Of a DNA stretch of 64,000 nt, positions 1 to 64,000 are shown piece by piece (position 1 is the first letter of the stretch; every line of letters begins with the position of its first letter). The stretch spans positions 1,240,001-1,304,000 of the forward strand of contig NC_134032.1 of the NCBI RefSeq assembly GCF_964204645.1, written 5' to 3'. The notes below the pieces were generated by a model. That model was given only the letters and a program-made list of their open reading frames with translations. It was not told the origin of the DNA and did no database searches. Source of the DNA: Tubulanus polymorphus (taxonomy: Eukaryota > Animalia > Nemertea). Position numbers and translations under genes: made by a program.

Positions 1-985
1 GTATATACTGTAATACCCAGGGTTACTGTGGTATATACTGTAATACCCAGATAGTTGCTGTGGTATATACTGTAATACCCAGATAGTTGCTGTGGTATCG
101 GGTAATACCCAGATAGTTGCTGTGGTGTACTGTAATACCTAGATAGTTGCTGTGGTAAACTGTAATACTCAGGGTTGCTGTGGTATATACTGTAATACCC
201 AGATAGTTGCTGTGGTATTGGGTAATACCCAGATAGTTGCTGTGGTATATACTGTAATACCCAGGATTGCTGTGTTATAGGCCTACTGTAATACCCAGAT
301 AGTTGCTGTGTTATACTGTAATACCCAGATAGTTGCTGTGTTATACTGTAATACCCAGTTATACTGTAATACCCAGATAGTTGCTGTGTTATACTGTAAT
401 ACCCAGATAGTTGCTGTGGTATATACTGTAATACCCAGATAGTTGCTGTGGTATACTGTAATACCCTGATAGTTGCTGTGGTATACTGTAATACCCTGAT
501 AGTTGCTGTGTTATACTGTAATACCCAGATAGTTGCTGTGGTATATACTGTAATACCCAGGGTTACTGTGGTATATACTGTAATACCCAGATAGTTGCTG
601 TGGTATACTGTAATACCCTGATAGTTGCTGTGGTATATACTGAAATACCCAGATAGTTGCTTTGGTATACTGTAATACCCAGATAGTTGCTTTGGTATAC
701 TGTAATACCCAGATAGTTGCTTTGGTATACTGTAATACCCAGATAGTTGCTGTGGTATACTGTAATACCCTGATAGTTGCTGTGGTATATACTGTAATAC
801 CCAGATAGTCGCTGTGGTATATACTGTAATACCCAGGGTTACTGTGGTATATACTGTAATACCCAGGGTTACTGTGGTATATACTGTAATACCCAGGGTC
901 GCTGTGGTATATACTGTAATACCCAGGGTTACTGTGGTATATACTGTAATACCCAGGGTCGCTGTGGTATATGCTGTAATACCTC
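1..985. repeat. Minisatellite, ~30-33 bp unit GTGGTATATACTGTAATACCCAGATAGTTGCT
   Basis: Direct tandem copies; runs off the window start. Confidence 0.95.
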
Positions 986-1184
986 CAGTTTACTCTCCTC
1001 TATGATGCTTACAGTTACAATGATTTAGTATCATTGATTTTATAATATATGTCAATATTTTAAGCTTCTCTCGTCGAACACTACATAAACACTGCCATAC
1101 ATCGACAGCGTCTCCTCTTACAGCTCACAATATCACTTTATGATACCATTGCGAGGATTGATGCGGTGGTGGCTGGTCCAGTTG

Positions 1185-2330
1185 ATAGCCACAGCCTACT
1201 ACAACGCGGGGCTAGAATATGCTCCAGGCACAGATTCAAACCGTATCCACTCGATGTATTCCATAATGGGTTATAGCCACAGCCTACTACAACGTGGGGC
1301 TAGAATATGCTCCAGGCACAGATTCAAACCGTATCCACTCGATGTATTCCATAATGGGTTATAGCGACAGCCTACTACAACGTGGGGCTAGAATATGCTC
1401 CAGGCACAGATTAAAACTGTATCCACTCGATGTATTCCATAATGGGTTATAGCCACAGCCTACTACAACGTGGGGCTAGAATATGCTCCAGGCACAGATT
1501 AAAACTGTATCCACTCGATGTATTCCATAATGGGTTATAGCGACAGCCTACTACAACGTGGGGCTAGAATATGCTCCAGGCACAGATTAAAACCGTATCC
1601 ACTCGATGTATTCCATAATGGGTTATAGCGACAGCCTACTACAACGTGGGGCTAGAATATGCTCCAGGCACAGATTCAAACCGTATCCACTCGATGTATT
1701 CCATAATGGGTTATAGCCACAGCCTACTACAACGTGGGGCTAGAATATGCTCCAGGCACAGATTAAAACTGTATCCACTCGATGTATTCCATACTGGGTT
1801 ATAGCCACAGCCTACTACAACGTGGGGCTAGAATATGCTCCAGGCACAGATTAAAACTGTATCCACTCGATGTATTCCATAATGGGTTATAGCCACAGCC
1901 TACTACAACGTGGGGCTAGAATATGCTCCAGGCACAGATTAAAACTGTATCCACTCGATGTATTCCATAATGGGTTATAGCCACAGCCTACTACAACGTG
2001 GGGCTAGAATATGCTCCAGGCACAGATTAAAACTGTATCCACTCGATGTATTCCATAATGGGTTATAGCCACAGCCTACTACAACGTGGGGCTAGAATAT
2101 GCTCCAGGCACAGATTAAAACCGTATCCACTCGATGTATTCCATAATGGGTTATAGCCACAGCCTACTACAACGTGGGGCTAGAATATGCTCCAGGCACA
2201 GATTAAAACTGTATCCACTCGATGTATTCCATAATGGGTTATAGCCACAGCCTACTACAACGTGGGGCTAGAATATGCTCCAGGCACAGATTCAAACTAT
2301 ATCCACTCGATGTATTCCATAATGGGTTAT
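1185..2330. repeat. Minisatellite, 88-bp unit, ~13 copies
   Basis: ATAGCCACAGCCTACTACAACGTGGGGCTAGAATATGCTCCAGGCACAGATT.. recurs at 1185, 1273 and onward. Confidence 0.95.
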
Positions 2331-2564
2331 TGAAAAACTGTCGTTTTCCCTGCAAATGATGTTTTGAATTTCTACATCACGTTCCATGGATAAACAGAAA
2401 ACGATTTTTGCTTGTGACACGTCGAATGACAATCTCTCTGATATAACTTGTTTACGACATTTCCTCAAGTATAAGGGTCCCAGTACGATGCATGCTATAC
2501 GGGGAACCTGTCAGTTAGTCAGTGGCCACAAAAAAGCGCCCTGTGCTGATTATGAAATGCCCTG

Positions 2565-2668
2565 GGTCCAGTTCCACGGTTCTGAGTTAAGATTTGACCC
2601 TGGGTTAAAACAATGAAAATGAACTTTAACTCAGAGTTAACTCTAACTCACAACTGTGGAACTGGGTC
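2565..2668. mobile_element. Short Harbinger-type MITE (GGWCCAGTTCCAC TIR, CTG target duplication)
   Basis: ctg|GGTCCAGTTCCAC...GTGGAACTGGGTC|ctg; the same family occurs at 42077 and 45296-45852. Confidence 0.7.
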
Positions 2669-3114
2669 CTGGTTCTCAAATCCCGGGTGCGGTGTGGAAA
2701 ATTGGTGCTGGATTTGCCCGTGATCCTAGAAGTCCTCATCTTACCCCGATCGCGACGGTCTGTTTTTTCATTTCTTCCCCGGATGAAAGCGATGTTATCG
2801 TATCTGAGTGGGTGAACTTCAGGTTTCACGCGGTTCGTCGACTCGTGGTCGGAAACCACCACACATAGTTCGGTCGTATTTCACCATCTCGTTCAAATAG
2901 GTCCGAAATACAGCGCGACAGCGTGTTCAAACCCGTGATCGACGATCTCTAGACCCAACCATACTTCCGACTAACTGACATTCGGTTTCATTTAGTTCGA
3001 CTATTGTCGACTAACTCCAATATCTGAAGTTCAGTTGGATCGAGCGTAGCAAAAAATACAGGTTTTAATTGTTGGCCATGACATAATATAATAACATTAA
3101 GCGTACACAATAAG

Positions 3115-3484
3115 CAGGGATGAAAATCTTCCGACCGTAGACGGATTTCCGACCTTTTCTAACATTTTCTTTATTCCCGAGACCGGTGTAAATCACCTCA
3201 ATCGCTTTAATCACCTCAATCGCGGGCGTCACATCGGAGTGCTCCGTAGTTAGAGGAGTGCTCCTTAAGACGGTTTTCGGCAGTTGTTAGCGCAACTGCG
3301 GAGTCGGAGAAACCAATATGGCGTCTCATTCAAAAAGCGGCTCTAATTCAGGCCCAAACTATTAACATTTTGACCGAAAGGAAGTAAGTTTTTTGGCTAA
3401 AAGTTACTGATTTTTGTTCCCCAAAATAATCCTTTTTTTTTAAATATTTTCCGACTTTTTCAGTATGGGTCGTTTTCATCCCTG
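3115..3484. mobile_element. hAT-type MITE
   Basis: TIR CAGGGATGAAAA...TTTTCATCCCTG; AATAAG directly on both flanks. Confidence 0.7.
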
Positions 3485-4706
3485 AATAAGACCTTATTGA
3501 AATAGATGAGCTACTTTCACAGAGCGTAACAACACTGACCAAGTTCGAAATACCGATAAGAATTTATTAACATTTGACTTATTCTCATTTATGCTAGATG
3601 ACAAACTTGTATTATTAAACGCACAGTAATAGATATAACATGAATCTAGATAGTCGAAATTGAAATCGGTAATTATTGCTATAAAAAATTAGACAGTCGG
3701 CATGAAAATAACATCGGACGTGATAGTCATATTTACACTAGATGACATTTAGATACAATATTTTTCTTGATTTTTGGAAATGAATGCGCAGTTTAGATAT
3801 AACACATATTTCTAGATTAATGCAATTGAAAAAGTAAATAATATACAGTCATTTATTTGTATTTTTTATTTGTGATACGCGGAAATAATGCCATAGATCT
3901 GGGTAGAGGTATACAATAGGTAAAAATACCCGAAGGAAATATACAGCAGAATTAAATAGATGTGTGGATGGGAAATAAATCGATTCTGTGTTATAGGCCT
4001 ATAGTAAAACGGAAATAATTTTACTTCCATTTGATTTAGAAATCTGGATGGTCTGCGTAACTTTTGTAAAAATTTTTCATCCCGATAAAATTTCTACGAA
4101 ATGATTTTCGAAGATTTTCATCAGAGTGGAAATCTCTGTCCGGGCCACGAGGCTAGATTCGAATCATGACGGAGGGGACGAGTCGCCGATGAAATTTCTG
4201 AAATGCTGCCAAAAACGTGAAAAATTGCTTTAGAAGTTTTCTGGTAGAGGATCCCCAGACAAGTCTTTCAGGGCTTCGCGCCTCGTGCAAATGAAGCACT
4301 TTCACACATACTAATTTCAGTGTTTTCATCTGATTGTAATTGTATATATGTTTCAACACCTATAACATCGATAACTCATTTGTGTAATTCAATCATTCGC
4401 ATTGGAATAACTGTAGGGACCCTGAATTAGAATCTTACTCTCTTGACTTGATGCAATAGTTAACGTAGTATACTTTATAATTAATGAAATACTAAACATG
4501 ATCGTGATCAATAAGTCGGGTACTATCCACAGATAGCTGTAGTCAGCGCTCTTCATTACCGGTGGCTAATTTTTGTGTCAGTCAAACATTTCATCTCTGT
4601 CCTCGCGCTCATGACTTTTTTTTTACATAAAGCTAATAGATAGGCCTGTAATTATTGTCGACATGCCGGGTATTCAATAGTGATTCTGCGTTAAACAGGT
4701 CTATAA

Positions 4707-5064
4707 AGCCTAGCGCACATCGACACTGCGATTGGAGACAACTAGTTGCTACCGAACGATTACCCCGCGCACATCGAAATCTAGTTACGACCGGTCAGTT
4801 GCAGCAACTGCATGGCGCGTGTCGATCGTCCAGATCCAGAGCGCGCACATCGACGGATATGACTGCGATTGAGTACAACCAGTTGCTCAAAAGTAGAACA
4901 CGGGCAACTGGCTGGAACTGGAGATAGATCGACGCTTACCAATCGTAAGCTCGCTCACATCGACACATTCAAGCAACTGATCGTATCCAGCCAGTTCCTC
5001 TCATGCGCCGAAAACTGCCTTGCAACTAGTTGTCTCCAATCGCAGTGTCGATGTGCGCTAGGCT
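4707..5064. mobile_element. PIF/Harbinger (Tourist-like) MITE, TAA TSD
   Basis: ~43-bp TIR AGCCTAGCGCACATCGACACTGCGATTGGAGACAACTAGTTGC, flanked by TAA on both sides. Confidence 0.8.
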
Positions 5065-5439
5065 TAAGAGATTATTTATACAGGGTGGTTGTTCCTGATG
5101 GATACAATCCTGTGTACGACCGATGGTTAGATTCAGCCTCAGTTACATGCAGCCTGTTATTGTCTGATATATACCATATCCTCGTAGTGCATGATTATAT
5201 CATCATATATTCAGGCGTTGAAATCTGAAATGATTTGTTCAATATTAGATAGTATCGAATGTATTGTTCGTTATAGGGGCTTCAATTGAACCAGATGATA
5301 AAAGCGTTTCACTGTGATTTAACAACAACTACTCGACTCATATACGTAAACAAACAGCTACCAGCTAGGATTGCCGGGGCTAGCTAACCCTGACCCCGCC
5401 TAACCTAGGGTCCTACGCAATTCACATTGTCAGCCAACT

Positions 5440-6460
5440 GTAGAGCTCCTCGGGGATCTACCTTGGTTAAAACTGGATTCTCACAGTAGATCTTGGTCCG
5501 CTAGCCGATATTTACCAGCAACTCCTCGGGGATCTACCTTGGTTAAAACTGGATTCACTCTCACAACTGTAGATCTTGGCCCGGTAGCCGATATTTACCA
5601 GCAACTCCTCGGGGATCTACCTTGATTAAAACTGGATTCACTCTCACGACTGTAGATCTTGGCCCGGTAACCGATATTCACCAGCAACTCCTCGCGGATC
5701 TACCTTGGTTAAAACTGGATTCACTCTCACTGTAGATCTTGGCCCGGTAGCCGATATTTACCAGCAACTCCTCGGGGATCTACCTTGGTTAAAACTGGAT
5801 TCACTCTCACAGTAGATCTTGGTCCGCTAGCCGATATTTACCAGCAACTCCTCGGGGATCTACCTTGATTAAAACTGGATTCACTCTCACGACTGTAGAT
5901 CTTGGCCCGGTAGCCGATATCTACCAGCAACTCCTCGGGGATCTACCTTGATTAAAACTGGATTCACTCTCACGACTGTAGATCTTGGCCCGGTAACCGA
6001 TATTCACAAGCAACTCCTCGCGGATCTACCTTGGTTAAAACTGGATTCACTCTCACAACTGTAGATCTTGGCCCAGTAGCCGATATTTACCAGCAACTCC
6101 TCGGGGATCTACCTTGGTTAAAACTGGATTCACTCTCACTGTAGATCTTGGCCCGGTAGCCGATATTTACCAGCAACTCCTCAGGGATCTACCTTGATTA
6201 AAACTGGATTCACTCTCACGACTGTAGATCTTGGCCCGGTAACCGATATTCACAAGTAACTCCTCGGGAATCTACCTTGGTTAAAACTGGATTCACTCTC
6301 ACGACTGTAGATCTTGGCCCGGTAACCGATATTTACCAGCAACTCCTCGGGATCTACCTTGGTTAAAACTGGATTCACTCTCACGGTAGAATTCACTCTC
6401 ACGGTAGATCTTGGTCCGGTAGCCGATATTTTCCAGCAACTCCTCGGGGATCTACCTCGG
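5440..6460. repeat. Minisatellite, ~76-83 bp unit, ~12 copies
   Basis: GCAACTCCTCGGGGATCTACCTTGGTTAAAACTGGATTCACTCTCAC.. repeated. Confidence 0.95.
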
Positions 6461-6872
6461 TGTTATTTCAAATCTCTTAATTGTCTATAAATAGACTAGA
6501 GGTGCCACACCCTGTTTACCACTGGCACACACACCCACAAGTGATGTGTAGATTCAATGATTTCGAACAATTAAAACTGGATATGTATTTCCTCAGTCCT
6601 CACAGAATTTTTTGTGTTCTCGTAAACGTAAAAATTCCCGAGAATCAAGAGTCCAAAATGTTTCCGTGTGTTTATAAATATTTGATGCGTCGATTACTTC
6701 TATCCTAGCAGAAATCTTCAAGAATGCTGAAATAAACTGAGCAGTCTAAAGGAAACAATTTTGGCTGAAATCAGCCGTGTCATGTAAACTGGTCCATGTG
6801 TATAATAATCAGCTGTGACGTAAACTGGTTCGGTGTCATCATTTCGTTAATTTCTCATCTTCTATTTTGTAG

Positions 6873-8411
6873 ACGTTAGATTTCGACCGAAGTGGTCTGA
6901 ATAAAACGAAGAAATCAATAAAAGCCCTGTATAACTCGGGAAGTAGTAAGTACCAGTAACAGGAAGCAGCCCCTTTCCCCCTCCCTCTCCTCCCCCTCCT
7001 CCCCTCCTCCCCTGGTAACGCTGCAAACTGGGTTATCTTCTATATCCAGGTTCAGTATTTGTCTTCTATAGAAACCGTGTTAATTGGCCTCTTATAGTTC
7101 AAATATACGGTGTCAAATAGCTCGGTATTGGAAACTAATGTCTTCGGAATTGAAATGATTGTGGGTGACCCCTCGCTGGTTCTGCCGCCCGTGTCCCTCC
7201 CTGGCCGCGATGACTATCACCGTAACTATCAGTGTGGCTGTAAATATCCGCGTGTAACTATCTCACTGTGTAACTATCAGTGTGACTGTAACTATCAATG
7301 TGACTGTAACTATCAGTGTTGCTGTAACTATCAGTGTGACTGTAACTATCAGTGTTGCTGTAACTATCAGTGTGACTGTAACTATCACCGTGTAACTATC
7401 ACCATGTAACTATCAGTGTGACTGTAACTATCAATGATGCTGTAACTATCAGTGTTGCTGTAACTATCAGTGATGCTGTAACTATCAGTGTGACTGTAAC
7501 TATCACCATGTAACTATCACCGTGTAACTATCACCGTGTAACTATCACCATGTAACTATCAGTGTGACTGTAACTATCACCATGTAACTATCAGTGTGAC
7601 TGTAACTATCACCGTGTAACTATCACCGTGTAACTATCACCGTGTAACTATCACCATGTAACTATCAGTGTGACTGTAACTATCACCATGTAACTATCAC
7701 TGTGTAACTATCAGCGCGTAACTATCACCATGTAACTATCACCGTATAACTATCACCGTGTAACTATCACCGTGTAACTATCACCGTGTAACTATCAGTG
7801 TTTAACTATCTCCAAATGATGTTTGTTTCAGTGCATTTTACTAATGAGATGTACATGATCGAAAACCTGGAGAAACTCGGAGAAAATGCCAAAACTAAAG
7901 AGGCAGAAAGTGAAATCGGTAAAAAACTAAATCAAATATAGAATCTCCTCCATTCTCTATAGATAGAATCTCCTCCATTCTCTATAGATAAAATCTCCTC
8001 CATTCTCTATAGTTTATGTGCAGCTGCTGAATTCGTTTATATTTTTCAGGCGCTGCTTTTACTCAATTTGCGAAAGTCACCCGGGAACTGACGTTACTGA
8101 TGAAAACACTGGTAAACATTATACTCTACCTCATGATAATGTACCTCCGTAGACGAGGAGTTTAGATTCGATTTCGAATTTTGAAAAAAAAAGAAATCTG
8201 AGCACGTCACACCAACGTCGCGAGCTTTACGCCGGGTACCAATTTCTGTGTGGGGAAGGAGACAAAATTGCCTCAGATGCTCTCTGATTGGGCTTGTCAA
8301 ATCCAATTCAATTAAGACTCATTGCTACAGGCCTAATGGATTCCAATCGTGTTGTTTTGAATCAATGGATTTGGGCTGAGGAATCAATGACCAGAGATAC
8401 CCTCATGCTAA

Positions 8412-8478
<67 letters not shown>

Positions 8479-11400
8479 CACTATCACTATCACTATTACT
8501 ATTATTATTATTATTATTATTAATCATTAGATGCAGCATCTTCACAATATTGTGATGTTTCCGTTGGACTCGTTTCTGAAAGGCGACCTACGCGGTGTGA
8601 AAGGCGATATGAAAAAACCGTTCGATAAAGCGTGGAAGGATTACTTCGCGAAATTGTGAGTGATGACGTCGTTACTCCGCCGGCGACGACGGCTGCGTCC
8701 GATATTCCCTCTCTATGATATCGTCGATCTTTATAATTTCAGTCAGAAAATCGAGAAGGAGAAAAAGGCTCTAGCTCGCGAGTACGGCGGTATACGAACG
8801 GACGTCTCCGGACCCGAGGTAAGCCGATCGAAACCCCCCCCTCCCCAGAATAATTTCAACGTCAATTTGTAACAATTTCCCAGTCGGTGCAACTTTTTAT
8901 TATTAACAACGAATAAAACCCACAGTTACATCTGTACAAACAGTTTATTGCCTTACAGTTTCGAGGTTCAAACTAAACCGCATCATCAGAGGAACAAAAG
9001 ATACAATAAGCAAATAAATAAATGAAAATACAAAAAAGAGGTTTAGTTTTAACCTCGAAACTATAAGGAAATAAACGGTTTTTTCTACGGATCTAACTGT
9101 GAGTTAAAAGAATTTAAAAACAAGAATTTATTTATTCAATCTTAAATATATAGAATACGCGACTATATTAGATTAGAAAAAAATATAGAAAACGTCGTGT
9201 ATTCTATATATTTTAGATTGAATAAATAAATTCTTGTTTTTAAATTCTTTTAATCTGTAAATAGTGCGTTTTTATCTTATTATCCGTTCACAACGTTTGA
9301 GTGTGGTTATCGTTCTAACTGTGGGTTTCTATTCGTTAACTCTACGCTGAGATTTACATCAGTTCAAACTGCGGTCACTTTTTATCGTTAGTTTTTTGTT
9401 CAAAATTTGCTTCTAAACTTGCTCGAGGCCAACTTGCCGGAAAATAGAGCCAAGTTTTCAGGGGATCGGTGGCTTGATTAAAACTGGTCAAAAGCTGTTT
9501 CTCTTCGCATCTATTTATCGAGGGGCGAATTAACTAAAATTAAGCTCCCTGGCGTATGCGCCTTGTCCCCACTCCCTTCGATTGACAGGTTGCAGCGACA
9601 CCAGTTTCTATTATTCGTCGTTATTGTATCGGATGTTGATTTATTATTTACAGATCGCTGAAGAAATGGAGAAAGAGAGAAGAATATTACAGCTTCAAAT
9701 GTGCGAGGTACAGTCGTGAAACACTCTGAGTCCGTGTTGTTGTAAATCGCTGCACACTAAGAATAACAAGAGTCTGAAATGTTTCCTTGAGCTAGTGTAG
9801 TTTATTCAACGTTTCCACTATATCCTAATAGTCATCTTCAGGAATACTGTATTCCTTGAGCTAGTGTAGTTTATTCAACGTTTCCACTATATCCTAATAA
9901 TCATCTTCAGGAATACTGTATTCCTTGAGCTAGTGTAGTTTATTAGACGTTTCTACTATATCCTAATAGTCATCTTCAGGAATACTGTATTCCTTGAGCT
10001 AGTGTAGTTTATTCAACGTTTCGACTATATCCTAATAGTCATCTTCAGGAATACTGTATTCCTTGAGCTAGTGTAGTTTATTCAACGTTTCAACTATATC
10101 CTAATAGTCATCTTCAGGAATACTGATGTTTTCCTCATTATAACCATTGATGAAACACTCTGAGTCCGTGTTGTAAAGATAATATAAAATCCCTGCACAC
10201 TAAGAAGAAAAAGAGTCTGAAATGTTTCCTTGAGCTAGTGTAGTTTATTCAACGTTTCAACTATATCCTAATTAGTCATCTTCAGGAATACTGATGTAAT
10301 GAAATTATGAGATATATCAAACAATCTAGAACAAAGAGACTAATTGAGTTATGATCCAGTTGACTAAAACATTCAAAAGAAACTGAGTTATTTTCAAAAC
10401 AAATTTGACTTCACCCTATGAATATAATTCAGTTTGTTGATTTCTATTTATTCTGGTTGTCGGATGTTCAAATCATAAGTCGGCTGTCAATGAACTGATC
10501 TCACTGTATGTAAACATACACCTCCTCCCACCTAGAAACAGCTAACCATAACCCTAGCTTGTGATTGGCTGGAGCTGGTCACCTGATATATGCAAATAGC
10601 CCCAAGCACATGATCACTAACCCTAACCCTAGCTTGTGATTGGCTGCAGCTGGTCACGTTATATATGCAAATAGCCCCAAGCACATGACCGCTAACCCTA
10701 ACCCTAGCTTGTGATTGGCTGGAGCTGGTCATCTGATATATGCAAATAGCCCCAAGCACATGACCGCTAACCCTAACCCTAGCTTGTGATTGGCTGGAGC
10801 TGGTCACCTGATATATGCAAATAGCCCCAAGCACATGACCGCTAACCCTAACCCTAGCTTGTGATTGGCTGGAGCTGGTCACCTGATATATGCAAATAGC
10901 CCCAAGCACATGACCGCTAACCCTAACCCTAGCTTGTGATTGGCTGGAGCTGGTCACCTGATATATGCAAATAGCCCCAAGCACATGACCGCTAACCCTA
11001 ACCCTAGCTTGTGATTGGCTGGAGCTGGTCACCTGATATATGCAAATAGCCCCAAGCACATGACCGCTAACCCTAACCTTAGCTTGTGATTGGCTGGAGC
11101 TGGTCACCTGATATATGCAAATAACCCCAAGCACATGACCAGTAACCCTAACCCTTGCTTGTGATTGGCTGGAGCTGGTCACCTGATATATGCAAATAGC
11201 CCCAAGCACATGACCACTAACCCTAACCCTAGCTTGTGATTGGCTGGAGCTGGTCACCTGATATATGAAAATAGCCCCAAGCACATGGTCATTTACCCTA
11301 ACCCTAGCTTCTGATTGGCTGATATAAAATCCCTGCAAACTTAAATCTAGTATGCTCTCAAGTGAAGTTGAAATAGACATTAGCAGTTGATTCAATGTTT

Positions 11401-12628
11401 TTGACTATCTTATGCTAATTAAAGTCATCTTCAGAACAACTAGTGCTATACAGCATTCACTTTTCACCCATTCATTCGTCTATAGAGGGTATTTAGTTTC
11501 CTCGGGATGTTTTTTGATACACTTCCACGTACGGTTTTGATATTTGGTTTCTGTTTGTACCTACCCTAGCTGCAGAAACATTTATCAATTATCTTTCATC
11601 GATTGAGGATTGGTATGTATGTATGTATCCCCCTAACGGCCTAGTGCCTCGCTAGAAAAACTGAATTAACCGCAAACAAGTTACCACATTCAATGTTGTA
11701 GCTTATTTAACGAGTTCTGTGAAATTCAGATTTGAGACCACTTTTCAAGCGGGCACGATGTCCCAAGACCGCTAGTTTTTGTATGTAAACGTGGTTTCGC
11801 AACACTCGAAACTGTAGGATTAAATTTATTTTACTCCATCATTTTTTGTTTCAGTATTTGATTAAAGTGAATGAAATACAAACGAAAAAAGGAACAGAAT
11901 TTATCCAACATTTAGTGGAATATTACCAGGCACAGTGCAAGTGAGTAATGCAGGAGAGAGAGAGAGAGGGGGGGTTGCAGGGAGTAGTGTGTTGTACTGG
12001 GCTCACATGAGAGGGAGGAGGGGGTTGCAGGGAGTAGGGTGTTGTACTGGGCTCACAGGAGAGGGAGGAGGGGGGTTGCAGGGAGTAGTGTGTTGTACTG
12101 TGCTCACATGAGAGGGAGGAGGGGGGTTGTAGGGAGTAGTGTGTTGTACTGGGCTCACAGGAGAGGGAGGAGGGGGGTTGCAGGGAGTAGTGTGTTGTAG
12201 TGTGCTCACAGGAGAGGGAGGAGGGGGTTGCAGGGAGTAGGGTGTTGTACTGGGCTCACAGGAGAGGGAGGAGGGGGTTGCAGGGAGTAGGGTGTTGTAC
12301 TGTGTAGCAGGGTTGAGGAGGTTGGCACAGTGCAAGTGAGTAACGTATGAGGGCTGGTGATTGACAGGAAGGGTTGAAGGGTTGAAGAGAGGAGTCATCG
12401 GTTGTCACTAGTTCACGTTGATAATCCTCTCCCTCACTTATAGATCATTTCTTATTGATATTTCACAGTTATTTTCAAAGCGGCGTTCAACTGCTCACAG
12501 AACAGAACGCGTATATCGATGAACTCGGTGGTAGTTTGAATAAAGTGAAACATAGTCACGATCAGGAGCGTAGGAAACTGCTCGAACTGAGTGACGCCAT
12601 CAAAGGATCGTTAAGTAACTATAAAGAG
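6873..12628 (+). CDS. ASAP BAR-domain exons (8 exons)
   Basis: [23 protein letters not shown] / ..[21 protein letters not shown] / [38 protein letters not shown] / [15 protein letters not shown] / [10 protein letters not shown].. / [25 protein letters not shown]; colinear with the ASAP BAR domain as I recall it. Confidence 0.92.
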
Positions 12629-15600
12629 GTGAATATTGTTACAACATCTAGTTAATCAGAGGTTCTATTTGAACATGTAACATGACGGTTAACTGCATGT
12701 AAGATGCTAGTTAACTACATGTAACATGACGGTTAACTGCATGTAAGATGGCGGTTAACTACATGTAACATAACGGTTAACTGCATGTAAGATGGCGGTT
12801 AACTACATGTAACATGATGGTTAGCTGCATGTAAGATGGTGGTTAACTACATGTAACATGGCGGTTAGGTGCATGTAAGAAGGCGGTTAACTTCATGTAA
12901 CATGATGGTTAGCTGCATGTAAGATGGTTGTGAACTACATGTAACATGACGGTTTAATGCATGTAACATGGTGGTTAACTACATGTAACATGGTGGTTGC
13001 GTAGGTGATGCGTAACTGAGATTGTATTTTTCTGTATAATTCAAGATAAATCCGACATGTTTCCGTGGTTTTTCCGCCACATCAGTGAGTATTCTAAACA
13101 ATTCCGTAGCTGCGGCTGCTCCATGGTCTCAGTTTCAGCTGCAGCTGCAGCACGGTCTCCGTGTTTATGTCGTGATCCACCGTTTTACCCTTCAGTTTGT
13201 CATCATCAGATTTACATTCTTTCAGCACTACAAATTGCAATTCAAAGTTCAATATATGCCACTCAGTTTTTTTCTGCTGTTATTTTGAGGCACTATATTT
13301 TTAAATCCCTTAATATTCATTTACTTTCAAAGGATTTATATTTCTACAGATTCCGTTGTTGTTTTCAGGATGTACTTGTATTTCTATTCTCGTAGTAATT
13401 TTATTTCACTACGTGTGATGTTTGGATGTTTGAATGTGTTACCGGGTTCTTACAGATTAGTGAAAGTCGGGGAATCCCAGATTTATTTTTCTCTGCAGAG
13501 AAATCAGGGAATTGTGACTTTTTCAAAGAAAATTAACCCTTTCAGTGCTGACTAATAAATACCCTATAGTGCGGAAGATAATTTGAAAATTCTGAAGAAT
13601 TCCACCCTAGTGCGTTGATCCACCCTAGTGCGTTGAATAACAGGAATACCACCATAGGTGCAGTGTATCGTTAGTTACTAGTATTCCACTATATTTGACA
13701 GGTGCTGCCATCTTTCAAGAGAGATAATTAGTAATTACTAATTAAATCAATACACCGCAGTGCGGTGTACTAGCAAAATCCATCACTGATTGGTACACCG
13801 CACTGCGGTGTAGACGCACTGAAAGGGTTAAGGGAATATGAATTTTCGAGGTCAGCTGTGACCAATGGTCAGTGGCGCTGACGGCTGGGTGGTTACCTGC
13901 AAGCGTCTGTTCGTCGTCCAACAGTCACCTTCGTTATTTGCAGCCGCTTCAGAACAAAGATGCGTCCGGCGGCTACAATTTACATCAGTTGCAGGGAAAT
14001 AAGAAATACGGCTACGAGAAAGTGGGATATTTATTGAAGAAGAGCGAGGGTATGGTGAGAAAGGCGTGGCTTCGTCGTAAGATACTCGTTAAAAACGGAA
14101 TCATGAACATTTCCAGAGCAGACGTAAGTAGCTCGAACACCGTGAAGTTTTCTTTCGATAAGTCATCAGGGACCAGTTCTATAGTCATGGCTTAGACTTT
14201 GGACCAGTCTAAGACCAACTTAGTTCTATAGCTAATCTAACAACTTAAGACCAGTCTTAAGATTTAAGACCACTTTTGGTGGTCTTAAGTCTTGACTATG
14301 GAACCGGCCCCCACATCGCTAGTTTACTTAAGTCATCTATTGTTTTAGTCCTAACTTACAATTCTAATTCTGATGAAATCTCCCTGACCAAGTTTGTAGG
14401 ATACGGTATTATGGTTTTGGCTGTATGGCGTCTGCCACGCAAACATGGGTGGTTATTTTTTAGATGTCCGGGGAATGTGCATGAGTTCACATTAAGTCAT
14501 CACCGTAATCATGTGTATCTCATGACTTACGAGTCTCAATGACTTATAATCACTTAGAGCCTACGTATTGATAGAGTTATATGTTATATGTTTTGCAGGT
14601 AAATAAAGAACCGGTGAAACTAAATTTATTAACGTGCCAAGTGAAACTGGTTCCAGACGACGCCGGCAAAAAATGTTTCGACCTGATTTCTGGTTCACGT
14701 ATGTAAAACCTGATTTGTCCTTCATTGCCCCTTCCTCTCACTACTCCCCTCCCCTCCCCCTCACTACTCCCATATTGTTTATATAAATGACCTCATGATA
14801 ATGAATGAATTTGAAGCCTAATAATTTCTAGCCCACTTTGTCCATGCATATTTTTTACCACATTCAATTGCAAAATTGTAACTAGCAGCGTTATTACATC
14901 ATTGTGGGGATTTCTAAGATCATCAGTTTCTTGATAAGTGGCCACGGTTCGTTTCCCTGTAACCCTAGATTTTTGTTTTTTACATTTTAGAAAATCGTAC
15001 TTATCACTTCCAAGCAGACGACACAAAAGAGATGGAAGCGTAAGTGATGTAACTACGAGGAATAGGAGGGAGGGGGGCTGGTGCCATATCAGTTCAAACC
15101 GGGTGCCATCCAAAGTTTCCATTCAGTTAAAGCCGCGTTCACACTAGATTGGGCGCTTACGAAGTACCGTACTTCGCTGATGCCGAATTCACCAAAATAT
15201 GGCGCTTATACAGCCAGTTACGTTCACACTACGAGTCGGCAATTCGGCGCTTAGTAAAGTAGTCACCCGGTGTGCCGATAGAGGGCAGTGTAATTAGCGT
15301 TTAGTGTTTTGTACTACGAGGACGTGAATACGCGGCTAGCTAAGCGCTGAATCTGCGTTCAGACTACAGAAAATACGCGGCCAGCTCAATTCCGCGCTTA
15401 ATAAACCGCGTATTTCAGTACGGAACTGCATAAGCCGTGAATAGGCCTCGAATTATCTCCTAGTGTGAACGCTTAGTACCGTATTGAAATCCTAGTGTGA
15501 ATGCAGCTTAACCCTTTCAATGCTGACTAATTAATACCCTATAGTGCTGGAGATAATTTGAAAATTTTGAAAAATTCCGCCCTAGTGTGTTGAATAACGG

Positions 15601-18600
15601 GAATACCACTATAATGCGTCTACACCGCGGCGCAGTGTATCATTAGTTACTAATATTTCACTATGTTTGACAGATGCTGCCATCTTTCAATAGTGATAAA
15701 AACTAATTACTGATTACACCAATACACCGCAATGCGGTGTACTAGCAAAATCTATCACCGATTCATACACCGCACTGCAGTGTAGATGCACTGAAAGGGT
15801 TAAGTAGCGAAGGAACTTAGATATTTGAATACGATCTCTGTAAAACGCGGCCAGAAAAGTGTTAAAGACTCACACACCCTGAAGGTTACGAGGAGGGGCT
15901 GAAGGTTACGAGGAGGGGCTGAAGGTTACGAGGAGGGGCTGAAGGTTACGAGGAGGGGCTGAAGGTTACGAGGAGGGGCTGAAGGTTACGAGGAGGGGCT
16001 GAAGGTTACGAGTAGGGGCTGAAGTGGTGTATTTATTATTCCAGATGGATATCAGTATTAAACAACGCTAAAGAAGCCGTTCTACTGAAAGCCTTCGGTG
16101 ATTCGTGCGACGACGACAACAATCATATCAGTTTAACGGTGAAAGAGTTAACTCGTAGTATTATCCTAGAAATACGACGCATTCCTGGGAATCTCTATTG
16201 TTGCGACTGCGGCGCTTCAGGTCAGTGTAACCATAGCTATGGATGACAGACGTTACGATTGAATCAAAATCAAAGTAAACAATTTACTGAAAAGTTTGCA
16301 GAAAAACAAGTAGCATAAGACCCTGAAAGTATGTCCAATAATCTCTATTCAATATATAGACCCAAAAAGGATGTCCATAAAATCTCTGTTTGCTATTGTG
16401 TTTTAGACCCTGAATGGATGTCCACCAAACTCGGTGTTCTATTATGTTATAGACCCTGAATGGATGTCCACTAATCTCTTTTCGCTATTATGTTTAAGAC
16501 CCTGAATGGATGTCCACTAATCTCTTTTCGCTATTATGTTTAAGACCCTGAATGGATGTCCACTTATCTCGGTATACTATTATGTTATAGACCCTGAATG
16601 GATGTCCACTTATCTCGGTATACTATTATGTTATAGACCCTGAATGGATTTCCACTTATCTCGGTATACTATTATGTTATAGACCCTGAATGGATGTCCA
16701 CTAATCTCGGTATACTATTATGTTATAGACCCTGAATGGATGTCCACTAATCTCGGTATACTATTATGTCTGGAATGTTGCGGTATCCACCGGGAACTCG
16801 GAGTTCATATATCTAGAACTCAATCGATGGTTATTGATGATCTCGGAACCTCACAGTTACTCGTACGTCTCAATAAATCTATTTCTATTAACTGCTGCCA
16901 TCTACTTCCGATTGTAGCTGCCATCTACTTCCGATTGTAGCTGTCATCTACTTCCGATTGTAGCTGTCATCTACTTCCGATTGTAGCTGTCAACTACTTC
17001 CGATTGTAGCTGCCATCTACTTCCGATTGTAGCTGTCATCTACTCCCGATTGTAGCTGTCATCTACTTCCGATTGTAGCTGTCATCTACTTCCGATTGTA
17101 GCTGTCATCTACTTCGATTGACAGCTATTTTTTATTTTCATTGACAGCTCGCTCGAATGATCGGTAATAAGAGTTTTAATGATATCATGGAAGCAACTCT
17201 CGACCCTAAACTGAAACCGAAGCCTTCCAATGAAATGTAAGTCGTCGAATTCGAATTGTTTAACCGATATAAAGTTTTCAACTGGGTAAAATCTATAAGG
17301 AATCTGAATTGAATCTGAATGGAATCTGTACGGAATTTCTAGAACTCAAGAGAGAAAAGATTTCATCCAGAATAAATACGTGCGACATCGTTATGCGTAT
17401 AAAATGTGCACGAATTCAGACGAACTTCAACAAGATTTGAAACAAGCAATTCTCAGTATGGATATCTGTGCTTTACTGCAAGTGTTCGCCGAGGACGCGT
17501 TGTTAATGTGTAATCTACCCGATGTGGTAAGTGTAGTAGGGCAACGTAGGATTTATCGATGAGCGTCTGCCCTGATATCAGCCTAATGAAATTTGAGTAT
17601 CGCTTTATACTCATTGCGACACTTTTGTCGCAGCGAGCAATGAGGTACCGGCATATGCCTGGGCCCAGTTTCACGAAAAAGTTTAAGCCTAAAACGGTTA
17701 AGTTTGAATTGTTGTCCTCATTGAAAAGATGAAGTAACCAATGGCAATTACACCAAAAATTTGAGTTTAACTTTTTTGTGAAACTGGGCCCTGGGGTCAG
17801 TTGCTTAAAAGTTGGTTAAAACTTGGATAAAAACCATAGTAACTATGAAGTTTTAATTGTCACCACGTCAACTATCCACTGGTTAACTCTAACCAACCTT
17901 TGAGCAACTACAGCCCCTGATAAATACTATAGTAACAATGAAATTTTAATTGTCAATTTATCAACTAACCACTGGTTAAACTATAACCAACTTTTGAGCA
18001 ACTGCAGCCCCAGGGGCCGGTTCCATAGTCATGGCTTAGACTTAAGACCGGTCTAAGACCATCTTAGTTCTACAGCTAATCTAACAGTTTAAGACCAATC
18101 TTAAGATTTAAGACCACTTCTTGACTTAAGTCTTTACTATGGAACTGGCCCCAGATAAATATCATACTAGCAATGAACTGTTAATTGTCACCACATCAAC
18201 TATCTACTGGTTAACTATAACCAACTTTTGAGCAACTGCAGCCCCTGATGGCGTAACATTACACGCAGTTACGGTATACTTAATGAAAATTAGTTCATTT
18301 TCGATGAACTTTGAACTGGATTTTTAGGCTCGGAAAAGGAAATATTATCAAACAAGTCATCGAATAGATAAAAGATTGGCATCCCCAATGAGTGTATGAT
18401 ATACTTGTGTAGGTGGGCACGGTGTCTCTGGACCCCTAGTTTCACTATATTTCACCAATACACGACTGGCTTCAGGCATCAGCGTGGTAACTCGGGGGCA
18501 GCAGGGAGATGTGACTATATATACCGGTATATATTTTTAGGAATCTAATGAATCGGCCCTACACCTGGCTATAGAACAAGATGTCGATGGTTCCTCTTTA

Positions 18601-21600
18601 CACATTGTTGATTTCATTCTACAAAACGCGCAAGGGTTTGTACTCATCTATTACTCATTTTTACTCAATTTCTTATGGACTTGCTTCTGCGCGGCCATTT
18701 TGTCACCAGCTATCTCGGTGAATTGTTCGTTATGTCATTTTCATCATTCTGTTGTTCCAATAAATGACAACGTCTCATTAAAAGTTGACAAAGATGAAAA
18801 GTGAGTCCATTTTAACCCTTTCAGTGCTGACTTATTAATAGCCTATAGTGCTGAAGATAATTTGAAAATTTTGAAAAATTCCACCCTAGATTGTTGAATA
18901 ACGGGAATAGCACTATAGTGCGTCTACACCGCGGTGCGGTGTATCGTTAGTTACTAATATTTCACTATGTTTGACAGGTGCTGCCATCTTTCAATTGAGA
19001 TAAAAACTAATTACTAATTACATCAATACACCGCAGTGCGGTGTACTAGCGAAATCCATGACCGATTAATACACCGCACTGCGGTGTAGATGCACTGAAA
19101 GGGTTAAGGCTTGATATAATTCGATTAACTGTCATGATCATTGTTGTAGGAATTCGTTGGATAGAGTCGATCGCCATGGGAACACCGTATTACACGTATG
19201 CGCTCGGTATAATCGTACGGAATGTATGAAACTGGTTCTCCGCTCGCGACCTCAACTCGTACCGTTAGAGAACGCAAACGGGCAGACGGCGGCCGATATA
19301 TCCAGAGAGAATAACTCGGAAATCTGTTTAGAACTGGTGAGATCACTGTTTCAGAACTGCCAACTATTCCTCATTTTCAGTGTTTGTTACTACTTAATCA
19401 TAACAAGAGAAATACTGATTATATTTGTATGAAAATATGAAAGATGTTACTGAGGGTCTTACTGTTGATTACTGATTAATTTGAACAGAAATATGAAAGA
19501 TGTTACTGAAGGTCTTACTGTTGATTACTGATTAATTTGAACAGAAATATGAAACATGTTACTGAGGGTTTTACTGTTGATTACTGATTAATTTGAACAG
19601 AAATATGAAAGATGTTACTGAGGGTCTTACTGTTGATTACTGATTAATTTGAACAGAAATATGAAAGATGTTACTGAGGGTCTTACTGTTGATTACTGAT
19701 TAATTTGAACAGAAATATGAAAGATGTTACTGAGGGTCTTACTGTCGATTACTGATTAATTTGAACAGAAATATGAAAGATGTTACTGAGGGTCTTACTG
19801 TTGATTATTGATTAATTTGTACAGAAATATGAAAGATGTTACTGAGGGTCTTACTGTCGATTACCGAATAATTTTAACACTTTCATATTTCAATGAAATG
19901 TTACTGAAAAAAACTCAATTTGTTACTTATAGCACTTTTCAGAGGTTGGCAGCCCTGGTGTTTATTCATTTCCACAGTTTTTAAGGGCTCAGGTCAACAG
20001 TTCTTTAAGGCCCAGTCTCAATGGTTATTTTACCCTAACAGGCAATGTGGAATTATGTAACCGGAGGGTCTAGTAATCATATCGCTGTGTGTATATTGTA
20101 TTTTGTATTGTATATCTTGAGTTTTGTTTATTTCTAGTTGAAACACGCGAGTGAAAAGAGAACAGCAATATTCAATCACGTCAACATAGACTGGAATCTT
20201 ATAGAGGAGGATCATATTTACGATCCAGTCGATATGAGTGATGAGGAACTGGATGATAGAGGGGTAGGTAATAGATACGGGTACCAGTAGGTGATAGATA
20301 GGGGGGTAGGTGATAGAGGAGGGGGGCAGGTGATAGAGGAGGGGGGTAGGTGATATAGGGGGCAGGTGATATAGAGGGGGCAGGTGATAGAGGGGGCAGG
20401 TGATAGAGGGGGCAGGTGATAGAGAGGGGGCAGGCGATATAGAGGGGGGCAGGCGATATAGAGGGGGGCAGGTGATATAGAGGGGGCAGGTGATATAGAG
20501 GGGGCAGGTGATATAGAGGGGGGGGTAGATGATAGAGGAGGGGGTAGGTGATATAGAGGGGGGCAGGTGATAGAGAAGGGGGCAGGTGATAGAGAGGTGG
20601 CAGGTGATATAGAGGGGGGCAGGTGATATAGAGGGGGCAGGTGATAGAGAGGGGGCAGGTGATAGGGGGGGGGGGGGGGTAGATGATAGAGGAGGGGGTA
20701 GGTGATATAGAGGGGGGCAGGTGATATAGAGGGGGGCAGGTGATATAGAGGGGGGCAGGTGATAGAGAGGGGCGCAGGTGATAGAGAGGGGGTAGGTGAT
20801 ATAGGGGGGGGGGCAGGTGATATAGAGGGGGGCAGGTGATATAGAGGGGTAGGTGATATAGAAGGGGGCAGGTGATATAGAGGGGGGCAGGTGATAGAGA
20901 GGGGGGCAGTTGATATAGAGGGGGCAGGTGATATAGAGGGGGGCAGGTGATATAGAGGGGGGGCAGGTGATATAGAGGGGGGTGGTGTGGAGTCCAAAGA
21001 ATAACAAACCGAACAAACAACAATCCAGAAGCCCGACTATTTACCAGCACAAACCCAAAAAATGGAACTTGGAATTCTGAAGTTGGGGGTGGGCAAATCC
21101 AACAGATGGTGATAGAGGGGAAGTATGTAACTAAGTAAACTGTATTTATTATAGGTGACCCCCGAGAGGAAAACTAGGTCTCGTCCGTCCAGTATTGTAG
21201 GGTTGATAGATGTAGGAAGTATTACACCGGATGTCAAAATGTCACCGAGTCCGCAACATACAACACCAGCCGCAGCAGCAGCTGCGCTGAGAAATCAGAA
21301 ACGTGAGTAGTTATTCCCTCTCTTCCCTCATCCCTAACCCTCCCTTATGTCGTTACTTCTAGCTGTATATAACCCTAAGCATTAGTATTTTCTGTATAGA
21401 ATCTGTAAAGACTTCAGAAAAAAAATAGAAAAGGAGCAAAAATTGTTTGAATTGAATTCAAACGATTCGAGAAACAATGAAAAATAACGTCTTTGAAATC
21501 ATTTCTTTTATCCTGGGCAGTGGATCTCGACCCCAAGTAATCAAAAAACTCCTTTCTGTCGTTCATTATTTGGTTTAGGTCTCGTATTTATTCTGTGTGG

Positions 21601-24600
21601 TGATCGGTTTCTCTTTCTGTTTCAGCTCTCACTCCTTCTAGCTCAACGCCACCTTGTAGTTTCCTGCCGAATGCGCCACCTAGTGGTGGTGGTGGTGGTA
21701 ACTTCGTCATTAAGAAGAAGCCAGCTCCGCCTCCCCCACCGCCGAGAGTGCGTACGATTTCTAACTCGAGCACGCTTCAGAACGAACAACTTAAAACCCA
21801 CAGACGCACTCCTTCTGAACCTCCTAAACTACCCCCGAAAACACTACCAGCAGGTGAGCCTCCTAAACTACCCCCTAAAACACTACCAGCAGGTGAGCCT
21901 CTTAAACTACTCCCTAAACACAACCAGCAGGTGAGCCTCTTTAACTACTCCCTAAAACACTACCAGCAGGTGAGCCTCCTAAACTACTCCTGATAACACT
22001 ACCAGCAGGTGAGCCCCTAAACTACCCCCTAAAACACTACCAGCAGGTGAGCCTCCTAAACTACTCCTGATAACACTACCAGCAGGTGAGCCCCTAAACT
22101 ACCCCCTAAAACACTACCAGCAGGTGAGCCTCCTAAACTACCCCCTAAAACACTACCAGCAGGTGAGCCTCCTAAACTACCCCCTAAAACACTACCAGCA
22201 GGTGAGCCCCTAAACTACCCCCTAAAACACTACCAGCAGGTGAGCCCCTAAACTACCCCCTAAAACACTACCAGCAGGTGAGCCTCCTAAACTACCCCCT
22301 AAAACACTACCAGCAGGTGAGCCCCTAAACTACCCCCTAAAACACTACCAGCAGGTGAGCCCCTAAACTACCCCCTAAAACACTACCAGCAGGTGAGCCT
22401 CCTAAACTACCCCCTAAAACACTACCAGCAGGTGAGCCTCCTAAACTACTCCTGATAACACTACCAGCAGGTGAGCCTCCTAAACTACCCCCTAAAACAC
22501 TACCAGCAGGTGAGCCTCCTAAACTACTCCTGATAACACTACCAGCAGGTGAGCCCCCTAAACTACCCCCTAAAACACTACCAGCAGGTGAGCCTCCTAA
22601 ACTACTCCTGATAACACTACCAGCAGGTGAGCCCCTAAACTACCCCCTAAAACACTACCAGCAGGTGAGCCTCCTAAACTACTCCTGATAACACTACCAG
22701 CAGGTGAGCCTCCTAAACTACCCCCTAAAACACTACCAGCAGGTGAGCCTCCTAAACTACTCCTGATAACACTACCAGCAGGTGAGCCCCTAAACTACCC
22801 CCTAAAACACTACCAGCAGGTGAGCCTCCTAAACTACCCCCTAAAACACTACCAGCAGGTGAGCCCCTAAACTACCCCCTAAAACACTACCAGCAGGTGA
22901 GCCTCCTAAACTACCCCCTAAAACACTACCAGCAGGTGAGCCTCCTAAACTACTCCTGATAACACTACCAGCAGGTGAGCCTCCTAAACTACCCCCTAAA
23001 ACACTACCAGCAGGTGAGCCCCTAAACTACCCCCTAAAACACTACCAGCAGGTGAGCCTCCTAAACTACCCCCTAAAACACTACCAGCAGGTGAGCCTCC
23101 TAAACTACTCCTGATAACACTACCAGCAGGTGAGCCTCCTAAACTACTCCTGATAACACTACCAGCAGGTGAGCCTCCTAAACTACCCTCAAAATACCAC
23201 CAGCAGGTGAGCCCCTAAACTACCCCCTAAAACACTACCAGCAGGTGAGCCCCTAAACTACTCCTGATAACACTACCAGCAGGTGAGCCTCCTAAACTAC
23301 CCCCTAAAACACTACCAGCAGGTGAGCCTCCTAAACTACTCCTGATAACACTACCAGCAGGTGAGCCCCTAAACTACCCCCTAAAACACTACCAGCAGGT
23401 GAGCCCCTAAACTACCCCCTAAAACACTACCAGCAGGTGAGCCTCCTAAACTACTCCTGATAACACTACCAGCAGGTGAGCCCCTAAACTACCCCCTAAA
23501 ACACTACCAGCAGGTGAGCCTCCTAAACTACCCCCTAAAACACTACCAGCAGGTGAGCCTCCTAAACTACTCCTGATAACACTACCAGCAGGTGAGCCCC
23601 TAAACTACCCCCTAAAACACTACCAGCAGGTGAGCCTCCTAAACTACCCCCTAAAACACTACCAGCAGGTGAGCCTCTTTAACTACCCCCTAAAACACTA
23701 CCAGCAGGTGAGCCTCCTAAACTACTCCCTAAAACACTACCAGCAGGTGAGCCTCCTAAACTACCCTTAAAACACTACCAGCAGGTGAGCCCCTAAACTA
23801 CCCCCTAAAACACTACCAGCAGGTGAGCCTCCTAAACTACCCTCAAAATACCACCAGCAGGTGAGCCTCCTAAACTACCCCCTAAAACACTACCAGCAGG
23901 TGAGCCCCTAAACTACCCCCTAAAACACTACCAGCAGGTGAGCCTCCTAAACTACCCCCTAAAACACTACCAGCAGGTGAGCCTCCTAAACTACCCCCTA
24001 AAACACTACCAGCAGGTGAGCCTCCTAAACTACTCCCTAAAACACTACCAGCAGGTGAGCCTCCTAAACTACTCCTGATAACACTACCAGCAGGTGAGCC
24101 CCTAAACTACCCCCTAAAACACTACCAGCAGGTGAGCCTCCTAAACTACTCCTGATAACACTACCAGCAGGTGAGCCCCTAAACTACCCCCTAAAACACT
24201 ACCAGCAGGTGAGCCCCTAAACTACCCCCTAAAACACTACCAGCAGGTGAGCCTCCTAAACTACTCCTGATAACACTACCAGCAGGTGAGCCCCTAAACT
24301 ACCCCCTAAAACACTACCAGCAGGTGAGCCTCTTTAACTACTCCCTAAAACACTACCAGCAGGTGAGCCTCCTAAACTACTCCTGATAACACTACCAGCA
24401 GGTGAGCCTCCTAAACTACCCCCTAAAACACTACCAGCAGGTGAGCCTCCTAAACTACTCCTGATAACACTACCAGCAGGTGAGCCCCTAAACTACCCCC
24501 TAAAACACTACCAGCAGGTGAGCCTCCTAAACTACTCCTGATAACACTACCAGCAGGTGAGCCCCTAAACTACCCCCTAAAACACTACCAGCAGGTGAGC

Positions 24601-27600
24601 CTCCTAAACTACTCCTGATAACACTACCAGCAGGTGAGCCTCCTAAACTACCCCCTAAAACACTACCAGCAGGTGAGCCTCCTAAACTACTCCTGATAAC
24701 ACTACCAGCAGGTGAGCCTCCTAAACTACCCCCTAAAACACTACCAGCAGGTGAGCCTCCTAAACTACTCCCTAAAACACTACCAGCAGGTGAGCCTCCT
24801 AAACTACCCTCAAAATACCACCAGCAGGTGAGCCTCCTAAACTACCCCCTAAAACACTACCAGCAGGTGAGCCTCCTAAACTACTCCCTAAAACACTACC
24901 AGCAGGTGAGCCTCCTAAACTACTCCTGATAACACTACCAGCAGGTGAGCCTCCTAAACTACCCCCTAAAACACTACCAGCAGGTGAGCCTCCTAAACTA
25001 CTCCCTAAAACACTACCAGCAGGTGAGCCTCCTAAACTACTCCTGATAACACTACCAGCAGGTGAGCCCCTAAACTACCCCCTAAAACACTACCAGCAGG
25101 TGAGCCTCCTAAACTACTCCTGATAACACTACCAGCAGGTGAGCCTCCTAAACTACCCCCTAAAACACTACCAGCAGGTGAGCCTCTTTAACTACTCCCT
25201 AAAACACTACCAGCAGGTGAGCCTCCTAAACTACTCCTGATAACACTACCAGCAGGTGAGCCCCTAAACTACCCCCTAAAACACTACCAGCAGGTGAGCC
25301 TCCTAAACTACTCCCTAAAACACTACCAGCAGGTGAGCCCCTAAACTACCCCCTAAAACACTACCAGCAGGTGAGCCTCCTAAACTACTCCTGATAACAC
25401 TACCAGCAGGTGAGCCCCTAAACTACCCCCTAAAACACTACCAGCAGGTGAGCCTCCTAAACTACTCCTGATAACACTACCAGCAGGTGAGCCTCCTAAA
25501 CTACTCCTGATAACACTACCAGCAGGTGAGCCCCTAAACTACCCCCTAAAACACTACCAGCAGGTGAGCCTCCTAAACTACTCCTGATAACACTACCAGC
25601 AGGTGAGCCTCCTAAACTACCCCCTAAAACACTACCAGCAGGTGAGCCTCCTAAACTACTCCTGATAACACTACCAGCAGGTGAGCCCCTAAACTACCCC
25701 CTAAAACACTACCAGCAGGTGAGCCTCCTAAACTACTCCTGATAACACTACCAGCAGGTGAGCCCCTAAACTACCCCCTAAAACACTACCAGCAGGTGAG
25801 CCTCCTAAACTACTCCTGATAACACTACCAGCAGGTGAGCCTCCTAAACTACCCCCTAAAACACTACCAGCAGGTGAGCCTCTTTAACTACTCCCTAAAA
25901 CACTACCAGCAGGTGAGCCTCCTAAACTACTCCTGATAACACTACCAGCAGGTGAGCCCCTAAACTACCCCCTAAAACACTACCAGCAGGTGAGCCTCCT
26001 AAACTACTCCCTAAAACACTACCAGCAGGTGAGCCCCTAAACTACCCCCTAAAACACTACCAGCAGGTGAGCCTCCTAAACTACTCCTGATAACACTACC
26101 AGCAGGTGAGCCCCTAAACTACCCCCTAAAACACTACCAGCAGGTGAGCCTCCTAAACTACTCCTGATAACACTACCAGCAGGTGAGCCTCCTAAACTAC
26201 TCCTGATAACACTACCAGCAGGTGAGCCCCTAAACTACCCCCTAAAACACTACCAGCAGGTGAGCCTCCTAAACTACTCCTGATAACACTACCAGCAGGT
26301 GAGCCTCCTAAACTACCCCCTAAAACACTACCAGCAGGTGAGCCTCCTAAACTACTCCTGATAACACTACCAGCAGGTGAGCCCCTAAACTACCCCCTAA
26401 AACACTACCAGCAGGTGAGCCTCCTAAACTACTCCTGATAACACTACCAGCAGGTGAGCCCCTAAACTACCCCCTAAAACACTACCAGCAGGTGAGCCTC
26501 CTAAACTACTCCCTAAAACACTACCAGCAGGTGAGCCTCCTAAACTACTCCTGATAACACTACCAGCAGGTGAGCCCCTAAACTACCCCCTAAAACACTA
26601 CCAGCAGGTGAGCCTCCTAAACTACTCCTGATAACACTACCAGCAGGTGAGCCTCCTAAACTACCCCCTAAAACACTACCAGCAGGTGAGCCTCCTAAAC
26701 TACTCCTGATAACACTACCAGCAGGTGAGCCCCTAAACTACCCCCTAAAACACTACCAGCAGGTGAGCCTCCTAAACTACCCCCTAAAACACTACCAGCA
26801 GGTGAGCCCCTAAACTACTCCTGATAACACTACCAGCAGGTGAGCCTCCTAAACTACCCCCTAAAACACTACCAGCAGGTGAGCCTCCTAAACTACTCCT
26901 GATAACACTACCAGCAGGTGAGCCCCTAAACTACCCCCTAAAACACTACCAGCAGGTGAGCCTCCTAAACTACTCCTGATAACACTACCAGCAGGTGAGC
27001 CTCCTAAACTACTCCTGATAACACTACCAGCAGGTGAGCCTCCTAAACTACTCCTGATAACACTACCAGCAGGTGAGCCTCCTAAACTACTCCTGATAAC
27101 ACTACCAGCAGGTGAGCCCCTAAACTACCCCCTAAAACACTACCAGCAGGTGAGCCCCTAAACTACCCCCTAAAACACTACCAGCAGGTGAGCCTCCTAA
27201 ACTACTCCTGATAACACTACCAGCAGGTGAGCCTCCTAAACTACCCCCTAAAACACTACCAGCAGGTGAGCCTCTTTAACTACTCCCTAAAACACTACCA
27301 GCAGGTGAGCCTCCTAAACTACCCCCTAAAACACTACCAGCAGGTGAGCCTCCTAAACTACTCCTGATAACACTACCAGCAGGTGAGCCCCTAAACTACC
27401 CCCTAAAACACTACCAGCAGGTGAGCCTCCTAAACTACTCCTGATAACACTACCAGCAGGTGAGCCCCTAAACTACCCCCTAAAACACTACCAGCAGGTG
27501 AGCCTCCTAAACTACTCCTGATAACACTACCAGCAGGTGAGCCTCCTAAACTACTCCTGATAACACTACCAGCAGGTGAGCCCCTAAACTACCCCCTAAA

Positions 27601-30600
27601 ACACTACCAGCAGGTGAGCCTCCTAAACTACTCCTGATAACACTACCAGCAGGTGAGCCTCCTAAACTACCCCCTAAAACACTACCAGCAGGTGAGCCTC
27701 CTAAACTACTCCTGATAACACTACCAGCAGGTGAGCCCCTAAACTACCCCCTAAAACACTACCAGCAGGTGAGCCTCCTAAACTACTCCTGATAACACTA
27801 CCAGCAGGTGAGCCCCTAAACTACCCCCTAAAACACTACCAGCAGGTGAGCCTCCTAAACTACTCCCTAAAACACTACCAGCAGGTGAGCCTCCTAAACT
27901 ACTCCTGATAACACTACCAGCAGGTGAGCCCCTAAACTACCCCCTAAAACACTACCAGCAGGTGAGCCTCCTAAACTACTCCTGATAACACTACCAGCAG
28001 GTGAGCCTCCTAAACTACCCCCTAAAACACTACCAGCAGGTGAGCCTCCTAAACTACTCCTGATAACACTACCAGCAGGTGAGCCCCTAAACTACCCCCT
28101 AAAACACTACCAGCAGGTGAGCCTCCTAAACTACCCCCTAAAACACTACCAGCAGGTGAGCCCCTAAACTACTCCTGATAACACTACCAGCAGGTGAGCC
28201 TCCTAAACTACCCCCTAAAACACTACCAGCAGGTGAGCCTCCTAAACTACTCCTGATAACACTACCAGCAGGTGAGCCCCTAAACTACCCCCTAAAACAC
28301 TACCAGCAGGTGAGCCTCCTAAACTACTCCTGATAACACTACCAGCAGGTGAGCCTCCTAAACTACTCCTGATAACACTACCAGCAGGTGAGCCTCCTAA
28401 ACTACTCCTGATAACACTACCAGCAGGTGAGCCTCCTAAACTACTCCTGATAACACTACCAGCAGGTGAGCCCCTAAACTACCCCCTAAAACACTACCAG
28501 CAGGTGAGCCCCTAAACTACCCCCTAAAACACTACCAGCAGGTGAGCCTCCTAAACTACTCCTGATAACACTACCAGCAGGTGAGCCTCCTAAACTACCC
28601 CCTAAAACACTACCAGCAGGTGAGCCTCTTTAACTACTCCCTAAAACACTACCAGCAGGTGAGCCTCCTAAACTACCCCCTAAAACACTACCAGCAGGTG
28701 AGCCTCCTAAACTACTCCTGATAACACTACCAGCAGGTGAGCCCCTAAACTACCCCCTAAAACACTACCAGCAGGTGAGCCTCCTAAACTACCCCCTAAA
28801 ACACTACCAGCAGGTGAGCCTCCTAAACTACTACTGATAACACTACCAGCAGGTGAGCCCCTAAACTACCCCCTAAAACACTACCAGCAGGTGAGCCTCT
28901 TTAACTACTCCCTAAAACACTACCAGCAGGTGAGCCTCCTAAACTACCCCCTAAAACACTACCAGCAGGTGAGCCTCCTAAACTACCCCCTAAAACACTA
29001 CCAGCAGGTGAGCCTCCTAAACTACCCCCTAAAACACTACCAGCAGGTGAGCCTCCTAAACTACCCCCTAAAACACTACCAGCAGGTGAGCCTCCTAAAC
29101 TACCCCCTAAAACACTACCAGCAGGTGAGCCTCCTAAACTACCCCCTAAAACACTACCAGCAGGTGAGCCTCCTAAACTACCCCCTAAAACACTACCAGC
29201 AGGTGAGCCTCCTTAACTACTCCTGATAACACTACCAGCAGGTGAGCCCCCTAAACTACTCCTGATAACACTACCAGCAAGTGAGCCTCCTAAACTACTC
29301 CTGATAACACTACCAGCAGGTGAGCCCCCTAAACTACCCTCAAAATACCACCAGCAGGTGAGCCTCCTAAACTACTCCTGATAACACTACCAGCAGGTGA
29401 GCCCCCTAAACTACCCTCAAAATACCACCAGCAGGTGAGCCTCCTAAACTACTCCTGATAACACTACCAGCCGGTGAGCCTCCTAAACTACTCCTGATAA
29501 CACTACCAGCAGGTGAGCCTCCTAAACTACCCTCAAAATACCACCAGCAGGTGAGCCTCCTAAACTACCCTCAAAATACCACCAGCAGGTGAGCCTCCTA
29601 AACTGCCCTCAAAATACCACCAGCAAGTGAGCCTCCTAAACTACCCTCAAAATACCACCAGCAGGTGAGCCTCCTAAACTACCCTCAAAATACCACCAGC
29701 AGGTGAGCCTCCTAAACTACCCTCAAAATAGCGAGAGAATCTCAAACCATTCGTGACCCCTTAGAAAATTCTTGCATTATGCGTAAAAACCTGCTGTGAC
29801 CTCGGTCTCTGCTGGTTCTAAGTCTAACTGTTCTGTACATGTAAAAAGTCAGTAAGTTCCCTGACAAAGACTTTGGCTTCAGTTTGATGAAAGTAACATC
29901 GTGTAAATACAACCTCGGTGATAGTGGAGAAAAAATAATCCTGTCCCGTTAGTGCGTGCTCGGTGCAGCGGCCCGGCTTGTACCCCATGTCTATATATCT
30001 GTAGCTAGCTCGCACTACAGAGGTTGGAAATGTATTACTAGCTTTTCGATCCCCCGATTGTTTAAGGGGATTCTACTTTATATTTTGGAAGATCCTCCGC
30101 GCGTATTGTAAGCATAAATTTCTATTTTACAGGTGCTAAATTAGTTCTTCCTGTCGGAGTAAATGAGTAAGTTAGTTTTTCGAATCCGATGGTTCCGGCA
30201 GTACTTAGAATTTCGAAATGATATCGCTTTGGAAATATTAGGGAATTCGATTGATTTTCCTTTAATACAGGAAAATTTTGGAAATTAATTTGACGCTTCA
30301 CATTTAACCGAGGCTAAATTCTTTCTTGGCATTCTTTCTTGAAGATCGCCTTTATCACCCAGTCACTATTAGAATAGCGACATCCACGCGGTTCGATGGT
30401 ATGTTGTTCACTTTTACGAAGACCTCATTTCCGTATGGGAAAATGAAAAAATCAACCCTGTTGAAATGCTGCAGAAAATGTTTAGGAATTTCGAAATCCT
30501 GTAACTGTGGGAACCATGAAACTCAAACAATCTCTATCTCCATCTTTGAATGCTTTACTATGTTTATTATGTTTGTTTCAGAGCTCGAGTTCACAGACGG

Positions 30601-33600
30601 TCTCCGAGTGGTGGAGATTTCGGTCAGTTTCTGGTTTACGTTTAATTCGCTTCCTCTAAAACCCTTAATTCACTAAGGATATTTGTATCGAAACTAATCA
30701 ACGTCTGAACTCACAAATAAATTATCTCACATTTAATTTTTGATGCTAACCGCCCTTTTAATACACACCTTCCCCTCCCTCTCATCCCCGCGCCCATCTA
30801 ATCACCATTCAATCGGTATGATTTATGATATTTCAGTAACTGCGTTTAGAAAGCACCACCCGATTAAACATAGTTTATCAGTTGGTGAGTGACGCATGAA
30901 TTACATTCAACAACATTAACACACCTCGAAAAACCGATGTTACAGTAAACCACGCTCAAATCGGATATTTGGGGAATGGAAGATTTTCTCTGACTTAGAG
31001 AACTTGCATTTTTTGAAAAAGTCGGATTTTCAAGTTTATGTAAAAAAATAAGGCTTAACCCTTTCAGTGCGTCTACACCGCAGTGCGGTGTATAAATCAG
31101 TGATGGATTTTGCTAGTACACTGCACTGCGGTGTATTGATGTAATAAGTAATAAGTAAATATCTCTCTTGAAAGATGGCAGCACCTGTCAAACATAGTGA
31201 AATACTAGTAACTAACGATACACCGCGCCGCGGTGTAGACGCACTATAGTGGTATTCCCGTTATTCAACACACTAGGGTGTAATTTTTTTAAATTTTCAA
31301 ATTATCTCTAGCACTATAGGGTATTAACTAGTCAGCACTGAAAGGGTTAAATCGGATATTTGGGGAATGGAAGATTTTCTCTGGCTTAGAAAACTCGCAA
31401 CTTTGAAAAAATCGGATTTTCAAGCTTATGTAAAAAGAAACTAAGGCTTTTAAAAAAAACTGAGCTCATTTTTTGTGCCGTGTATCGACTCATTATTAAC
31501 AAGAGTGGGTAAGAAATTTGAGACTTCGGGATAGAAATTTATTTGTAAAGGAGAAGAATACAATGGGAGCAAACGTTTTGAACGTCTATCCGAAATACTG
31601 CGATCCGACTCGCGCGTGGTTCACTGTACGATATTCAAACTGCATGAATCAAATCATCTTCAAACATCGTTCGTCGTTTGTTGCGGTCGAAATATTTTCT
31701 GAAAAAAAAATATACAATCGACACGAATTCATTCACGTCGCGATTTATTTTCGTTTCAGATAATCGTTTAAGCTTATCGAACGGACAGTCGAGATCGATG
31801 GATTGCTTGAACTCGTCGACTGATTCTAGCAGCACGGATTGTAAACCGACCCCGGCTCCGCGACAAAAGGTGAATAACGTTCTCGTTTAAACTTTCGAAT
31901 TCGCCGAGGTCTATTGATAATTTATGACGAAGCGTTGTTTTATGTTGCTCTATTCAGATATATCGATTGTCCTCATTTCTGCAGGTAGAATTCGTGTTTC
32001 AACGACGGCCCAACACAAACAAAAAACATTGAAATACAGTCAACTTAGGTTAATCCATCCTCCCCCCTCCAGTAAATAGTTTAAGTAACAACAGATTCAG
32101 GCCTGAGCCCCAGGAGCCAGTTGCACAGTCGAGACTTAAGTCCAAAAGTGGTCTTAAATCATAAGACCGGTCTTAAATTGCTAGATTGGCTGAAGAACTA
32201 AGTCGGCCCTAGAACTAAGCCATGACTATGCAACCAGCCCAAGGAGCCGGTTCCATTGTCGAGACTTAAGTCGAAAAATGATCTTAAATCTTAAGACTGG
32301 TCTTAAGTTGTTAGATTGGCTATAGAATAAGCTATAGTTAGATTGGCTATCGCACTGTCTCCGGTGATACGGATTAACCGAGGTTGATTGTACTTGAATC
32401 TTTTCAACGAATTATTTCTACTACAGATTTCAGTGTAACTGTGTTGGGCTCGGATTGTTAATAATTTTATCCGTTGTTGCTTCCGTTCGATGGAGCATGT
32501 TTGTACGACCAGTGCAGGATTACTGAGTCAATAGCTGTGATTACAAGGCCACGGTCAGTCAAACTAGCCCGGTCCAGACTTGAGTCATATTTGGTCCGTG
32601 CCGAATCAGAGAGAGCGTGTATTCACGCGTAAATCGATCGCTTGTTACTAAAGCGATATCGAAAATATGCCGCGGCAAGTGAGGAGACTCGCTCCCAGAA
32701 CAAGTTCGCGTTAACGCGGAATGGTTTGACCCTTGCTAAAATATGGCACGGGTCGAACTAACAGGCGCAGACTTGCATCAGTGTAAAGAGCTCAGCTGGC
32801 ACGGGGCCGAGATCGCTTTATGACCACGGCTAATGACTTTCAGTGATCTATAATTTAGGTTTCAGAGTTAGGATGAAACCCAGCCCTCAGTAATTGAGCC
32901 CCCTCCCCCCTCCCCACCACCAGCAGTGTTGTATCGACATTTCTGTATGTAATTGTGTGTTGTATATTTGTTTATCTTACAGTTTACCGATGATTATGAA
33001 ACTTTGTTTCACAGACCGAAACCTGTCTATTTCAAGGTTCTATAAACGAATATAATGCTTTCAATTCACTTTTTCCCTGTCACTGTTTGAGGCCTGCTGT
33101 TTACACACAATCATAGTTCTTACTCATTATTCAATCTCCAGGGCCGTACACCTAGCGTTTGAATTTTGGGAGGGCAGAAAAACCCGAAAAGGGCAGTTTT
33201 ATGGACTAACAATAATATTTGTACAAAAGGCAATTTTCAGAAATTTCTGGGGGTTACTGCCCCCTGGTAAATACGGCCCTGAATTCTCGGGATGTCTCGG
33301 ACTGGAGGGCTATTGTGTTCAGTTTTTACCCACCCATATCTCAGCAAACGAGTCTTATGCGGGGTATAACCCAAGGCATCCCCCCCCCCCCGATTAGGTT
33401 CAGCCCTTAGGCTGGGGGGGTGTCCTGCTTGAATGTATAGATCATGTACACTAATTATTTATGTTATTATGTATTACACATTTGAGAAAATATATTCATT
33501 CATTCGACTCCGATTTCAAGTCAGACATATTTTGCTAGATAGACGAGTAGTACTGTGATATTACTCTTTGATCAATTGTTAGATTGTCACGCATTTCACC

Positions 33601-35269
33601 AATCGGGCATGTTGGCCTCAGACCCGTAGTAAACTCATGATTCTGATGATTCAAAAGCTTTGATCCTCACAATTGAAATTTTCTGCTCTGATGGAATTCA
33701 CTGGTTTTTAATTCACCAAACTGTCCATCTCCCCCACCCCACCCACTGCTCCCCCACCGACACTGCCCTGTGTTTCTGGCTTCTGTTTCACTGTCGTAAG
33801 TTGTTGATTGATTATTTCCAGCCCCCACTCCACCTCACCCCCTAGGTCGACACCCCACTCCACCTCACCCCTAGGTCGACACCCCACTCTGCCACACCCC
33901 CCTAGGTCGACACCTTTCTCTTCACATGGTCTATGAACCTTTCTGTTGCTGCTATTGTATATATTTATATATCTCCTTTGAGCCATGGAACGAATAGTTG
34001 GAACCTGGGCGGAACGACACAGGAGCACATACTCCCAAATTTCATGCACCCTTTTGAAAAACATCAGCAATCTAAAGACTTGTAATGAGCATTGTTAGGC
34101 ATACAATATACATGTATAACAATACAGGTATTACAATGTATTACTGCACTACGTGGCTAGTTTCAATCTGAAGAATTTTTTGTTTCAAGATGTTTCTTCG
34201 AATTCACACGAGACAATACGTTGATATTGCGTTAAAACGCGCTGAAATTTCATCGTTGTGCTCCTGTCAATTCCGGCCCGTCGGTCCAACCTAAAAACAT
34301 CGGTTATAAACAACAGCGGAAAAATAGAGGTTTTAAATACTGCTATGTGATGATGCTATTATGATTTTGCGGTTCAAGAAGGGAAAGTAGGCCTACGTCT
34401 ATTTTTTTCTTTTGATTACCGTGTTTTTGTCGTATTCTCCGTGATGGCAGAAATCTTCTGCTAAAATGAATATTCTATCCTCTAAAAGTGCGATTAACCC
34501 TTTCAGTGTGTCTACACCGCAGTGCGGTGTATGAATCGGTGATGGATTTTGCATCGCAGTCAACTTCTCTTTAACTCTATCAGTGCGTCTACACCGCAGT
34601 GCGGTGTATGAATCGGTGATGGATTTTGCTAGTACACCGCACTGCGGTGTATTGGTGTAATTAGTTTTTATCTCTATTGAAAGATGGCAGCACGTGTCAA
34701 ACATAGTGAAATATTAGTAACTAACGATACACCGCACCGCGGTGTAGACGCACTATAGTGGTATTCCCGTTATTCAACACACTAGGGCGGAATTTCTCAA
34801 AGTTTTCAAATTATCTCCAGCACTAAAGGGTATTAATTAGTCAGCACTGAAAGGGTTAAGGCTGATAAATGATTAGTTCTAATTCAGCCTGTTGGTGTCT
34901 GTGCTCTATGAGTTCTCCTGTTTTCGACGTTTAAAGATGTTTTTCGTTTATCGTATTTTCAGAAACGTCTCGGTTCAACGACCGCGACGTCGTTGCCGCG
35001 GCGACGGTGTAAAGCGTTGTATCCGTGCATCGCCGGGTCGTCGGACGAGCTCTCGTTTCAAGAGGGAGAAATAATCAACGTCGTGAAAGCGGACGGTGAG
35101 GAGTGGTGGGTGAGTGTCTCGTGAGGAATCCGAGGGTTTACGGCGCGACGTGTGAAATGTCTTATTTATCTGTGTTTTATATTTGATATAGGAAGGTGAA
35201 GTTGAAGGTCATCCAGACAGACGCGGTCTATTTCCGGTCACATACGTGCATATACTCACCGATCTATGA
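6873..35269 (+). CDS. ASAP1: ASAP-family Arf GTPase-activating protein with BAR, PH, ArfGAP, ankyrin and SH3 domains (ASAP1/2-like); 5'-partial, spliced
   Basis: 26 GT-AG exons with consistent phases: 6873-6945, 7832-7918, 8050-8111, 8531-8655, 8743-8818, 9654-9707, 11855-11940, 12469-12628, 13944-14123, 14599-14698, 14991-15039, 16045-16220, 16729-16862, 17148-17236, 17343-17526, 18541-18635, 19150-19336, 20138-20263, 21155-21302, 21626-21853, 30133-30166, 30582-30622, 30837-30884, 31760-31869, 34963-35109, 35192-35269 (TGA). About 958 aa lie in the window. ASAP hallmark peptides: [109 protein letters not shown]. The N-terminal exon(s) were not found. The symbol denotes the family (ASAP1/2/3 co-orthologue). 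Confidence 0.95.
7212..7810. repeat. Intronic minisatellite of 13-18 bp units (TGTAACTATCA core)
   Basis: Direct tandem copies ending ~20 bp before the ASAP acceptor at 7832. Confidence 0.95.
8412..8528. repeat. (ATT/ATC/ACT)n microsatellite abutting a splice acceptor
   Basis: Trinucleotide run directly upstream of AG at 8529-8530. Confidence 0.95.
8951..8992 (-). ncRNA. Minimal type I hammerhead ribozyme motif (Penelope-like element type)
   Basis: Minus strand: cct-CTGATGA-T-GCGGTT tagtttg AACCTC-GAAA-CT-GTA-agg, followed by CAATAAA. Stem I is cct/agg, stem II has one mismatch, and the cleavage triplet is GUA. Confidence 0.5.
9104..9253. repeat. AT-rich foldback/palindrome with ~58-bp arms
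   Basis: AAAAGAATTTAAAAACAAGAATTTATTTATTCAATC.. is inverted after a ~30-nt loop; TTAA at both ends. Confidence 0.8.
9783..10295 (-). ncRNA. Tandem 69-bp units each carrying a minimal hammerhead-ribozyme motif (6 copies)
   Basis: Best copy (~10010-10053, minus): tattc-CTGAAGA-T-GACTAT taggat ATAGTC-GAAA-CG-TT-gaata, with a 5-bp stem I, a 6-bp stem II and a palindromic ACGT in place of stem III. Confidence 0.55.
10543..11322. repeat. 75-bp minisatellite, ~10 copies, containing TAACCCTAACCC, ATTGG and ATGCAAAT
   Basis: Direct tandem copies; these explain the 287-aa minus-strand ORF. Confidence 0.95.
11950..12323. repeat. G-rich minisatellite (~50 bp unit) flanked by a 20-bp duplication of the exon end/donor
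   Basis: Units GGGGTTGCAGGGAGTAGTGTGTTGTACTGGGCTCACAGGAGAGGGAGGA; GGCACAGTGCAAGTGAGTAA at 11929 and 12324. Confidence 0.9.
12672..13000. repeat. 22-bp minisatellite GTTAACTRCATGTAA(C/G)ATGRCG
   Basis: Tandem copies. Confidence 0.9.
13537..13827. mobile_element. piggyBac-type MITE (TTAA TSD, CCCTTTCAGTGC TIR), copy 1
   Basis: ttaa|CCCTTTCAGTGC...GCACTGAAAGGG|ttaa, ~290 bp. Confidence 0.88.
13944..16220 (+). CDS. ASAP PH-domain exons and start of ArfGAP
   Basis: [23 protein letters not shown]..; [21 protein letters not shown]; [26 protein letters not shown]; ..[15 protein letters not shown]. Confidence 0.93.
14170..14310. mobile_element. Harbinger-type MITE family H1 (GGGCCRGTT TIR)
   Basis: Homologous to 18014-18151, 32114-32345, 61319-61456, 61612-61894 and 62564-62650. 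Confidence 0.75.
15131..15508. mobile_element. PIF/Harbinger-type MITE, TAA TSD
   Basis: taa|AGCCGCGTTCACACTAG...CTAGTGTGAATGCAGCT|taa. Confidence 0.72.
15512..15799. mobile_element. piggyBac-type MITE, copy 2
   Basis: TTAA-flanked, same TIR; inserted at the TTAA formed by the preceding MITE end plus its TSD. Confidence 0.88.
15880..16024. repeat. 20-bp minisatellite GAAGGTTACGAGGAGGGGCT x7
   Basis: Tandem copies. Confidence 0.95.
16319..16769 (+). repeat. 46-bp tandem array of splice acceptor + ArfGAP exon start (10 copies)
   Basis: TATAG|ACCCTGAATGGATGTCCACTAATCTCGGTATACTATTATGT, with the AG at 16319, 16358, 16405, 16451, 16497, 16543, 16589, 16635, 16681 and 16727; the last copy continues into the exon. 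Confidence 0.93.
16729..17526 (+). CDS. ASAP ArfGAP-domain exons
   Basis: Completes the CxxC-x16-CxxC-x4-R zinc finger ([22 protein letters not shown]); [16 protein letters not shown]; [10 protein letters not shown]. Confidence 0.93.
16893..17125. repeat. 23-bp minisatellite GCTGTCATCTACTTCCGATTGTA
   Basis: About 10 tandem copies. Confidence 0.95.
17662..18244. mobile_element. Cluster of three Harbinger-type MITE families (H2, H3, nested H1) with CWG target duplications
   Basis: ctg|H2 17662-17790|ctg|H3 from 17794...; cag|H1 18014-18151|cag nested inside H3; H3 ends at 18244|ctg. Confidence 0.78.
18541..20263 (+). CDS. ASAP ankyrin-repeat exons
   Basis: [19 protein letters not shown]; [33 protein letters not shown]; [17 protein letters not shown]. 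Confidence 0.92.
18816..19103. mobile_element. piggyBac-type MITE, copy 3
   Basis: TTAA TSD and TIR. Confidence 0.88.
19430..19865. repeat. 56-bp minisatellite, ~8 copies
   Basis: GAAATATGAAAGATGTTACTGAGGGTCTTACTGTTGATTACTGATTAATTTGAACA. Confidence 0.95.
20255..20985 (+). repeat. Purine-rich minisatellite derived from exon end/donor (GATAGAGGG|GTAGGT)
   Basis: Units GATA(TA)GAGGGGG(G)CAGGT / GATAGAGGAGGGGGTAGGT begin at the donor at 20263/20264. Confidence 0.9.
21155..31869 (+). CDS. ASAP proline/serine-rich linker exons
   Basis: RSRPSS; [24 protein letters not shown]; small exons 30133-30166, 30582-30622, 30837-30884, 31760-31869 keep frame (KPTPAPRQK). Low sequence conservation, so the small exons rest on splice signals and phase. 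Confidence 0.75.
21820..29729 (+). repeat. ~7.9-kb satellite of 38/39-bp units = last 34 nt of exon + GTGAG donor (~200 copies)
   Basis: CCTCCTAAACTACCCCCTAAAACACTACCAGCAG|GTGAG; the first copy is the coding exon end. Confidence 0.97.
31059..31346. mobile_element. piggyBac-type MITE, copy 4 (opposite orientation)
   Basis: TTAA TSD and TIR; sits between ~95-bp direct repeats. Confidence 0.88.
32114..32345. mobile_element. Two adjacent H1 MITE copies (second truncated)
   Basis: GCCAGTTGCACAGTCGAGACTTAAGTCCAAAAGTGGTCTTAA.. occurs twice. Confidence 0.7.
34498..34855. mobile_element. piggyBac-type MITE, copy 5, with internal duplication
   Basis: TTAA TSD and TIR; the left ~50 bp is repeated internally. 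Confidence 0.85.
34963..35269 (+). CDS. ASAP C-terminal SH3 exons
   Basis: [36 protein letters not shown] | [25 protein letters not shown] (exons 34963-35109, 35192-35269). Confidence 0.93.
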
Positions 35270-35675
35270 TAGAGCATTCTTTCCTCCTCCTCTCTCTATC
35301 ATCCTCTTCTCTCCCTCTTTCTCTCTCCCCTCCTTCCTCTCTCCCATCTCCCCCTATTTCCTCTTTTTCTATCCCCTTTTCCTCTTTGTCTCCTCCTCTC
35401 TTATTCATCCCTCTTCTCTTCCTCTCCTATCAATCTGTGTCTAGTCAAAATCATAGCTACCGGTATTCGCAGCCTGAACGCACCAGAACGCTGCGTACTG
35501 GGTAGATTGTTCATCGAATTGAGAGAATTGCTCGGAAATTAGAAATTAATATTCTATGTTTGAAATCCGTGATGAATCGTAGAAATTTGAGCAATATTTT
35601 TTACGCTCATTGTGGCTTCTTTGTCTTATACTACTAGTCAATGGCAAAATAATGACATTCGATATAAATGCCTGG

Positions 35676-36310
35676 GCCTGGCCTATAACCTACCGGGTGT
35701 GGCCTATAACCTACTGGGTGTGGCCTGTAACCTACTGGGTGTGGCCTATAACCCACCGGGTATGACCTATGACCCACTGGTTAGTTAACATACCGGATGT
35801 GGCCTATAACCCACTGGGTGGTGTGACCTATAACCTACTGGGTGTGGCCTATAACCTACTGGGTGTGGCCTATAACCTACTAGGTGTGGCCTATAACCTA
35901 CTGGGTGTGGCCTATAACCTACCGGGTGTGACCTATAACCTACTGGGTGTGGCCTATAGCCTACCGGGTGTGACCTATAACCTACCGGGTGTGGCCTATA
36001 ACCTACTGGGTGTGGCCTATAACCTACTAGGTGTGGCCTATAACCTACCGGGTGTGACCTATAACCCACTGGGTGGTGTGACCTATAACCTACCGGGTGT
36101 GGCCTATAACCTACTGGGTGCGGCCTATAACCTACCGGATGTGGCCTATAGCCTACCGGGTGTGACCTATAACCCACTGGGTGGTGTGGCCTATAGCCTA
36201 CCGGGTGTGACCTATAACCCACTGGGTGGTGTGACCTATAACCTACCGGGTGTGGCCTATAACCTACTGGGTGCGGCCTATAACCTACCGGGTGGTGTGG
36301 CCTAAAACCT
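35676..36310. repeat. 21-24 bp minisatellite GTGTGGCCTATAACCTACYGG in probable ASAP 3'UTR
   Basis: Tandem copies downstream of the stop codon. Confidence 0.93.
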
Positions 36311-37719
36311 ACCGAGTTGTGAGCAGTTTGCTGTTTATTGTACGGATATACGTAATTTAAGGTAATCTTATATATTCTAAGAGAAATCATTGTTTCAGAC
36401 TTTACCGATATTGATATATCTGTAAAACATGTAACAGGATGTAGATATTAAACAGACGAAAGAAAATATATTTATTAAAGTGTAAGATTATTGTAATGAC
36501 TGTAAATAATTTCTAAATGGCCAAATCTTAATCATTTTAACCGTAGAAATGCTGGGCATTTTTAAAGAATTAAATGTTTGATGAATTATAGATGCATTTA
36601 TTATAAAGAATGTCCGTGTATTTTTAGTGAAATTATACACTATGTTAATCAATATTGGGGGGGGGGGGGGAGGGCGGGACCAAGACTAAGGGAAAATAAA
36701 CTACATGACCTAACGGGGTTTAAACTTGAATCGAGAACTAGGGTCTAGCTACGCAGTAGAACCTGCTTACGGTTATAACGTGGGACCGATGAAATGAATC
36801 CTGTGAAAAATCTGGATTACGTGTTCGATGGACCATGAGTAATATTCAGACAAGATCAGCATCGAGATTAATTAAATTGATCGGCGGGTTGACTGTAATA
36901 CAGTGGACTCCGCCCAGGTCGGATCCGATCAACTCGGAGATCACCCTTCGAACTCCGGGCCCGGTTTCATAGACCGAGTATCGAAGTTATCCCGAAGGGG
37001 TAAATCCTCAATCGGGGTGACAACCACCGTAGTAACAATGAGAAACCGTGGTTATAACTGACGAATTTCGAAATATTCCCAGGGACTATTTTTCTGCCAC
37101 ATCTATGAAACCCAGCCCTGAAGTTTTTTGAAATGTTGTTTGCGACAATATTTATGAAATGATGTATATAAAATCGAACTCAGATATCACTCAAGTCTCA
37201 TAAAATCTAACTTAAGCGGAGTCTACACAGTTACACTGTATGTACACAGTTGTACATGTACGTGTAAACCCATGGCTTTCTGATGTTCATGTTGTAACAC
37301 GGGGAATCAGGGTGTTGTTTGTTGCACCAAAGGGACGAGGGGGTTGTTTATTGGACGAGGGGATTATTTGTAACGAGGGGGTTGTTCGGGGACAGTTGTT
37401 TATTGTTAAAGAGATTGTTTTATGAATGTTTAATTATAATGAGTGTAAATACATGGTAAAATATAGCCGAGAATGTAACTCTCCGTAACAAACGTGTTCA
37501 GTTTCACTTGTGGTTTTCGATACCGATGCCATCATTCCTCTGCGCAGTCTACGGAAGTTAAATTAATGGTTGATAATTCCTCTTTTTGTTGTTTGTAAAA
37601 TTCGGTTAAATCATCGTTTGTTTACAAGTTACCACTTTTTTCCTTCGTTCCAATGAGATATCAAAAATGTTTGATCAATACTAAAATTGCTTGAAGCCAA
37701 GCAAACACTATGCAAATTT

Positions 37720-39675
37720 TGTCCTCTGCTATAGTCTGTCCTCTGCTATATAGTCTGTCCTCTGCTATAGCGTGTCCTCTGCTATAGTCTGTCCTCTGCT
37801 ATATAGTCTGTCCTCTGCTATAGCGTGTCCTCTGCTATAGTGTGCCCTCTGCTATAGTCTGTCCTCTGCTATAGTCTGTCCTCTGCTATAGCGTGTCCTC
37901 TGCTATAGTCTGTCCTCTGCTATAGTCTGTCCTCTGCTATAGCGAGTCCTCTGCTATAGTCTGTCCTCTGCTATAGTCTGTCCTCTGCTATAGTCTGTCC
38001 TCTGCTATAGCGTGTCCTCTGCTATAGTCTGTCCTCTGCTATAGCGTGTCCTCTGCTGTAGCGTGTCCTCTGCTATAGTCTGTCCTCTGCTATAGCGTGA
38101 CCTCTGCTATAGTCTGTCCTCTGCTATAGCGTGTCCTCTGCTATAGCGTGTCCTCTGCTATAGCGTGTCCTCTGCTATAGTCTGTCCTCTGCTATAGTCT
38201 GTCCTCTGCTATAGCGTGTCCTCTGCTATAGCGAGTCCTCTGCTATAGCGTGTCCTCTGCTATAGTCTGTCCTCTGCTATAGCGTGTCCTCTGCTATAGC
38301 GTGTCCTCTGCTATAGTCTGTCCTCTGCTATAGTCTGTCCTCTGCTATAGTCTGTCCTCTGCTATAGTCTGTCCTCTGCTATAGTCTGTCCTCTGCTATA
38401 GTCTGTCCTCTGCTATAGCGTGTCCTCTGCTATAGTCTGTCCTCTGCTATAGCGTGTCCTCTGCTATAGCGTGTCCTCTGCTATAGCGTGTCCTCTGCTA
38501 TAGTCTGTCCTCTGCTATAGTCTGTCCTCTGCTATAGTCTGTCCTCTGCTATAGTCTGTCCTCTGCTATAGTCTGTCCTCTGCTATAGTCTGTCCTCTGC
38601 TATAGTCTGTCCTCTGCTATAGTCTGTCCTCTGCTATAGCGTGTCCTCTGCTATAGTCTGTCCTCTGCTATAGTCTGTCCTCTGCTCTAGCGTGTCCTCT
38701 GCTATAGCGTGTCCTCTGCTATAGTCTGTCCTCTGCTATAGCGTGTCCTCTGCTATAGCGTGTCCTCTGCTATAGTCTGTCCTCTGCTATAGTCTGTCCT
38801 CTGCTATAGTCTGTCCTCTGCTATAGTCTGTCCTCTGCTATAGTCTGTCCTCTGCTATAGTCTGTCCTCTGCTATAGCGTGTCCTCTGCTATAGTCTGTC
38901 CTTTGCTATATAGTCTGTCCTCTGCTATAGTGTGCCCTCTGCTATAGCGTGTCCTCTGCTATAGTCTGTCCTCTGCTATAGTCTGTCCTCTGCTATAGTC
39001 TGTCCACTGCTATAGCGTGTCCTCTGCTATAGTCTGTCCTCTGCTATAGTCTGTCCTCTGCTATAGCGTGTCCTCTGCTATAGCGAGTCCTCTGCTATAG
39101 CGTGTCCTCTGCTATAGTCTGTCCTCTGCTATATAGTCTGTCCTCTGCTATAGCGTGTCCTCTGCTATAGCGTGTCCTCTGCTATAGTCTGTCCTCTGCT
39201 ATAGCGTGTCCTCTGCTATAGTCTGTCCTCTGCTATAGTCTGTCCTCTGCTATAGTCTGTCCTCTGCTATAGTCTGTCCTCTGCTATAGTCTGTCCTCTG
39301 CTATAGCGTGTCCTCTGCTATAGCGTGTCCTCTGCTATAGTCTGTCCTCTGCTATAGCGTGTCCTCTGCTATAGTCTGTCCTCTGCTATAGTCTGTCCTC
39401 TGCTATAGTCTGTCCTCTGCTATAGTCTGCCCTCTGCTATAGTCTGTCCTCTGCTATAGTCTGTCCTCTGCTATAGCGTGTCCTCTGCTATAGTCTGTCC
39501 TCTGCTATAGTCTGTCCTCTGCTATAGTCTGTCCTCTGCTATAGCGTGTCCTCTGCTATAGTCTGTCCTCTGCTATAGTCTGTCCTCTGCTATAGTCTGT
39601 CCTCTGCTATAGTCTGTCCTCTGCTATAGTCTGTCCTCTGCTATAGTCTGTCCTCTGCTATAGTCTGTCCTCTGC
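37720..39675. repeat. 17-bp minisatellite GTCCTCTGCTATAG(TCT/CGT), ~115 copies
   Basis: Tandem copies of two alternating variants. Confidence 0.97.
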
Positions 39676-40286
39676 AGACTTGAGTGTAGTGTACCTATAT
39701 TTTTGGTAATGTTATACAGATTTATGGTGGGTTCAGACCGTAACTAATTTCAGGGTGCGAACCAAAACGAAAGCCTTCATCGAATACATGTACTTGAAAA
39801 TCTTTTATTCGTGATAAAAACTATTAATAATGTCGTATTAAATGTTCGCATAAAATATATATAGAAAATAACCATAATTATCTGAATATTACATCATTTA
39901 CATTGTAACGGAAGAGTTTGATTTATTTGGTCCTAGTTCGAGACAGTAGTCTAGGCTTCTGGAATATTCAGCAGTGTTTGTTCATCGCAAGTGCGGATAT
40001 TTTGCCAATACGGCATTATTTTGGTCGCCATTTCTTCTTGTCCACCGGGCTACTGCGATTTTATGCTTCAAAGCTTTTATCCCACTCGATACAACGGTTG
40101 ATAGTGCCACCAATCGGACTGCCTGTGTAGGGCAAGTTGATTTTTGGGGGGGGGGGGGGGGCTAGCGAAATTTCAGCTTAAATCGAACCCTGTATTATGC
40201 CTAGTACATAACAAATATACCGGTAGTTAAAACTAATGAGCACGCCGCAAGTGATGGGTTAAAATCTTCAAAGCTTTTTTCACTTA

Positions 40287-40780
40287 CAGTCAACCCCCGA
40301 TATACCGCCCCACATCGGTGCAGAACGATTTTGGCGGTATATTGAGAGTATAGCGGTATATCGGGGCTGTTTTACTGTGTATTTGTATAGAGATGTACAT
40401 TGAGTAAAAACCTGGGGTCAGTTGCTCAAAAGTTGTTTAGAGTTAACCAGTGGATAGTTGACATAGTGACAATTAAAAGTTCATTGTTACTATAGTATTT
40501 ATCAGGGGCTGCAGTTGCTCAAAGGTTGGTTAGAGTTAACCAGTGGATAGTTGACATAGTGACAATTAAAAGTTCATTGTTACTATGGCATTTATCCACT
40601 GGTTATCTTTAACCAACTTTTGAGCAACTGGCCCCTGGTGGTAGGCAGGGATGGCGGTATATGGCAGGGCGGTATAGCGGGGGTGTTTTACTATGTATTT
40701 GTGCAGAGATATACATCGAGAAAACCTGGCGGTAGGCGGGGTGTCGGTAAATGGGAGGGTGGTATATCGGGGGTTGACTG
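40287..40780. mobile_element. Tc1/mariner-type MITE (TA TSD) containing a nested H3 Harbinger-type MITE (40415-40634, CTG TSD)
   Basis: ta|CAGTCAACCCCCGATATACC...GGTATATCGGGGGTTGACTG|ta; inner ctg|GGGTCAGTTGCTC...GAGCAACTGGCCC|ctg. Confidence 0.82.
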
Positions 40781-40908
40781 TATTCCTTTTTTTCTTGAAT
40801 TTAGAGATTAGAGCGCGTTAACGACATAATTAACCAAATCAAAATTAGAGCTATACCCTGAAAACGAGAATAACACCGCATGAGCAAAATATCAACGCGC
40901 GCAGTTAA

Positions 40909-43900
40909 TTAACAATTACAAGGTGATTGATTATTTCTATTCCTCGATCCTCCGTGAACGGTTAGATCCACCGTATCGTTTTCGGCCGCGTCGTTTTTCG
41001 GAGGGTAAAATTCGGTGACGGTGGCGAATACTTTCTGAAACGCGACATCGATATTATCGCCAGTGAGACTGGACGTCTCGTAATACGGAACGGTCGCGCG
41101 CGGCGCCGCCGTCGACAGATTGTTTATAGTACGCGTGAACTCGAATGCCTGTCGTTCGGTTACTCGGCGACCGGAGCCGCCGGCGATTAGGTCCGATTTG
41201 GTCCCGATGACGACTTTGACGCAGTTTTCGGTACCGTTTTCTAAAAGCGGTATAAATCGATCGCTGAAAATAGAATAGAATTTTCAAGCTACAGATATTT
41301 CAAATCCTACACGGGCTATTCATTCGAGTTCATCGCCTATGTGGTCAGTAACCTGTCTGCGGTTTAGTTTCACGATCGGATATTTTCACAAACCACATCC
41401 GATTATAAAAGGCTTACGACCAACGATTAGGTAACTAACTAATAGCCTATGCAGATTTTTGCTGGAATACGTAACAAGAAAACAGAAATGACTGGTACGG
41501 TTATTGCGACAGTTTAACCCTTTCAGTGCTGACTAATCAATACCCTATAGTGCTGGAGATAATTATGAAAATTTTGAAAATTCCATCCTAGTGTGTTGAA
41601 TAACGGGAATACCACTATAGTGCGTCTACACCGCGGTGCAGTGTATCATTAGTTACTAATATTTCACTATGTTTTACTGGTGCTGCCATCTTTAAATAAT
41701 GATAAAAATTAATCACCCGTACTAATTACATCAATACACCGCAGTACGGTGTACTAGCAAAATCCATCACCGATTCATACACCGCACTGCAGTGTAGACG
41801 CACTGAAAGGGTTAACCAATTTGACTGGTGACGAATTAACCCGCTAATGCTAATTCGGATCATTTAGGACAAATGAAATTAATCCAGTTTTTAGAATTCC
41901 AGATTAACATAGGCCTAATACAGCGGAACCTCATTGCAACTTTCCAGGGACCAGAAAATCTATTCGTTTGTTATATATCCAGTATGAAAGTAATTGATAT
42001 CGTCATATTTGGAATTCTAGGTTTTTCATAACCGATGAATTGTTGTATCAGAGGTCATTAAAACGACACTCAACTTGATCCAGTTCCACGGTTTTGAGTT
42101 AAGATTTGACTCTGAGTTAAAAACATTGAAGTGAGTTAACTTTAACTCAGAGGTTACTCTAACTCTAACAACTGTGGAACTGGAACCTTAGCTCCGAGTT
42201 AGGATTTGACTCAGAGTTTACTCTAACTCTAACAACTGTGGAACTGGATCCTTAGCTCCGAGTTAGGATTTGACTCAGAGTTTACTCTAACTCTAACAAC
42301 TGTGGAACTGGATCTTTAGCTCCGAGTTAGGATTTGACTCGGAGTTTACTCTAACTCTAACAACTGTGGAACTGGATCCTTAGCTCCGAGTTAGGATTTA
42401 ACTCAGAGGTTACTCTAACTCTAACAACTGTGGAACTGGATCCTTAGCTCCGAGTTAGGATTTGACTCAGAGTTTACTCTAACTCTAACAACTGTGGAAC
42501 TGGATCCTTAGCTCCGAGTTAGGATTTAACTCAGAGTTTACTCTAACTCTAACGACTGTGGAACTGGATCCTTAGCTCCGAGTTAGGATTTGACTCAGAG
42601 TTTACTCTAACTCTAACTGTGGAACTGGATCCTTAGCTCCGAGTTAGGATTTGACTCAGAGTTTACTCTAACTCTAACAACTGTGGAACTGGATCTTTAG
42701 CTCCGAGTTAGGATTTGACTCAGAGTTTACTCTAACTCTAACAACTGTGGAACTGGATCCTTAGCTCCGAGTTAGGATTTAACTCAGAGTTTACTCTAAC
42801 TCTAACGACTGTGGAACTGGATCCTTAGCTCCGAGTTAGGATTTGACTCAGAGTTTACTCTAACTCTAACAACTGTGGAACTGGATCTTTAGCTTCGAGT
42901 TAGGATTTGACTCAGAGTTTACTCTAACTCTAACAACTGTGGAACTGGATCTTTAGCTCCGAGTTAGGATTTGACTCGGAGTTTACTCTAACTCTAACAA
43001 CTGTGGAACTGGATCCTTAGCTCCGAGTTAGGATTTGACTCAGAGTTTACTCTAACTCTAACAACTGTGGAACTGGATCTTTAGCTCCGAGTTAGGATTT
43101 GACTCAGAGTTTACTCTAACTCTAACAACTGTGGAACTGGATCTTTAGCTCCGAGTTAGGATTTGACTCAGAGTTTACTCTAACTCTAACAACTGTGGAA
43201 CTGGATCCTTAGCTCCGAGTTAGGATTTGACTCAGAGTTTACTCTAACTCTAACAACTGTGGAACTGGATCTTTAGCTCCGAGTTAGGATTTGACTCAGA
43301 GTTTACTCTAACTCTAACAACTGTGGAACTGGATCCTTAGCTCCGAGTTAGGATTTGACTCAGAGTTTACTCTAACTCTAACAACTGTGGAACTGGATCT
43401 TTAGCTCCGAGTTAGGATTTGACTCAGAGTTTACTCTAACTCTAACAACTGTGGAACTGGATCCTTAGCTCCGAGTTAGGATTTGACTCAGAGGTTACTC
43501 TAACTCTAACGACTGTGAAACTGGATCTTTAGCTCCGAGTTAGGATTTGACTCAGAGTTTACTCTAACTCTAACGACTGTGGAACTGGATCCTTAGCTCC
43601 GAGTTAGGATTTGACTCAGAGTTTACTCTAACTCTAACAACTGTGGAACTGGATCTTTAGCTCCGAGTTAGGATTTGACTCAGAGTTTACTCTAACTCTA
43701 ACAACTGTGGAACTGGATCCTTAGCTCCGAGTTAGGATTTAACTCAGAGTTTACTCTAACTCTAACGACTGTGGAACTGGATCCTTAGCTCCGAGTTAGG
43801 ATTTGACTCAGAGTTTACTCTAACTCTAACAACTGTGGAACTGGATCTTTAGCTTCGAGTTAGGATTTGACTCAGAGTTTACTCTAACTCTAACAACTGT

Positions 43901-46139
43901 GGAACTGGATCCAGTAATTTACATTACTTGGTGTGTATAACATCAATACATGCAATGGACCAGAATAAAAACCAGATTAAACTGATCCGGATTAAGCTCA
44001 ACTTTAATGAATATATATATATATATATATCTTACTGTAAAGCTTCGAATGATTTGGAGTTCGTCAGATCGAAGCAGAGTAACGCACCCGCCGCCCCTCG
44101 GCAATAGAATGAACTCAACCCTGAGAATCTCTCTTCACCTGCGGTATCCTGAAAATTAAACGATCGCATGATAAATCCAAGGGGGGTTTTTCAGGGTCCG
44201 GGGATCTCGATCGTAACCGGCTTCGTACCCATAATGCTATATTTTTATCGCCCCATCTCTTCAGAGTAAATGACGCACCGATTGTCTGAAGTAAAGAAAA
44301 AATATTATCTTAAATTTGCGGCCCATACTGAATATCAGACGGCACCAGGCACAGATACTGGATATGCTAATTAGCCATCAGGTGTCACTAAAGCTATGAC
44401 CGTATGTTTAGGGGGGTCTTAGGGTTAGCGACACTCTCATTAAATACATCTATACTGAACCTAAGACCCCCTACAGATTTCCCTACAACGTCTGACCTGA
44501 AAATGCCAAAAAACAGGTTGCGGTGATTTCCGATTCTTACAATTAAACCACAGATTTTGGGGCCAACGCAATTTATAGAAATTTAACAAAGAATGAAATC
44601 TGCAATCCAATGTCGGAATCCCAGAATTCATACAGAATCCGAAATTCCCTGATTTTTACCGTGGACTCTACTGCGACGCAGATTCAATAATACGTTGTTA
44701 ACCCTTTAGGTCTGAGGCCTAAAATAAGCACTTTCGACCGAGACCTTGTGCGGGAATGACAGCTAGATTGATATTAGACCACTCCCTAATTATAAATTCT
44801 ACCGCTATTTAAAACTTACACTGGTAATCGAGTCTTTGAATACGCCATCTATATACCTGGTGAGAAGTGAGGTTTTACCTACATCGGCATCACCCAACAG
44901 CACCACTTTATAATCACTGTGGGTGAAAATAATTGGTAGAATTATTACAACAAACAGTCTGCATAGTTACGGGGGGAATCTGTACTAAATCTACGTACGC
45001 CGAGCGTGAAAAAATAGGGATAGGCTAATGTTAGATATGAATGAACTCGTCCAGCTTCCAGTCGTATGTTCTGAGGCTCAGTGGGTAAAACACTCTACTA
45101 TTTTTCCGTTTGGTTTCGAATCTCAATTTTGCAAGTCAGAATTTTACTGTGTTGCGCATGCGCTAACTGTACTCCATAACCGAGTTAACGGACTCTGTAA
45201 CTGGAGCCACATCGTTATTACTGGTGTGACTCAGAGAGGAAACGAGCACATTTCCAGGAAAAAAGGCAAATTCTGCAGAGATCTGGATGATCATATGGAT
45301 CCGGTTCTACAGTTATGAGTTAGAGTTAACTGTGAACTCAGGATCCAGTTCCACAGTTGTGAGTTAGAGTTAACTCTGAACTCAGGATCCGGTTCCACAG
45401 TTGTGAGTTAGAGTTAACTGTGAACTGGGGATCCAGTTCCACAGTTGTGAGTTAGAGTTAACTGTGAACTGGGGATCCAATTCAACAGTTGTGAGTTAGA
45501 GTTAACTGTGAACTCGGGATCCAGTTCCACAGTTGTGAGTTAGAGTTAACTCTGAACTCGGGATCCAATTCAACAGTTGTGATTTAGAGTTTACTGTGAA
45601 CCCAGGATCCGGTTCCACAGTTGTGGGTTAGAGTTAACTCTGAACCCAGGATCCGGTTCCACAGTTGTGGGTTAGAGTTAACTCTGAACTCAGGATCCGG
45701 TTACACAGTTGTGGGTTAGAGTTAACTGTGAAGTCAGGAGCCAGTTCCACAGTTGTGAATCAAAATTAACTCTAAAAGATTAGTTAAAATTAGTTCATTT
45801 TCAATAAGATAACTCTGAGTCAAATGTTAACTCACAACTGTTGAACTGGATCATGGACAACAAAATGCAGGCAAAAGTTTATGATCAGGTTTCATTGGGG
45901 TTTCGGTGGGGTTTAACGCCTGAAATGGACAAGATGCGCACTCGCATGTTGTAAAAGTTACGTCAGATCATTTTTTGTGCTGAGTTTATTCCGCGCAAAT
46001 CGTGGAAAATTCTGGAAATTGCAGTAGATTGAAGCGGGGAGGGGTAATCTACAAGCCCCTGTGTGTGAAGTGTGACAGAGACCCCTGTCTTTTCGACTTA
46101 CGCAGTTTGTTTCTTTAGTGACAGTGTTGAAGAAGCCAT
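40909..46139 (-). CDS. RAB20: Rab20-like small GTPase (Rab family), 5 exons, ~219 aa
   Basis: Exons (minus) 46139-46102, 44916-44820, 44285-44229, 44148-44036, 41263-40909, all GT-AG and phase-consistent (660 nt). Product: MASSTLSLKKQTADYKVVLLGDADVGKTSLLTRY..STIGASFTLKRWGDKNIALWDTAGEERFSGLSSFYCRGAAGALLCFD..DRFIPLLE..VVIGTKSDL..YYETSSLTGDNI..SPCNC*. G1-G5 motifs and a C-terminal CxC prenylation site are present. The KxW..NIxxW, YCRGA and DRF motifs point to Rab20 rather than Rab24. Confidence 0.88.
41518..41811. mobile_element. piggyBac-type MITE, copy 6
   Basis: TTAA TSD and TIR. Confidence 0.88.
42077..43913. repeat. 64-bp satellite (~27 copies) grown from a MITE end, in Rab20-like intron
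   Basis: Starts with a full copy of the 2565-2668 family, then GGATCYTTAGCTCCGAGTTAGGATTTGACTCAGAGTTTACTCTAACTCTAACAACTGTGGAACT repeated. Confidence 0.93.
45296..45852. repeat. 44-bp satellite (~11 copies) grown from the same MITE family, opposite orientation
   Basis: GGATCCAGTTCCACAGTTGTGAGTTAGAGTTAACTSTGAACTCA repeated, ending in the remainder of the MITE. Confidence 0.9.
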
Positions 46140-46400
46140 CACTTCGTCCACATCGTATCCAACAAACTACGACGGCGTCAATTACTGGATCCTGTTCCGC
46201 ATCCGATTTTAGTGGAATACGTTCATTATAATTCAAAGAGGAAAGTGGGCAGGCGTGGATCCTCTCACGGGACGCTACAGTTTCATCGAAGTGAGATTGT
46301 TTTGGGGATTTCCGTCAAAAATACTTCCGGGTTTATAACGCCATCTAGAGGATTTTCGGCGAACTATCGGTGGTCGCGGTCACACAGGCCGCTTTACTAA
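46140..46400. promoter_or_regulatory. Candidate bidirectional promoter between Rab20-like (-) and zinc-finger (+) genes
   Basis: Head-to-head coding starts are ~0.7 kb apart. ETS-type ACTTCCGG at 46323-46330 and CTCF-like CGCCATCTAGAGG at 46339-46351. Confidence 0.45.
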
Positions 46401-46825
46401 AGTTAAAACCAAACCACATGATTACCCGAAACAGCGGAACATCATAAAATGTATTTGCGGGGTTTCCATTATAAATGTACAACACCCGAACGTTAGAGCT
46501 TGCCTAACTCGCTCGAACTTTGGCCGATCCTTTAGCACCTGAGAATAACTTGTACTTGGCGCATTGTGCTGCGCCCGGATCAAACCAACCCGGAGCTTAA
46601 TGTTTAAAATTTGTACATCATATTGATTGAAAAATGCAGATGATGGTTAAATCTATGTAAACACAGCTCGCAAAAAGCTCGTGCCTAATACGCTAATATT
46701 CATTTCCGTACCGTAACGCTTATTGAGTTTGCATTTTACTCGAAGATCTGCGACGCCGTATCCGATATGACCCGTAGACTCGTGACGCCATGTAACTGCT
46801 GAACTCCGCAGTGGATGCTCCCCTG

Positions 46826-48340
46826 ATGGAGGGAACAGGCCGCGTTATGACACTTGCCTCCTGTAGCAGCACCCCCAGTGAAATGCAGCCTTCTTCAATC
46901 AGCAGAATCGACTGCAGCTTCACTCAACAACCACCAGCAGCAAACTCTAATAAATGGCATCACCACAACAATAATAGTGATCTCGTCAATTTCAATGAAG
47001 GTGTGTTACTACTAAATACTACTGTTTAAAGCTCCAGCCAATCACAGGCAAATTATCCACTTCCTTCACTTTTCTAAAATTTAAGTATTTCAATATTATT
47101 TTGCAATCACAATCAATTGCAAAACGTGTTCCAAAATTGTGGTGAGTTTCAGTCATTGGCTTCAGTATATGTTCACCAGGGGGCGTTGAATATCGAAATT
47201 GTCAGATAGTTGAGCATTTCAAACCAAGCGTCCCCAAGGACCCGTAGTTTGATACATCCCGAGGTTCCATTCCGAAAAACATTATCTGACTGTTTGATAT
47301 TTCCAGCAGGTTGCGATAAATCGGCGGACAGCGGAGGAGGAGGAGGAGCGACGATGAAACAGAGGAGCCACTTCTGTACGGTGTGCGATAAGTCGTTTAA
47401 CTGGAGGAGTAATTTAAAGGAGCACTTGGCGTCGCACACGAACTATCGTCCGTTTAACTGTCGTCTGTGCGGTAAATGTTTCAACCGAAGCGGTAATTTA
47501 AACCGTCACATGTTGTCGCACACGGCGAATAAACCGTTCAGCTGCGCGACGTGCGCCAAATCGTTCTCGCGCAAGTGTCTACTAACGGCGCACGAGTTTC
47601 GGCACACGGGCGCGCGCCCGTTCGAGTGCGACGTGTGCCACGCCGCGTTCAAACAGAAGGCGCACATGAACGACCACCGACGCGGTCACTTCGCCGAGAA
47701 GTTCGCGTGCGATTACTGCGCGAAGAGTTACACGCGTCGGTGGCAGTTAAACGCGCACATGAAAGTGCACACGGACGAGACGGGCGTCGTGCCGCACACG
47801 TGCGCCGTGTGCCGCGCTGAATTCGCGTACGTCTGCCTGAAAAACGCGCACGTCTCGGCGGAGCACGGCGACACCGCGAACTCGTTCGAAACTGACTTAC
47901 CGGTGAATAAAACGACAGCGGCTGGTGCGGAGAGGCGGTACAGCTGCAGGTGCGGCGTGTGCGGGATGCAGTTCGGTCGTTTGTTCCAATTAGAGAAACA
48001 CCTGGCGTTCCATCGGAAGTGCGACGCCTGGAAACGCGGCGTCGAGTTCACCGAGGGCGAATACGTCGGTAAACTGACGCGACGCGAGAAATATGGAAAC
48101 CTACACGATAAACACGCTCGACACGCGTGCGACGTGTGCGGTCGCAGATTTCACCGCCCGTACCGATTACGACGCCACCTAGCGACGCATCGTCGTACTA
48201 CCGCCGTCGATTTAACAACCGCGAAGTTTCATGACGCGGGTAAAATCACAATGGCGAATGACTCTACGGTTGTTTATGATAGTAATGACCTGGAATCAAA
48301 AGGTGAACTCTCAGAAATAGAAGACGCACTACTGACGTGA
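46826..48340 (+). CDS. C2H2 zinc-finger protein (~8 fingers), Kruppel-type
   Basis: The ORF at 47210-48340 holds CxxC..H..H fingers with HT.xx.PF linkers. Probable exon 46826-47000 (GAAG|gtgtgt, phase 1) joins a NAGNAG acceptor ttcCAG/CAG at 47307/47310 in frame. The start codon is uncertain. Confidence 0.85.
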
Positions 48341-48367
48341 GTCACTGAGTGACTGGTCATAGACAGG

Positions 48368-48726
48368 TTAATGTCAGTCACAGACGGGTTTATACTTTAT
48401 ATCTGTCGCAGACTGGCTGCGATCCTGCAATAAGAAATGTCAGTCACAGACTTCATATCTGTCTCAGACAGGCTGCGATCCTGCAATAAGAAATGTCAGT
48501 CACAGACTTCATATCTGTCTCAGACGGGCTGCGATCCTGCAATCAGAAATATCAGTCACAGACAGGTTATACTTCATATCTGTCGCAGACTGGCGGCGAT
48601 CCTGCGATCTGAAATGTCAGTCACAGACTTCATATCTGTCTCAGACTGGCGGCGATCCAGCAATCAGTAATGTCAGTCACAGACTTCATATCTGTCTCAG
48701 ACTGGCGGCGATCCTGCAATCAGAAA
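48368..48726. repeat. ~56-bp minisatellite in zinc-finger 3'UTR
   Basis: AATGTCAGTCACAGACTTCATATCTGTCTCAGACTGGCGGCGATCCTGCAAT. Confidence 0.9.
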
Positions 48727-50192
48727 CTCTGATGATAAACAGTTCATTCATTCAATTGCAAGTCACTGTTTAAATGCTGATAATGTTACCACTGTGCTGG
48801 ATCCAGATCGGGTGGCATCGCAATCCTCCTGATGCTGCTGATACAGGGTCCCTACGATTCCTTGATTCATCCTTCTAAACAGAGAATGCTTTTAAAAGCG
48901 CTTGAAACTACTTTAGTCTGAACAAAATGCCAAAAACTTAAATTTTGAGAAATAGGCAATTTGAAATGTTTGTAGTTGTCCGGTAGGCTGCGCCTAAATA
49001 GGTACACTTGGAACCAGGATTTTTTTTACCCAATTAGGCAGTCTTTGTGCCCCTGTATCGGCCCCTGGACCATGGAGATTATGCAATCATGTTAGTTAGT
49101 GATGGATATTAAATCATGTTTGGTAAGAAATGTCAGTAGTCATATTGATCGCTGTTCTAGCTGAGCCTCGTTTGTTTTGTTTGTATTTTTGTGTTTGATT
49201 TTATTATTTGTTTCGAATTTTAGCTCGATATTATGAATGCATTTATAATTGTTTAATATATTAGATTGAATTGTTGTTTTTATGGAAAAGAAGAAACTCT
49301 GTAAATTGTGGAAGAATGATCATTTGAAAAGAACTGATTCTGATTTAGCGAAGAAACTCTTCTTATTTCATTTATTGGATTATTTTTAACTTAACCAGGT
49401 CTGATCAACGGCTCAGAATTGGCTCAGTCGTGTGTAGATGGAATTCAGTTATTCTGGGAAGTCTAAGGGATTGCCAGGGTTCGATTGCCTCCCGCTGAAG
49501 CTCACGTCACCCATACCCTCATTGGTCTACAACTGACGTGACATTCGATTTGAATTGAAGTGGCTATTATAACAACAGGTCCATATGTTCGAAGACAGTG
49601 TTTAGAATTGACTTGATAGTAGTGAGTGAATGCATTGCGAGATATCAGTTTTATTAGTGAAAACAAATTCACATTTCCAGTGTCCTTTGAACCGCAGTTT
49701 CATATGGTAATTCCTTGGGTCTTGTAGGCTAATCAAATAAATCGTAGGTAATTCTTGGTGCAATGGGACGTTACTTAAAATTCTACGATCTTATGTCCTT
49801 TTAGGACACGAGCAAAACGACGGCTTAACGTTAACAAAAGCTCATCAGTCGATAATGAATTGGAGGATTATCAGATATTTTGCCTGAAATAAGTGAATAA
49901 ATCAATCGATGATAATAAAAACCAATTTGTTATACAGTAATCATCGCGCTTTACAATGGAAATACATATGAAAGCACACAATTATTTAAATGCCAAAACA
50001 AGAACATTTAAAAACACTGAAAGTGTAGACATTATTCAATTAATGGTAAAAAGCTTTCCTAAAAAGATGTTTTGAGGTATGCGTTTAAAAGTATCAACGG
50101 ATTCCCGAATACATTAAGTCTACCAACTGCGTTCACCATTTGAGGAAATTTACGTTCATTTTATATAATTAAGTTGGTTGATGTGTTTTGTA

Positions 50193-51727
50193 CCCAGTAA
50201 TTGCTGATACTGATTCAGAGTGGTCCTGGTGCTGAATAGAGAATGTACAGGGGTGTCCCAGGTTCAAACCCAGTAATTACTGATACTGATTCAGAGTGGT
50301 CCTGGTGCTGAATAGAGAATGTACAGGGGTGTCCCAGGTTCAAACCCAGTAATTACTGATACTGATTCAGAGTGGTCCTGATGCTGAATGGAGGATGTAC
50401 AGGGGTGTCCCGGGTTCGAACCCAGTAATTACTGATGCTGATTCAGAGTGGTTCTGATGCTGAATATATAGAGGTTGTACAGGGGTGTCCTGAATCAGTT
50501 ATCAGTAATTACTTTTGTTAAGATATCAACATTTTACCGTACGGTGCTGTCTCTACGCTCATCGTTAGCGGGATTTTTATACACTAACGTTAGTCAACTC
50601 TGGCAAGCTAAGGTCACGGAGTATAACTGGACAGCACGTCAATTGCCAGAGTTGACTTTAGTTAGTGTATAAAAATCCCGCTAACGATGAGCACAGCGGC
50701 AGCACTGTACGGTCTAGACACCCCTGTACATCCTTTATTCAACATCAGGACAACTCTGAATCAGTATCAGTAATTACTGGGTTTGAACCCAGGACACCCC
50801 TGTACATCCTCTATTCAGCATCAGGACCACTCTAAATAAGTGCCAGAAACTACTTTTGTTAAGATATCAACATTTTACCGTACGGTGCTGCCGCTATGCT
50901 CATTGTTAGCGGGATTTGCATACACTAACGTAATTCTACTCTGGCAAGCAAGGGTTACGGAGTATTACTGGAGAGCACGTCGATTGCCAGAGTTGACTTA
51001 CGTTAGTGTATGCAAATCCCGCTAACGATGAGCATAGCGGCAGCACCGTACGGCCGGTACACGCCAATACATCCTCTATTCAGCATCAGGAACACTCAGA
51101 ATCAGTACCAATAGACCAGGATCGAACCTGGGCACCCCTGTACATCCTCTATTCAGCATCAGGACCACTCAGAATCAGTACCAATAGACAGGGATCGAAC
51201 CCGGGACGACCCTGTACATTCTCTATCCAGCATCAGGACCACTCAGAATCAGTACCAATAGACCGGGATCGAACCCGGGACGACCCTGTACATTCTCTAT
51301 CCAGCATCAGGACCACTCAGAATCAGTACCAATAGACCGGGATCGAACCCGGGACGACCCTGTACATCCTCTATCCAGCATCAGGACCACTCAGAATCAG
51401 TACCAATAGACCGGGATCGATCCCGGGAGGCCCCTGTACATCCTCTATTCAGCATCAGGACCACTTTGAATAAGTGGCAGTAATTACTGGGTTTGAACCC
51501 TGGACACCCCTGGACATCCTCTATTCAGCATCAGAACCACTCTGAATCAGCAGCAGTAATTACTGGGTTTGAACCCGGGACACCCCCGTACATCCTCTAT
51601 TCAGCATCAGAACCACTCTGAATCAGCAGCAGTAATTACTGGATTCGAACCCGGGACACCCCTGTGCATCCTCTATTCAGCATCAGGACCACTCTGAAAA
51701 AGTATCAGTAATTACTGGGTTCGAACC
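50193..51727. repeat. Inverted pair of ~76-bp tandem arrays (GGGTTCGAACCC-containing) enclosing a duplicated foldback MITE
   Basis: Units lie on + at 50193-50490 and on - at 50717-51727; palindromic ~175-bp elements at 50536-50713 and 50877-51053. Confidence 0.85.
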
Positions 51728-52425
51728 TTAGAGACGATCAGGAGGTCATCGGCTACATTTACCGAAAGCATGAAGAAAATAAAAACAATGATTTTTACAA
51801 GAGAAACACAAATCTCATGTAATTAATCATGTAATGTTAACACCAAAAGAAGGATATACTGGGTGCCACTTTTAAAGGCAAAGTTAACTATTCAGGACTC
51901 TGCTTCTGTATATAAAAATCAAACCGATCATCAGTGGAAATATCAAATTAGCGGGTGGTGAAATATATATGCCGTCACAAAATATTGCCGAAGGGCACTT
52001 AAATTTTAGACCGTACGAACAATGTATTGGGCAATACGGTCTGGATCCGCCCCTGATGGCTATAGTGACAATCAAAAAGATTGCTAATTTCGTAATTACT
52101 CTTCGGCAGCTCAACACTCGCTTCTAACAGGTCTACAAGTGTCAGTGTGAAGTTAAAGTTGTAAGCTGTATTGCCAATATTCGATTATCATGTTTTCCGG
52201 ACATTCTCGTCTCCGCACAATGTTGGTGTGAATATTGGTTTGAAAAAAGAGGTGGATTGCAAGATAACAAAAAACTAACAAAGTTCAGATAGAGTAGCTA
52301 AACAGATAAAGAATTTCAATCATATTTATTCTCATACAACAATTATACAAAATGCCAGGTTTGTGCTCGAGGAATTACAACGTAAGCTCCTCAAACACGT
52401 GGACTGTATTTCAAAAACAGTCCAA

Positions 52426-52532
52426 CCATGGATGTATAAACTATAAACTAGAGTTTATACATCCATGGTCCAACCATAGACTCTAAAACAGAAACGTCTA
52501 TGGCCTACAACCATGAACTCTCGAGTCCATGG
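52426..52532. mobile_element. Three chained tiny CCATRG..YATGG foldback elements
   Basis: 52426-52468, 52474-52503, 52511-52532; the first is flanked by TCCAA on both sides. Confidence 0.55.
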
Positions 52533-52999
52533 CTCCCCGCACTAAAACCAGAGATAAACCTGGCCAAATACTCTGGAAAGCGTAGGATTAAGTAATCAAT
52601 CTGATTTACATTTTTACATCATTTTATTTTCACATATCATATTATTAACTTTTAGCTCATTTTCTCAAATTTTAATAGTAATTTTATTTCTATTACTATG
52701 AATGAAATTGTAATAACTCTAAGTCGGTTGGTTTCTGTGCACTGTTTTCTCTCTTTGGCAGATTTTTGATGAGTTGTTGACCTCAAGCTCTCGTTTGACT
52801 TTTCGAGTTGGTGTCCCTTACAAACCTACCACACCTGGCGGGAGCGATACGGCGGTTTTTTTCAAAATCGGAAATCGAAGTACAGATATAGTTGCGTGAT
52901 CGGCGGTCGTTTTTACAGATCTTTTTTTTTAAGTCCAAGAACATAATTGGTAATTCGGTTCCGGTTCATTCAAACAATCTTTTATTCTGCCTAATTCTG

Positions 53000-53400
53000 A
53001 TTTTGGAAATAACTATATTGTTGAAGATAATTTTACAATATTTGGTCTTTTTTAATGTAACTAGTCCGAAAGTTTACAATGTTTAATAATTTTGTCTAAC
53101 TTCAATTTTTTTGGTCGTTTTCACCGTTTAAATAGTCGAAGCACATATTAAGTGACTGATTGGGGTTAACTTTTTTTCTGCCTAACTTAATACATTGAGA
53201 TTTTTGGAAATAACTATATTTTACAATATTTGGTCTTTTTTCATGTAAATAGTCCGAAAGTTTACAAGGTTGAATAATTTTATCTATTTTTTTTCTGCCT
53301 AATTTAATACATCGAGACTTTGGAAATAACTATATTTTACAATATTTGGTCTTTTTTTCATGTAACTAGTCCGAAAGTTTACAAGGTGGGAGAATTTTGT
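53000..53400. repeat. Degenerate ~100-190 bp triplication
   Basis: GGAAATAACTATATT...ACAATATTTGGTCTTTTTT..AGTCCGAAAGTTTACAA three times. Confidence 0.75.
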
Positions 53401-56400
53401 CTAACTTTGTCTAATTTTTTAAAGTTTATTGTAGTTTGTCTCGAGTATGTCTGAAATCGAAGTACATAATTGGGAAATTCGATTCCGGTTCATTCAAACT
53501 ATCTTCCAATCAGTCTGAAACGGCAAGCTGAAGAAAAGAGCAGAACCTTTTGAGCAGAAAATCCTTTGGAATATCACTGATCATAATTATCATGTCAATT
53601 CATATATAAGATCAGCAACGTGGATCGATACGTAGATTTTAATAGTAGTCTTAAATGATATTTATGAAATTCAACTCATATAGTAATTCATCTATATTCT
53701 AAATATCTAAGCAATGGTTGATTATTATAGTTTAACAACAATTCAACTAAAGCATCTATAGTCATCTCTAGGAATACCAGAGTTACAACAAATTTAGTAA
53801 TGCATAATCAATCTTATCAAATCGTTTTTGAACTGTTTTCTCTTCTATCTTCTTGAAATTCTTGATGTGTCTTTTATTGAAACCCAGGCCCATCATACAG
53901 TGCAAACCTGCTAGTAATATTGGCCTATATATATTTCGATTGTCAGCTAAACCATGTTCGTATTATCAAGTTTTCTTCATCGTCAGTCAATAAACTTAAG
54001 AGATGTTTTCTACCCACAGATGGCGACATCTGTACCCAGTGAATGGTATTCTAATCCATTTCATTAATTCTAAATATTGCTCCTAATATATGCAATGATT
54101 TTGTAATTATGATAATATAACTAACTGAAGAGTGAGTGCGCTGCCAGCATTGAGCACACTGATCCTATAAGTAACATGGTTCTACAGATTTAAGAAACCT
54201 CGAATCATTCCCACAACTCGACAAATCCAGAATTCTGCAAAGCCTTAAAGATTCAATAAATCCCACGCACAAGAGACAGAGTTAAAACATACCCAGTATT
54301 CTTTATATATCAACCAATATTGAATTATACTTATCAACCCCTATGGTTTAGATTTGAGGCACTTTTACCTTATATGAAGATGCTGAATTAGATACCTAAT
54401 CTATAAGTTAATTGATAATGCCCTAGCTATAATTGAAATTGTCTCGGACAATATTTTATATGGGGCTTGAAATTTCTACACGAGAAGAATTTCAGATCCG
54501 GTAAGAATTTGAATTAATCACTATTTGAACTGCTAATTTTGCATCAGAGCTTTTGATACCTAGCTTAACTAACCCAGAATCCCCCAAAACCTAACTGATT
54601 CAACAGATCCCACACACACATGTGGCCCAGTTAGACGCAGATGACATTGCACGATACAGTCGTCTCATCCACTGTGCAATTTTGAATAAGTTTCACTTAT
54701 ATTCATTACATTGAATTAATTTTAATTAAATTCTAGGTATCTAAGCGAACCATTAATTAGTAATCATACTAGCTATATTTTAATAGTCAGTTGAACAATA
54801 TTTATATGGAGCCTGAAAATCTACATGAGTAGAATTTCAGATGTGGTGAATTCGTCACTATTTGAATTCATCAGAAATTAAAGATAAAAAAGCATATTTT
54901 TAGTGGTAAATTAGAAATTCCCTTAGCCGAATGGCTATTATATAGTACACTGTGTATAAGGACCAAAAGACCTTGTTATGACCGGACCTCCCTGGTGCGG
55001 TGCGAGTCATGATGCTAGAAAATAGTTTGAAGGAGAGGGGTTAGTAAAAGAGAGCTATTAGCAAGAGGAATAAGACCTAAGTTTAGGATATCCTGTCAGA
55101 ATAAGGCTTTCAATCTGACATAGGCCTACACAGTGAAATTGAAATATTCCCCCTTCCAAATCCAGGAATGTATTTGTGCACAGATTCGATCGGAAGTAAA
55201 TCTGCGTTAAATGATTTTGGCAATATGTATCAAAACTAATACAGCTGTGTGAAGACACCATAGGTTCACTTAGATACAGATAAATAAATGTGCTCAGATA
55301 CACATGTATAACAATTGAATTAACCTTAATCGATCTAAGTAATACGTTAATGAGTAATTCATCTTAGATTCTAATTTTCAGTTAAACTATATCTATTATG
55401 CGTCACTTGACACACAGTATGGCTTTTAGATATTAATTGAATCAGTTAGGTTTGAGTAAATTTTGCCAATATTGAAAAGCATGGCTAGTCGTCGTAAGCG
55501 CGGCAGTTGGCGTTACAGAACTGATCAGTCAATGAGACTGATTCACTTATAGATGTGCTCAAATATATTATATATTTCAGCTATATTTCAATCAATATTT
55601 ATGATATAAAAAGTTTTTGATCTAACATCAAATATTGAATTCATCTTAATTGTGAATATCTAAGCCATTTTTCCTGGCTGTATGCTAATTGTCAGTCAAA
55701 CAACAATTATCATGCGTCGGCCAAAACAAGACGCAGTGTTTCAGGAATGAATTAAATCAATTAAAGCTTTGGTTCATTCTGGATTTATCAAAGTGTTGAG
55801 ACCAAATCACTGTTTCATAAAGACCTGTAGTCCATAGTTTTCCCCATATAACACCAGACCTCGATAGAGCCCTAGACACTATCTTATGAAATTCATTACT
55901 GTTATGTGTGAGGCAGCACACAGTATATATTGTAAAGTATGGCCTCAATCTTAATAAATTTATCAATTTATTATTTGTAAAGAAAAATCTATCAACCAAC
56001 GATAAAGTTTAATTGATATATCTTTTAGTAAAAATTGTCCTATCTAGATCTTGATTGTCAGTTAAACAATAGTCATATGAGGCCTGAAATATCTACGGTA
56101 CATTCGAATAATTTCAAATGTCACATAAGATATTGAATTTACCTTAATTGTACGTACTTACAAAATCTTTTAATCAATAACTGACCAATCTACATTTTGA
56201 TTATCAGACCAAAGAATATTTAAAGGACTTCACTCAATCATTTCGTCTAGTATTGTAAATATTCAAGCAATCATTGCCTAGCTATATTTCAATTTACTAC
56301 CGGCCACAGAGCCTCAATAAAGTAGTGCGGATATAGTGAGCTTGACCAGCGCCTATGCATTCTACCCCAGATATGAAAAATCAACTTAGCTTTATGTATG

Positions 56401-56769
56401 TATGTATTTCTGTTGCCATGCAGGATGAGCCATGCAAGACTGCCAGGTTCGGTTGCGACAGGTCTTTGCGACAGGTGTTTGGTGGTACTTCAAGGTGGAG
56501 TCTTTTGTGGGCACTTCTGGTGGGCAGATTTTAGATGGGCCTTTCCGGATTAACCTGAAATGAGTAAAAGAACGATATTCTGTAGTTACACAATCCTTTC
56601 CGTATCACGCATCGTAATTTACATGTGTATCAACTTAACTTTCAATATTGCTGAGTTCAGTGTTCTTTTTTGGCATCGTCTTCGTTGTAGTCGCCTTCAA
56701 CATCTTCTTCAACTTCTTGGGAGTCCTGAAATGAAAAAAAAGAGAAGAGCGATGAAAACCTGGTACGGA

Positions 56770-57540
56770 ACAAAACTAATGTTCGAAAGCTTTTCAGCTC
56801 TCCGTCGCTGGTCACATGCCGAGAACACCAGACAATGAGCCAGCCAGGAATATACTGCCCTCTACACGCCCTCACACAGAACGCGAAAACCAGAATGACA
56901 ACGCCTCACATTCCCCATCTAACTGCAGGATGTACTGGGCGACGTCAGTAACTGACACACCTGTAAAATTGCACGAAACACAAACAGCGCAGTACAACCA
57001 GCTTGACCGGGTTGAGATTCAGGATCTCAACTAGCACTCAAAAGCGTGACAAGAGACTTCATCCACTGACCGAGGTTGTCACAAGGACACAATGAAACTA
57101 GCACTCACAAGCCGACAAGAGACTTCATCCACTGACCGGGGTTGTCACAAGGACACAATGAAAACTAGCACTCAAACTAGAAATCAAAGAGCGTGACAGT
57201 AGAATCATCCCTCAGCCGACTCAGAATACCAGAAACAAAGAGCGTGACAGTAGAATCATCCCTCATCCGGGCGGTCACAAGGACACAATGAATGCTAGTA
57301 GCGTGACAATCCAGTATAACCGCTCCATTTGTATCCCGCGCAATCCCACAGATATGCCCGTCATTGACATCACTCGGCACACTTTGTAGATAGGTGGGGG
57401 CAGTGAGGCCTCATCATCCTGGTTTTCGTGTTCCGTATGAGGGCGTGTAGAGGGCAGAATTTCCTGACCGACTCTTTGTCTGACATCCTCGACACATGAC
57501 CGGCGAAGGAGAGCTGACGCTTTCGGACATTAGTTTTGTT
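56770..57540. mobile_element. Inverted pair of degenerate non-LTR retrotransposon 3'-end-like fragments
   Basis: 56770-56920 (+) matches 57395-57540 (-). Translation RKRQLSFAGHVSRM..(frameshift)ALYTPSYGTRKPG resembles the C-terminal tail of RTE/CR1-like RT ORFs. Confidence 0.5.
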
Positions 57541-59084
57541 CCAGCAAACGTTGAAATTCGACAGAGAAATCGGCCCTGAAAAACAAAACGGGTTAATTGC
57601 TGAAAAATAGAACGGATTAATGAACACATAACAGTACAGGACAGCACAGAGACGAACAGTAACACATAAAACATAAAGACGTCGTTCCTCAGGAAGCAGG
57701 AACAGGAGCAGGAGCGGGAGCGCAGCGAAAATCGCCAGGAGGAGAATCCACGGTAGCATGTTCACGGTGTGAGTGTGCAGAGGTGAATGGTCTATGCTTG
57801 TGTACACCGTGGTCAGCCGGTGACGTATTCAATAGCGCGTGTCAGAATGATATCAACAACTCTGAAAACCCGCAATTGTGTCTCTATTGTTGAATGGATT
57901 TACATTATGAGGTTCCACCGCCGGGTTGAATACGCGCCAGTAGTCAGCTGAACAATATAGTGGAGGAACTTTAATAAGGCCATGAAATAAATTACTTGAT
58001 TCCCAACAGCTACTTCCGAATTTATAAGCATCCACCTGTTTTTTTTTCTTAAATTCTAGAATAATTATAAATTATACCGACCGATAGCACTTCCAGTTAA
58101 AGATTCACACCAACACAGGTCTTCCTATCATAGAAACCGCGCAAACATTTACTAATGAAATTAGTTTATTAGTCACGGACAGTTCATGCACCCCGAGATA
58201 ACTACCTCACATGCACGAGGAAAGCGGTCTATTTGAGTCATTGGGGGAACCCACTAATACCATGTTTCACGATTATTCATCATTCATACTGTTATCACAG
58301 AATCCCGTCAATAGACAGATTTTCATTAAAAAAAACTCCTCGATTCTATTGAGGGGAGATATATGAGGCATTTTTAATTAATTGGAGCCAGAAAATGAAC
58401 GATCATGAAATACGGCTTGAAGGTGAACTTTTTGGGGCGCGAAAAAATTGGACAAAACGAACGTAAAGTCAAAGACACATGCTAAACATTTAATATGATA
58501 GAAAACCATTCAATAAACATGTGAAGGGGCAACGGGTTGTTAATTTTCGGGTTTTAGGATCGCTAGCCCTGTTACGTTAGAGATGTACTTTATATTATAC
58601 TGAATGACGGCCGCGCAATTTAAAATGACTTGATATATCATGGCTGCTGACTAGCTTTATCTCCCGATAGCTGCCATCATAAAGCAATTCTGTTGTTAGT
58701 AGGAATAAAAAGCGATAAAGATTTTGATAGATCCCCGAAAAGTTGATTTATTAGGATCGCAGCTATATCGGCATGAAATTATGGGCCCAAAATCCAACTT
58801 ATTTAATGCCAAGACGGAACAGGCCTGTCCTCCAGAAATCTTGGGCAGCAGCAATACAAAAGACCAATGAGAAAATGGAGAAGGATTCTTTTTCAGTTTC
58901 CGGATCAGTTTAGTTAATCTAGTGAGCTAGAAGTTACTTTAATTACTGAATCTCCAACTGGAGAGGCAGTTCAATGGATTATTTGATCACTAGGAGGTGC
59001 TGCCACCTGATGTGAATGAATGTAACTATATCAGCTGCAATAATGGTGGATTTCTGCGATGAAAAAGCGTCTCACAAATGAACG

Positions 59085-61462
59085 ATGCTGACCGTGATTA
59101 CAGCGGTCTGTGCGTGCGTATGGGTACTGTTATCAGCGGTGGATTCGAGCCTCGGACAGCTGGTGGTGAATGTAAAGAATAAAGGAGGTGAAGTGATGCG
59201 TCAGGAGATACAAGCGAACACCAGTCACGATTCGATCAGTTTGAAATTCCAGAAAGCCGACGGAACCATCATTACTCAATTCATAGACTTTAAAAATGTA
59301 AGAATTCTCTTTCATCCAGGGGCGGATTTAGGAGGTTGTCTGGAGGGTCTGGACTCCGGGACTCCTGCCTTCAAGAAGTTAACCTTTTCTTTGTCAGGAC
59401 AGAGAGAGGCTGAGGAGAGATCGTTAAAACCTCTTAAAATTTGACCCTCAAGCTCGGTCCTTCTCAACACAACCTCTCATTTTCGGATTTATTTCTTCAA
59501 AAATATCTTAAAGATAAACCGATGCTGGAACTGTAATAGAGGCCGTCGACTTGGCAGCTCAAGAAATTCCTTCTCGACCATCCGCCCCGGTCACAGGTCA
59601 GGGGGGTATCTGAGGGTTCTGGAATACTGTCAAGCTTTGTCTGGGACCCTTGATGATGCCCCTAAATGTATAGATTTGACGCAGTAAGCGCCCCCTCCAA
59701 CATAATAGTGAGTGCCCTTATACAATTTGGAATCCCCTCAAGATATAGTTAGTTACCTAATCGTTGGTGGTAAGCTTTTTATAAACGGATGGGCTTATAC
59801 CAACCAATATCCGATCGTGAAACTAAACCACAGACAGGTTACTGACTACTCAAGATAGGGCCCTGGGTCTAGATTCACGAAAAAGTTTAAGCCTAAAACG
59901 GTTTGAATTGTTGTCGCTCATTGAAAACATGAAGTAACCAATGGCAATTAATTGAAATTTGAGTTTAACTTTTTTTGTGAAACTGGACCCTGGATCCGGC
60001 CCTTGGTCATCCCCGCTCTCCTCGTCACCGTCACAATCTCTCAGTTTTAACCGATGTTTGTTTGTTCGATTTGTAGGATATCCAGATATTTAAGTCGTTA
60101 GTTCTCGGCGAAGAGGAACGTGGCCAGAATCAGTATCAGATAATGTGTTTCGTAACGAAACTGATGAAAAATGAGTTTATTTCATCGGACGCGATGTCGA
60201 AATTACGACAGGTATAAATAATAATCGATGAAAGAGATCATTCATTTATTATTACCCGCGCATAAAATTTGAATTTTTCAACCCCCCCTCCCCCTCTGTA
60301 CGCAAAATCGGCCATTTTTTCATATACATTAAGCATCACAGTACGCAATCGCACTAACCCCTCCCCCTCCCCTAATGCGTACGTAATATATGAATGACCC
60401 CTAATAGCAATTCTAATTGTCATTAACGGGGAACCTCGAATGCGAGGATGTGGCAAGCGAGGATCCACCAGGTGTCGCTAGTAGTAACTTGGTCTTAGGC
60501 GTTCGATTTCTTCGATAAGAACTGAATGAATTTTTCTCCTAAATGAATCAATTATTTATTCGATCGATATCTAGAGAAATTTATTCACTAGAAATGTATC
60601 TTTTATGAGTCTATAGAAATTCAGTTCGAAGTTCATCGAAAATGAACTAATTTTGACAACGAAAAGTGCTCGTCACGCCACCTGGTGGGATAACTCGGTA
60701 TTTCCCAATCGGTGTAGCTATAATGTTGCGATGTTTGTGTATTTTATAATAGAAGAACCCGGACGCTATCAGAACCCCGGAGAACGATAAAGGCCACGAA
60801 ACTCACGGAATGGATTTACAAATACAGCATTCGTCGTCGCACAACGTGTCGCCGGCGATTAGTGAACTGTGTCACGACGCCAGTGACGCCACCTATACTC
60901 GAGATACCGATTTACGATTTCTATCATTGAGATGTAAGCATTTATTTATTATTGCCATTAACCCTTTCAGTGCGTCTACAACGCAGTGCGGTGTATGAAT
61001 CGGTGATGGATTTTGCTAGTACATTGCACTGCAGTGTATTGATTTAATTAGTAATTAACTCTCTTGAAAGATGGCAGAATCTGTCAAACATAGTGAAATA
61101 CTAGTAACTAACTATACACTGCGCCGCGGTGTAGACGCACTATAGTGGTATTCCTGTTATTCAACACTCTAGGGTGGAATTTTTCAAAAGTTTCAAATTA
61201 TCTCCAGCACTATAGGGTATTGATTAGTCAGCACTGAAAGGGTTAAGCTCTAAAATCAAAAAGCTATCCAATCTCTACCTGAGGAGCTTAATTATACCGG
61301 ACTCTCTTTGGGGACCTGGGGCCAGTTGCACAGTCGTGACTTAAGTCCAAAAGTGGTCTTAAAACTTAAGATTGGTCTTAAATTGTTAGATTGTCTATAG
61401 AACTAAGTTGGTCTTAGACGGGTCTTAAGTCTAAGCCATGAGTATGCAACCGGCCCCTGCTC

Positions 61463-61503
<41 letters not shown>

Positions 61504-62265
61504 GTTATTATTATTATTATTATTATATGCATCACCTCAATAACTTGTGAATGTCTAAAGGGCTGAATATCTTGAGAAGCGGTTGCATTTTACCAACCCC
61601 TAAAACCTCTGGGACCGGTTGCCTAGTCATGGCTTACACTTAAGAGCAGTCTTAAGACCAACTTAGTCCTATAGCTAATCTAACAACTTAAGACCAGTCT
61701 TAAGGTTTAAGACCACTTTTGGTCTTAAAAGTCTTGACTATGGAACCGACCCCTGGGGCCGGTTGCCTAGTCATGGCTTACACTTAAGATCAGTCTTAAG
61801 ACCAACTTAGTTCTATATCCAATCTAACAACTTAAGACCAGTCTTAAGATTTAAGACCACTTTTGGACTTAAGTCACGACTGTGCAACTGGCCCCAGGGC
61901 TCAGTCAGGCTCATCCAGTGATCATATGTATATTTCTGTAATTAACGAAACTGTCCGCTGATACGTGTGTGTATGTTTCTGTCTCTATTTCAGCGTCCGA
62001 TAAACCGTATTCGACGTTGGTTTCGAACGCGCGTCGACTGATACCTCACAAACAACGCCGCTGCAAAGACACGACCGATTTGCAGCATCACTGCACGTGT
62101 CGTTACGAGATCTGTATCGGCTGGTATCCATGCGGATTGAAATACTGTCGCGGCAAAGACAACGGCAAACCGACGAACTACCGCTGCGGGATTAAAACCT
62201 GTCGCAAGTGTCGAATATTCGACTACGTCGCCAAACAGAAATCGTCGTGTTTGTGGGATGAGTAA
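59085..62265 (+). CDS. OAF: Out at first (OAF) protein homologue, secreted, 4 exons, ~266 aa
   Basis: Exons 59085-59297, 60077-60211, 60753-60933, 61994-62265. Signal-peptide-like N-terminus; DGTIITQFIDFK, LGEEERGQNQYQIMCFV, ISSDAMSKLRQKNP, CIGWYPCGLKYC..YRCGIKTCRKC..QKSSCLWDE*. Confidence 0.93.
59866..59989. mobile_element. H2 Harbinger-type MITE (CTG TSD)
   Basis: Homologous to 17662-17790; CTG on both flanks. Confidence 0.78.
60962..61242. mobile_element. piggyBac-type MITE, copy 7
   Basis: TTAA TSD and TIR. Confidence 0.88.
61319..61894. mobile_element. Three H1 Harbinger-type MITEs (61319-61456, 61612-61752, 61756-61894)
   Basis: GGGCC..GGCCC ends with CTG/CAG flanks; the last two are head-to-tail and share one CTG; an (ATT)n run lies at 61463-61527. 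Confidence 0.8.
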
Positions 62266-62423
62266 CCAGGTGGCGCTACTATACCGCGCGCGTCCCCGAC
62301 GAACTACCGCTGCGGGATTAAAACCTGTCGCAAGTGTCGAATATTCGACTACGTCGCCAAACAGAAATCGTCGTGTTTGTGGGATGAGTAACCAGGTGGC
62401 GCTACTATACCGCGCGCGTCCCC
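62170..62423 (+). repeat. Exact 126-bp tandem duplication spanning OAF C-terminal codons, stop and proximal 3'UTR
   Basis: CCGACGAACTACCGCTGCGGG.. at 62170 and 62296. Confidence 0.93.
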
Positions 62424-64000
62424 CGGCGGTTATCAGCGGGGAGTTTGAATTTCTCGTTTGAAATACCGAACCTAGTCACTTCTACGAGCTGCCGTTTTGG
62501 GGCAATTTCAGGGTGCGATCGAAGAGCTTGTCCGATCACCCGGATCAAGTAGATTCTCATCAGGGTCCGGTTGCATAGTCGTGGCTCGGACTTAAGACCA
62601 GTCTAAGACCAACTTAGTTCTATATAGCCAATCTAACAACTTAAGACCAGGCATGTGTAGGGCAAGTTGATTTTGGAGGGCAAGCAAAATTTCAGATATG
62701 CTTTCATTCCTAATAGATCGGACTCTGCAATTTAGATTAGAAAAGTTATTGCTTAAGATCCCTCAGGCTAGATCTCGGTGTTCTAAGCTTGGAGAAGACT
62801 ATGATTTATGAAGTAAAAATGAAATATTTTTCATTATTCCTAAAAGGGCACTTATATGCCCGTGCAGGGGTGCGCCATGTATGCAGCGGAACAAGAGAGG
62901 GTCAGATTGATGTGAAAAATGGTCCTCTGCTTAAGATGATATCCAAAATACATGAACAATTAAAAAAGTTTGAAAAGAAGCGAAAAGCACAAAGAATAGA
63001 AGTAATGATAATTATAATATTGATAATAATTAATGAAAAAATTTGAATATTGCAGAGTGCATGTATATAAATCTGACCTTCTGCTAGAGGGCGGTGTCTG
63101 TAACGTTTCAGCGAGTTGAGATCTGACTTGCCACTAGATGGCGGTGTTTTTGATGTTTCATGCGATCTGATGTTCGATCATTGAAATTAATTTCATGTTC
63201 GGCGTATTTCACTAATTCATAATCGAAATGATAATCGCTGAACATTTTTAGAATATAACGACAGCCGTTGTTTGAGGTTGTATTTATATTTTAACGGTGG
63301 TATTTTTTAATACCAGAAATGCTTCGACTATCAATAAATATGTCATTTCATAAACGGTGCTACTGGATATTGTGTGTGGGGGGTATGCAGAGGAGAGGGG
63401 AGGGCTGGGGAGAGGGGAGGGGTACTGAGGTATATAGATATTCTGTTATTTTAAACTTGTCTATCAGGGGCGGACTAGCTTTTGGGCAAAGTTGGGATGA
63501 TGGGCGGATATACACTCTTTTGTAGAGAATCGAGAATATTAGTTAAAATCCACTATATACAAAGATTATAAGATTAAAAATGAATTTTATTTATCAAAAA
63601 CTTTGTGTTTAGATTTAAATTTTTGAATTTTGTATATAGTGGCCCTTAAACTTGGAATCATTTTAATTCTTAGTAAATCAATGGACAATTTATTAATTCA
63701 TTTTCTGTTGCAATGATTCTGAAGATTTGCGTTGGAACGAATTAAGTAATTTATATTTCCACTTGAAAGTATTTGAGTTATTGTAATGTAATAAAATTCT
63801 CTAGTGTAACTGTGGTTAAATCTATTAAATGTGGTTTAATGTAGAATTTCTGTATCAGTTTTGTATAAATTGTAATAAAATATATCGATTGTAATAAATA
63901 TTTGTAATGTAACAAATGTCGTTAGTAATTCTACTTTGTATCTCGAGTATTGATTTGCTCCGAAGTCAAAGAGGGGCTCGCGACGACTATCTGCTTCACG

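Follow-up and report, generated by a model that had tools for sequence, protein, structure and literature searches.

Four introns of one gene in Tubulanus polymorphus carry repeats copied from their own exon boundaries, which raises the question of whether splice junctions are preferentially duplicated, or whether short duplications arise everywhere and are sorted by selection. The window analyzed here is a stretch of 64,000 nucleotides (C8:1,240,001-1,304,000) of a 268-Mb assembly, with the chromosome end 1.2 Mb away. Tandem repeats make up 37% of the window, compared with about 4% of 68 gene-anchored loci elsewhere in the genome. The features are listed in Table 1.

Table 1. Genes, junction repeats and related arrays (window positions, except for the last three rows, which are numbered within their own loci).
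Feature	Position	Strand	Evidence
Predicted ASAP-type ArfGAP gene, BAR-PH-ArfGap-Ank-Pro-rich-SH3	6873..35269	+	25 exons modeled, exon-wise Pfam, RNA contigs
Case (i), exon end and true donor, intron from 11941	11929..11948	+	
51-bp x 6.8 intronic minisatellite between the case (i) copies	11958..12302	+	
Case (i) decoy, exact 20-bp copy of exon end and donor, 395 bp downstream	12324..12343	+	
Case (ii), 46-bp acceptor and exon-start array, 9 upstream decoy acceptors, true acceptor 16729	16315..16769	+	
ArfGap zinc-finger exon	16729..16862	+	RNA joins exon ending 16220 to it (X2 contig 9); Pfam
23-bp x 10 intronic array just upstream of acceptor 17148, weak decoy acceptors (2-3 vs 7.1)	16894..17147	+	
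Case (iii), donor 20264 and 19-bp x 37 junction-derived array	20255..20985	+	
Case (iv), 39/38-bp x 204 exon-end and donor array, true donor 21854	21816..29722	+	
Ras/Rab-like GTPase gene	40920-44950	-	
C2H2 zinc-finger protein gene, single exon	47210-48340	+	
Small gene, start resembles signal peptide	56640-57760	-	
OAF gene	59085-62265	+	
126-bp perfect duplication across OAF stop codon (TAA 62263-62265)	62170-62423	+	
Donor-spanning tandem duplication, 117-bp unit, ArfGAP gene	L007 2501-2723	+	
Donor-spanning tandem duplication, 70-bp unit, myosin gene	L033 1612-1772	+	
Donor-spanning tandem duplication, 78-bp unit, kinesin gene	L066 2620-2765	+	

Junction-derived repeats in the ASAP-type gene

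The gene was modeled with a self-trained exon finder followed by manual fixes, and its 5' end was not located. When spliced and checked for frame, the 25-exon model comprises 2829 nt with one stop, which is terminal. In scans of single exons against Pfam, ArfGap (1e-14), Ank and SH3 were above the cut-offs, the BAR match was weak, and the PH exons gave no match. The domains recovered in this way are consistent with an ArfGAP of the ASAP (centaurin-beta) type. The introns are short, with a median of 214 nt. Of the two runs used, X1 consists of DNA differing from the assembly, and X2 was taken as RNA from its behavior, its contigs skipping introns. Wherever the modeled exons are covered, RNA contigs connect them. 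Both runs carry a 9-nt in-frame insertion (three alanines) at 21271 relative to the assembly, which is a polyalanine length polymorphism in ASAP.

In case (i), a 20-nt direct repeat made of 12 exon and 8 intron nucleotides is exact at 11929 and 12324, and the donors of both copies score 5.7. It is a two-copy dispersed repeat and not a tandem one. The earlier note had described this junction as duplicated around a minisatellite; the duplication of the exon end and donor holds, but the 51-bp array between the copies is not derived from the junction. A transposon insertion with target-site duplication was rejected, as a search with the 51-bp array, which skips simple and very common words, gave no close dispersed copies and only 67-69% matches on one scaffold. 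Analogues of case (i) lying wholly within introns of the same gene are found at 9717/10151 and 30958/31349. Around the first (9717-10300), a segment is doubled 434 bp apart and a 69-bp array has grown in the first copy. Around the second (30958-31383), a 35-bp direct repeat stands on both sides of a ~290-bp inverted-repeat element, whose family also occurs at ~13536, 15511, 18815, 34497, 41497, and 60960.

The acceptor array of case (ii) is reported by TRF as 46-bp x 9 (16355-16769), and contains 10 AG/ACCC sites once degenerate distal copies are included. Its unit joins 5 nt of the acceptor to 41 nt of the ArfGap exon start, and the units become less like the exon copy with distance, matching it at 46/46 positions beside the exon and at 24-31/46 in the distal part. 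The true acceptor scores 5.3 and seven upstream decoys 5.0-6.9, two distal decoys are degraded, and every decoy acceptor leads to a stop within 14-45 codons. Case (iii) is a diverged, purine-rich, low-complexity copy of its junction, and is the weakest case because of the low complexity of its unit. TRF places the first unit 25 nt beyond donor 20264, which has the highest score (5.8, decoys at most 4.9). In the DNA run X1, 24 nt at 20278, the start of this array, are absent relative to the assembly, so that the array adjoins the donor in that haplotype. This indel may reflect a length polymorphism between haplotypes, the contigs giving no copy numbers.

Case (iv) is by far the largest, as the array (39-bp x 204.5 by TRF) occupies 7.9 kb of an 8.3-kb intron. 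Among its 204 donors, 201 have a score equal to that of the true donor. The units fall into 17 distinct types with a higher-order arrangement, and a genome search with the 39-bp unit gave no match at other loci. The junction-derived repeats claimed for four ASAP introns are therefore real, case (iii) being present in diverged form. The fifth case, described as spanning the OAF stop codon, was confirmed as a perfect duplication, but its 126-bp unit contains no splice junction.

The length and near-identity of these arrays, and the 100% identity of the OAF duplication, might point to artifacts of assembly. However, the 17 ordered unit types in case (iv) and the divergence gradient in case (ii) argue against such an origin, and the depth of X1, a DNA run differing from the assembly, is elevated over arrays (ii), (iii), and (iv). 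An artifact is thus hardly credible.

Arrays near the junction cases have other sources, among them dispersed repeats, intron sequence away from any junction, and the region of a stop codon. The 56-bp array at 19413-19879, with a depth of ~40,000 compared with ~25 in X1, was amplified out of part of a very abundant dispersed repeat, other copies of which omit most units. The arrays at 42141-43912 (64-bp) and 45297-45758 (44-bp) repeat the end of a small inverted-repeat element, of which a single copy lies at ~2562-2670. In addition, 74-76 bp arrays in opposite orientations surround an inverted-repeat segment (50500-51050) at 50192-51750. An 88-bp x 13 array at 1064-2330 starts within an open frame of 70 codons on the forward strand (53 codons on the reverse strand). 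It is a possible further exon-edge case; a putative exon beneath the array (1185-2330) gave no Pfam match and no good exon model.

Splice-site choice among decoy sites

The RNA contigs show which sites are used. In X2 contig 9 (depth 88), the exon ending at 16220 is followed directly by 16729, and 89 nt absent from the listed pieces of the contig equal the length of exon 17148-17236. For case (iv), X2 contig 13 (depth 143) exits at the first donor, and the rest of the contig is as long as the next two modeled exons together (34 + 41 nt). In case (iii), the X2 bin depth ends at the true donor 20264. The X2 depth is zero across most of arrays (ii) and (iii), and a nearby unspliced piece has a depth of 5.7. 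According to the X2 contigs and their listed joints, the exon-proximal site is used and all decoys are skipped in cases (ii), (iii), and (iv), with low decoy use being possible because contigs drop rare forms and a further 285 joints lie outside the listing. This agrees with the earlier suggestion that the splicing system tolerates decoys by picking the exon-proximal site, a behavior that was already known (PMC1557585, PMC3087553).

Case (iv) has also to be considered as a functional variable-length coding or alternative-donor cassette that adds 13-residue proline-rich units to ASAP. The 39-bp unit corresponds to 13 codons, donor 2 (21893) keeps the frame, and vertebrate ASAP1 has PPKP-type repeats. 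However, donor 3 is out of frame, the spacing is 39 bp in 135 instances and 38 bp in 68 (68/203), and some units contain stops. The exit of the RNA contig at the first donor, followed by no more than the length of the next two exons, also speaks against a cassette, as does the sole RNA contig within the array, which has the downstream-unit variant at 21872 and fits collapsed intron reads. Such a cassette is very improbable. A plain coding VNTR was rejected on the grounds that a third of the spacings are 38 bp and that the RNA exits at the first donor.

For the donors, we infer a first-site choice, which may work on a first-come basis or through exon definition, as in human F7. Products of the decoy acceptors may be removed by nonsense-mediated decay, as their early stops suggest. 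With regard to acceptor choice in case (ii), the motif CTAAT at -25 of the true acceptor 16729 comes from exon codons in the copy before it, and within 16407-16729 the true acceptor alone combines this motif with YAG. The decoys have CTTAT, CCAAA or ATAAA, or an AAG end, and both decoys with CTAAT end in AAG, which is found in 6% of introns in this genome. A branch-motif explanation of the choice is post hoc and weak, because CTTAT also satisfies the loose yUnAy consensus, these introns show no more than a mild enrichment of the motif, and the copies do not count as independent.

Arrays at junctions and within introns

The frequency of junction arrays was assessed in an independent sample of 48 multi-exon loci (myosin, kinesin, and ArfGAP genes) selected regardless of repeats, with 550 junctions and 127 kb once arrays were collapsed to one unit. 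The exons were self-modeled, and 241 of the 429 predicted in these loci had paralog support. Arrays with a period of at least 10 were counted, and all data together comprise 46 arrays in ~0.14 Mb of collapsed sequence, a small sample consisting mostly of interstitial motor-protein genes.

The independent loci contained 25 intronic arrays, 3 junction-spanning arrays, and 1 exonic array. Junction-spanning arrays among the 28 non-exonic ones were thus 3, compared with 5.1 expected from locus-specific or 6.0 from pooled rates, and the junction:intron rate ratio was 0.49 (95% CI 0.11-1.54). Exonic arrays were depleted in the 48 loci (1 vs 8.0 expected under uniform placement). In ASAP alone, 3 of 17 arrays are junction-spanning, where 1.35 would be expected (P = 0.14; ratio 2.7, CI 0.6-8.8), and all data give 6 against 6.4 expected (ratio 0.91, CI 0.33-2.16). 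Intronic arrays showed no pull to intron edges, their positions being uniform (KS P = 0.91). Taken simply as repeats, the junction cases all far exceed chance, while the number at junctions is within chance. The earlier note had proposed a genome-wide mechanism that amplifies exon borders, and had fixed beforehand enrichment over minisatellite density as the decisive comparison; no enrichment was found in the 48 loci. A splice-junction-targeting mechanism is not supported.

Four junction cases in one gene, the ASAP-only ratio of 2.7, and the three further donor cases in L007, L033, and L066 would be in line with a splicing- or transcription-coupled process (e.g., R-loops or breaks at exon borders) that preferentially seeds duplications at junctions. 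However, ASAP is the gene of discovery, and its P is 0.14; the ratio of 0.49 in the independent loci has an upper bound of 1.54; the exon share of the units ranges from 12 to ~45 nt with no common geometry; and intronic arrays lack an edge bias. Taken together, preferential seeding at junctions is improbable, and a modest mutational bias could be masked by selection against junction copies. Donor and acceptor cases stand at 6:1 (P = 0.06), and no acceptor case was found in the independent loci against 2.5 expected. That donor copies are better tolerated than acceptor copies is a post hoc reading and a weak lead.

Probable random duplication and its precedents

The pattern is very probably explained by frequent local tandem duplication together with selection against the copies that break the mRNA. 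The alternative raised in the earlier note, that junction-spanning copies survive since the mRNA stays intact, is the best fit. Toward the chromosome end, the local rate of tandem duplication would be high, copying whatever short sequence is present, possibly through slippage or repair with microhomology, and the arrays would grow by ordinary minisatellite turnover through unequal exchange and conversion. Because the introns are short (median ~210 nt), units of 20-120 bp often overlap an exon edge by chance. Copies entirely within exons would mostly be purged by selection; those straddling a junction would survive, since they leave one exon and its site intact, in the first copy for donors and in the last for acceptors. 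A considerably less likely reading is that junction arrays are random in origin and asymmetric in fate, downstream donor copies being neutral even at 204 identical sites, and upstream acceptor copies being rarer and persisting only with weakened decoys.

The repeats had also been put forward as the best candidate for an undescribed system, which does not hold, as there are precedents in amphioxus mirages (PMC3087553) and human minisatellites (PMC1557585). Mirages are tandemly duplicated exon-intron boundaries in amphioxus globin, TnC, and PGBD5 genes that leave splicing undisturbed (PMC3087553, PMC3902484); Adh3, as mentioned in PMC3087553, also has mirage minisatellites, with somatic instability. 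Similarly, the unit here contains an exon edge and a splice site (clear in cases ii and iv, diverged in iii) and comes from the host gene (the 39-bp unit is locus-specific, and the 46-bp unit codes for the beginning of the ArfGap exon), and the authentic site is spliced despite decoys (cases ii-iv, X2 contigs 9 and 13). The genome is a different one, and case (iv) has 204 copies, whereas the globin mirages BflGb6/9 have 3-6 (PMC3087553, PMC3902484).

Human junction-spanning minisatellites are known from F7 IVS7 (37 bp), CBS intron 13, LMNB2 (100 bp), and IFI6, with 10-25 copies in the examples for which counts are given (PMC1557585). As in our donor arrays, their first unit spans the donor and identical pseudo-donors follow. 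First-site choice among identical donors was experimentally shown for F7; the most upstream site is used in F7 and LMNB2, and the next pseudo-sites are used too in CBS and IFI6 (PMC1557585), which was not seen here in the contigs. In contrast to these donor minisatellites, case (ii) is an acceptor array, and the 204 copies of case (iv) are above both the human counts and the amphioxus examples (PMC3087553, PMC3902484, PMC1557585). Intron gain by tandem genomic duplication, as outlined in PMC4974935 and PMC3443670, likewise involves a duplicated segment that holds a splice signal. However, compared with that outline, existing introns grow here and no new intron or exon is seen.

Our results provide a measured null, in which short introns and a high local duplication rate give junction repeats without a special system. 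With its 204 donors, the intron of case (iv) puts first-site donor choice to an extreme natural test, and an array-rich genome of this kind could be used to measure how splicing tolerance differs between donor and acceptor decoys.
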